In this document: positions 1 to 64,000 of the stretch, piece after piece
Layout: each line of letters starts with the position of its first letter
Numbering within the stretch: the first letter of the stretch is position 1
Source of the DNA: Epiperipatus broadwayi
Lineage: Eukaryota; Animalia; Onychophora
Direction: 5' to 3'
DNA: 64,000 nt
Assembly: GCA_028023455.1 (NCBI GenBank)
Contig: JAQFVV010000005.1
Coordinates: 6,696,001 to 6,760,000, forward strand
Made by a program: the position numbers and the translations under genes
Notes under the pieces: generated by a model
Databases searched by the model: none
Seen by the model: only the letters and a program-made list of their open reading frames with translations
What the model was told of the DNA's origin: nothing

Positions 1-559
1 TGATTTTCAAGAAAGAGATAGATTATTTACATTGCAGGATTATCTTAAAGACATTCTAAAGAGATGTGCTATTAATTGTTTCCATTGGGAAGATTGAAGA
101 GTTACATTCAGACATGGAGTCAGAAAAAAAAAGATTTCTACTGAAGAAATTAAAAGAAAGCATTACAAAAAATCAACAGGCAGAAGAATAGATTGACATA
201 ATCTGTATATGAATATATTTGTGGTTCATAGCTTGGTTCATAAAGTTATTTCAAAACTCATTTCTAGAGTAATTTCTTCTCTTATCTTTACTACAATTTG
301 AATGGTGACCCTTATTTATGAGTAACTGTTATGTATAAGAATGTCAAACACTTAAAATATATAAAATAAAGTTAGTTAATAGTCATCCATAAATGCATAG
401 AGAAAATCAATAAACATTTCATTATTATGCAATTATTCATATTGGAATAAAGATCCTCCATATATAAATATAATGATTTTTAAGATTTAAATTAGAAGTG
501 TGTGATTTTATTCAAGAGAGAAGAATTAAAATTTAAAAATTATATAGTTGCATATATGT

Positions 560-2250
560 TATGTATAGTATGCATAGGTTTTTAACCCATGAAGATAGAA
601 CAATTTATAGTAATTAGTTCCATGAGATACAGTTCCTGACACTCTATTTATAATTCATAGTAAATGGAAATAAAGAAAAATCATTTTGCAGTTTTTCCAT
701 ATAAATTTATAATAAAGTAATATAAATATCAATATACTATAGTGATTACAAAAACATATATTTATATTTTTACTAAGGTTAAAATTTATAGAGATAATAA
801 TCCATTGAGATTATTATTTAGTTTTAGTGATTCTATTTGACAAAAATTCTGTAAATATTTAAATAAATGGATAGGAAATATCATAGGATACAAAGAATTT
901 TATATAAAAAATGTAAATCGTACTATAAATAAATTAAACAATATAAAATTGAATAGAAAACAAAGTATTTTTACAATAAATATAGAAAAAAATATATTCC
1001 AAGAATTAAAAATATACAAATAATAATACAAAATTTATATCAATATGTAACTGCTATAAACATAATAAATATTATAGAAGGTATAACATATTTTAAATCC
1101 AATAATGAATTTTGGAATCTACATAAAGGTCTTTGTTATGAGTTGTGCATTTAGTGGGTGAATGTCTTAAATATTTATAAATTAATTAGAAAATATTATA
1201 ATTACAAAAAGAATAATACATTAATATAGATATGTACAAGATAGTTTAATAATTGTGTAACAGAACAGCTATGAATAATATTTATTAATGATTTTACTAA
1301 TAACCAATATATATAATTTAAAATTTACAATAGTACAATTTGAAGATAAAATTAAGTATTTAGATATAGAAATTCACATTGATAATAACATAATTATATT
1401 AAAACATTACATTTAAAAAAATAAATTCAAAAAAAAATTCCTATTGATTCACAACAAGAATGGGTCCAAAAGATGACAGCTATTAAATGTTTTATATACA
1501 AAAATGATAAATATAATACAGATAAAAATGTAGCTAATTTACAAAAGAAACAGTTTATTGAATTAAATAAAGATTATGGAAATAATCCTAGAAATGTTAA
1601 ATATATACTTTGTAAATGTAAAAAATCTGTATTAAATAATAACTTCTATGTGAAATGATTATAATTATAATAATAATTATAATAAAAATCCATAAAAATT
1701 GCATATTATCCTAAATTTAATATCTTATATAAAAACAAAAATTATATTGATAAAATATAAATATTGAATAATCAAATAGTAAAAGTCTAGTCAAGTGTTG
1801 TTAGCTGAGAGGTCATTGCACCCGCCTTGCAAGCAAGTAGTTGGTTGCAGACGGGTGTGGGTTCGCGTCCCGGCCGATGCTATGACATATGAGAAAAAAA
1901 AAAAAAAATAGTAAAAGTCTAAAAAAATTACCACGTAATTTTAAAATAAAAGATGTTATGAAATATAAAAAATGAATCATATATAAAATTGTGATAATAG
2001 TAATTTGATTTACTATGAACATACAGGAAAAAATAATAATAATAATACAATCTGCTTTATACATTGATTACTTAACATATGGAAATAAAATAGCTTTTAT
2101 AAAAATAATTAATTTTTAAATTACATTAAAAGCCCAACAAAAAAAAGATAGATAAAACAAATTGTATTAAGCATATCAAAGATGATTATAAAACTTCAAT
2201 AAATTTAATTAATAACCAATAGAAAATTATACTGTAAGATAGTATCTATA
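560..2250 (+). mobile_element. Decayed Penelope-like retroelement remnant (RT + GIY-YIG), interrupted by a SINE
   Basis: Frameshifted translations give NNPLRLLFSFSDS (~793-834, PLE RT 'PLRPIVS'-like), YRYVQDSLII (1225-1254, YxDD motif variant), IPIDSQQEWVQKMTAIKCFIY (thumb-like, includes the 1473 ORF) and IYKI/CDNSNLIYYEHTGK (~1975-2030, GIY-YIG-like). Motif order matches PLEs. Boundaries approximate. Confidence 0.6.
1790..1905 (+). mobile_element. tRNA-Gly-derived SINE with poly(A) tail and 16-bp TSD
   Basis: AAATAGTAAAAGTCTA at 1774-1789 and 1906-1921. A-box-like TAGCTGAGAGG and B-box-like GGTTCGCGTCC. The 3' CCCGGCCGATGC matches the arthropod tRNA-Gly(GCC) 3' end. A-rich tail. Related copy at 18420. 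Confidence 0.85.
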
Positions 2251-2404
2251 CAACATTGTATTAAATTCTTTTACCAATACTATATAATTGTTGTGTTATA
2301 TAAGTAATTTATTGCAGCTTTTGTTGAATTTATAATAATTTGATTAGTGTTATATAATAATTTTATTTTTATTTACTTTTCATTATATTTAATCCATTTA
2401 ATAA

Positions 2405-3160
2405 TAGTTCATATATAGATGAAATTAATACGGAATTACTGAAAACTCCTAGTGGGCTATATATATACTAACTATCAGCAAATGTAAAATATAGAATGAG
2501 TTCACTTACACTTTACATTTCATCTCATATAAGCATAACATTTATTGATGTACTTACACACTGAGCTTGATTTATATATACTTATGTAATTTCAGGACTA
2601 CTATAAGCTATTCTAAAGTAACTATAACCAGAGAGAAAGGCTGGGACTCATAATTAACAATCTCTAAACTTTAAATCAATCTGTTAATAGACAAATAAAT
2701 ATAACTTTTGGATGTGTGAGCTATATGTACACTAATGCAAACATAAAATATAGAATGAACCCATCTAAATTTTAGATTTGATCTTATATAAGAATTTTAT
2801 ATTTGCTGACAATTTTATATACAATTTGATAAGAGTTTTAAATATTTCTGTATTAATTTTACCTATATGCGAGCTATCAAAAAGTTATATTTACATCAAT
2901 TAACTGAAGATTGATTTAATATTCAGAGGTTGTTAAATATGAAGCTCAGCTTTTCCTATTGATTGGTTATAGTGAAGTTAGTATCTATAAATTATTCTCA
3001 GCATGTAAGTATAACAGTAAAGGTTGTGCTTATATAAGATCAAAGCTAAGGTAAAGGTGAGTTCACTCTACATTTTATATTTGCTGACAGTTAGTTTATA
3101 TATAGCTCGCTGGGGTTTTTCAGTACTTCTGCCTTAATTTTATATATTTATTATTATTTC
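2405..3160. repeat. Composite foldback element (imperfect ~160-bp inverted arms plus internal partial arm copies)
   Basis: ~2410-2570 is the reverse complement of ~2995-3160 (e.g. ACTATCAGCAAATGTAAAAT vs ATTTTATATTTGCTGACAGT). 2715-2870 holds a direct then an inverted partial copy of the arm. Confidence 0.65.
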
Positions 3161-3191
3161 TTTCTAATATAAAAAAAATAGATATTACTAT

Positions 3192-4816
3192 GTCATCATC
3201 ATCATCATCGACCATTATCAATCCACTGCAGGATGAAGGTCTCTCCAAGTTTAACCCATCTTCTCCGATCTTTAGCTTCTCTTCTCCACATCACCCCTGC
3301 ACACTTTCTTATTTCATCCATTCATCTCACATGTGGTCTCTTTCTGGGTCATTTACAATCTCTTAGAATCCAGTTTAAGATTTCAATTGTCCATCTATTA
3401 TCATTTCTTCTAGCAATATATCCAGCCCAACTCCATTTCAATCTTTTAATTTTTCAATGAGGTCAGTAACACCTGTCTCTTACCCATACATTGCGTTTTT
3501 GATCTCTTCTTGTTACTCCCAACATGCATCTCTCCATATTTCTTTGAGTGGTCTGAAGTCTCTGTATTGCTCTTCTATTAAGTGTCCAAGTCTCAGATCC
3601 ATAAGTAAGAACTGGTAAAACACATTTATTAAAAACCTTCCTTTTCAAACACATAGGTATATTTCCTTAGTATCAAGTTATTTCTACCAAAAGCACTCCA
3701 ACCAAGTTTAATTCTATGATTAATTTCATCTATTATGTTTCCATCTGTATTAATAATCTGACCAAGGTATTTGTAACTGTTAACTTCTTCTAATTCATCA
3801 TAATCAATCTTTATTTTCATATTTTGAGCAAATCAATTAAACATTACTTTAGTCTTTTTAACATTTATCTTTAGTCCTACTTTCATCTGATAACTCCTGC
3901 AACATTTCCTGCAGCTCTGAATCATTATTTGCAAAAACAACTACATCATCTGCAAAATCTAAATGACTTAAATAATCTCCATTTACTTTCACTCCTTTAG
4001 TTTCCCATTTTAATCCACAAAATACTTCTTGCAACACTGCTGTAAAACGTTTTGGAGTCACCTTGTCTTACACCCTGCTCTATGTTGATTTTCCCAGTAT
4101 CACTATGTAATCTAATTGTTGCTGTTGCATTTTTATAAATATTCTTTAAAATATGACAATATCCTGGATCTATACCTTGATGATCCAATGCTTTAATCAC
4201 TGAAGAAATGTTTATAGAATCAAATGCCTTTTCATAATCTACAAATCCAAAACATAATGGCAACTCATATTCATTTGTCCTTTCTATAACTTCTCTCAAT
4301 ACTTAAATATGATTTATTGTACTAAAACCACTTTTAAATCCAGTTTGTTCTCGTGATTGGTGGAAATCCAATGTTCTCTGTAGATGAGTTGTAATTATCT
4401 TGGTAAAAATTTTGTATAAAACTGATAAAGGGCTGATAGGTCTGTAATTTCTAATATCTTCTTTATCACCTTTTTTAAATATAAATATTATTACTTCATT
4501 CTTCCAATCATCTGGTACATCTTTATTATTTAGACATTTGGTATATAACTTTGCTAAATTTTTTTCTATTTTTTCACCTGCTTCTTTTAATATACCAATT
4601 ATAATTCCATCATTACCTGGAACCTTTGCATGTTTCAGTTCTTCATTTAAAATTCTGAGCAATTCAGAAGATGTAATAGATATAGGAGGTAGTTGACATT
4701 TATTACTATATAATTCTTGATAAAAGTCTTCTACCCATTTTATGATGTCATTTTTCTTTTTAGTAATAATTCCATCTTTTTTTCTTATTGCAGATATAAA
4801 TTTCCTACTGAAACAG
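3192..4816 (-). mobile_element. 5'-truncated RTE-clade LINE (frameshifted reverse transcriptase) with (ATG)n 3' tail
   Basis: Minus ORFs 3463-4662 carry RT motifs NYRPISPL, DYEKAFDS, GVRQGD, FADD and CVLPVLTYGSETW. The plus strand begins with (CAT)n followed by CCACTGCAGGATGAAGGTCTCTCC, the typical RTE 3' end. Confidence 0.92.
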
Positions 4817-7800
4817 TAAGATTCGTATTCGAATCTTAAGTTTCACCTTTTTCTGTCGTCTCTCACTGACTGGTCTATCCCGCCCAAATTTAAACTTTTT
4901 GATATCGAATTGTGTGTGTGTAGCAATATTAAAATGTATAAATATATGTAGAATTCAGCATAAACATGCACACATTTCGATCTCAAATTAAACGCAATAA
5001 ATAGGGATAAAATAATATAATTTAGATTTCTTTTAGTTATATAATTTTGTATAATTTTAATCATTTATTTTGCATTATAAAGTTGGTATTTATTGCTTTG
5101 TTTAAATTTCGTTTAATAATAATTCTAAAAAAATCTGATGTAATATTTAATTAAAAGTTAAAATAATCTTATGAAATTTAAAAGCATCGGTCAGTGATAG
5201 ATAATAGATTAATTAAAAAAAAATTCCCCAAAATTAATTAGTAAATGTAAAATGTAAAGAATAGAACGGCAGCTTTCTTTAATTAAAAACCAACTAAATG
5301 CATTGATTATCCTCAGGGCAGATTAAGTAGAACCTAAAAATATCTTAACAAAAATGTGAAAGATCAAGATAAAAAAAGAGGCCATCTTAGACTTGCTGGA
5401 GACATTCACTTAAACGTTAGCTTTGCTCTCGATCACTGAGAGTCTCCAAAAATAATAAAATAATTTGCTCCTGTCAAGGTATGACCGAGTAAAGCACCTA
5501 GATTATTCTCCATCGGGAGATGGCCTATCGGATGCTGAACTTTCCATTGCCCGTCATAAATTCACCATGAAGATCTGCTGCCTGAAATGAATGAGAAAGC
5601 TGCTGCTGCCATGAAATTAAAGAAATATCTAAATATAAGAAAGACTTGCCACTCGTGAACCTTTTGCTGATAAACTCATGGAATAAGAAAACTTCTAATA
5701 AAACAGGTACTTGTCTGTGTTCAAACTCTAGAGTACTCTAATAACATGCTATAGCTCTTCTTTATACTACTTATCTAAATTATAAAATGTAAAACTACCA
5801 TATGTATAACTAAAACTGAATAATTAATTTAATATGTTAATTTCTCTAATAATCTAGCTTATCTCACTCTGTCTTTCTTGGGTGCGTATTTCTCAAATCT
5901 ACATTCTATCTATAGTTATTATTTACTTATTGCATGCTCATAATCGTCTCAAATTTCAAAGTTTAAATCTATGATCGCTTAAAACAATGAATGCGTGTCA
6001 AATTTTCATTAATATTTACTTTCTTTCATAACTTAACTTTCATATAAATCGACACGCATTCAATGCTTCATTTATTGTAATGCAGGGTCTACTACTTCGC
6101 AAATGGCTGGCATATTAGTTGTAATAACTCCCAGTTTATATATATTTTGTATTTATTAAATTTAATGAATAATTCTAGAAAATCCCATTTCTTTGAGAGT
6201 CGCCAGGGTTCTTGAGTAAATGTTGGTAATGTAGGGCCAAGTCAGAAATCTATTTAAATCTCATCATAACCGTTTATACAGTATACATGTGTTACATTTT
6301 AGAGACGCGATGACCCATTCCGCCGTGAAATTTCCAGATTCTTCAGGGTTGAAATTAACCCCAGTCGTCCTACACAAGCGGGCATAATGGGTGCTCCCGT
6401 AGGACTTGACAACGTCATGCAGCCAGCTGGAAAAACTGCGACACGGACCGCTTGTCCCTGGTTATGCTTATGTGACACCTTACTTCGTCGGGTCGAGGCC
6501 GAGACCAACCTGACATTCTTATAAACCCATTCGCGGCATTGCAGTTTCGATATACTGCCAGTCCATATCGCCTTTCTAAAGCATACCACGTGTTCCTTTG
6601 CTCAATTCTATTATTCTATATATCACTCCGCCTCTGCATTATCTTCGTAATTCACTCTCAAATAAATGTTTGCCCTTAGTCATAAATAAATATTTTAATT
6701 AAATAAATATATGTCCGCCACTACTCTTAAATCTTACTTTAGACTCTTGCATTGCAAAGGTATAAATTCCCCAAGGCATGCATTAGAAATACTTACTCGA
6801 GAATTTTTAGGTAGCTAGATTATGCAAACAAATAAGTGAATTCCTTTTGTAAACATTTCAGTATCGGAAATACCGCTACTGAAATCCTCAATATAAAATA
6901 ATGTCTAAATAAATAAATGTGTTCTTTAAAATATAATCATGTCGCAAATCCCGCTACTGAAGTTGTTAGGCCATAAAATATTATTAGTAAATAAATGATT
7001 TTATTAAAATGTATTAATAAATAATTTTAAACTATATGTCTGCAGTTACGTTTCATTTATTCGATGCCCACTCTAGATAATATTTCCTCGATTATGTAAA
7101 TATGAATGTTTAATTAATATTAGTTTGATTATTGGCTAACTCGAGAATAAAATCATGAGTCTCTTGCATATCCCTGACCACCGTGCCTAAGGAAATATTT
7201 ACTAATGTCGCATCAGATGCGTTGTTTCGTGGATTGTATTGTGGAACCGATAAACTGTGTTCGAACTCAGTACCACGGGTGGCTTCGCTACTCGATGGTG
7301 CTGCTGTTCTGTATGGTGGTCGAATTCTGCACTATGTTTACGAGTCACACGTTTTCTGACCATTACACTACCAATACCAAAATGTTGTTTTACATTCTTG
7401 AAACTTTAACAGTTAAAACAGATCATGTTTATCATTGAAGAAGGCATAAAATGTTGTGCTAAAAAGGATTTTCTCTACAGTTCTATATATATAATCACTG
7501 TTATATAACGACATTTATATTACTTTATTATAAATTTGTAAAATATATGTAACCGAATGTTTTTCAAGAATTTTTTTTTTAGCTCTTGAATAGAATTATG
7601 CATTTCTAAATAAAGTATTAAATGTCATCATATTGACATGTGGAGAAGAGAAATTGATGCAATTTCTAAAGTCAATTGATCAAATCTCTGTTCCAGGAAA
7701 ATACTTTATCATGATAACATGATTGTTTTCCTCTATTCATTGATATGGGTGATTATCTATTTATTCACTTATATCTTTGAAAATGATTTGTTTCTCAAAC

Positions 7801-8067
7801 TTTGTTACAAAGTGTCACTATAATTATTATCATTAAAAATATGAATTTTATATAGTTATTTTATTTACTATATAAATCTATTTTTTATATATACTTACCT
7901 ATAAACATACATACACATATTACATATATTTGTATATCAAGCAAAATATCCATTATAGTTATTTATTTAATAATAAAATAATAAAGTATTATTGTGATAA
8001 TTAATAATAATAATAATAAAATATAGAATTATTTTAAAAGGTTTCCAGTTGAAATTGCTTATTATAT

Positions 8068-8108
8068 TCACATACACTCATACACACACACACATATATA
8101 TATATATT
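8068..8108. repeat. Compound (CA)n(TA)n microsatellite
   Basis: cacatacactcatacacacacacacatatatatatata read directly. Confidence 0.85.
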
Positions 8109-9655
8109 CAAAACCATTCATATAAATAAATAAAGAATTTTTTAATTATTATTTAACAAAAATTACTACAAAGTTGATAATCATGAATATAATTTAATGC
8201 ACTAAAAGTATAAATATTTTCAAAAAATAAATATTAAATAGACTCTTTTTTAATATATTAATATTAACATTAATTTTATTTATGCCCTCTATAGAAATTT
8301 TCACAATCATTTAAATTGTAGTGTTTGATGAAAAAAATCAATTAAATAATAACTCTTAAAAGATCATAAAAATTTCTTTAGAGAACTTTAAAACATGGAC
8401 ATTAATATTATTATATATTTGTGTGGGGTTTAATTATATTCTTATATACACAAGTTTATTAAAAGTGAGATTCTGTTTCTATTGTTGGATAATTGATTAT
8501 TAATTTAATAATTATTAATGCTACATTTTCATCTACTGGATACATTAAGGTCATTCTGGTTTTTCACTAATGTTGGCAAGAGTAAAATTATAAACATCAA
8601 CAGTTTAAGAAATAGGTAGATTTAATCTATTGTTAATTCTTGTTAAACATACCGATTATTTATTCACATTCTCATAGAAAGTAGTTTGTTCCTCTCAATT
8701 TTTATACATTAATCATAAATAATTTTGTTCCAGAATTATTATTTTGTTTAAGGTATATTTTTTTCATTCGTAGAGATTGTTTTATTTTACTGTTTTATGT
8801 TTACTAAAACATATTTTAATATCATTTTCATTAAATCTGTCTTCAGTTTTGAGGATGAGTATTTGTAGATTTATGTAATGTTATTATATATATTATGTAA
8901 AAAAATAATGTAACATAATTGTTATTTAGATATGAAGAAGGTTAGGTTGAAACTGTTCACCAGGGATTTACTTAAAAAATTGCGAAAAGTGTGGAGGAAA
9001 AGTGTATTTTTACAAGGACCATACATGCAATTTAATAAATTTCAGTTTTGATTACAACAATCTTTGTATGTCATAACTTATCAAATAGATATATAATTTT
9101 GATCAGTCTTTAAGAGTTCAAAAAATGCTTGTTATTAAGACTAAAACTAATCTGAAAGATTTTAAAGAAAAAACATATATATCAGCTAGTGATTGACTAG
9201 TTTTTAAATAATATTCATTATTAAAAAAGTGCCCTTATTAACTATACTTAAGATTAAAAACACGAATTACAATAAACCTAAATAAAATATCTACTACATC
9301 TATCATGATAATACTTCCACATGTATTCAGTTCAATTAATTTATTAGTTCATAACAATGATATCACATATTTATCTATATCATGAATTTGGAGAAAGAAG
9401 GAAAGATGAGAGAATGTCTTACAATATACAATAACCACTATTACAAAACGGAAAGAATAATTACTTTTAGAAAAAAAGACCTTTTTAAAAAAATTGTAAA
9501 ATATTATTATATAATTAAATTTATTTCAATTTTATCCATTATTCTATTCTTTAAAATTACTTAATTTTTTTTCCTCCTACCTTTTACCATTATCAGTTTC
9601 TATCATAATTACTTTTGTACAAAGTAAATTGAATGATTCAGTTTGTATTCTAATA

Positions 9656-10622
9656 CACCTGGGTCTCTTTTTACGCAGACTTATTTAACACGATTTTGAA
9701 GTTACGTGATTCGTGTTTCACCGGAAGTTGAACTCCGATATTGCGCTATTACTTTAAATAATAAATTTCGCGCACTCATGTTATATTGAAAGTAATAGCA
9801 CATTATTGAAATTCGACTTTCAACTTAGTAATTTCAATATTTTCAGTGCTTTATAATAGTAAGATTTTATGCAATAATGAAATTAAAATCATGATTTCCA
9901 CATTTTATGTATACACACATTAAATTTTACAAGATTATAATGTAAATTTGTTCAAACATTGTGTGTGTTAATTTTGCATTTTAAATCACATTCTGTTTTT
10001 GCTTTTTAAAAAAGAACGTTTAATCAATTATTAATCATTTAGTGTCCGCAAGTTTATTTTTAAAAGATGAGTAATAGCAGTGGGCACAATTAAAATTGAA
10101 AATTAAAGACAAAAATAAGAATTTAATTTTTAGTTGTTAGATTAATTACTAATTACGTTGTCATCAGAAAACCATTAATTAACACAACATGAGAGTGACA
10201 TTGGCGCTAGTTATATTTCATCTTGTGAAGAATCTGATTTTTTTATCAGTTTGCAAACAAACTTGTTTACCGGCAAATAGCGATAATAATTAAAACGTGT
10301 ATAAAAAAATATAAATTACTGTAAATTATGCATAAAAATATATTGTTTTGAATAAAATTAAATATTATAGTTAAAAAAAGTTTGTCTAGTATCAATTTTT
10401 TTCAAATTTGAAAATTTTTATCAGTCATATTTTATTTCCTTATTTTTTTTTTGCATGAAATTTAAAGTAAATTTTAGGTTGGTGCTTTGCTTTTACGCGA
10501 GTTTTGAAAAATCACAGTCCATATCCCCCCTTTTTCAAGGCAAGTTACGTCTATTTTTGCACGATTTCGTTTGCGCGTGTTTTCTGAGGAACCTATCTAT
10601 CGCGTAAAACGAGACCCAGGTG
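9656..10622. mobile_element. Non-autonomous Tc1/mariner-superfamily (pogo/Tigger-like) element with TA TSD
   Basis: TA|CACCTGGGTCTCTTTTTACGC ... GCGTAAAACGAGACCCAGGTG|TA. Subterminal TTTTACGCG repeats. CpG-rich interior with no ORF. Confidence 0.82.
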
Positions 10623-10968
10623 TAATTTCATTAATAAATTATTTTTTTCACCAATTCTTTCTATACTTAATATATTGTTAATATTATCCACACAATTAAT
10701 ATTATTTATTCCTTTATAAAATTATATCTTCAAAGGCTCAAATCTTTTCCTAATTGTCCTGCATTTGTGTTCAATATAATTAATACAAGAAGTTTCTTTT
10801 CTCAATATAATTTCAATTCACCACAAACCTTAATATTTCTATTTATCCATTAAACTTTTCAAACTAATTTCTTTATTATTATGTCTTACATTAGCTATCC
10901 AATTTTTTAAATATTTACAATCATATATCTATTCTATAACTTATTTTAAGCTGATCTTCAAATAAACT

Positions 10969-11058
10969 GGCAAAACTCCGCATACAGTAGTGCCGCTCAG
11001 TGCAAGTCAAAGTAATCAATAGATGCTTGTGTGGCATTACTATATGGAGAGTTTTGCC
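10969..11058. mobile_element. Short internally deleted member of the 36.3/41.1 kb palindromic family (outer ends only, no ribozyme)
   Basis: GGCAAAACTCCGCATACAGTAGTGCC ... GGCATTACTATATGGAGAGTTTTGCC. The interior CTCAGTGCAAGTCAAAGTAATCAAT matches the arm of the 36273 element. Confidence 0.75.
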
Positions 11059-11371
11059 TGTTTTGACAGATTGAGCAGGCATAAGAAATGGTGATCATGT
11101 GATGTTTACTATCTTCAAATGTTGAAAATTTGTTAAATGGTCACTTCAGTTATTTATGTAAATGTATTAATTTGAACACAAATCATTTAAATAAAAATGA
11201 ATTGTTTTATCATATTATAATAGGTACAGGTTGGCTGATTTAATATTCCAGAAGATGCAAGTTTTCTGGCAAATTACTAATCATTTATTTATTTAAAAAA
11301 AAAAAAAAAATTATCTCTTTAAAGGTCATCCTTACCAGTTTTAAAATATTGTCAAACTAAACTTTAATTTA

Positions 11372-12895
11372 TCATGTGAAGTGTACAAGAATCTCAAGAA
11401 CATCATAATTAGTGAAATGATTAGCTTCATGACATTTCATAATACTGATATCTGCATTCTGATAATCACATAAATGACACTTAAGCACTTGACTAATATA
11501 ACCAACTGTCAATAAATCTTTAATTTCCTGCTTATTTTGATTAAAAGTTAAATCAGAATGTTTTTTATGAATATTTTTTTTATGACATCTCAGATCACTC
11601 TGAGAGCTTGTTTTATAATCACATAAGCTACATTGGAAAGGTCTTGTTTCAGTATGTGCCTTTTGATGTATTTTAAAAGCATATTTTGCAGTAGTCTTAT
11701 AATTACACAAACTACAATGATGCAGTTCTTTTCCTATATGTGATCTTTCATGTACTTTAATATATTTTTTGTCAGCAGTCTTGTAATCACACATGGTACA
11801 GTGAAAAGGTTTTACTTCTGAATGGGTTATTTCGTGGTTTTTCAAATAAGATTTAGCAGCAGTTTTGAAGTCACATAAGCTGCAATGAAAAGGTTTGTCA
11901 CCTGTATGGGAACTTTCATGAATTCTTAGTAAACTTTTAAAAACAGTCTTATATTCACAAAAGTTACAATGAAAAGGTTTTTCTCCTGTATGAGTACATA
12001 TATGAATTTTCAAACTGTTTTTAACAGAAGTCTTATAATCACACAAGTGGCACTGAAATGGTTTTTCTCCTGTATGTGTACTTTTATGGACTTTTAATCT
12101 ATATTTAATAGCTGCAGTATAATTACACAAATTGCACTGGAAAGGTTTTTCTTTAGTATGTTTTCTTTCATGTATTTTTAAATATTTTACTTCAGCAGCC
12201 TTGTAATCACACATGAGGCAATGAAAAGGTTTTTCTTGTGAATGTGTTTTTTCATGCATTTTAAATCTATACTTTAAAGCAGTTTTGTAATCACATAAAT
12301 TGCAACAGAAAGGTTTATCTCCTGTATGAGCATTTTCATGAATTTTTAACCTAGTTTTCCCAGTAGTCTTATAGTCACACAAAGTACAATGGAAAGGTTT
12401 TTCACCTGTATGTATTCCTTCGTGCATTTTTAATTTACTTTTCTCAGTAGCACTGTAATTACAAAAGTTGCAATGAAATGGCTTTATTCCCAAATGAATC
12501 CTTTCATGTACTTGTAATCTATTTCTAACTGCAGTCTTATAGTCACAAAAGTTACAACGAAATGGTGTTTCTCCAGTATGCTTATATTTATGAACTTTCA
12601 ATCCATCTTTAAAAGCAGTCTTATAATCACACAAATTGCACTGAAAAAGCTTTTCTCCTGTATGTGTACTTTGATGTGTTTTTAATCCACCTTTCCTGGC
12701 AGATTTATAATCACATAAACTACAACGAAAGGGTTTTTCTCCTGTATGTTTTCTTTCATGCAGTTTTAGCTGACTCTTGTGAGCAGCACTAAAATTACAA
12801 ATGCTGCATTGGAAAGGTTTTTCTTCTGTGTGAGATTTGCCATTATAAAAATGAGATGTGAGTAATTTTTCTTCTGCAGAAATAGTTTTATCCAT
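11372..12895 (-). CDS. C2H2 zinc-finger protein (paralog 1): 15 tandem fingers plus a separate C-terminal finger-like module
   Basis: Intact ORF with repeated CxxC-x12-HxxxH and TGEKP-type linkers. The ORF track starts at a TTG (12988). The first in-frame ATG (12895, MDKTISAEEK) aligns with the second Met of paralogs 2 and 3. Confidence 0.93.
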   Translation of the reverse strand: MDKTISAEEKLLTSHFYNGKSHTEEKPFQCSICNFSAAHKSQLKLHERKHTGEKPFRCSLCDYKSARKGGLKTHQSTHTGEKLFQCNLCDYKTAFKDGLKVHKYKHTGETPFRCNFCDYKTAVRNRLQVHERIHLGIKPFHCNFCNYSATEKSKLKMHEGIHTGEKPFHCTLCDYKTTGKTRLKIHENAHTGDKPFCCNLCDYKTALKYRFKMHEKTHSQEKPFHCLMCDYKAAEVKYLKIHERKHTKEKPFQCNLCNYTAAIKYRLKVHKSTHTGEKPFQCHLCDYKTSVKNSLKIHICTHTGEKPFHCNFCEYKTVFKSLLRIHESSHTGDKPFHCSLCDFKTAAKSYLKNHEITHSEVKPFHCTMCDYKTADKKYIKVHERSHIGKELHHCSLCNYKTTAKYAFKIHQKAHTETRPFQCSLCDYKTSSQSDLRCHKKNIHKKHSDLTFNQNKQEIKDLLTVGYISQVLKCHLCDYQNADISIMKCHEANHFTNYDVLEILVHFT

Positions 12896-14518
12896 TTTAT
12901 ATATCTTAAAGACATCACCAAATGTTTTTTTGTCATCTAAAATCTTTTGATCTTTCTGGCCAACATCAAGCAGAAATATTTTTTTCAAATCATATTATAT
13001 AGTGTTAATAATACTTCTCATTTACTTAATTTTATGAGTTTATTATTGCCTTTATAGCAGAATGTTTTGTTCAGAAATTAACTTTTTTATATATTTGTGT
13101 TACTATTTTACTACAAATAGCAACTGGAAAATATCTTTTTTTATAGAATGTTTTAAATCAGTATTTTTAAATATTTATATCTTATTTAAAATGATAGTTT
13201 TCCCCCAAAATTTTCTGATTGGCTTTTAACTTTAACAAAATAAAAATTCTTTTTTAAAATTGGATGTTTCACTTACTAAAAAAAAAAGCAATTAAATTAT
13301 TTAAAAATTAATTTCGTCACCTATACAAATTGTACACTCTTACACAACTTTTCTCATCCTTCACCAGTATAATTAATTCAAATTAAATCCATTTGCAACA
13401 CTTTATATTGATGCCTTTTTAGAATTTCATTAGTGTTGTTATAACTGTATATTTTTATAGGGTTTTTAAGCGTCAAGCTTATTATACATTAAAATTTCCA
13501 ATTTAAAAAATCTTTAATCTTCAATATAAAATGATTTCTCAATTATCTTCAATGCATTATTTCTTTCTATTAATGTTTAACTAAGGCTATATTTTAAAGT
13601 TATTTTATAAGACCTCAAGAAATCATACTCACCAATTATTGGTATAAATAATTATAATAATACAACTAATCAATTTAGTTATTTATAGTTATATCAATAC
13701 ATTTCTTCCAAATAAATGAGACTATTTAATTTTTACATTTTTCTAATAAAACTGTTACTAAACTGTAAAAGGCAAATTAAAGTTATATACTATGTATAGA
13801 TATTATGAAGGAGGAGAACACACATATTTCTATATAGTTTTGATAATATCCTGTTCTCCATCATGAATTTCATGCATAAAGCTGAAGAACTTGTTTACCA
13901 CCATTTTTAGAAATCTCCACTGATCTTGTAAAAATAAAGGATATTGACTGATTGTATACCATTTAATAACAGATTTGCAATCATCAGCTATTAACTTTGG
14001 GCCCATCATATTTTCCAGAATAAAATGTAATAAGTCATTGTAAACTGATTAATCCAACTTGGTCTATTTCTCTTTCAACTTCTGCCATAAAGGCAATCAT
14101 AGTGATCATAGCAATTCAAAATGTTTTAGAACAATACTTTTTTTACTGCAGATAATTTACCAACCTAAACAAAAAAAAAAATTGCCAAAAATGTAGAAAA
14201 TGAAAAAAGATAATTGTGATTTTTTAATCTTAAAAATAAGCTTTTTAATATTTGCAAAAAAAAGTATTTTTTAATATATCACAAATAAAAATAATATTAA
14301 AAACAGAAAACAAATCATAAAAAAACTTTCTTTATATAACATGTTAATATGACAATGAGAAAATAACTTGAAAGAGATCTGGTCACTATATAATCTACAA
14401 AAATAATAATTAAAAAGTAAAAATAAAAAAATACTCAACAAATATATGAATATCAAAACAAAAATTACTAAAAGAAATTGTAATTATAAATTTATTTAAA
14501 CGCACATTGATTACGTAA

Positions 14519-14660
14519 ATAATATTCATTAAGGCTGTAGCCTCAAGCACATGCGTATAAAATGCGGTAGTAGGGAGCTTGTGGTTTTAAGACCTGTAGA
14601 GGTCCCTACTATCGCATTTTATATGCATGTGCTTGAGGCTACAGCCTTAATGAATATTAT
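14519..14660. repeat. Near-perfect foldback hairpin (58-bp arms, 26-bp spacer), MITE-like
   Basis: 14519-14576 is the reverse complement of 14603-14660 with two transition mismatches. Confidence 0.9.
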
Positions 14661-15140
14661 AAAAGAAATTGTCAAAATAGTAAAGTTTAATTTTGTGCTA
14701 ATGTTTATTACTTATAGGTTGTTAAAAAAAGAATTGAGTACAATAGGTAAAGAAAAGAGATATGGTTATGTAAAAAATGAAAAAGTAGTAAGTATATAAA
14801 AACAATACACTGATATTTTTATATAACAAAAGCTCCAGAAATGAAGGTTTTTTTACAATAAAGAATAATGTCTGTAAAGTTCAAATTTCAATAATTTTTT
14901 CCAAACTGAAATTAATTAAACAATTTACTCAAAATACAATTAAAATGTCATGAAAAGCAGTAAATATTAATTTTAAAAAAATAATAAAAATTTAGTATCA
15001 TCTAGTAAAATAAAACTATTCATTGTGAATTTCATTAAAATTTTTCATTAAAAGATTTAATAGTAAAAAAATCAAATCCTACATCACATAACTTAATTTA
15101 ATAAGCTTGTACCACAAATGTAATATAATGAGTGTGCTAA

Positions 15141-15598
15141 TAGCTCTAAACAAGCTTTTCCAATAAATACCAGAAAAGAAAACATTTAAATTCTCTATCT
15201 AGAATTATCCCTATCCCCAAACTGGTTTCAAGTTGATAGCCCTCATCAGTGAGGTGCTAAGATATTCAGACACTAGATCTAAAATAACAACTCAAGCGTA
15301 GTTTGCTAAGGCTATTAATGTGTGATGTAGCTGAAAATTTTTCAGACCCATATAGCTATTTAAATTAGATAGGTGAATTTGAAGACATATAGATATCTGA
15401 AAATTTCAGATTTTCTACTTAATAGTTAAATATTAGATAAATGCTGTGCTTGAGCTGATATTTTAGATCTAGTGTCTGAATATTCTAGCACCTCACTGTC
15501 AAGAGTCATCAGCTTAAAATCAGTTTGGAGATAGGAATAATTATAGATAGATATTTTAAATGCTTTCTCTTCCAGTCGGAAAAGCTTGTTTAGAGCTA
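15141..15598. mobile_element. Palindromic element (~155-bp arms, TA-flanked), diverged relative of the 36.3/41.1 kb hammerhead family
   Basis: TAGCTCTAAACAAGCTTTTCC / GGAAAAGCTTGTTTAGAGCTA termini. Internal TATCCCCAAACTGGTTTC...CTCATCAGTGAGG and CTAGATCT are homologous to the 41 kb element. Confidence 0.85.
15207..15264 (-). ncRNA. Type I hammerhead ribozyme motif (partly decayed)
   Basis: Minus strand reads CCUCA CUGAUGA GGGCUAUCAACUU GAAAC CA GUU UGGGG. Core intact, stem I CCUCA/UGGGG, weak stem II, GUU triplet. The mirror copy in the right arm is degenerate. Confidence 0.65.
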
Positions 15599-18257
15599 AG
15601 ATTTTTAAAAAATTTTAAATAATAATTATTCAATAATTATTTTTATTAAAGAATTTGCATAGTAAACATTGAAATAAAGCAATGAACATGAAATTTATTA
15701 TTTAAAAAAAAAAAATAAAACTTACTATTACTGAAATGTAATATTAAAATATCACAGACAATATTTATCCATTACTTATTACTTGCAATAAAAAAAAAAT
15801 TAAACAAATGCAATTTATTATTAAATGAAATAAAATAAAAAACCATCAAATTTATCATTAAAAAATCATAGTGCCTTAAAAAAAAAAAGTTTCTGATAAC
15901 TAAAGACATTTTTAACAATAACATTATCTAATAATAAATATTTATTAAATAACTTCTGTGACGTCTGATACAACACAGATTTTAAAGAACAACTAGCAAT
16001 ATAACATTTTCCCCACTAAATTAAAATTTCTACAATAAATGCAATAACTAAAGAGCAGTAATCTTTATCACATAAGGCTTCATTATCAATTTAGTTCATT
16101 TACCTTTTTCTATCTCTAGCAGTAAAAATATTGCACATATTTATTTATTTTTAAATATTTTCCTCGGTATTTATACAACAACAATTTTAACCGTAAGCTA
16201 TAAAAGCAGAATTTGAAAGCCTATTAATGTAAGAAAAATAATTTTAAATGGCTAAAGTGTTACAAATCTAAGCAATAACAAAATTGACAGAAAAATTAAA
16301 TATTACAATAATCACTGAATAGTTGATATACCAACATGTATGTAAGATTTTTTAAAGAGATACAACTTTTAGTAAAAGATATTTTTATCATATTTTGTAA
16401 ATTGATTAAAGTTGACATCAAGAAAAAAGTTAATTTCAAAGTGAAATTACAATTAAATGATGGGAATCTAGTGCTAAATATGGAATCACTAAATTAGTAA
16501 CAACATTACTTAAAATAACAGATGTTACAATAAATGCTTTCGGCTGATATAACAACTACATACCTAGGACTTTTCAAAATGTTTTAGCTTTGGTTTAAGC
16601 ATTAGCTATTTTTATTTTGTAAACTTATTTGCATTTAGTTTTCCTTCTGCAATTTATTAAACTTTACTAGTTTTTTAAAACTCTTTTTTTATATGTACAC
16701 ATATAAAGTATTAATGATAAGCCAGAAAAATAATTAAAAACTTGATAAATACTGAAGTGATAAAAAAAATCATTTCTAAAAATGAAAACTGTAAAATATT
16801 CAGCAATTTAATAAATTTTGAATATAGTATGGCTAAGTCAACAATCTGTACCATTTTGAAACATTGAAAAATTTAAAAATATACAGATAATAAAGTGATT
16901 CCAGATTGATGATAGAATATTAATTTGCTATGTTGGATTGATCAAAAACAAAAGGCAGGCAATAACTATCAATGAGTTGATCATTTTCAAAAAAAGTCCA
17001 AGTAATTCTTTCAGGAGTTTTTGCTATGATTCTTAATACAAATGCTGTTTCTGTGGAGTTTTACGGTAAGCAAAGTATAGCTATTAGATTCAGGAAAAAA
17101 ACTGAACTGCATTGCATTATAAAGCCTGATGAGGCAAAGCTGAATGTTATTTACATGAAGGTGAAAGTTTTGAAATCAATGATTTGTGAATTTTTATTAG
17201 GAAATGAAAATTTGTTCACATTTTTATTTTAAACTTTTAAGAATTGAATTTTAGATTTAATTGAAATTTAACTGAATATTATTACAGTATTTAATTTTAC
17301 AAATATATTTGATTTCCCTTGTATTAAATGCTTATTCGGGGTAGTAACCTTAGTTTAGGCCATGGATGTAAAAGGGATTTTTCCTAAATATTATGTATTT
17401 CATTATAAGCTACAACAAATATAACAAACTGAGTTACTGGAATCAATTAATTTATTGAATTAGATATCATAATAATCATTAAACACTTAAATTTGCTAGC
17501 CTTATTTTTAAAACTATAGTAAGTTCAATTTCTAATGAAAACAAAAGTTATGATACGTACTTTTTTATTCGTACCAACTAACGTAATATTTAAAAATGTT
17601 AATATTGATATATGTATAGAAATAATTTGATATTATTTGGAAGCAAAATTAATGTTAAGTGAGTGCAAAGTACAATATCATAGACTATTTAATCTAATCA
17701 CAGAATGACGAATAAAATGAAAAAAAGCACATGTCGACATTAAATTTCAACATCATGGAAAATATTGCTATAATATATAGGGAGCTTTCTGAATTGACGT
17801 ACCTATTTTTCATCATTAAAATGTTTTGTTTCTTTTTTAATTGCTAATTCATAAAATAATCGTTTGTGATTGCTTTTCGCCTACGCAGTTTAAATTTTTT
17901 TTTGTCACAAGTATGATTAAAGTTAGCTCATATGAACACTTTTGTGATTTTCAGAAAGCACAGTATACTTTTAAATCTAAGGATAAAGATGAAATTAGAT
18001 TAAAATCATCGTTTTAAGAAATGCAATTGTTTTGTGTTTTAACTTTTTTTAATATTAAAATATTTAAAAGAATAATGTGATGAATTTAATTTAAAAACTA
18101 TGTAAAACTAAAATAATATATTTTCTGAATTTAATTTAAAAGTTAAGTAAAACTAAAAATCTTGCTGTTTCGCAGATGTGGATAAACTAATAAAAACTAC
18201 GTATAAATTTAAATTTACCACGTACAGGTACAACGGTTTAATAGAATCTTATGGATT

Positions 18258-18400
18258 CTTACCTCAACAGCACAAAATAATATAGTACAGTATTTTATTT
18301 TCCTTTCCCATTAAACTTACGTTTATAGATATTACCGAATTTTAATTTTTTCCAAATCGGTAGTGACCTCTGGCGAGAAATATTCGAATATACGAATTGC
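18258..18400 (-). promoter_or_regulatory. Candidate non-coding first exon / 5' splice donor of ZNF paralog 1
   Basis: Plus CTTACCTC = minus GAG|GTAAG at 18262. Flanks are paralogous to 40070-40130. CpG-retaining island. Confidence 0.55.
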
Positions 18401-18419
18401 ACACAGAAAATTCAATATT

Positions 18420-18528
18420 GTCTTGCATTGGTGGTCGAGAGGACAGCGCGACTGCCTTGCACTTGCAGGCAGTTGCCCGGGTTGCGGGTTCGCGTCCCGG
18501 CCGATGCTATGACATTTAAAAAAAAAAA
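18420..18528 (+). mobile_element. tRNA-Gly-derived SINE with poly(A) tail and 13-bp TSD
   Basis: AAAATTCAATATT at 18407-18419 and 18529-18541. The GCATTGGTGGT...CCCGGCCGATGC ends resemble tRNA-Gly(GCC). 30 nt are identical to the 1790 copy. Confidence 0.87.
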
Positions 18529-19559
18529 AAAATTCAATATTATACAAAATGTAATTAATTTCTAGGATACAATTGTAAAAGTAATAAAACTTAATAGAAT
18601 ACAATTTAAATGTGTATTACAAAAAGTTTAATAAAAGATTATATCATTTGTAGAAAATGATTTAACTGAGAAAGAGAGAAAAACAAAATTAAGAGAAAAA
18701 TAAAATTTAATTTTTAAAATTATTATAAAAAAAAGGAAGGAAGTACGTTAATTTTATGTTACGTTTATAATTATAAATTTATTAGTTACGTTTATAAATA
18801 ATTCCAACAATAAAAATACGAATAAAATAAGAAATAGGAACGCTATTATTAATTAATAATCGCAATGTAGAACTGTTTAAAAAAAAACGATATTTTAGAA
18901 TACATAAATCAATAACTTTTTATTATATTTTTAAGGTTTTAAAAACATTTCATCTCTCTATATGAATATATATATACTGTATACGCTTGGACGTATGTAT
19001 GTATATGATCAAAATAATGGTAGCTATTAATTTAAAAGGATTCGCACAAAAAATATAACTTCGAAACAATTTTAAAAATATTTATTATAGTACTGGGTGG
19101 AGGGACACAAATCAAAAATGATAAAAATCTCTTAAATATATGTAACTATCTTAATATAGAGGATATATTTTACTTTTTGTCTACTTCCAATATGTCTCAA
19201 AACGGCACTAGTATAAACATCATAACTTTGCAACAAAATTGTCTAAATCGTATTGTGGATAATATTTGATATATGCTGTTATTTGAAAATTATATTCTTT
19301 TCAAAATATTCATTTGTATGTTTGAGCATCAATACCATGGACTTTTTTTCTACCGAACACAACTTCATAAAAAAGAAATCATTTAAAATATCATTATCAC
19401 TTTTAATTATTTATCAATTTGCAGCAAAGTCTTTCCAAATAGAATTCAGTTTTGTTGGTCAACAGCTTCTTTTCTCCACACAACTACCTCATCCCATCAT
19501 GAACAATCTTTGGAACTCAGTTCAAGACTCTAGCTATCTTTTATGGCAATATGTCTAAC

Positions 19560-21620
19560 TGAACTACAATTCAGTTTCAATTCTTAAACTGATACTTGTT
19601 TGTTCTTTTATTTTATGTACTTCACTTTTATTCGCTCCTGGTTATTTCCAACATCTCTCTACATATTTCCTTCTGTAGTCTCATTGTTCTTCTAGTGAGC
19701 ATCTAATTCTCAGATGCTATGCACTTGTTAAAAACTTTTCTTTTCCAATACATAAGCATATTTTCCTTTAATATTATTTCTATCAAAAGCAATCCATTTA
19801 AGTTCATTTTATCAATTTTTATTTTCTCATTGAGTGATAAAGCCAGTGAATATATATTATTGGGTTTTTTCAACATTTGTCTTTAATCCTACTTGTTTTG
19901 CCTTCATCTGATATTTTTTTTATAACATTTCTTGAAACTCTAAAGCATATTAACTGCAAAATCTATTCTCTTATCTTCCCATGCAATCTGTAAATAACTA
20001 CCTCTAAGAATGTAGTAAAAATTTTGGAAATATGGAATCATCATATTGATTATCTTGATCAATGATAATTCTTTAAATATCACCATATAAAACAATAATT
20101 ATTATGCATTGTGATAATAAGTCTTTAGAATTTGATAATACTCTTTAATTATGCTTAATAATTCAGTCAATATACTTATAGAATCAAATGTTTTTTATAG
20201 TCTCCAGTCTATAATATAATCACAATTCATATTCATTCATCATTCCTATAATGTATCTCAATACATGGATGTGATTTACTGCAATAAATCAACTTGCGAG
20301 TCTATAATTAGCTGTAAATAAGTTATAATTATCATGTTAAAGATCATATATAAAACCAATAAAAATGATAAGGCTGTTATTTCTAATATTTTTTTTTTGC
20401 ATTCCTTAAATATCAATCATCTATTACATGTATAACATTGAAGATTATTTGATACATGAATTTGCCACCAATTTCTTTATCTTCTTTTAAAATATCAATA
20501 ACAACTCCACTCTTTAATAATAAATTTCTCATTCTTTATAGATTTAATTGTGTATCATCTCATTTAAAATATTTGACAATTTGGAAGAAGTTGTAAGTAT
20601 AGAGATTACTTTGTTTTTTTATTACTAAATGTTTTTTTATTGCAAAACTTTTAAACATATATGTCATACCCTTTTGTTAGTAAATTATTTCATCTTTTCT
20701 TATTGTTAAAACAACTTTATTTCCAATACTAAAATGGTATTTTATATTTTTGATATTTTTACTCATCTAAGCATCCCTTGACAATTCAGTTATATTTCTT
20801 TATATCAATAACACTTTTTCACACTATATCATAGAATGCAAGATACTGAATTCTTCTAATTGGATTGGTTTGAAATGTTTTTGTTTTCTTCATACATTCT
20901 CTTATTTTAGATAAAAAATTTATTGTAAAATTACCATTTTCTTTATCAATTATTTGGGTAGAAGTTTATCTTATACTAATGTTAATCAAGACTGAACCAT
21001 AATAAAAATCTGATATTTTATAATGACTTATACGTTCTTACTTAAATTCACTAGAGGACTTCTGGAGATTAAGAATATCAACTGTTGATAGAAACTTTTT
21101 AATAGCTTTGTGTCTAGATTGCATTATCATGTACCTTATATGCTCATTTCCTATGTTGAATCTATTAAATAGATTATAATCTTGAAATATATATTTTCTA
21201 GTAAACATTTTCACTTGGATGCTTCCATGCCAATTTCTATTCATCAAAGGAATTCACAATAGTTTCTTTACCTGTAAATTCCATAAGTCTATGTCATTTA
21301 TTGCTTCTCTTTTATCCAAATTTACTTTAGTATTATAATCTTTTTACTGATTTCCAATTGCAACATTAAAATCTTTCATGACAATTTTAAAATGTTTAGT
21401 TTAATCAAAAATATTCTGAATATTTAAATAAAAATCTAATTTTTCATCAGAATGGCAAGATGTTGGGAATAAATTTGAATTTTCTGCACTTGGTATCTTC
21501 CATTAAACTGAATAACTAATCTTGCTACACTGTTTTATATAACATCAAACTTCATAATGTTGTCTTGTTTTTTATTAATAATGAATCCCACTCTACAGAT
21601 ATTTCTGATATTTGTGGCTT
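19560..21620 (-). mobile_element. Old, heavily decayed RTE-like LINE (APE endonuclease + RT remnants)
   Basis: Minus-strand remnants GFIINKK and MKDFNVAIG (APE GDFN motif) near 21350-21600, plus RT-like remnants near 19900-20450. Many stops and frameshifts. Confidence 0.6.
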
Positions 21621-22540
21621 AAAATTTATATCCAGTTTTCAAATCAATTTTAACTTGAGAAAGTCCAATAATGTCCAATTTAATATTTTACAGTTCTTGC
21701 AATCTACTTTCACATGAAAGTCTTTATCATTAAATATTGGTCTGGATCCAAAAACTTTGCAATTAACTAAGAGCGTATTCGAATTTATTTTGAGCTTTAA
21801 AGACACTAAGCAGGATAGATTTTTGATATTCATTCCATATTATATTATTGTCATTGCAGATATTAATGCAATGAAATTATTCATATAGGAAAGGAATTTA
21901 TGAATTGATCCCTAACTTACATCAGAAAGAATAATAGTTTATTGGCCTAACTTGTGAGTTTAAAACCAAGAATTAGCACAACTTCCTTCTTAGTTACCTG
22001 ATAGTTCTTAACTGAAACATCGGTAAAGATTTTTTTGGAGATAGGATAAATTTTAATATATAGTATACTAAAAAATTACTGTTATGTGCTTTCCAGAATT
22101 TGAATTTGTATATAAATAACACAAATTTCAAGTCAAGAATCTTAATGATTCAATAGCAAGTTGCTTGACAATTCCACATAAGTTTATTTATTCTGATTTC
22201 ATTTTATCCTTTGTTATTATCATTTGCAGATATTTTAAATTTATTCATAATTAATATATATATATATTTATTTATAATCACAGTTTCCAGCCACTTTCCA
22301 TATCTGAAATCTGAAAACCCACAAATTCAATAACGCAAAATTTAAAAAGAATATGTAAAATAAAAATTAGAAAATTGTAAATAGATTAAAAATTCAGAAA
22401 ATTTATGATTATATATCATTTAATTATTATATCACCCTCTTCAAATCATGAATTAATTTTAAATAGCTCACAAAGAAATCTTATCCTAATCAGAGAAGTA
22501 TATAATTTTCCATTTAAAATTTTGCTTTTTTAAAAAAGAC

Positions 22541-22719
22541 ATCATCATCAACCATTATCAATCCATTGCAGAATGGTCTCTCTAAGTTCAATCCATCTCC
22601 GATCTTTAGCTTTTCTTCTCCATATCACCCCTGCACACTTTCTTATTTCATCCATCCATCTCACATGTGATCTGTTTCTGGGTCTTTTACAATCTCTTGG
22701 AATCCAGTTTAAGATTTCA
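22541..22719 (-). mobile_element. 3'-end fragment of the same RTE family as 3192-4816
   Basis: (CAT)n followed by sequence nearly identical to 3200-3390. Confidence 0.9.
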
Positions 22720-23949
22720 TTAAAATAAAAATTATTTTTCTTTTAACTGATACTAATTTAATTTTTTTCTGTAAAGTATTTTTATTTTTGAAGTTGGATC
22801 AGTCAGTTCTTTGATAATTATATTGCATTTAATTGTCAATCTATTATTTCTTTTCCTTTTAGTTTTTGTTACTTAATTTTATTGTAGAGGCTGAGTTCTA
22901 CACCCCTCCCTACACACAATCATTAACAATCAATTTCATACTTATTGTTAATCTTTGTCACATCATTGTGCTATGTAGAGCATATTCATCAAAAAGTCTT
23001 ATTTTAATCTTCATTTCATTCTATTATAAAAACTAATTTCATCATTGCTATCTCTTTGTTTAATTTTTATGATTTTATTATGTTTAATAATTATTTAATT
23101 ATTTTACCTGCATTCTTAGAAGATAAATGTTATATTATTTTCCTAATTTAAATGCACTTGTTGTGTTGTTGGCAGCATGGAGGATGCCCTTACTGCCTTT
23201 TATATTATTTTGATATTTCTTATTCAATTTGCATCAGAAAATATAAGATTTCTGTTTTTTACAGTCAGTAGAATTAAAATACTTATATTTTAATAATTGT
23301 AAAGTGTTTAAATGTTTTTTCAAGTTATCAACTGCATATTACTTAAGTATTTCAGTATTCTGTTATCATGTAATTTCATTTCTACTTTCTTAAAATGCAA
23401 TTCCAAAATAAACTAACAGAATTCCATGTTTAGCTTAACTAATAATCATCATATTTTGTTAAGCAGTTAAAGTATTACTATTAATATTTTGTTCCAAGTG
23501 CATTTTATTCTGAATTTGAACCCTGAGATCAAGATATTCTAAATATTTGAGATATGTTTTTAAAACCCGAGATTAATATATTTTAAAACATTTGAACTTG
23601 CAAAGGAACGTATATTTAAAATAAATACAATATTCCTAGAACATAAGATATTTAAAAGTGAAAAGAACATATATTTGAAATCAAGATATCTTATGAATCA
23701 AGATAAAAAATATTTTGAGTTATAAAAAGAACCTTGTATTTTAATAATTATATTTAGCTATGATATTGTCTACAAGAGAACTCATACTCTCAGGTGGTTT
23801 TCAAAATCCATCATATGGTGCCTGTGCATGTAATCTCAGGTTGTTGTTGGCCTGTTACCTCTGGATGATCAATTTACATTATACATGTTATTATGAGTAT
23901 ATAATTTTTAACTCGTAATATAATAACATTTCTTTAGCATTAACACGTT

Positions 23950-24880
23950 TCTTTTCATTATATACATTTTACTATTATTAAAACTTGCCTTCCCCTATTC
24001 ATTATTTAAACCAATTTTTTATTCCATCTTATACAAATGTATGAAACCTTTATATATTATTCTTTATATAATTATTTTTAATTAAAACCATTATTTAACA
24101 ATTTGTTTATTTAAATTTTTTTTTCTGTTAATATACAAACTTTCTTTTAACATTCTTTCCTTATATAATTTACCATTTTCTAACATATTTATAACAAAAT
24201 TTTTATATTTAAATTCCTTACTATCGTATGTAAATATTTGATTTATCATTTAAATGCTGCTTCAATATGGTTTTTAGTTTTTTTTTTTGTTGCGTTAATA
24301 TATGATCTATTCTTATTATCTTTCTTACAATCTAAACATCTAATCATATAAATTCCATTCATATTTTCAACATTTTCCTATTTTTTGTTCTATTAATCAA
24401 ATTATCTAGGTTAATTTTCTTTTTGTATATTGGTTTAATAATTAATTTGCCTCCTGTTTTTATACTTTTTGTTAATATTCTTTATTATCCTTTTTATATC
24501 AAAGAAAGTGTTTTTTGATCAATTGAAACTACTATGCATTACATTATGGATATCATTTTTATTTAAACTTTTTATTTTTGTTACCATACAATTTATTAAT
24601 CATTTTTATAGAATAAACATGTTTCATTGCTTCATTTGTTATATTATCAATTTCTTCTTCAAATAATTTTTCCTCAGAACATAAATTAATTGGGAATTTT
24701 GGTATTATTCCTGCTATGACATATTACTCCAATAATATTTGCATCCAGTAATATTTACTCAACATTTCCATTTATGATATCATGTCATCCAAGAATCCTG
24801 GCATGACTAATCCATGTAAAATAAACTGACTCTTTCCTTTCCATTTTGGAAGATATTAAATTATACAGTCTGACAGTGAC
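23950..24880 (-). mobile_element. Decayed Penelope-like remnant (RT fragment + GIY-YIG)
   Basis: Minus translation NGIYMIRCLDCKK (~24320-24370) fits the PLE GIY-YIG 'GxIYxIxCxxC' motif. RT-like HGLVMPG/ENVE remnants at ~24740-24850. Confidence 0.5.
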
Positions 24881-25292
24881 TTTTTTTTTCACTACAAGAC
24901 ATCTCTCATATCATTTGTAATATGGTTTTATATTAAAAAATAGATTTACAGTTAAAACTTTTATATATTTGTGGTTTTTTTTTTTTAATATTTAAAATAG
25001 AAGGTTAAACTTATAGTTTGGCAGTTTTAGATAAAGTTAAAACATTATCTTACAGTTCATCATTATGTTACAGATCATCATTTAAAAATGTTATGTATTT
25101 TTTTTAGATTTGAAGATTGGTATTACATGTGCTGGGTGTTTTTGTGTTATGCTGGAGAGGGAGGCAGGATGTCTTTGATGGCACACAGTGCTGTTCTACC
25201 TGTTTTTATTTAGTATCATAATGTGTTTTTTTGTAGAAAATATATCTCTCCATTTTTTTTAGACTAAGATGGATATTACATGTGGGATATAG

Positions 25293-25449
25293 TATTACTC
25301 TGGTGATGTATTATTCTAAGTTTGTGATATGTTTAAAATAATGCCTCGATAGGATTTGCAGACAAATTTTATTAAGTTTGTCTGCACATCCTTGGAGATG
25401 TTATTTTGAACATATTACAAACTTAGAATAATACATCACCAAAGTAATA
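25293..25449. repeat. Imperfect foldback hairpin (~73-bp arms, ~10-bp loop)
   Basis: TATTACTCTGGTGATGTATTATTCTAAGTTTG...GCAGACAAA / TTTGTCTGC...CAAACTTAGAATAATACATCACCAAAGTAATA. Confidence 0.85.
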
Positions 25450-26369
25450 TGTCATATCAGGAATAATACCAAGTGCCAAACATTATTTTAAAATTTACTT
25501 TTGCGCACTGAGAAAATAAGTTAATAGGTTTTTTTACAGAGCTGCTTCATAATTTGTGATCATAAAAGAATGATACTTTATTAATTTTTATAATATACAT
25601 GATATTTATCATATTTTTATAAATAAAATGTTATTTAAATCAATGTAATAGTTAAAAAATAGGTACTTTTTAATTTTTTAAAAACATATTCTATCTAATT
25701 TAGCTATTAGTTTTTATTTTGTAAATAAAATTTCTGATGATGAAATGAAGTTTCAGAATTATCTATTTCACTACTTTATATTGGTTAGTTCTGTACTGTA
25801 AAAGGATGAATGTTATCATTTCAATTAATAATATAAACTAATAAAGTGTTTGTGATTTTTCTAATTATCACAGTATAAATTAGCATTTTTGATTTATTTC
25901 ATAGGCTTTTGGAAATAGCATTTATGATTTTTTTTAAAATGTAGTGTAATTCATGTGAATACATTGCCTTAACATAGGTTAATTTTTTGAGAATTAGTAT
26001 TATAGTTTTTAAGTATTAGTTTTTTAATTTTTTATACTCCATGAAATACTATGGAAAGACAGGAGTTTCATTTGTTAAAACTAGATAATGTTAAATAGCC
26101 TTTTGATTTATTTCATAGGCTTTTGAAAATAGCATTTTTGATTTTTCTAATTATTGCTGAAAATTGTTTGTTTTTAGTGTTGAAAGGCAAGATTTTTTTT
26201 TGAGTGTAGTGCCTTAGGCATTTTAATTTTTTATGGTTATTTCTTTTCCCACCATTTTTTGAAACTATGTGCTTATAGTCGAGGTCATTACAGCTTCTAT
26301 ATTTAACTGTTTGGGGCTAGCAAGTGCTATCTAGTGCCATGTACCAGTGGTGATACTAGTACTGAATTA

Positions 26370-27790
26370 AAATAAACCCTAATAATTGTGAAAACAGGAA
26401 ACTTGAGTTTCTTGGATTCAAAGTATTTTTCCACTAAAGACAAAATAAAGGCATTTTGCATACTAACAAATTAAGTGAGTTTCTGTCATTTCTTGGCATC
26501 ATCAATTATTATGAGAGTTTATTCTGCATAAAACAGAAGCTGTCAAACTATTATATTCACTGCTAAAGAAATAGGCTGAATGGATGTGGAAATTAACAAA
26601 TTAAACCTTTTGATAAGCTAAAGATATTAATAATTAATTCAAATAAACTAACCCATTATGATCCAAATATGAATTAATCCTAGCATGTGATGGTCATCAG
26701 ATGGCATTGAAACAATCTTGGTTTACTGTAACAAAAATGAGTGACACTCCGTCTTCATTTCTCACACATTGGCCAGGTCTAAAAAATTACTCTCAGATAA
26801 ACATAAGAGATTATAGCCTTGGTAGAAAGTGGTAAACATTTCAATCATTATGTGTATAGAGGATTATTTATTTTACAAACTGACCATAACCCTTTATTAG
26901 GTATAATGGCATTGAAGAACCTGCTGCCCCCAAAACATCTTACCTTGTATGCTAAGATAGTTTAACTTTCTGAGTGCATATAGCTTTAAACTTTGTTGTA
27001 CAGAAGGAAAAAAATCCCGTAAGTTAATGTACTCTGTAGATTACCAGACAAAAGTGAAAAAAAAAAAAACACATGACAAAAACAAACTATCAATAAATAT
27101 AATTGGTTCAAAAATAATGACCAAATAAACAATAAAGCAATAGTTATCTAATCACAAATGACCAAAGGTATAATTTTCTGAATAAATGGACATGTAGAAA
27201 ATGATTATAAGTCTTTTGGGCAAGAAGGCATGGCTATCCATTGAGAATGAATGTATCTTATGAGGCAATTGAATCATCGTATCTTAAAGTTGCAAGCAAA
27301 TTTTAATTATTGCATTATGGTCACCTGTAATAGTGAAAACAAAAATACTGACTAGATGTTATCTGGTGGCATAATATAGATTCCGATATAAAATTTGAGA
27401 AACACTACAACCAGCAATACAAAATGAATTAAATAATGCCAGCTAAAATGAAGGATCATCCTTGACTAAAGGCAGCTGGTCCATTGAAAAGAATTAATTT
27501 AGACCATGAAAAGGCATAAAATTTGTTATTGGTTCCTATTGTAAATGTCTACAAGTAGTTAACAGACCAAACTTCGGCACCTCAACAATGTTTGATACTT
27601 AGAGGAAAATATTTGCAACTCATGGTCTTTCTTTGACCATTGTTAACAATAATAAAACAATCTTTACAACTAGTTCAAAGACATTTGTGCAAATAATGAT
27701 ATCAATTATATATTGACATCATTATTCCACCAAGAGAGCAAGGGACCAGCTGAATTTTTAATATAAAATTAAAACTCCAGAACACAGCAA
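26370..27790 (+). mobile_element. Decayed Ty3/Gypsy pol (RT-RNaseH-integrase remnants)
   Basis: Frameshifted motifs EFLG, SFLGIINYY, LACDG, NYSQI, ILQTDHNPLL, LHYGH...WWHNID, KIFATHGL, in Gypsy domain order. No LTRs found. Confidence 0.75.
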
Positions 27791-28479
27791 ATGATTGAAG
27801 CATTCATTTAGCTAGAAAGCTGTTAAACAAGCATGGATCTCCAGATACTTGTTCTTGGTAGAATTCTGGCTCAAATGTTAATGAATCATAGTTTGAGATC
27901 TTAGTTTTCAGTCTCAAATATCACCAAAAGAAAGCAAAATATAAAATTATAGCCACTTCAAAATTAGTGCAAAAGTTTTATGTCATAAATATACGGCAAA
28001 AGCTGGATTCCAGCTACAATTAGCCAGAAACAATCAAATACTATTAGTAGCAAAAATCTCTGATGATCAACTTCATAAATAGCTTAACAGCCTAACTTCA
28101 TGTTGATTTTAGCCAGCCAAAAATCTCCAGCTACAAAACAGCATAAACGGACCCTATGAATCAGCAAAGTGATTCCACAAAAGGGTAGTAACTATGAATC
28201 AGGCCAGTCTTGCCAGCACCAGCATTAGAAAAAATGATGTCATAACACTGGATAGAAAAACTCAGCAAACGAAATAGAAAATTGTCCAAGCATCTGTTAG
28301 AGTAAGAAATAAGTGATTTACTTCATCTAAGAAGGAAGGAATGTTATGAGTTTTCATGCTCAACTTTAAAAAAAGAATTTGTCATTTGGATTCAGAAAAT
28401 AAATGGCTACCATTTTTTAAAAATTATTTACTGTTATCTGCCACCATTTTTAATTATATATACTCCCAACAGCAATTTT

Positions 28480-28910
28480 TATATACTTTATTTTAGTCAT
28501 CTATTAGCTTTTTCAATTACTTCCTGCAAATCATGCCATATAGGATAAAGTTTTTCTCGATTTTGACTTTGTGGAAGTGGAATATCTCTCAATGTATAGG
28601 ATTATCTCCTGTCCATTTCTTTTCTATATTTTGCTTGTGGAAAGGTCTTCTTTATGGATGTGCTTGATCCTCCTGGTATAAGCATTGTATTGCTGTAACA
28701 TCAGGTCTTTGTGGATTTACTGATTTTATCTGGAGGCTCTTTTTGAATGTTGCCATAATCTATGATTGTTAATAGCTCTGCCAGTTCTTCAATAGAGCTT
28801 TTACTATTGCTAAACATGATTTTTTGAAATATAGATAGCATATTATGACATATAGTTCTAATAATATCATCTTCAGGTAAGAGAAAGGCAAGGTGAGATG
28901 ACAGTCATTT
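28480..28910 (-). mobile_element. Possible decayed gag-like fragment
   Basis: Minus translation HLAFLLPEDDIIRTIC, with SIEELAELLT in another frame. Resembles retrotransposon gag but is badly decayed. Confidence 0.3.
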
Positions 28911-30259
28911 TGTTTTTTATAAGGGAGTTACTACTTCAGCCTAACAAAATATGTATTTCAATTATTTTTAATCATATTGATCATGCATTTCATTACTTTG
29001 TTTGAGATTTCAATTATTTTAAAAAATGAATGGCATTAAATGTTTGGACTAAAAAAATTACAGTGATAAAACATTTTACTACTTTTACTTTATGATTTGA
29101 TAAGATTTACTTCAAAGAGTAAAAAAATATTTGACTGAGTTTACTTCATAGATTTAGAGAACTAATTTGCCAGGTTTGTAGAAATATGATACCACTTTAT
29201 ATAACTTACTTATGGATTAAATGATGATTAGGTAAAATTATCCCCTGATATACAAGACACATAAATTTATCATGTGCTACTTAATTATGGCTGTATTTCA
29301 TGTGAATTTAATCTATGTTATTTGATAACCATGTTACTGTATATTTATTTACACGAAAAACTTATTGAATCTATTACAATATAAAAAAATTACTATTATA
29401 TAATGGGGGAAAAATATCTTCACTTTTTAAAAATATCAATCTAAGGTTAGTTAGATGATTAGACTTAGTTCAAATGTTTTTACTAAATATGAAACTTTTC
29501 TTCCCTTATTCGTTTTCCTTAAGATGAACTATCAACTTCTTTCTTTTATATTTTATCTTTGTAACTTTCTTCATGTTTTTATAATTTTCTCTTCTTAAAT
29601 ACCCAATCAAATGCCAATGTTTTTTGTATGTTCTTTTATAAGACTTTTTCTCGAATTCTTCTCAGTACTTTTTACATTACTAATTGTATCTTTCTATAAA
29701 GTTTTTTTCATTTTACTTTAAATTCACATTTCCAAAATATCCATCTTTCACATAACTATTTATATCTGAGCTCATTTATAAAATGATGTCAAAATAAAAA
29801 AAGCACTCACAAAGTTTCTTTTTTAAAACTAGTTTTAATCAATCATAAAGTAATCTCCTGCCATTGTTAAATCTATTTAGCCATTACAATTCTTACCCTA
29901 ATTTCTTTACCTTTACATTTCTAATCAGTTATTCAACTTTTTAAATTATAAGTTATTCTTCAAAATTCATATTGTGGAACTGCTAAATAGACATCTTAAT
30001 TATATGGATATATTAATTATATGATAAATTGTAAATGAAAATCATGTTTTACCATATTGTAATCAGAACAATAAATATTTCAGCCACAAGTTTAGCTAAT
30101 TTAACATTGCAACAATGAGTTTTCCACAAGATTGAAAAGAAATTTTAATTTTAACCATTCAATTTTGTTGATACTGGTTAAGAATGAAAAGTTGTTTTTG
30201 ACATCAATCTTATATTTATTAGTTTTATCAGATTATCAAAATAAATATTGAATTATTAG

Positions 30260-31654
30260 TCATTTAAATTTGATGAGAATCTCAAAAATATCACAATCAG
30301 TGAAATGACAAGCTTCATGGCTTTTCAAAGCACGATTATCTGTATCCTGATAATCACATATAAGGCATTTACATACTTTAATACTGTGACTATTATCTTT
30401 AAGAGTATATTTTATTTTTTGTTTATATTGATCACAGTTTAGAGGTGAATTTTTACAATTAGTTTGCTTATGTTGTATTAAATTATTTAGAGATCCTGTT
30501 TTGTAATCGCACTTTTCAGTATGCCTTCTTTCATGGTTTTTTAAATTATTTTTTCGCGCAGCTTTATAATCACAGAAGTTACAGTGATAAGGTCTGTCTC
30601 TAGTATGAACGATTTCATGTATTTTTAAATTACTTACAGAAGCCGATTTATAATCACAAAGTTTGCAATGAAAAGGTTTTATCCCTTTATGTCGTCTTTC
30701 ATGGTCTTTTAAACTACTTTTTACAGCAGTCTTGTAATCACACAATTTGCAATGAAAAGGTTTTTCCCCCGTATGTATTCTTTTATGAATAGTTAACCTA
30801 TTTTTTATAGCAGTTCTAAAATTACACAAGCTACAATGGTATGGTTTTTCTCCTGTATGTAATCTTTCATGTAATTTTAAACTGTTTATATAAGCGGTCT
30901 TGAAATCACACATGCAACAATTAAGAGTTTTTTCTTTTGCATGTATCCTTTCATGCATTTTTAATCTAGATTCTACAGGAGTCTTATAATTACACAAACT
31001 GCAATGATATGGTTTTTCTCCAGTATGTGATATTTCATGTAATTTTAAATTTCTTTTGTGAGCAGTCTTGTAATCACACCAGTTGCAGTGAAAAGGTTTT
31101 TCTCCTGAGTGCAATTTGACATGTTTATTTAAGTTACCTTTAGCATCAGTTTTGTAATGACACAATTTGCAGCGGAATGGTTTATCTTCTGCATATGAAG
31201 TGTCATGAGTTTTTAAATGAATTTTGACAGCAGTCCTACATTTATCCAAGCTGCAAAATAAAGATTTGCCATCAGAATGTGTGTGTTCACTGACTTGTAA
31301 ATTATTTTTTTCAATGGCATTGTAAGTACAAAAGTTGCAATGAAAAATATTTTCTCTTTTCTGTATATGGTCACAAACTTTTGATTTATCCTCAGTAACA
31401 GCACTGTGACATAAATTGCAATGGAAATTTTTTTGTTCTGAATGACTTCTTTCGTGTATTTTAAGGTCATATTTTACAACTGTCTTATAATCACATATAT
31501 AACACTGGAATTGTTTATCTATTTTGTGGACTGTTTTAGGCAATTGAAAATCATGGGATTGAGAAGCTTTGCGATGGTACTTGGATATTTTTTCTTCTGT
31601 ATGAATAATTTTACTCATTTCAAAACAATTCAATTTCTTCAGAATTGTTAACAT
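30260..31654 (-). CDS. C2H2 zinc-finger protein (paralog 2): 9 intact fingers, 3 degenerate N-terminal fingers, a half finger and the C-terminal module
   Basis: Intact 464-aa ORF from a true ATG (31654), with TGEKP linkers. Collinear with paralog 3. Confidence 0.93.
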   Translation of the reverse strand: MLTILKKLNCFEMSKIIHTEEKISKYHRKASQSHDFQLPKTVHKIDKQFQCYICDYKTVVKYDLKIHERSHSEQKNFHCNLCHSAVTEDKSKVCDHIQKRENIFHCNFCTYNAIEKNNLQVSEHTHSDGKSLFCSLDKCRTAVKIHLKTHDTSYAEDKPFRCKLCHYKTDAKGNLNKHVKLHSGEKPFHCNWCDYKTAHKRNLKLHEISHTGEKPYHCSLCNYKTPVESRLKMHERIHAKEKTLNCCMCDFKTAYINSLKLHERLHTGEKPYHCSLCNFRTAIKNRLTIHKRIHTGEKPFHCKLCDYKTAVKSSLKDHERRHKGIKPFHCKLCDYKSASVSNLKIHEIVHTRDRPYHCNFCDYKAARKNNLKNHERRHTEKCDYKTGSLNNLIQHKQTNCKNSPLNCDQYKQKIKYTLKDNSHSIKVCKCLICDYQDTDNRALKSHEACHFTDCDIFEILIKFK

Positions 31655-31725
31655 AAATTTTTTGCAGCATTATTCTTTCAAAAAACCTGCGCAGATGAAG
31701 ATTTTTATCATTTAAAACTGCTTTT

Positions 31726-31745
31726 TTCAACTGAAATGAAAAATA
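31726..31745 (-). promoter_or_regulatory. Candidate 3' splice acceptor of the ZNF2 coding exon
   Basis: Minus TTTTTCATTTCAG|TTGAAAAA (AG ends at 31731). The identical motif lies upstream of paralog 3 (63973). Confidence 0.65.
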
Positions 31746-33929
31746 TATATATAATTAATTTCAATGCATTTTATTCTTTTATAGCAGACTTTTTGTAAGG
31801 AATCTAATATTTATATATATATTTGAAAGACAATTTTATCATTCCTTTTCTAAAAATTGTAACTGGAAAATATTTTTTTATATATTTACTGAATGTTTCA
31901 AAGAAAACTTTATTATTGCTTTATTACAATTTCTCTGAAATGCATTAAAATACAATTAAAATTAAAAAAATTACACAGTAAGATGATCAATAAATGAAGA
32001 TTTAAAAAACTATTTTAAAATGTCTATGAATTGCTTAAAATAAGATTTATGTAAATACTTTCATGTCATTTTTTTAATTATTTAAAAAAATAATACGTCT
32101 TTAAAATGAAACTTCATTCGTAATTCATTGATGTCTCTCAACAATTTTACTAACTGAAGATAGTGAATATATTTTTTAAAAATTTAACTCCATTATCTTT
32201 GTAAACTTGATACTTGCATAACTTTTCTTAATAGTAAAATTAATTGCTTTCAATAATATAATCAATTCAAATGCAATTGGAATTCAACATTATATATTCC
32301 CAACTAATTAGATTAATATTAAAGTTATTTTGACAGCATAAAACTAAAGTTTTAAATATCCAATGACAATATTAATTGCAATGTTTTATTTAAAAAATTT
32401 CTTTATTTGATTATCATCAATGATATTCTTTCTTCCTGTTAACTTTTATTTTACATTACTTCAATAATTCTTTTGTATCTTATTATTTTGTCTTTAAAAT
32501 AAGTCACCACAAATCAAATTTCTTTTAATATAAAGAAGACTAAATAGTTTGTAGTAATAATTTAATAAAGACAATACTAAATTATGAAAGGCAAATATAC
32601 AGTTAATGAAGGTATTTTAAATTGTCAACTATTAACATGTGGTCCATCATGTTTAATGCTATAAAAAGTAATGAGTCAGTGAAGATAAATTTATCCTACA
32701 TGACACTTTTGTGCTCCAACTTTTGTGACAAAGAAACAATAATAATAATCTTATGCAACTTAAACATTTTGTATGTGAGATTTTTAAATATGAAGTGCTG
32801 CCAACCTGAAAAAGAAAAATCAATATATAAAACATTGCTAAAAACTTGGTAAAAACTACAGTATATTATTACTATTTTTTTTATAAAAAAAATAATATTA
32901 CTATTGGAAGAAAGTATTTTTTTAAACTTTGTTTTATAATATTAAATAATATGGATATTAAATTATATGGCAAAACTTTAGAAATGATTAAAAAAAAATT
33001 CTAAAATTTTACACGGCAATATTAAGTATATAAAAAAACAAACTCTCACACACTGCACTAAAATATCTAAAAATTATGTCTAAGAATATTTAAAATAATA
33101 TGTAAACATTATCATTTAGTAAATAGTTTACTTACTACACAATTGTAAATTTATCTTTAAATACTAATAAAATAGTTTCATAAGTTTTTTTTAATATATA
33201 GAGTTGTCTTAAAACTTTAATTCCAAAAAGTTTAATAGTGCAGTCATAAAGGAAAATAAGTTTGTTAATTTTTATATTATATATTTCATTAAAAATATCA
33301 GATTATAATTGAACTTGCTTAAGTTATTTTTATAATCAATTATAAAAATTTCATTTAAATAAATGTATAGGTTAAAAAACAGATCCTTTTAAGAAAAACA
33401 AAAACATAATGTATTTAGTTTAACTATATTTTTCACTTTGTATATAAAATTTTTGATAAATAAAATTTTAAAATTTATCTATTTATTATATTGTATTTTC
33501 AAGTTAGTTATGCTGTAGAACCCACCAATATAAAATGAACTAATGACATACAAGATTAAAAGATAATTATGAATTCAAACCTAATAAAAAAAGTGATAAA
33601 ATAAGCAAGGAATTAAAAAAATGAATGATGAAATTTTAATTAAACACAATAAAAAGATGAGCTGACTGCAATGCGATTTCTAAATGATTGTGTGTTATGT
33701 AAAAACATAATTTAGTTATTCATTTGAAAATTCCAAATTATCACATGATTATGATTTTCATGTTTATACAAGCTGTTTAAACAATATGTGATGTGATGTA
33801 CTGTAGCTTCTCCTTAAACGAAGTCAAGAATCTTTCAGCAATTATGCCCAGAGAAACCTGTTAGCTACTTTATTTTATAAATACAATTTATCCAAACTTC
33901 AAACACTTTTTAGCAAACTTTATTTGTAC

Positions 33930-33972
33930 ATACACCTACGTTTCGACTGACCTGCAGTCTTCTTCAGAGTAA
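33930..33972 (-). ncRNA. Minimal type I hammerhead ribozyme motif (intact core)
   Basis: CUGAAGA A GACUG-CAGGU-CAGUC GAAAC GUA GGUG: 5-bp stem II, palindromic ACGU stem III, GUA triplet (cut predicted 33937/33936), short stem I. Confidence 0.78.
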
Positions 33973-34010
33973 CGATTTTTCATTATTTTATTTAGAAGAT
34001 CAGAATAACC

Positions 34011-34053
34011 TTACTCTGAAGAAGACTGCAGGTCAGTCGAAACATAGGTGTAT
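34011..34053 (+). ncRNA. Mirror hammerhead motif with mutated cleavage/stem III region (GAAAC AUA)
   Basis: Same core and stem II. G>A at 34044 breaks the ACGU palindrome. Confidence 0.6.
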
Positions 34054-34149
34054 GTACAAATAAAGTTTGCTAAAAAGTGTTTGAAGTTTGGATAAATTGT
34101 ATTTATATGATATTACGGCAAACATAAAGAAAAGTGTGATTTTGGTAAT

Positions 34150-36272
34150 ATTTACTTTATTTTACATTCTCCAGTCTAAGTTTTCCCATATTCTGCTCCA
34201 TCCCATTTCCATAACATAATCTTTGTCAACTCTATGGCCTTTATATCTAAATCCCTTATCTTTTCCCAAACCCAACATAAAAACCAATAATCCACTCTCT
34301 GTATAATCACTTTTTTCATATCTATTCTTTCATAACTTCATTATATGTGCCCTTTCTGTTTTCAAGCATTTACATTCAATTAACAGATGCCTAATAATTT
34401 CTATTCCTTCCTTACATAATTTACAAACTAAATCACCCATATTTTTCCATTTACATGTATATTCTCTTGTTGCTAAAGATCCCATTTGAGCCTTAAACAA
34501 TAAACTACTTTCCTTACTATTATCATATATAAACTCGCATCTAATATTCTGTTTATTTCTATATATATTTAAACACTTTTTACTCTCCATTCTAGTTATC
34601 CATCTCTCTAACTCCTTATTCTTTATTAATAAATCTATTCTTTTATCCCATTCCTTACCACTATAACATTCAACAATCCTAACACAATCATCCCATCTTT
34701 TGTACAAATATACTGATATAAATTCTTTATTTCAAATCTTTTGCATGCCGCATTACCTTTCTCACCCATCTTGTTGCCTACCCTTTACTCATAACCCAAT
34801 TAAATACTATTTTGGCTATTCTTTTATTATCCATAAACTGCAATCCACTAAACATTTTCATTTTACTTTTTGCATCTCTCATATGAAAACTTGACATCCC
34901 ATTTCTCCTTGAATTGCCTCCCTTGCTGTTCATACATCTGCATCCAATGCATGTCTTCCTACTTGCCTTTGAACTTTTTCTAAGTAATTTAATACCTCTT
35001 TACTAACACACAATGCATCATTACCATATGTTAACCCTGCTACTGCAACTCCCATATATTCTAGCTACATCATATTTATTATATGAAAACACTGTTAATT
35101 TCTTTATCACTCCCTTTCTTTTCTTTGCTTCATTTATCAATTTTTTTCTCCCAATCATCCAAATAATTTTTGTAATTACTTAAAATAATTCCCAAATAAC
35201 TATATCTATTCACCACATTTAACAATATCTCCCAATAAAAATTCTACATATTCTCTTTCCTCAATATTAACCATCATTATATTTGATTTTTCTTCACTAA
35301 ATTTAATCCCCATCTCTTTACTCACCCTTGCACATGTCAGCATAACTTCCATATCTTCTCTTCTTTCTGCACACAAAAATATATCATCCGCAAAAAAAAA
35401 AGACCTGACAAAATATATACTACCTATTAATGGTATCTCTATCCCTCTTCCTAATCTTTATATTGCTCTTTCCATTTCACTCAAACACAACACAAACAAA
35501 ATAGGTGACATAGAGCATCCTTGCCTTAGTCCCACCCCATTTTTAACTTTAACTGATTCTATATTCCCTAATTGATAATTTCTTAATAATATCTACTAAA
35601 GCTTTATCCATTCCCAAATTTTCTAAACTATCTCCTATATGCCTATCTAATCTAAAACCTCATTGCATTTTCCCCACTACATTATTCCCTTCCATCCATT
35701 TTACAACTCTTCTAGCTACTATATATGAGAAAACTTTATATAAAACTGATGTTACCACTATCGGTCTATAATTCTTTAACTTTCTATGATCCTTACCCTT
35801 TCCATTAAATAATAATCTTATTCTTGTATTAATCCAACTACTTGGGAAAACTCTATTCTGTACCATCTTATTAAAACAGGATAATAACTTTACTTTTGCC
35901 CTATATCCTAAATTCATTACCATCTCTGCTGCCCATCCATCTAAACCTCTTGCCTTTCCACTCTCTTCTCTACCTCATTCAGTTCATTTTCTGAAAACCT
36001 AATATTCCCATTACTATATGCTTTCATGTTTTCTATCACTCTATCCTTCACATCTAACATCTTTTCTATATTCATTACATATCTATTTAAGATTCTCTTT
36101 AAATCTTCTCTAGAGCTACACTCTATTCTCTCATCATCTAGTAATACTATCTCTCTCTTCTCCTTTTAATGTACAGTAATTCCAAAATTTTTTACTCCCA
36201 TCTCTTCACTTTTATTAATATCCTCTAACAATTTACTATTCAATTTCATTCTCTCTCTACAATTACCTATTT
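34150..36272 (-). mobile_element. Non-LTR retrotransposon fragment (RT + C-terminal CxxC...HxxxxC motif), clade unresolved
   Basis: Minus ORFs and remnants: KNYRPIVVTSVLYK, GLRQGCSMSPILF, FADD, YDNSKESSLLFKA...CKLCKEGIEIIRHLLIEC. Confidence 0.88.
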
Positions 36273-36645
36273 TAGCTAACTCTCCATACAGTAGTGCCAC
36301 TCGTGCAAGCCTTAGTAATCAATGGGTGGGAAAAGGTTTATGTATAAAATTTTTATCTAATGCCTACTCATCCAATATCTTCAAACTAGTTTCTAGCTTG
36401 TGACTTTCACCAGTAAGGAGTCTTGGATCTGAGACCACTGCATCAGGTGGGCTGCTGGAGGGCTGCATTAATCATAAGATCTATGTGCAGTGCTTTCAGA
36501 TTGAAGGCTCCTCAATGATGAAAGTCACAAACTAGAAATTAGTCTGGGGATATTGAATGAGTAGGCACTAGATAGGATTTTATGCACACACCTTCTTGCA
36601 TCTATTGATTACTAAGACTTGCACTACTGTATGAAGAATTTGCTA
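36273..36645. mobile_element. Palindromic double-hammerhead element (older copy; both cores carry a substitution)
   Basis: Arms ~36273-36443 and ~36485-36645. Minus core CUGGUGA A AGU-CACAA-GCU A GAAAC UA GUU. Plus core AUGAUGA A AGU-CACAA-ACU A GAAAU UA GUC. Confidence 0.85.
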
Positions 36646-36990
36646 GCAACAAGGGAATATACACACAAATGGAAAAATGTGGGTGATTTAGTCTGCAAAT
36701 TGTGTAAAAAAGGCATAGAAAATATTGGGCATCTGTTAATTGAATGTAAATGCTTGCAAGTAAATAGGGCACAGATAATTAAGTTATGGAAAAATAAATA
36801 TAAACAAAGGGATTGTATAAAAGATGGTTTCTTGGTATTTATGCTGGGTTTGGAAAAAGACAAGGGGGATTGAGATATAAAGGCCATGGAGTTGTCAAAG
36901 ATTATATTGTGAAAATGGGATGTAGCAGGATAGAGAAGAATATGGAAAAAACTTAGGGTGGGGAATGGAAAAGAAAGGTAAAGTAGTTAA
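36644..36990 (+). mobile_element. 3' fragment of the same LINE family as 34150-36272, in opposite orientation
   Basis: ATREYTHKWKNVGDLVCKLCKKGIENIGHLLIECKC matches the 34330 ORF. The 3' UTR is also shared. Confidence 0.88.
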
Positions 36991-39900
36991 AAGGTTTCTC
37001 TGGGCATGGTAGCTGAGAAATTCCTGATTCTGATACAGAAGAAGTCACAGTGCATCCCATCTCATCTCATTACTGTTTAGTTATTCATAATAAAAATTTT
37101 AATGTGACAGAATATTTCACACCTTGTTTCCAGGAATGGGACAAATTTGTTTTAAATTAGACTAAACTTTCTAATGAAATGTTTAAAATAATTCAAGTTG
37201 TACATGCCAATCAAATCATGGGTCATAAAAATGTTTTCAAAGAGCTTGCAAGATTTCATGATGACAAGAAAAGCATTGAAAATAATCCCAAAAAAAGTAC
37301 GAAACACACTTTCATATTTTCATGTTATAACTCATAATCCAGATCTGCTTAAGCCTTTATATATACTGTTTCAGGAATAATATTGCAGGCATCTTGGAGA
37401 CAATTGGTCACTTTTTCATAGGAAGAAGTTATGCACAAAGAAGTAAAATGATTAAAACAATAACAGCAGTAGTTGACTTTACCATTGATGATAAAATAGT
37501 AAAAGCAGTAAATAAATGTTGCATATTTATTATCAGTAGCACAAAGCCAATATTAAGGAAATATACTGCTAGGATCTTCAATTATCCTAATCCTCACTCA
37601 AAATGAATACATTATACAAATATAAATGAAAAAAATTGAAAGACTAAAGATGAGCAAAAGAAGTATGGCTTTTGAAATGTATTCAAACAGAATAACATGC
37701 AGGATTTTGATTTAATCAAATATAAAAATTAAAAAAAAATTCATTGAAAAACTATGTTTAAAAAATTTAAAGATAGCAAAGGAAGACATAGTAAAGGCTA
37801 AAACCAGAAAGTTAACTCATTTTGGAGAAATATTTATATAGCTTGCACATAATTCTAATAATGATAAACATAATTGGATATGAATGAACATTTATGAAGA
37901 TTCTAAGTAGTCATCTCAAAAGTTTAATATATACAAAACTACCACATAGATGGATACAGACTAATATTACATTAGCATGCATGTTTACAAAATACACAAA
38001 CACTTCTATTGTGGGTGATTTCAGTTTAACTAAATATATTGAAATATTTAATAGCAGCTGCTTAAGTATGTTTCATGTTACCTTTTTTAAATATTACATG
38101 CAAAATTTTTTTACATCTGATATTGTAATAGATATATATAAATATTAAATATCTTTTGATACATAAAATTTGAATTATCATTTACATAAAATTATGTTTA
38201 AAAATTATGTATTTAAAATTTAGTTTTGATTAAGGGCCAAAAAAGTCAAAGAATTTCTATGGTGAGCAATAAATTCCATTTCCATAAAAATATAGAATAT
38301 GAACTCTAAACTGGATTTAGAGAAAAGATTTTGTGCTTTTCTTAAATTCTGAGTTCATAAAAGCTTGATATTCTCTATCACAGAAGATTGTCTATTATAA
38401 CCTCAGATCTGTTAAGATTCATAATTAAAGTACACTTTGTAATGTTCACAATAGTAAATTATATCAATGAAAAATTATTTGGTCAAACTGATTTATAATC
38501 AAAGTTATGTTAATGAAAACTGGCAGTTCTCTTAAAATTGTCAGCACAATTTTTTGTTCAAATGATATTATGAATGTTCTATAATAGTTTTCACGCCTAG
38601 TTATGAATTCTTTTTTTTTTTGCCATAAGAATATAAATTGACTTTTTTCTAATGAGTACAAAAACTGTTTTTCAAATGTTGTCTAGATTTTCTTGAGTCT
38701 TTTGCAAATTTCCAAAAAGTATGTGAAGAAATGGACTTATCAGTTAATAATCCTCTCAAGACTTTCATTTGTGAAAAGAAAACTAGCAAAAAATTTATAA
38801 TACACCTTATTTTTTGTATTTATTTACATCAATTTGATCTTAATTACTTTAGATATAATTCCATGTTCTATACACATTAGCAAATTCACTTGAATCTTGA
38901 AATTTCTTTTAATATGAATCTTCTAGTTGAATGACAATGCTTTTCCATAAATGTTAAATTTAAGACTATTGCAAAATTAGATTGTTTTTTTTACCTTTCC
39001 TGGATGCTCAAAAGATCACTAACAGCATTAAAAATGATAAGGAAAACTTCCAATCAATTTCTAATATTATTCATGTTACTAGTAGTATTTTGCCTACATT
39101 ACAAGCATTACGTTTTTCCAGTTTCATTGAAATAATTCACTATCTGTTACACAATTGCTAGTTATGTTTTTATTACTAAAACTCAAATTGCAATTTTCAA
39201 GTTATCATAATCTATTTGATTCCTTAAACTCCATTTATCTCTGAACTGGGTTAACTGAAATTTAGCACCACAAATAGTAATATGACAGCTTGAAAAATGA
39301 TTGATTTAATAAAAACTTTCTACACATTCTTAATTTCTGATTCCTATTCCATACTGACCAAAAAATATTTTCTTTCCTTTTAACTATGACAATTCAGTCA
39401 CTTCTAATAAAAAGTTTTGTCAAATTTCATTATCAGTGAAAATATTGTAATTTGAACGGGTTTTCATTTCTCAAAGTGCAGCATTATAAAGTTTTTTTAA
39501 TTACATAATGAGCATTATAAAGTTTTTATACTGTCTATTCATAACCATTTCGAAAATGGTATATGAATAGTTAACGTTTTCTCTCAGCCAGTCTAAAATA
39601 TTTTGCTGTTAACAACAGTGTAATGAATTATTCTATACAGATTTCGAGTTGAATATGGAAATTACACTTAATAAAAAGATATTGTAGCAAGTATATGTAA
39701 ATACTTGTTGTTGTTGCTTTTTCCAGCACAATTTGAAATAAATAAACAAAAACTATTTAACGCTAAACAGAGTCATCTATTATAGAGCAATAATGAATTA
39801 CGATTAAATCCATCAATTTCAATAATTCAAAATTTGTACAACGTAAATAGTTAATTCGAGAAAAAATAAGTGAACGAAAAATCCATAAAAGGTTATTTTT

Positions 39901-40086
39901 TAAAGATAACTTATTTAATAAAAGATTTTTTTTAAAAAAAAAAATGCATGCAATACATCATTGCAATAATTTAAATTTAATTAAAAAAACTATTGTCTAC
40001 TAATAAATAAAAATGGCAACAAATTTAGATAGTTAATTTAAACAAAATTAAAAATATATCACGTGTAATAAATAGTTTAATAGAAT

Positions 40087-40250
40087 CTTACCTCAATTGC
40101 AGCAAACAGTATTTTTAAATTTTTTTAAAATACAGTACATTAGGTTGGAAAACATGGCAGCGGTTGATGTGATGTGATTTTGTTTACTTAAACATGTTGT
40201 GCCCTCTTGCGCAAAAGCTTGAAATATTATTCACAAGGCGACGAATGTCA
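40087..40250 (-). promoter_or_regulatory. Candidate non-coding first exon / 5' splice donor and CpG-retaining promoter of ZNF paralog 2
   Basis: Minus GAG|GTAAG at 40091. TTTAATAGAATCTTA...CTTACCTCAA...CAGTATTTT context is shared with 18230-18300. A CCGCTGCCATGTT (YY1-like) motif lies nearby. Confidence 0.55.
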
Positions 40251-40557
40251 ATGCATAAGAGTTCGTAAAATATAATTAATTTATACGATTTAATCGAATT
40301 ATTATAAAGCTTTGAACACAATGTAATGTATCTATTACAGTCGATGATTTAATTAGAAAACATATAGAATATAATTCTTAGTATTTGTCTGAAGGTTTGT
40401 GATGATGATGTATTATTAGATGTGATATGTTGGACTATTTCCATCATCCTATGAGTGAATGTTGAATGTATAGAAAATTTTAAACTTATTTTAAACTTTT
40501 CAAATGCGAACAACTTGTTAGTAATAACACACAAATAGACAACACAATTTAGTAATT

Positions 40558-40602
40558 ACACAACGTTTCGAGTAGTATTATTCTCCATTCTTCTTCAGGT
40601 GT
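40558..40602 (-). ncRNA. Solo Penelope-type minimal hammerhead motif
   Basis: ACAC CUGAAGA A GAAUGG...CUACUC GAAAC GUU GUGU: intact core, 4-bp stem I ACAC/GUGU, imperfect stem II, ACGU palindrome. Confidence 0.6.
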
Positions 40603-41051
40603 GGCTGGCCGGATATGCTCAGTGACAATATTCGCAAAGAAGTCGAATATATCACATCTAAGAATATAATTCTTTTTTTGGAATATAATATTTCACTTTT
40701 GAAATTATTTAAAAAATGACAAGATTTAAAAAAATAAACTATGCTGGATTATTAATTAGCGGATTTTTGTCCATGTATATGACAAATAAAAAGACATTAT
40801 TTTTTTGAAAAAAATAACAAAAAAAAAATAAAAATAAAGGAGGCTATGCTAATATACAAATACAAGCAAGACTTAATTAACAGACAGGCAGCAAATGTTA
40901 AGATCATAGAATTGTGGGAAGGTTAGCCTTTCAAAGTGTTAGTTGACAAAGACTATGAGGATAGTCAAAAGTGCTCCTAAGTGGATAAAATTTTCGAAGT
41001 TATATTTTACATATATATCACATGATCACTATCTCATACTAACACATAATT

Positions 41052-41469
41052 GTTATTAAACAATTCAAAACAAAGCAAAACTCTTCATATAGTAGTGCCA
41101 TCTTGTGCTAACAAGAGCAATCAATGGATGCCAGAAGGCTTGTGCATAAAATCCCTATCTAGTGCCTACTCATCCAATATCCCCAGACTAGTTTCTGGCT
41201 TGTGGCCTGGATCTGAGAGCACTGCACCTAGATCTTAGGACTAGTTTCTGGCTTGTGGCCTTCATCAGTGAGGAGCCTTGATGCTCTCAGATCCAAGGCT
41301 CCTCACTGATGAAGGCCACAAGCCAGAAACTAGTCTGGGGATATTGGATGAGTAGGCACTAGATAAGGATTTTATGCACAAGCCTTCTGGCATCCATTGA
41401 TTGCTCTTGTTAGCACAAGATGGCACTACTAAATGGAGAGTTTTGCTTTGTTTTGAATTGTTTATTAAC
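41052..41469. mobile_element. Young palindromic double-hammerhead element with rearranged centre
   Basis: Outer arms (~41052-41208 vs ~41313-41469) are nearly identical inverted copies. The centre holds a second partial arm (41239-41280). Confidence 0.92.
41291..41349 (+). ncRNA. Type I hammerhead ribozyme with extended stem I
   Basis: AUCCAA-GGC-UCCUCA CUGAUGA A GGC-CACAA-GCC A GAAAC UA GUC^UGGGGA-UA-UUGGAU. Full core, two 6-bp stem I helices split by a 3x2 loop, GUC triplet (cut predicted 41335/41336), palindromic ACUAGU in stem III. Confidence 0.88.
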
Positions 41470-43760
41470 TTTACATATATAAAAGTATAACAGCAATAGT
41501 AGTTAATGGAAGAAGAATAGTGGAAATGGAATATATTATTTAAAAAATATATTGTAATTTTGTATAAAATAATGTGATTTAAAAATATTTTTTTTTTTTT
41601 TTTTTTGAATTTTAAATAATTATTATGTAAAGTTTTTTTAGAATAATTTAATGTGCTAAAAACAGGTAATACTTTTTCAAATGATAGATTATGACTTTAA
41701 GACATTTAATGTTTGCTACGGTTGTTTCTTTGCCCTATTGCCTAAGTAATGATACGCAATAGAAAGATATAAAAGGTATCTTCATTTATTTTAAAGTGTT
41801 TTTTTCTTTCACATTGTATCTCCTCATCATTTTTATTGTGGTAAACAAATAGCAATGAGGAGAGAAGTCCAACTCATAGTCTGAAGCCTCTAGCTTCACA
41901 AGCTATCTTGTCAGACCATCTAGATAAAATGTTATCTAAGGAAAAATCAACAGGCTTTAAAAAATCTATAACATTGATTGCTTAATTAAATAAAGAATTT
42001 CAGACTTTAAATAGCAAACTCATAAGTCAATGTCAAAATAATTAAAAAAAAAAACTTAAGTAATAATGTTTATGAACATTTTTCAATTTTGAGAGTTCTA
42101 TTGAACAATTAGGATGACTATAGTAATAATAATATTCAACAATCTTTAAAAACCTTGAATCAATAAATTGAATTTAACATCAACATTTTGGAGGTCATCA
42201 TGAAGAAGAAAATAACTTTACTTTATTATTTAAATGTTTTTTGTGGTACTTAGGTATTAGTCCTGAACATGGTACACCTTTTTACGTCTGCAATAATTAA
42301 AAATTATAAATTAACATATGTTATCGCAAATATATTATAGTATAATTCTCCATATACACCAGCACTGTGCTGGAAAAACCATCTACCCCCCTCCCCACAA
42401 ACTATGGTGCTTTGCATCAGCATTGTGGATGTGAAAAGGCATACCATCTATTCTACATTGCAGAAGTAGTACCTAAATATCATTTTTGTAAAATAACATA
42501 TATATATATTCATATGTTTAATATTTGTTCAAAAAATAATATTTGTATTTATTTTAGCTTTCTCTCTCTCAGATGTTTGAAGAAGGGAAATTGAAATCCT
42601 ACAGTTGCATTAGTTATTATTATTTCAGATTTATGTTTTTTCTACAAACATACTCACATTTTGATAATAAATTTGATTGTCTTGAATTTTATATATTTAG
42701 CTAATAATCCTACTTATTAATTTTAAAATATTATAATATGTTTTAATGGTTTATGAAATTTATTCTAATTTGTAAAAGTTATAAATAATATGCAGTCTTT
42801 TATTTATGATTTATTTTAGAAGTAAACTGTTATTAAGGAAATTGTTCTTATTGTATTATGGAGTATATAAATATATATTTAGATCTAAACCATTAATAAA
42901 TAATTGATTATCACAAAGAATTGCTAACATTATCTGAAGTTTTTTAAGGCTATAGTTATTAAGCTACTTGTTCATTTATATATATTTTGTTACACAATAC
43001 ATGTTTAGATATTTTGTGAAAAAAGGCTGGCATTGACTTATATTTAATAAACTTGAAAAACATATTATATCATATATTATAGTAGAGTTATTAGTCTAAG
43101 CAATTATATTTTTAGAATAAAATAAAGACAATCTTATTTATTAGATTTATAAAGTAAATCCATATTCATGTCAATACATCATATTGTTGCATATAATAAT
43201 ATCCACCAAACATATATTACCTATGACAACTTATTTTATTAGGAAAACTTTAAGCTGGAAAGAATTTTATTTAACTAAATCCATTTATTAATTGTAAAAT
43301 AATTAATAAAATATTTTATTTTTCATATAGCTGTAAATAAAATTAATTAAAAATTTTATTTGTTAAACTTGACTACATTTTTTTTTCTTATTTAATTAAG
43401 ATAATATTTACTAAATACATATGTGGCCACACACACTGGCATATATTTGAACCATAAGATATATTCTATTTAGATATTGTTTATAGAGAACAATTGGTGA
43501 ATTTATTTAGCCATCGCACACAAATGGAATTATTAATATACATGAAACACACATAGCAAGATATATTCAGATTACATATTATTATTATGTGGCTAAATTC
43601 AAATTTAGTCACCACAAACATATATATTTAATTAAATATAGTTTGGATGCAATAAAATGTACCATTTGCCACCATGCTGGATCAGTGAGTGCATTTTCCA
43701 AATGTATTCACAGTCCACTATTTGGAAGTTTCATGTTCCTTGTTGAATATTATATCATTA

Positions 43761-45867
43761 CATTGTAATGGTGTGGAAGATTTAGAGGTGACTTGAGGAG
43801 ATCAGGTCATCATCATGATATAATTATACAGAATTATGTCATTGGTAAATGTCTCATTGCTATACTGTTTTGAAATATAATTGGAGATATATTATTTTAC
43901 TGTTTTGAGATACAACTGTAGAGGAAATCAAATTAAACAGAAGCTTACTTTACAAGATATTATATTACAAGCTCCTATTTATATTTCCTGTGTGTAAGAA
44001 TAATTTAACACAGTTAAACATATATGCTGACAAGAGAAACATTGAAAAAGATATACGAAGAATGTGGTCATGGAAAAGATAAGTATTCAACTGAAGAAAT
44101 ACAAAGAATAGAAAATATGAACATGTCAGCCAAGTTAGTACAAATGTTTATGGATAGTCAAAAAGATTTGAAGATAATAGAAAAAGAATAGAAAAAGTGT
44201 TTAAAGAATTGAAAGTAAATATGCTAAGGAAAATAGAAGATAAAAAGACTAAAAACAGTAAAATATGATTAATCAAACAGCAGTCTTAATCAATCTGGTA
44301 AAGAGACAGTAGAAGTCTTATTCAAGCAACTGAAGAAGATAGTCAAACTAAAGCTGTTGAGAGCAGTCAGTCCTGATCCAGTTGCTAAAGAAGTCAGTAG
44401 GAGAACTTAGCTGTGTATGGTTACACAAAATCAACCATGTGCTAAGTTTAGCTATAGGTAAACACCATCTTCCTCCATGTAACCTGCTTCACTGGGGAAA
44501 ATGTGAAAGAGAAGTAATCTGCAAAACAAACCTTATCTCCATTCAAGAGCATGACTGTCTCTATATGTTAGCCTAACTTGGAAAATTTCTTAGAAAAAGT
44601 GGAAATAAATTCTTGTTGTGTGTTAGCCTGAAATATTTTCTTGCAAAATGAAAACAATTAACTGTGTACATTAACTTGGAATTGAGTCCAAAAAAAAATT
44701 AAACCATAGTACAAGATTTTTTAATGTGCATATTATACTTTCATTTAGAGATATAAAAAAATTCTAGAACTATAATTGATAATGAATAATTTTAATAACA
44801 TAACATTTTTTTTTATTGTTCATTTATTTTTTCCTTTCAAAATTATAAAAAAAGTTATCAGGTAACTTAATTTTCATTAAATTACATTTAACAATTTCTT
44901 TGAAACATGTTTTTCTTTTATTCACTTGATTTTCCTTCCAAAATTTAAAAAAATTTTTTTTTAGTTAATTTAAAGATTTTTATCTCTGATTATGAAAATG
45001 TTGTTTTTCAACTTTTGTTATTTAAAAGAAAGTTAATTAATTTAAGGAATAAAAATCAACTCATCAACTACTTCTTTTATGAAGCTATACTTTTTGGGAA
45101 GAACATATAAATTTAAATTATATGTCATATTTTTAATTAATCATTTTAGTTTATTAAATAATTATTTAATAAATATTCTCACATTAATGTCTTTATTTCT
45201 TCAGCTATCTATTCCATGAATTCATAGTATATATGACTTGATTTCATTAGAGCTTAGTATTTCAGGAATTTTTTAATTAACTTAGTAAAATTATTTAGAG
45301 TAAGCTATTCTATTTATTTATCTCTTGTTCAATTACAATTATATTATGGTCTACAGCATAATGGTTTTTATATGGCTGTAGGAGTTTATACTTATACTTG
45401 TAATTGGACATCCAGATGATAACACTGGATGGCAAAAAGATATCTTTAAAGTCCAACTATTACATTTTATTTTTTATTAAAAATTTAATTGTGCTAGGCT
45501 GGTAGAACATTGATGATGATCAGCATGTTTCAGTATTTCAGCATTATTTTTTATGAAAGGTGGTGTATTATTCTACCCTAAGTTTGGCAGTGGCTAGATA
45601 AGTTGACTGTTTTGTAGTAAACTACTTTTAAATCCAATCACAAAGGTAAACTTGATTATTAATTGATTCTTGTTGAGTTTATTATCTTGTATAATATTGG
45701 TAATGCAACTTAGGTATATGGTTAGCTCATGAAGAAACCTATTTGACATGTGTATATGCTCATTTATCCTCATATATTTATTCATATTTGATGATTTATT
45801 AAGTGGGGGGTGATATGACTTCCCATTTTCCCATGTCATCCCTAAATCTTTTATATTATTACAAATG
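43761..45867. mobile_element. ~2.1-kb decayed element with ~55-bp terminal inverted repeats (copy A)
   Basis: 43761-43815 (GAAGATTTAGAGGTGAC...GTCATCATCA) is an inverted match to 45811-45867 and 48895-48954. The interior is duplicated at 46937-48954. Confidence 0.6.
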
Positions 45868-46936
45868 GCAATACAATTGTGAGCCCAGTGTTGATCAAGT
45901 TCTGGTGGTCAGTATGCAAAATTATCACATAACTTGAACCTCAAAAACCACACTTGAAAAAGAAAATGTATTTTGATACAAAATTAATTTTAAAATGTAT
46001 TATTATGAAATGTGGCAAGAGATTATGATTATGTTATAATTTGATTATAAATTATAAAATAGTGATATTTATGTATATTTAATGAATTAATATTTAAAGT
46101 TAAACAGAAAATCAAAGTATGATTTTTAGAGATTGGATTGAGGTTTTGATTGTCGGGGTTTGTTTGATTATGCTTTCAGTGCTGATGATAGATTGTTGAT
46201 AATACAATATTTCATGCAGCTGTAGGGAGTGTTCTATATCAACCCTATAACAACTCAATTTCAGGTTTTGATATTTCCAGTTGTTTATCATGGTCAGTTA
46301 ATATAATCCTGCCATAATATTTAACCTCATAGTGTCTAAGAAAAGAAGAAAGGAAGTTTTGCAATTTTATATCATCCCCAAAGACTCAAAGAAGCAGGAC
46401 TTTGCAAAGATTTTTGCCTTGTTACTTCTATTTTGGGTTATAGATATCTTGTAGTATTTAAATTGATATAGATCTTTTGGGTGTTCATACTGCATTGTGT
46501 ATTTATAATTTAGCGGCTGGATTCTGTACTTATCCCAGGATTCTTTCACTGTCAGAGATCTTCAGATAAATCGCTAGAAACTTTTAACAAATGATTTATT
46601 ATACAATCTTGTTTTTGTATATGCATATGTCCTTAAGTAAAAGTAAATAATAAAATAGTGAATAAAAAAATCAGTCACACATGCTTGAACAGAATAGAAA
46701 TGGAAAATAAAGCAGAAGAAATCAATTTAATTAGACAAATAAAACCAATTACTGTAACAGTTTGGTTTAAACAAAATCAGATTAGAAGTACTAATAATAG
46801 TAGTAGTGTGAGGTAATATGAAAGGTTGCATGGAAGGTGGAATGATGTGAAGATTACTGGTAAGATATTTTATATTTATATTTTCCATACAAAAATAATT
46901 GAATAGTTTTCTAGAAGATTAAAAATTGTATAATAT

Positions 46937-48954
46937 AAACATATATGCTGATGAGAGAAAAATTGAAAAAGATAGAGAAAAATGTGATCATGAAAAAAAA
47001 TCAGCAATTAACTGAAGGAGCAGAAAGAATAGAGAATATGAGCATGTCAGTCCAGTTAGTACAAATATTTATGGATAGGCAAAAAAATTGAAGAAAATAG
47101 AAAAAGAAAGAATAAATAGTTAAATACTTGAAAGTAGATATGCTAATGAAAATAGAAGATAAAATGGCTGAAAATAATAAAATGATTAGTCAAATAACAG
47201 TTATAATCAAAATGTTGAAGAGGTATAAATCTTAGCCAAGATGTCAAATAGGACAATTAATCATGAGGAGAGCTGTCCTGAACCAGCTACTGAAGAAGAT
47301 AGTAGGAGAATTTAGCTGCATAGAGTACTCTAAGTTTAGTTGTAAAAAATGTTTCTAAAATGAAGACAACCATTTTATAAGTTTAGGTAAAAGCTCAACA
47401 TCATCTACCTTCATGTAACCTGATGCATTGAAAAAAATGGGAAAGTTAGAAGATACCCCTTAAGTAGTCTGCAAAACAAACCTTGTCTCCACCCAAAAGA
47501 TTGAGTGTCTCTATATGTTAACCTGATCTGGAACATTTATTTTAAAAAGTTGGATAAATTGTTGTTGTTTGCTAGCCTGAAATATTTTTCAAAATTAAAA
47601 AAAATAACTGTACATTAATCTGGAATTGAGAAACCTTCAAGAAAACTGACATTAAAAAACTAAATTGCAACTGCAAAAAAGATTCCAATGAAAATTAAAA
47701 CCGTGGTATATGGTTCTTTTAATATGCACATTATACTTTCATTTAGAGATAAAAAAAATTTTTATAGAACAATAATTGAAAATAAATAATTTTAGTAAGG
47801 TAACATTTCCTTGTAGAACATGCTTTTTATTATTCAGTTGATTTTCCTTTTCAAAATTATAAAGTTTTTAGGTAATTTAATGTTTATTAATTTATATTTA
47901 ACAATTTTTTGAAACATGTATTTTTTTATTTATTTGATTTTTCCTCCAAAATTTTAATAAAATGTTTTTTTAAAAAAATTGATTAAATTTTTTTTATCTC
48001 TAGTTGTGAAACAGTTGTTTTTTAATTTTTGTTATTTAAAAAAAAAGTCTTAATGAAAGTAACAGTTAATTTATGTAAGAAATAAAAATCAATGGATTAT
48101 TTTTTATGAAACTACTTTTTGAGAAGAATATAAACATTTAAATTATCATATCATTTCTAAATTTTTTAATTACTAATCAATTAGTTTATTAAGTAATTGT
48201 TTAAAATATATTCTAATGCTAATGTCTTATTCCTTCAGCTATTTGTTCCATGAATGGGCAGTGCATGTGACTTGATTTTCAGGGTTTTTCAAATTATCCC
48301 AGTAAAATTATTTAGAGTAAGCAGTTATATTTATTTAACTCTCATTCAGTTACAGTTCATAAAGTCTTATGATCTTGAGCTAGTTTCTAGAGAATAATGG
48401 TTAGTTATAAGGATATAAGGATTTGTTTTGTAATTAGACATTTTGATGATAACTCTGAATGGAACAAAGGTATAATCTTTAAAATCTATTTATTACATTT
48501 TGTTTATTAGAAATTAATATTTATAGTTGGCCAGTAAACTAATAGTACTATGTGGCTAGAGCATTGATGATGATCAGCATGTTAATTCAGCATTATTTTT
48601 ATGATGAGGAATGAATTAGTACTTAGGAATGTACATCCAGTGTAGTTATATTATGCCGAGTTTGGAAGTGGTTAAATAAGTAGCCTGTTTTGTAGTGTAC
48701 CTCTTTTGAATTCAATTACAAGGGTGGACTGTTGATTATTGAGTTTATTATCTTGTGTAATACTTGTGATGCAGCTTATAAATATAGTTGCTATAAATAC
48801 TTACATGATTAGTCCATGCTGACTCATGTTTGTATGTGTATATGCTCATTTATTCTTATATATGTATTCATATTTAATGATTTATTAAGTGGGGTTGATG
48901 ATGACTTCCCATCTCCCCATGTCACCTCTAAATCTTCTGTACCATCGCCATTTG
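46937..48954. repeat. Diverged direct copy B of 44020-45867
   Basis: Collinear shared blocks, e.g. AAACATATATGCTGA, CTGCAAAACAAACCTT, GTAAAATTATTTAGAGTAAGC, GATTTATTAAGTGGGG. Confidence 0.85.
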
Positions 48955-51900
48955 TGAGGTTGGGAGATAACTTTTGTAAAGTAGTTTGATAAATCAAAAA
49001 CAGATCTTTAAAATGTTGATAAAGTATGAGCAAATAATGAAAATTGTGAACTTATAAAGATCAAGTAAAATATATAATTATGGAATGTGTTTGTAGAGAC
49101 ATTTCTTATTGGAAGAAATAATAGGGACAGTGTATGTATGGAAATATATTGAAGGACAATATCTTTTATTGAAATAAACACTAATTTAAAAATGGAATGT
49201 GAGAGGGATAGAGACAAAAATCATGAAGTTTATATTGAGAAAATGAAAGACATTAAAAAACATACAATATTAATTAATGTGATTTGTTATAGCAAAGTTA
49301 GTGATGTAGCAACATATTTTTCATTCAGTTTTATGAAGAGAAACTGATTCTGTAAGAAGTATATTTTATATATATTAAGAATAGATAAACTCAGACTTGA
49401 AAAAGCCTTGACTAGAATCAGAATTTAGGTTTTGTGATATTAGGCTAGACGTTCTATAAAAATAGAGGGAAAAAGTCAGCAAACGTATCATTTGCTTTTG
49501 ATTTACAGACTTGTTAAAATAAAAATTATTTTTTATTACATTATATTAAATCAACGATCAACTGAAATTACTTATTTTTGAATGTGAATCACTCAACTCT
49601 TCACTTATTAAGATGAATTAATTGGAAGATTATGACTGTAAAATTTTACTTTTTTTAGATTTTGTCACTTGAATCAGTTGTAGACAAAGCCTATCAACAA
49701 TCCTTTTCACTCTTTGTTACATTATTCTGATTTGGAGAGTAACATCTTAATATTACTTATTTCTACCTTTTGGACTCTTGAATCATTATGTCATGGTGAT
49801 TCAGCCCATGAATAATTTCCCTATCAGGATTTGTCATATCATTCTGTTGTTGAGTCAGAACACATCAGTGATCAGCTTCACTTCTTTTCTCTCTCTTAGA
49901 TACCTGATTTGATGCAATGGTAGAGTAACATAGATTGCAATCTAACTGTCACTTCTGTTACTCAAACTTCTTATAAATTTCTGAGCAATAAACCATTTGA
50001 TTATTTTTATTTATTCATACTGTTGTATTTAAGCTTGTCACCGATTCCCATCTCACTTCATTCTTAATGTGTTTGACACATTTTTATTTTGAGTCTAATC
50101 TCATGAAGGAGCTGTTTTTTTCTATCTTCCATATCTGTTGTATTATTTTATTATAAAAATTGTTTATGTTATCATTGTTTTTTTTTTCAATCTTTGTCAT
50201 ATCATTTTGTTTGGTAAATTAAACTATCATTGTTTCCGTTCTTACTTCTTTTCAGTCATTGTCATATTTTATTAGGGAGAATATAAACACCAATGCTTTT
50301 TCTCCTATTTCTCTCTTTAAATACTTAAAATGTCATTTTGTTTTGAAAACTAAATCCACAAATACACCATCTCTTGTCTTTTCTTTTTAGTTTTGTTGGT
50401 TATGAAGATTTTGCCTGTGGACATAAGACCATCAATAATATCTTTTATTCTTCATTTCAGATTGTGTTGGGAACAATAAGACCACTTTATATCTTTTTCC
50501 AATCTATCTTTGGATATCATTCTGTAGTAAATATTAAACCAACAATCATTTATTTACTTTTTTTTTTTTAAATTTTATCATATAATTTTTGTATTTTTTT
50601 TAGATATTTTCATTGTCACCAATTTCAAAATTTATTAATTCCCACTGGTTATAAAAGTAATTGCATTAGTAAATTTGCTTATGCTATTACATTTTTTTTC
50701 ACTTTATAAAATTTAAAATTATAGTGTTTATAAATACAAAAGTATGTCCATCATTAATCTATGAACATTTATTTGTAAGTTACTTTCAACAACAATTTAA
50801 AAACATGTATATATTCAATTACCATTGTTTGTATTTATATACAAAATGTTTTCTGATAATATATATACAAACTCCAATGAGTCAGCCTTAAAAAAATGTT
50901 TTTAATAAATGCCTTTAAAAAAAAATTATGCATATAAATTAACTACATTTTCAAAGCAAGTAATATCATTTGTAACTAAGGACAACTCAAATTGTTATTT
51001 TAAATTAAAAATAACAAAAATGAATAATAAACTGAACTTGTTCTATTCACTCTCTCCTCCAATATCCAAAAAATACTTCGATTTAAGAGCTATTCTACCA
51101 TGTCTACAATATGACTGCCTTGCAGTCTGGAATTAAAACTCAATATATTTGCTATTACTTTATTCTTATTTTACACTATTTTAAGTGTAAATTTTTTTAA
51201 ATATTTGATAGTCAAGTTCTCACAAGTTAAAAAAAAAATTAGTGCACAAAATCTTATATATGTAGGAATTCAAGTCCATCTACTTTATTGTTTTTATGTA
51301 TATACTGTAATAGAATGGACAGTGTCCATCATATATGGCTATACGTTAGTAATTGCATTTTAAGTTTTTACACATAAATGAACATTTCTTTAGTTAAAAA
51401 ATTGGTGAAATATATGCTGCTGAAAATAAAGATTTTAGATAAAATAAAAATATTGTCTATGTCATTTATTAATGAATTATAAAATCATTATTAATAATAA
51501 TACAAATTACATTCCAGTATTTGGTAGAATTTTATATTCTACAATAGTGTAACCATTATCATTCAAAGGTTATAACAAGTTTCTAAGGCTGCAAAATTGA
51601 GAAAAAATAGTTGAAAAAGAATAGTTTTGATGTAAAAGTTAAATTTTCATTTTTAAAACTGATTAAAATGTGATTATTTTGCAATATAATAATAATAATA
51701 AAAATCCAAAAACGTTTAGTTAATAGAGCTTGTTTTTAAATAAACAGAAAAACATGCACTTAATAAATTAGTGAAATTGCAATTAATTGGATTAGTACAT
51801 AAGAACTTTATTATTAGCTTTAATATTTGTTTCTGAGGAACATGATAAGGTGAAAAACTATTTAGGACAGTTTTAAAATACTGGAGGACAATCACAATTC

Positions 51901-53988
51901 CAGCACTTAAATGCATAACAAATTCATGCAGGATGTTAATACAAATAGAATTAACAGCCAGAAAATCTTTATCCAGCAATTTAAAATAGCAGCTATCTAA
52001 CAGACTGAGATTATAGTATGGAAAAGCTTCAATATGTTATGGCCTTGAAATGAGCAGTTAGTTTGCCTAAGTGGGCTAATTGTAGTTGATCTTATCATAA
52101 GATAACATGTCTGATCTTCTAAACTATAGTTATAATTTTTGAACTGCCTGCCTATCTTATGATATGACCAATGAAATATAAAAGGTTTAGTTGCCAAGTT
52201 TCAACATGAAAATGTAATAAAATTGTAACTTTCCCTGAAGAATTTGTCGACATAAGGAAAGTTTATCAGGAAAAAGGATATTAGAAAAAATTTAAACAAT
52301 ATAGAATGCACTCCAAGAATTTGAACTAGCCCATAATCTCTGAAGTTCTGTTAGAATTCAAATTCTAAAATCTCTCTAGGTGAGAACATTCATATTTACT
52401 TATTTTAACTCTCTCTATATACAGTATTTATTATCAAATTTATATTTTAAAGTTTTTATTATTATTTATGCCATTTTATATTTTAATTTAGTATTTATAA
52501 CTATTTGAAATGCAATGGTTTATTTTTCTCCCACCACATTATATACATATGTAGTTAAAAAGATTAGTAGCTTGCATTCCATTTTTAGGAGAAATTTAAA
52601 TTGTATTTATTTATCTACATTTAATATCATGTCATTAAAAATGCCTAATGCAGATTTTAAAATGTCTATAATATAAATAGGAAATGCAATATGCATATGT
52701 TGAATATAAAATTATTTTAAAATTTAGATAAATAACTAGGTTTTTTTAATTTATGGAATACACATTTATATTATGTTTAAATCAAATTTTTATCAAACTG
52801 TTTTTTTAATATTTAAAGTTTTTGTATTTCTTAATTCTCAATTCTATATACCTGTTCAAATTAGACTAGATTGTGCAATGTGTATGATAACAAGGGATTG
52901 TTTTAAATTGTCATATGGTAATTATTATCTTACAAAGCTAGCATTATGGGTAATAGCAATTTGAATTATAAGTAAGCTATATGATGATCATAGCCCTATA
53001 TTTTAGATTATGTGGTATTACATATGTATTATCTATCATGATTGAGGATGCTATAATAATTTAACTTTCTCAATATTCATTTTGGTTGTAGAATAATTTA
53101 TCATTAATTTATCTTTATCTAACCAAAATCTTGAACTGTTACAAAATATGTATTTAATCTTATACTTTAGTGATTAGCACCTGTCTCTGTCATGACAAAA
53201 TAAACTTGAAATCCAGGTGAATTTTTTTTTAGATAGTTATGGAATTTCATTAATGCTAAAAATAGTCAAATCATCATTCAATTATTGATTGATGAAATCG
53301 GCATTGAACAATTTTTAGTTTTTAACATAAGCAAGGAAAACTATTAATCAACACCTAATTAGCTCAATTCTTTGAAAATGTCTTTTTCTTTCTAGTGAGA
53401 TATGTTATCAAAGTGGTTATGATAAATATTATGAAGGGGATAAAACACAAAGAATAAAAGTTTCAAATATGTATTGTGTGTGTATTTTTATATATATATA
53501 TCATTTTAGTAAAAGTATTGATTTATTGATTCTTAAAAGCATTTTGCTTATTGTATTTAAGTTGAAAATATATTAGAAGTTTTAGTTCTATATTGATGAA
53601 ATAGTTTTCACAGAATTGATATGTAAAGACACCATCAAATTTTCATATGGCATTAAAAGCTAACTAGCTATTTTCATATTTTATGTATCAGGAAGAACAA
53701 AAATCCACTTAAATTGACTAAAATTTTATTTGTATATCTATAAATTATTTTTTTTATTTACTTCTTTTTGGTCTTCCTATGATGTGAGCAATACTTTGTC
53801 AGTATTTTTAAATTCTTTTTATATTTGTATTGGAAGGGAAATTGTGGCAAAATTTCATTGGCTAACTTTTCCCATCACTTCTGAGCTGCAATTTTCCCCA
53901 TCAGGCATTTCTCGTTAATTATATTCAGGTTATTTTCAAGATCAGGTTCAGAATCCATAAGTTCTCAAGTTTTTGTTTTAACAGTAGT

Positions 53989-54035
53989 AAACTCTACATA
54001 TAGTACTGTCACCCAGTGCAAACCTTAGTAATCAA
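53989..54035. mobile_element. Single-arm fragment of the palindromic family
   Basis: AAACTCTACATATAGTACTGTCACCCAGTGCAAACCTTAGTAATCAA matches 36278-36322. Confidence 0.65.
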
Positions 54036-56285
54036 AATCATGTGATGCTTTAGTTTTATTGTTATTAAAGGAAAAAGATATGATTTATCTACTACTGAAA
54101 ATTATTTAATTTTCATTAAAAAACTCCACACAATTTTCCAATGTATTAACCAATAGTATAAAATTGTGTACTTGGAGGAACATTTCTTAAGATTACTTGA
54201 TAATTGGCAATTTTACTAATGTTTATAAAACCCATGATTCATGGATTTCTAATGGTTCTCAGTGTCAAGAGCTAATAATTTAGTATATAATTTAAAGATA
54301 ATAAAAATATTATTTCATTTATTTTTCTTCCTTACATATTATTCCATAAAGAACTTAACATTAATAATTGTCTGAATTTTTTATATAATCATTTAATAAA
54401 AATCTTACTTGCCTACGGAAAAACTTAACAGTGTTCAAAACTATTACAATATTTTCCAGCTGGGCTTCATGTTCATTTATTATACATTTAAAAAATCTAA
54501 ATTCTGTACCAACTTGAAAATCTAATTTACATTAATTTGCTAAAATAGCTATAAAATTTTGCCTTTTGCTTTACCATTTTAAAGTGAAAGATGAATATAA
54601 AATGTAAAGGGAGGGAATTGGTGATTTCTATCTTTAAGGCTTTTTTAGCTACTAATCATATACATTTTTAAATAAAGAAATAAATGGATACTTAACCAGA
54701 GTTATTCAGATGTGTTAATGCACAGATCATAAAATAAATCTTGATCCCTACTGAGAGATGGTCTCTAAGAAATAAACTCAATTTTTGTAATTACTGATAA
54801 TTTTCTCAAACATCCCATTTGATAGTATCATCTCTGATTATTTATGTAGATTGGTCTAAAATAGAATTATAAAGTTTATTAATGCAAATATTCAATCCAA
54901 GCTGAAAATATGATATATTGTTTTGAAGACACCATTATTACAAATCTTACAATATTATAACTTTTACCCAGGAAAGGTCTAACATGCATAGTTTCTACAT
55001 TTCTTATTGATTAGATAATGATTTTAAAACTTTGCCCAATAAAAACAATACATATTGATGGAAACATTACACTTTTTATGCAGATGATAAAATTAACAAC
55101 ACAAAGTCTACAGAAGGGTAAAACAAGACTTTTTATAAATTTAAAATCATAACCAAATTGCAAAAACTGAAATTAAACTTATATAAGTTTTTATTACAAA
55201 TAATTATAGAGTAAACAAAAATAATAAATGATCAATAAGATTCTAGCTTTAACATATGAGTAAGCTTATTTTCCTAATTTAGTTTCTCTATATCTTTCCT
55301 GTAATCTCATCAACAGTTGCAAAACTCTGGACAGGTAAAAATTACTCGAGTCTTGTATCCTTATAAATAGATGCAAATTCATGTTCATATAATAAACACT
55401 TTTCCTGCAAGGGCAAAAAATATTTATAAATCTCTTGGGGATATTTTTCTTATATTACTCCAAACATTTATAATCAAATGAATTATCTTAACAACAAATA
55501 AACTGAAAACTAATATTGTATTCATCTTCAACTTTTAAATATACACATAAATATTCAATTACAGAAATGGTGGCAAGTTGAGATAAGGAAAAAAATTGAT
55601 GAACTACAAACCCCAATCATTGGTCATCTGAGAATAAAATCATAAGATAAATATTAATTATATTACATCAAAATTGATAAATTTAACCATTAACCATATA
55701 TTGGATATTAATGACAATCATAGTTCAACTTATACTATTCCAAGAACGATTTTGGGCACCAAATAGACACCAAGAATGTTTCTATTATCCTAATTCAGTA
55801 GAGCTTTATTATCCATATTTAATCTTGTTATCTGCGACTTATATTAAAAAACAAAGGGACTCCATTAGATTATGATGTATCTTCAATATTGAAATGCTAG
55901 TATAAATTGTTAAGGGGAGTGTATGCACTGGCATCTGTAATTGAAGTTTATAAAATGTTAGCAATTGTCTGTTACACCAATTACCTACTCAAGTTATCTT
56001 TTGGGCAAAGTTTATATACAACAAAAAGCTTGAAAAAAGCGTTTCTAATTAAGAAAGCCAATAACGAGAAACTAGTCTGGGATCTGATTGACACTAACAT
56101 GTATTATTCATTGCCTATTCATGCTTACATAAATAGCTATGGAATAAAGTATAGTGTATTAAAGTTGTTCTGCTGCTACAAATATTACAATTACATATAA
56201 GTAGTCATATATTACCTTGATATAATTGATACTTTAAATTTGTTTTTGTTACTATAGATTAAATATGTATTTGCAAACACTAGAG

Positions 56286-58245
56286 CAGGTGTCCCCAAAC
56301 TTTTTTGACAGTTAACTCCTCCTTCAAGAATTTTTCAATCTTTTACCAACCACTTCCATTTTATTATTACATAATTATTATAAAATGAAAAAAAAGGTAA
56401 TGTAATGTTTTGGATTGTTTATCTTACAATATTTATAATTTTTTAGATTACATATCTCTAATATATATGTTTTTTATTAAGTTGGTATAATTGACTGACA
56501 CTGTCAATGTGATGGATGTGTTAGGTGACTCTCGGCAAGATTAAGACTGTTTAAGATTAGCGAGTTTCAACCTTAAATCTCCATGGAATTCTATATTTAA
56601 ATTATTTCTCTTTTTTGTTACGATAGAATTAACATGCTAAAACCTGTTAAAACTATATATGAGTTTGGAAATGCAAGTGAAAATCGAAATACTACTTCAG
56701 AAAGTTTGGGATATTTTTGTATAAAATTTATGTTCATTCAAAAGTAATTTAAGGAAAAGCATCTTTTCAATAACAACTGATAATTCAGTAAACTGATCTT
56801 GTAAGTTATATTTGATGTTTTCAATTTCTGTTGAAAATGATACCATAACCCAATGTGGAATGTGCATGTTTTCTAAATCTTCAAAGTGCAATTTAAAATC
56901 ATCACTCAATTTTTGAAGATGCTTCATGTATATTTCCAAAACTTCATATTTTATTTACAATTACTGTAGATTCAAAAAGTGCTGAAAATTTCTTCATAAC
57001 AATGAAGATTTTAACAGGCTAATTTAATTTGTAAGCTTGATAGAATTGTCTAAGCTTAAATAATAATGATATCCTTACCTTGTAGACAGGTTAGGACATC
57101 ATTAAAATTTTGCAAATATGTCTGCCAAGTAGAAAATATAGTTCTTATTTCTCTTCAGTTTATCACTCAAAAACCAATTAACATCTATAAAAAATGCAAC
57201 AGTTGAGTCAAACAACTCAACAAGTCTTTGTAAATTTGCATCTTTAGATAACCATCTTACTTCAGTATGCAAAAGTAATTGGATTGATAATTTATCTTTT
57301 TTCTCTCACAAAGTTTGGTGAATGATCGTGATTTAATAGAATGAGCTCTAATTTGATTAATAGATTTAACTTCACCTTTAGGTTATCATGCAATTCTTCA
57401 TTGAGAATTTTTGCCACCAGATGGTTTCTGTGCAAAACACAGTGAATAGTACATACCTTGGAAATTTTTTCTTTAACAAAGTAGCAAAACCTTGGTAATG
57501 GCTCACCATTGCTGTTGTTTTTGCTATTATATTAGTAAATGGAATATCATACTTATTTAAATATTCCTCCAATTGCTGAAAAACTGTCAACCCTGTTCCA
57601 TCACTTTTAAGATATTTTGCAAATAAAAATTCATCAATAATTTGATGTTTGGTTTTACTAAAATATCTTACATAAGCCATAAGAATGCAAGAACTACAAA
57701 AAGTGGATTCATTAAGTTGGATGGTGAACTTATTATGTATCAGCTCTGATATCATAGTTTTTTCTACATCTTTAGCCAATTCACCTTTATTCACCCTCAA
57801 TGGTAATAAGCCTTTTAAAACAGTCTTTTTTCATTATAGTTTCAAGTACTTGTTTACTTGTGGGAACAATCATATCCTCTGCAATTGAATATAGTTTTCC
57901 CTTTTTTGCTATGTTAAGAGAAATATTATATGAAGTTGCTAATCCTCATTTTTTGTCAGCTTCTCTTTCAGTTTTTTAAAAGTCAAGACTATTGTCCTTC
58001 TTATCAGGATATAGTCTATGGAGATGATCTTTCATTTTTGTTGGTTTCATTGCATCATTACTAAAGTTTTTTCAGAGAAGACACATAGGTCTTGTTTCAT
58101 TTGTTAACAAAGGAATAAATCCAAAGTTCAAATATTCCACTGAATATTTTTTGCATTTCTTTTTAGAATCTGAAGCTGCCATTGCAAGTACTGGGGCTAT
58201 AACATAATAATTAAAATTGAACTTAGTAAGCAAAAAGGACTGCTG
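56286..58245 (-). mobile_element. Decayed hAT (Buster/Charlie, ZBED5/SCAND3-like) DNA transposon
   Basis: Terminus CAGGTGTCCCCAAACTTTTT. 8-bp nnnTAnnn flanks CACTAGAG / CACTATAA. Minus transposase remnants MAASDSKRKCKKYSVEYLNFGFI (from 58182), KFTIQLNEST...LMAYVRY and LLLHTEVRWLS. Frameshifted. Confidence 0.85.
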
Positions 58246-60599
58246 CACTATAATTTATTTTAAAATCTGAAGATAATTATTCATTTCAAAATAACGAAAT
58301 CAAAAATAATTTAATTAAAACATTTCCTAATTTTGTAAATTCTATGTTAATTTAACATTCATCAAAAATGAAGAAAACAATATATTCTCTGCACAGGGAA
58401 ATATCTAATTTTAAGGAAATTGAACAAAAGCATTCCAAGTCCAATAATAAATTTAGTCACAACTTTGTTACATTGAAATAATAAATTAATAAATCATATA
58501 TGTCAAAATTCAGAAAGGAATAAAAACTTACTTCAAAAAGAAATCTCTAATTTCCCTTCAAACTTTTTTTTTGCACTCACATAAAAAAATCTATTAAAAA
58601 ATGAAAATATCATTATAAATTATAACATTCAATAAACTACTTTAAAGTGAGAGGTTTCAATTTGATAATACCACTGCAGTTGATTTTGTTTTGATTATTT
58701 ATATTTTTACAACAAATATACAATACAATTAATAATTTTTTTTCTTTTATATATATATATAATAACATGAAATTAATTTTAAAATTATATTGTTACAATT
58801 TAGTTATTTTTTATAATAGTGATTCTTTATTCTTTCCATCGATGTCAAAGTTTGAATCAACCCCAAGGGTCTATATCGACTATATTGAAGACATCATCAG
58901 AGTATGAAATTATATAAGATGGTAATAAATATTTTCTAATAAAAAAAAAATCTTCTATCTAATGCTAATACGTATTTATAATTTTCTGTAGATATATTAT
59001 TATTGAATGGACTATTGTATAAATGAACAGACCATTAGATATGTTTAAAAGTTATTTACAAAAATAATAATAGAATACTATCACTTACATTCCATATCTC
59101 TAAAAAAAATAGTCTAAATAAAAATTAATATATTCTATTTTGAAAATGTGGCATGATTTCATTTCATAATATATATTCATTATTTAATAATTTGTCCTTT
59201 CTTCCAAATCTTTAGTATTCCATTTATCTTTATGCCACAGTGATTTCTCAAGTATAATTTCCCTTGCATTTGACAGCAAAAATTCATAACAGCATGTGTC
59301 ATCCATAGATACTAGATATTGTTATCTAATAATGTCTTTCCTGCTGTGGCTTTTGAATGACTACACTACAAAATATATTCTCTGTGGATGAAAAAGAAAT
59401 AGATTGGCATGGAAATTAGTTTCAAACTACTTTTCAGTTACTACTGAATACTTAAGTTTATATAGATAACTCAAAAGTAGAATAGAATTGTCATAGGAAA
59501 ATGAATTTTTTATTATTATCACTGTAAAAATATTACTCAGAATTAACTGATCAGGTAAACATGAATTAGGTCCAACTAGACTTTTTCTATCTTATAAATA
59601 ATCTCTTGCAAAAGCTGCATTTAAAACTATGGAGATCTAATAACTTTAGTATAAACTTAAGTTGTTATTATTGCTACAATTATCCATTGGTATACATACA
59701 AAATTATTTAGATAGCATTATATCCTTGCTTCAATTACAATAACTGATGTTCAACTATAAAATAATAAAAAATCATTTCCTTTCCGACATTTGAACAGCT
59801 TACTTACAAAATATGTGAAAGAAAAATGTAGAAAAGTTATCGCTACAATATATGCTAGGAAATTTATATCCTACCAAGAGATTTCTGTCCTAATAGTGTG
59901 AATTAACTTTTTGCAACAATAGAGTGAAAACCAGACTTTTCTTATTTTATTCAGGAATGACTATGGACCATAGTCCAAATTATATTAATCTAAAATTATA
60001 TATAAAGTAACTTCTTGGAATAATCTCCTAAAGTTGTCATGCAAATTCTTTATGGCTAGCTTCCTTAAAACTAGCATAATTCTCTTTGTAAATACTGTGT
60101 CCTGTTTAAAGAAAAAATTGCCCATAACAAAATTCTGAATAAAAATATTATCTTAATAAATATTGCTGGCAGACTCAAATTTATTCTTCACAGTAGCTTC
60201 CTACTCTTTTATATATTCTATTATAGTTGTCTCTTAGAAATTGTATAAAAAGCTGTGAATTTAATAGATAAGGCTTATCAATAACTCAAGACAAAGTTTC
60301 ACTACCTTAGGCTTGTCTTAAATTATGTTCATTTAAGCTACAATCAAAACAATTATAACACAAAAAATGAACTTCTTATGAAATTCAAAAAAATTTATTG
60401 TTCTAAATCTTACAATAAAATCAGTTGTATTTAATCCTTTTAAGACAATCCATAATCATTGTCTATATCTATTTCATAAATAGTACTTAACAGCCACAGA
60501 CCTACATCATTATCAACATTTTTAGAGATTATCAATTTATTGCAAAATAAAAATCATTCTCTAAGTACAATTCAGTTTATTCATTCTCTAGCCTCTCTG

Positions 60600-61015
60600 T
60601 TCATTATTTCATCTATCCATCTCAGAAGTGGTTTCATTCCAATCTTTTGGAATCCAATTTAAAAGTTTACCTGTTTATCTATTACCATCTCTTCTAGCAA
60701 TATAACTAGCCCAGATCTATTTCAGTCTTAATTCTTTCAATGATTGTCAAATGATATGTATTATCTCATCTATGCATTTTGTTTGCTACATCTTCTTGTT
60801 CTTTTAATTTACATCTTTCTATACTTCCATGACTGGTCTGAAATCTCTATATTACTCTTCTGCTAAGTCACCATGTTTCAGATACATAAGTAAGAACTAG
60901 TTAAACATCAATTAAAAACTTTTTTTTTTCCAAACATATAGACACATTTCCTTTTAATACTAAATTATTTTTACCCATACTAGCCATCCAAGTTTGATTC
61001 TATGATTAATTTCTA
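60600..61015 (-). mobile_element. Older RTE 3' fragment
   Basis: Diverged collinear match to ~3310-3730. Confidence 0.75.
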
Positions 61016-62416
61016 AGCCAAATAGATGTGGACAAATACAAACCCTGAATGGCATATGTAAATAATGTAAAATTTACAAATATAATGTCAGAATTGAATA
61101 ACTTAGTAAATCTATTTTCTGTTTAGAATATTACCATAAAAACATTGGTGGCAGATTCAAGTATATTCTTTTCAGATGCTTCCTGCTCTTTCACAGTCTT
61201 TTTCATCAACTCTACAGATTTTTAAGTTATTTTGATAAAAGATAAACTATCTAAAAAAAAATCATATGCTAAATAAATAATTGCAAATATTTATTTCTGA
61301 TAGTGTTTAAGAGTTCAAAAGTTGACTGGTGATAAAATAATCAAAATTAACTTGAATTAAAATATATATTAAGAAATCAGGCAGTTAGCAGTTACCCAAT
61401 TTTTAGATAATATTCATCTTATAAAAAGTACTATATAATAAATAGTAAAAGATTTACTGATATTTAAGAATATAAATTGAACATGCACTAGCTTTATTAC
61501 GGCTTTAATATAATGTATGTTCAGACTACATTGTTTAATTGCAGATTTATTTACATTTAAGATTTTATTGATGAGAGTCTATTATAATACAAAAAATTTC
61601 AACTACATAATGGCAAAAAAATTCCTTTATTTGGAAAACCCTTTTAAAACAACAATCTAATATATAATTATATGAATAGACATATTTCAAAGTTTGTTAG
61701 CACATGTGAAGCCTTTCTATCTCTTACTCTTTTCCTTAAAATCACATATTCACTTATTTCTTCTCATATCTTTTACTTTTACCAATCTAAATTTATAGCT
61801 TTAAAGTCACTCTTATTTATGGAATTATCTATAACTGTGCTCAATATAAAATGTCAAAAAAAAACCCACAACATTCAAGAAACTTCTTTTATAAGCGCTA
61901 ATTTTAATCAACAATAAAGTCATTTACTGCTCTTTTTATGTCTATTTAGACATTACAAATATCACACTAATTTCTTTATTATTTTTTTCCTCATTGATTA
62001 CCTAATTTCGTAAATATTTACAACTAGTTTCATGCTTTTTATTACACTAATTTTTAAATTCATATTGTGGATTGTTAAATGACCACTTTTATTATAGAAT
62101 TATATTAATTACATGATGTAAATGATTTATCAGTTTTCAAAAAACAAAACTGTTATTAGATTATTATTAGGAAACTAAGTGCAAATAAATGTAATGTTCT
62201 ATTTTGTTATAGTTACAACAAACATTATTTCAGCCATCACAACAGTTTGGCTGATTTACATTGCAGCAGATAAATGAGTTTTCTACAAAATTGAAGATAT
62301 TCTAATCATTCAAATTTTTTATTGGTTGAGAATGAAAATAGTTTCATGTTGTTTTCAACCCTAATCCTAAATTTAACAGCTTTATCAGATTGTGAAATTA
62401 AATTATGCATTATTAG

Positions 62417-63895
62417 TCATGTGAGTTGTATAAGAAACTCAAGAGTATCACTATCAGTGAAATGATTAGCTTCATGACCTTTCAAAACACTTTTATCTGA
62501 AACCTGGTATTCACATATATGACATTTAAGCACTTCAATACTTTGATCATTTCTCAGTGCACATTTTAGTTTCCGTTTATTTTGACACAAGTTCAAAGGA
62601 GCGTTCATATGATTAGATTGTTTATATAGTCTATTTAGAAAACCTTCTTCATAATCACATTCTCCAATATGTCTTCTTTCATGATTTTTTAAATGACTTT
62701 TTCGAGCAGCTGTGTAATTACATAAGTTGCAGTGGAATGGCTTTATCTCCAAATGAATTCTTAGGTGCAATTTTAGTACATATTTGCTGCCAACTTTATA
62801 ATCACACAAGGTACACTGATAAGGTTTTTCTCCTGTATGTACATTTTCATGTTTTTTTAAATCACTTTTTACAGCTGTTTTGTAATCACATAATCTACAA
62901 TGGAAAGGTTTCATTCCTAAATGTAATCTTCTTTCATGAGTTTTTAAACTACTTTTTAATGCAGCCTTGTAATCACACAATTTACAATGAAATGGCCTTT
63001 CCCCGGTATGTATGCGTTCATGACTAATCAATTTATTTTTCAGGGCAGTTCTATAACTACATAAACTGCAATGGTATGGTTTTTCACCTCTATGTAATTT
63101 TTCATGAAATCTTAAACTGCTTATGTAAGCAGTCTTGAAATCACACATGAAGCAATGAAGAAATTTTCCTTTTTCATGTATTTTTTCATGCAATTTTAAC
63201 CTAGACTTTACAGGTGATTGATAATTACATAAGCTGCAATGATACGGATATTCTCCTGAATGTGATATTTCATGTACTTTTAAACAGTTTTTGTGAGCAG
63301 TTTTGTAATTACAGAAGTGGCAATGAAAAGGTTTTTCCCCTGAATGTAGTTTGATGTGTTTACTTAAGTTACCTTTATCACTAGTTTTGTAATCACATAA
63401 TTTGCAGCTGAATAATTTACCTTCTGCATATGAAGAGTCATAAGTTTTTAAATGCCTTTTCGCAGCAGTCCTATATTCATCTGAGCTGCAAAAAAATGAC
63501 TTGTCTCCTGTATGCATTCGTTCACTGACTTTTAAATTATTTTTATCAGTGTCCATGTAAGAAATAAAGTTGCAATAAAAACATTTTCTTCTTTATGTGT
63601 ATGATCAAAACCTTTTGGTTTATTCTTAGTAGCAGTACTATAATAAATCACATAAATTGTCATGAAAAAGTATTTGATGTGAATGATTTCTTTCATATAT
63701 TTTACTATTATATTTTACATCTGTTCTGTAATCACATAAGCAGCACTGGAATGGTTTATCTACTGCATGAACTATTTTAGGCAATTTAAAATCATGGGAT
63801 TGAAAAGCATTGCAATGGCACTTGGACAATTTTTCTTCTGAATAAACAGTTTTATCCATTTTTAAATAATTTGATTTCTTCTGAATTGTAGCCAA
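62417..63895 (-). CDS. C2H2 zinc-finger paralog 3: 5' part disrupted (ORF 63638-63895), intact 379-aa 3' ORF with 9 tandem fingers plus the C-terminal module
   Basis: Both ORFs lie in the same frame and align to paralog 2. A +1 and a -1 indel between ~63645 and ~63575 introduce stops. Pseudogene, N-truncated gene or assembly error. Confidence 0.85.
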
Positions 63896-64000
63896 ATTTT
63901 ATGAACAGCATTCTCTCAAAAACCTAACATGGATGATTATTTTTATAATCTAAAACCTTTTGTCTTTTTCAACTGAAATGAAAAAAAAAAAATCAGTTTG

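Follow-up and report, generated by a model that had tools for sequence, protein, structure and literature searches.

Palindromic hammerhead elements in an Epiperipatus broadwayi contig are probable products of Penelope-type retroposition

Short palindromes carrying hammerhead ribozyme motifs recur in a 64,000-nucleotide stretch of Epiperipatus broadwayi DNA (hereafter the window), and we propose, with a probability of about 0.7, that each palindrome is the single retrotransposition product of a Penelope-type pseudo-LTR (pLTR) unit. The presence of hammerheads on both strands is a by-product of truncated copies joined head to head, not the signature of a new ambisense ribozyme element, and the four insertions described below add new families to a type of insertion that is already known. 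The first-pass annotation had taken the palindrome at 41 kb for a distinct class of element, mobilised by Penelope-like elements (PLEs) and encoding a ribozyme in both polarities. Mobilisation of the PLE type is probably correct and is the best fit to the Penelope-type minimal hammerheads and the retroposon anatomy. The distinct class is not supported, as the head-to-head arrangement with a target-site duplication (TSD) and a one-sided tail has already been published for PLEs; nor is the ambisense novelty, opposite-strand pairs of minimal hammerheads having been reported in 2014 (PMC4209133). The hammerheads on both strands give no sign of a viroid-like ambisense element here, which removes a tempting false lead. 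Nature has in addition recorded an integration mechanism compactly in the window, with four dated insertions, one of them with its empty site.

The four insertions, at 11, 14.5, 33.9 and 41 kb, follow a common plan. A TSD of 10-13 bp is flush with one end of the element, and an extension of 34-47 nt (34, 38, 45 and 47 nt) is present on the opposite side only. Each insertion consists of two 5'-truncated copies placed head to head, one with a long 3' end and one with a short 3' end. The features of the 41-kb element are as follows.

41006-41017: left TSD copy, 12 nt, TTTACATATATA; the exact 12-mer occurs again at 41470-41481
41018-41051, minus strand: 3' extension ('tail') of 34 nt, on the left arm only, terminus ...GTGATCATGTGA
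41052-41219, minus strand: left arm, inverted copy of the right arm
41239-41280, minus strand: inner segment with a complete core (41268-41239), helix II and helix III; fails the hammerhead descriptor
41294-41347, plus strand: complete minimal type I hammerhead, predicted cut after C 41335
41302-41469, plus strand: right arm, with the short form of the 3' end
41470-41481: right TSD copy, 12 nt

The two arms, 41052-41219 and 41302-41469, form an inverted repeat of 168 nt (95%), inside which lies a second, perfect inverted repeat of 42 nt (41239-41280 and 41294-41335). The TSD abuts the right end of the palindrome and lies 34 nt away from its left end; shared words of this length (12-mers) are found at ~0.6-1% of random positions. 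The left arm terminates exactly at ...ATCATGTGA, and the right arm of the 11-kb insertion and a fragment at 54 kb also contain ATCATGTGA, after which they have a few further bases in common. This 9-mer occurs five times, against 0.99 expected, and four of the five occurrences are at such termini. The extension derives from the element and not from the flank, since copies that arose independently have the terminal motif in common.

On the plus strand, 41294-41347 reads CAAGGCUCCUCA-CUGAUGA-A-GGC-CACAA-GCC-A-GAAAC-UA-GUC-UGGGGAUAUUGG. Helix I has 6 bp, helix II has 3 bp (GGC/GCC) with the loop CACAA, the palindrome ACUAGU provides helix III and its loop, and C17 is nucleotide 41335. The complete type I hammerhead that the first-pass annotation had described in the right arm is thus present, with its predicted cut after 41335 at the position given there. 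The same annotation had described the left arm as an inverted copy that carries the motif on the opposite strand. The inverted copy is real; the opposite-strand motif is not intact. The left-arm hammerhead (41215-41186) has an 18-nt deletion that takes away CUGAUGA and the 5' strand of helix I, and the inner minus-strand core (41268-41239) is without a helix I partner because CUAAGAUCU comes next.

On the minus strand of this left arm (41170-41300) the complete core ends at GUC and is fused directly to normal upstream sequence of the family, CUAAGAUCUAGG..., after which comes the second hammerhead, the one that misses 18 nt. At the equivalent place the copy at 36.3 kb (36440-36480) has kept A(T)TA(A)TC(A)TAAGATCTA. 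The source element may have contained two hammerheads ~71 nt apart, or an old template jump onto an RNA ending at the cleavage site may have produced the arrangement; homology between the centre of the 36.3-kb palindrome and a second upstream hammerhead was not significant.

The remaining insertions and palindromes belong partly to the 41-kb family and partly to others.

10964-11110: 11-kb insertion, 41-kb family; palindrome 10964-11063 plus one-sided 47-nt extension (right)
10954-10963 and 11111-11120: TSD of the 11-kb insertion, 10 nt, ATCTTCAAAT
14482-14659: 14.5-kb insertion, third family; one-sided 38-nt extension 14482-14519 (left) plus palindrome 14520-14659
14469-14481 and 14660-14672: TSD of the 14.5-kb insertion, 13 nt, TAAAAGAAATTGT
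15141-15598: 15-kb palindrome, distant relative of the 41-kb family; arms 82-84% alike, 150-nt unique centre
33877-34152: 33.9-kb insertion, different family; palindrome 33877-34107 plus one-sided 45-nt extension 34108-34152 (right)
33866-33876 and 34153-34163: TSD of the 33.9-kb insertion, 11-12 nt, TACTTTATTTT(A)
33925-33979, minus strand: complete minimal hammerhead of the 33.9-kb family, predicted cut between 33937 and 33936
36273-36645: core of the old 36.3-kb palindrome, 41-kb family; arms ~81% alike
53989-54045: fragment of the 41-kb family; minus-oriented tail piece, head to head with terminal AATCATGTGA only

The 33.9-kb insertion lies within the 3' UTR of a LINE copy, and its empty site is preserved: a diverged paralogous LINE copy 3 kb off (~36965-36992) has the target sequence once and lacks the insertion. 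In the 11-kb extension ATCATGTGA is located at 11094-11102 and is followed by 8 nt more. Neither the 11-kb nor the 14.5-kb insertion contains a hammerhead, their arms being too short to reach the motif. A TSD was not recognisable in the two oldest copies, and none was recognised for the 15-kb palindrome. Two further short palindromes, at 25293-25449 (arms of 49 nt at 94%) and 2635-3084 (arms of 48-56 nt at ~81%), have neither a hammerhead nor a recognisable TSD.

Seven head-to-head pairs are present in the window, with a different inner breakpoint in each. The 54-kb fragment is likely an eighth, with a second arm of ~10 nt and no detected inverted repeat. Every copy within the window is part of an inverted pair; solo copies were not found, nor was a direct tandem array of units, as Tandem Repeats Finder reported only zinc-finger arrays and simple repeats. 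Since siblings without a hammerhead have the same anatomy and the inner breakpoints differ, the palindrome is made anew at each integration. Whether a copy has a hammerhead is set by arm length alone: any arm that extends past ~135-170 nt includes the motif, and the motif is therefore on both strands when both arms are long.

To locate hammerheads we used a descriptor after Cervera and de la Peña (2014), with intact boxes, a helix I of at least 4 bp, a helix II of at least 3 bp, H at position 17, and a helix III that is palindromic or very short. Over the window it returned exactly three sites, at 41306 (plus), 33967 (minus) and 15249 (minus), and none in 200 dinucleotide-preserving shuffles. 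At all three the boxes CUGANGA and GAAA with H17 are present in type I order, and helix I measures 6 bp in the 41-kb right arm, 4 bp in the 33.9-kb left arm and 5 bp in the 15-kb left arm. The first-pass annotation had seen like geometry at three other places, and the palindromes 15141-15598, 33877-34107 and 36273-36645 are indeed there. Its statement that such elements carry a ribozyme on each strand is true only in part: no element has two intact motifs, three of the four palindromes having one and that at 36.3 kb none.

In each case the second motif is defective. In the 33.9-kb family the minus-strand motif has CUGAAGA followed by a bulged A, a helix II of GACUG/CAGUC that includes G10.1-C11.1, then GAAA, the palindrome ACGU and A17; its helix I is 4 bp long. 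The twin on the plus strand, at 34016, carries A in place of G16.2 and fails, so that only the minus-strand copy passes. An alternative helix III for this family, a 5-bp hairpin (ACAUA-GGUG-UAUGU), was rejected since it leaves no helix I. The 15-kb palindrome has a complete minus-strand motif (15261-15208) and a mutated plus-strand one (CUGUCAA ... AAAAU), and the 36.3-kb palindrome has mutations in each of its two cores (AUGAUGA / GAAAU and CUGGUGA).

The pairing of the helices was compared across the subfamilies. Helix II occurs as GGC/GCC, AGU/ACU, AGU/GCU and GGG/CUU, where changes among GC, AU and GU keep the pairing. In the helix II register 83% of cells are able to pair, compared with 21-43% when the register is slid, and two pairs are changed on both sides; with only six sequences the covariation is not significant, as 105 of 500 shuffles reach the score. 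The palindromes of helix III are ACUAGU at 41 and 36 kb and ACGU in the 33.9-kb left arm, with self-duplex energies of -4.8 and -3.7 kcal/mol, respectively; the corresponding ACCAGU of the 15-kb left arm is not palindromic. A scan with the Rfam hammerhead models, proposed as a check in the first-pass annotation, gave no match to Hammerhead_1, Hammerhead_3, Hammerhead_II, HH9 or HH10, either in the whole window at the gathering score or in four small regions at E<=10. This absence is expected because the motifs lack a real helix III. Rfam scans of the palindrome yielded only spurious matches to miRNA hairpins and snoRNAs.

In computed folds of the 41-kb right-arm monomer, the hammerhead fold has an energy of -4.6 kcal/mol and the minimum-free-energy fold -11.8 kcal/mol. 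A monomer fold that is predicted to be unfavoured would be compatible with a ribozyme assisted by a dimer or by a protein. The lack of an Rfam match, the non-significant covariation and the energy difference of the monomer folds count against the Penelope-type reading. A transcript through the whole 41-kb palindrome is computed to form a near-perfect long hairpin of about -335 kcal/mol, and the hammerhead fold is therefore excluded in a whole-element transcript.

The anatomy matches what has been described for PLEs. Arkhipova et al. (2013; PMC3846280) reported that PLE inserts are completed by an adjacent inverted pLTR, with head-to-head as the commonest arrangement, and that the PLE structure has an 8-10-bp TSD (Adineta vaga) and, at one end, a tail of 31 bp. 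Craig et al. (2021; PMC8557442) described an inverted 5'-truncated copy and a tail of 30-40 bp, in many cases confined to one end. Frangieh et al. (2024; PMC11167929) showed that a purified PLE protein makes nicks in both strands and extends them. Reverse transcription begins at two internal sites of the RNA, ~90 nt downstream of the point where the hammerhead cuts, and the distance between the two sites defines the tail. The insertions in the window are like those of PLEs in the head-to-head 5'-truncated pair, the short TSD, the optional 30-40-bp tail at one end, the AT-rich target and the position of the hammerhead upstream of the reverse transcription start sites. Unlike PLE insertions, the copies in the window are only pLTR-sized (60-300 nt per arm) and without an ORF. 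Compared with A. vaga PLEs, the TSDs are somewhat longer (10-13 bp instead of 8-10 bp), which counts against the PLE reading, and the extensions reach 45-47 nt.

The pLTR unit may be either a non-autonomous element or a copy with an extreme 5' truncation. We hypothesize a mechanism modelled on the biochemistry published for PLEs. A reverse transcriptase-endonuclease acting in trans would nick the two DNA strands ~10-13 bp apart at an AT-rich site, after which the element RNA would be reverse-transcribed from each 3'-OH, beginning at either of two start sites that are separated by 34-47 nt. Both cDNAs would extend toward the 5' end of the RNA, halt early (after 10 to about 300 nt) and be joined head to head. 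The minimal hammerhead would lie ~135-170 nt upstream of the start sites. The predicted hammerhead would be part of the sense RNA of the source element, of the minimal, dimer- or protein-dependent kind, and its inverted twin would have no separate function and be free to decay.

Because the window contains no RT-GIY-YIG gene, we infer the PLE partner from the anatomy of the copies together with the type of motif; priming on both strands and ribozyme activity are likewise deduced. The lack of an RT-GIY-YIG ORF among all ORFs of at least 52 aa in the 64-kb window speaks against the PLE reading; truncated copies consisting only of the pLTR are not expected to have one. Pattern scans of metagenome, viral and prokaryote genome collections with the arm motif at the DNA level gave zero matches.

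The motifs themselves resemble the minimal hammerheads that Cervera and de la Peña (2014; PMC4209133) described for metazoan PLEs. These hammerheads have a bulged base between positions 9 and 10.1, a G10.1-C11.1 pair, a short helix I, a palindrome that takes in 15.2-16.2 and loop 3, and an activity that is low and depends on dimers. Shared features are the CUGANGA and GAAA boxes, the open helix I of 4-6 bp and the tiny palindromic helix III, which by analogy would imply dimer-dependent activity. An unpaired base separating positions 9 and 10.1 is a further point in common for the 33.9-kb family. In contrast, the 3-bp helix II (GGC/GCC) of the 41-kb family is flanked by A and A at positions 10.1 and 11.1 and not by G-C, which argues against the PLE reading; in the 15-kb relative these positions are G.U. 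The same study ascribed to truncated PLEs the dual motifs that it reported on opposite strands at distances of 100-700 bp.

Retrozymes of the metazoan non-LTR type (Cervera and de la Peña, 2020; PMC7229834) are similar to the copies described here in being short, non-coding, AT-rich repeats with type I hammerheads and TSDs of more than 4 bp. They differ in forming direct tandem repeats of 170-400 nt and circular RNAs, whereas the window holds inverted pairs only. A recent preprint argues that retrozymes derive from PLE pLTRs (Li et al., 2026; 10.64898/2026.07.22.740005).

Two other readings of the palindromes were weighed against Penelope-type retroposition. If the elements were a real ambisense class, with both strands transcribed, a working ribozyme in each polarity and propagation as palindromes, the motif geometry seen four times would be accounted for, and bidirectional promoter motifs together with possible antisense templates have been raised for the pLTRs of A. 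vaga (PMC3846280). We nevertheless consider this very improbable: two intact motifs are found in no element, the centres differ between copies, siblings without a hammerhead have identical anatomy, the read-through RNA would fold into a long hairpin, and the one-sided extension breaks the symmetry. The likeness to Avsunviroidae, viroid-like RNAs, is that each of the two strands shows a hammerhead motif; the viroid ribozymes, however, are both under selection in a replicating RNA, whereas here an inverted DNA duplicate is defective in every copy. That the insertions are MITEs or foldback DNA transposons with a hammerhead-like sequence by chance appears extremely improbable, although they are, like such elements, short palindromes without coding capacity in AT-rich DNA. 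The TSDs are long and variable (10-13 bp), the one-sided extension of 34-47 nt makes the termini asymmetric, the variable inner breakpoints are a pattern of 5' truncation, the empty site is consistent with retroposition, the window has no transposase domain, and the hammerhead descriptor found nothing in the shuffled sequences. The first-pass annotation had likewise held that these are not MITEs, as the asymmetric ends, the variable TSDs and the missing transposase domain now indicate. As a rule for annotation, where a short palindrome has a TSD of 10-13 bp and its arms differ in length by 30-50 nt, it should be taken as PLE-type retroposition rather than as a MITE.

The 36.3-kb palindrome brings in a further kind of explanation, as it is associated with two copies of the same LINE.

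33784-36272, minus strand: 5'-truncated LINE copy (LINE-L) in the 36.3-kb palindrome, left arm; the 33.9-kb insertion lies within this LINE copy
36646-37073, plus strand: shorter 5'-truncated copy of the same LINE (LINE-R), at the same nucleotide of the right arm

LINE-L and LINE-R are 82-88% alike, with an NYRPI-type reverse transcriptase, a zf-RVT CCHC C-terminus without a homologue in the protein database, and a (CATCW)n-like 3' end. Both are inserted after ..TT(T/A)GCTA and before TGTTTA, and their 5' ends are ~1.8 kb apart. The 43-44 nt past each LINE copy resume the tail of the hammerhead family at the point where the arm is interrupted, and the distal arm tails accordingly lie beyond the LINE insertions, at 33741-33783 (minus) and 37074-37107 (plus). 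The tail past LINE-L significantly resembles the family tail, with a score of 16 (null 6.8 +/- 1.2), and both terminate in ATCATGTGA; the similarity of the tail past LINE-R is not significant (p about 0.4-0.6). Because the similarity starts exactly where the arm is interrupted, we regard the tail as the rest of the arm beyond the LINE insertion. Most simply, a 5'-truncated LINE inserted into each of the two arms, and did so at the same nucleotide, which may point to a target-specific LINE.

These observations bear on a functional tie between the retroposon family and the LINE, replacing the PLE or besides it, which we regard as possible but unlikely. In one version, a sequence-specific LINE homes to the tail site (..TTGCT / TTGTTT) and would have entered each arm of the 36.3-kb palindrome in a separate event. 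In the other, the LINE has its tail in common with the family and mobilises it; if this is true, the joining of copies head to head, one end long and the other short, would be a property of a LINE-type enzyme. The hammerhead units would then be SINE-like parasites of the neighbouring LINE, with a shared 3' tail, the LINE reverse transcriptase and twin priming on both nicked strands. We find this rather improbable, and treat it as the chief rival of the PLE reading. In its favour, the last 44 nt of LINE-L align with the terminal tail of the family, LINE copies in inverted orientation stand on both sides of the 36.3-kb palindrome, and the reverse transcriptase genes of the window are solely LINE-like, one of them physically tied to the family, which counts against the PLE reading as well. 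However, the similarity begins exactly at the break in the arm (after ..TTGCTA, before TGTTTA); the LINE truncations are ~1.8 kb apart and yet meet the same arm nucleotide, which suggests insertion and not co-linearity; the LINE's own end resembles a (CATCW)n terminus upstream of the tail; the LINE-R tail is not significantly like that of the family; and the LINE has no tail in common with the 33.9-kb or 14.5-kb families.

Next to the LINE-L tail, a partial plus-oriented copy of the family tail (33709-33740) adjoins the minus-oriented terminus at 33741, tail to tail. This junction gives rise to the 13-mer TTTAGTTATTCAT, present at 33711-33723 and 37076-37088, which was considered as a TSD of a LINE-palindrome-LINE composite and rejected, as the 37-kb copy lies inside the family's own tail.

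The window as a whole has ~25% G+C and is clearly eukaryotic, with decayed LINE reverse transcriptases and many short repeats; the collections searched contain none of its proteins or repeats. A second, different decayed LINE occupies 3100-4700 on the minus strand, where fragments of a reverse transcriptase retain the motifs NYRPIS, FVDYEKAFD and FADD; its closest database relatives are at most ~50% identical. A contig (44.6% G+C) retrieved for a LINE reverse transcriptase piece whose matches reach 50% or less proved unrelated, without any of the elements described here. A stretch richer in G+C (~31%) at 6300-7450 contains several overlapping ORFs of 50-96 aa on both strands, none of which has a Pfam match. 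Three long intronless ORFs code for C2H2 zinc fingers with an 84-nt periodicity.

11372-12988, minus strand: C2H2 zinc-finger ORF, 13 finger-pair matches
30260-31654, minus strand: C2H2 zinc-finger ORF, 7 finger-pair matches
62417-63556, minus strand: C2H2 zinc-finger ORF, 7 finger-pair matches

The best database matches of these zinc-finger ORFs are spread across animals and are only ~30-48% identical.
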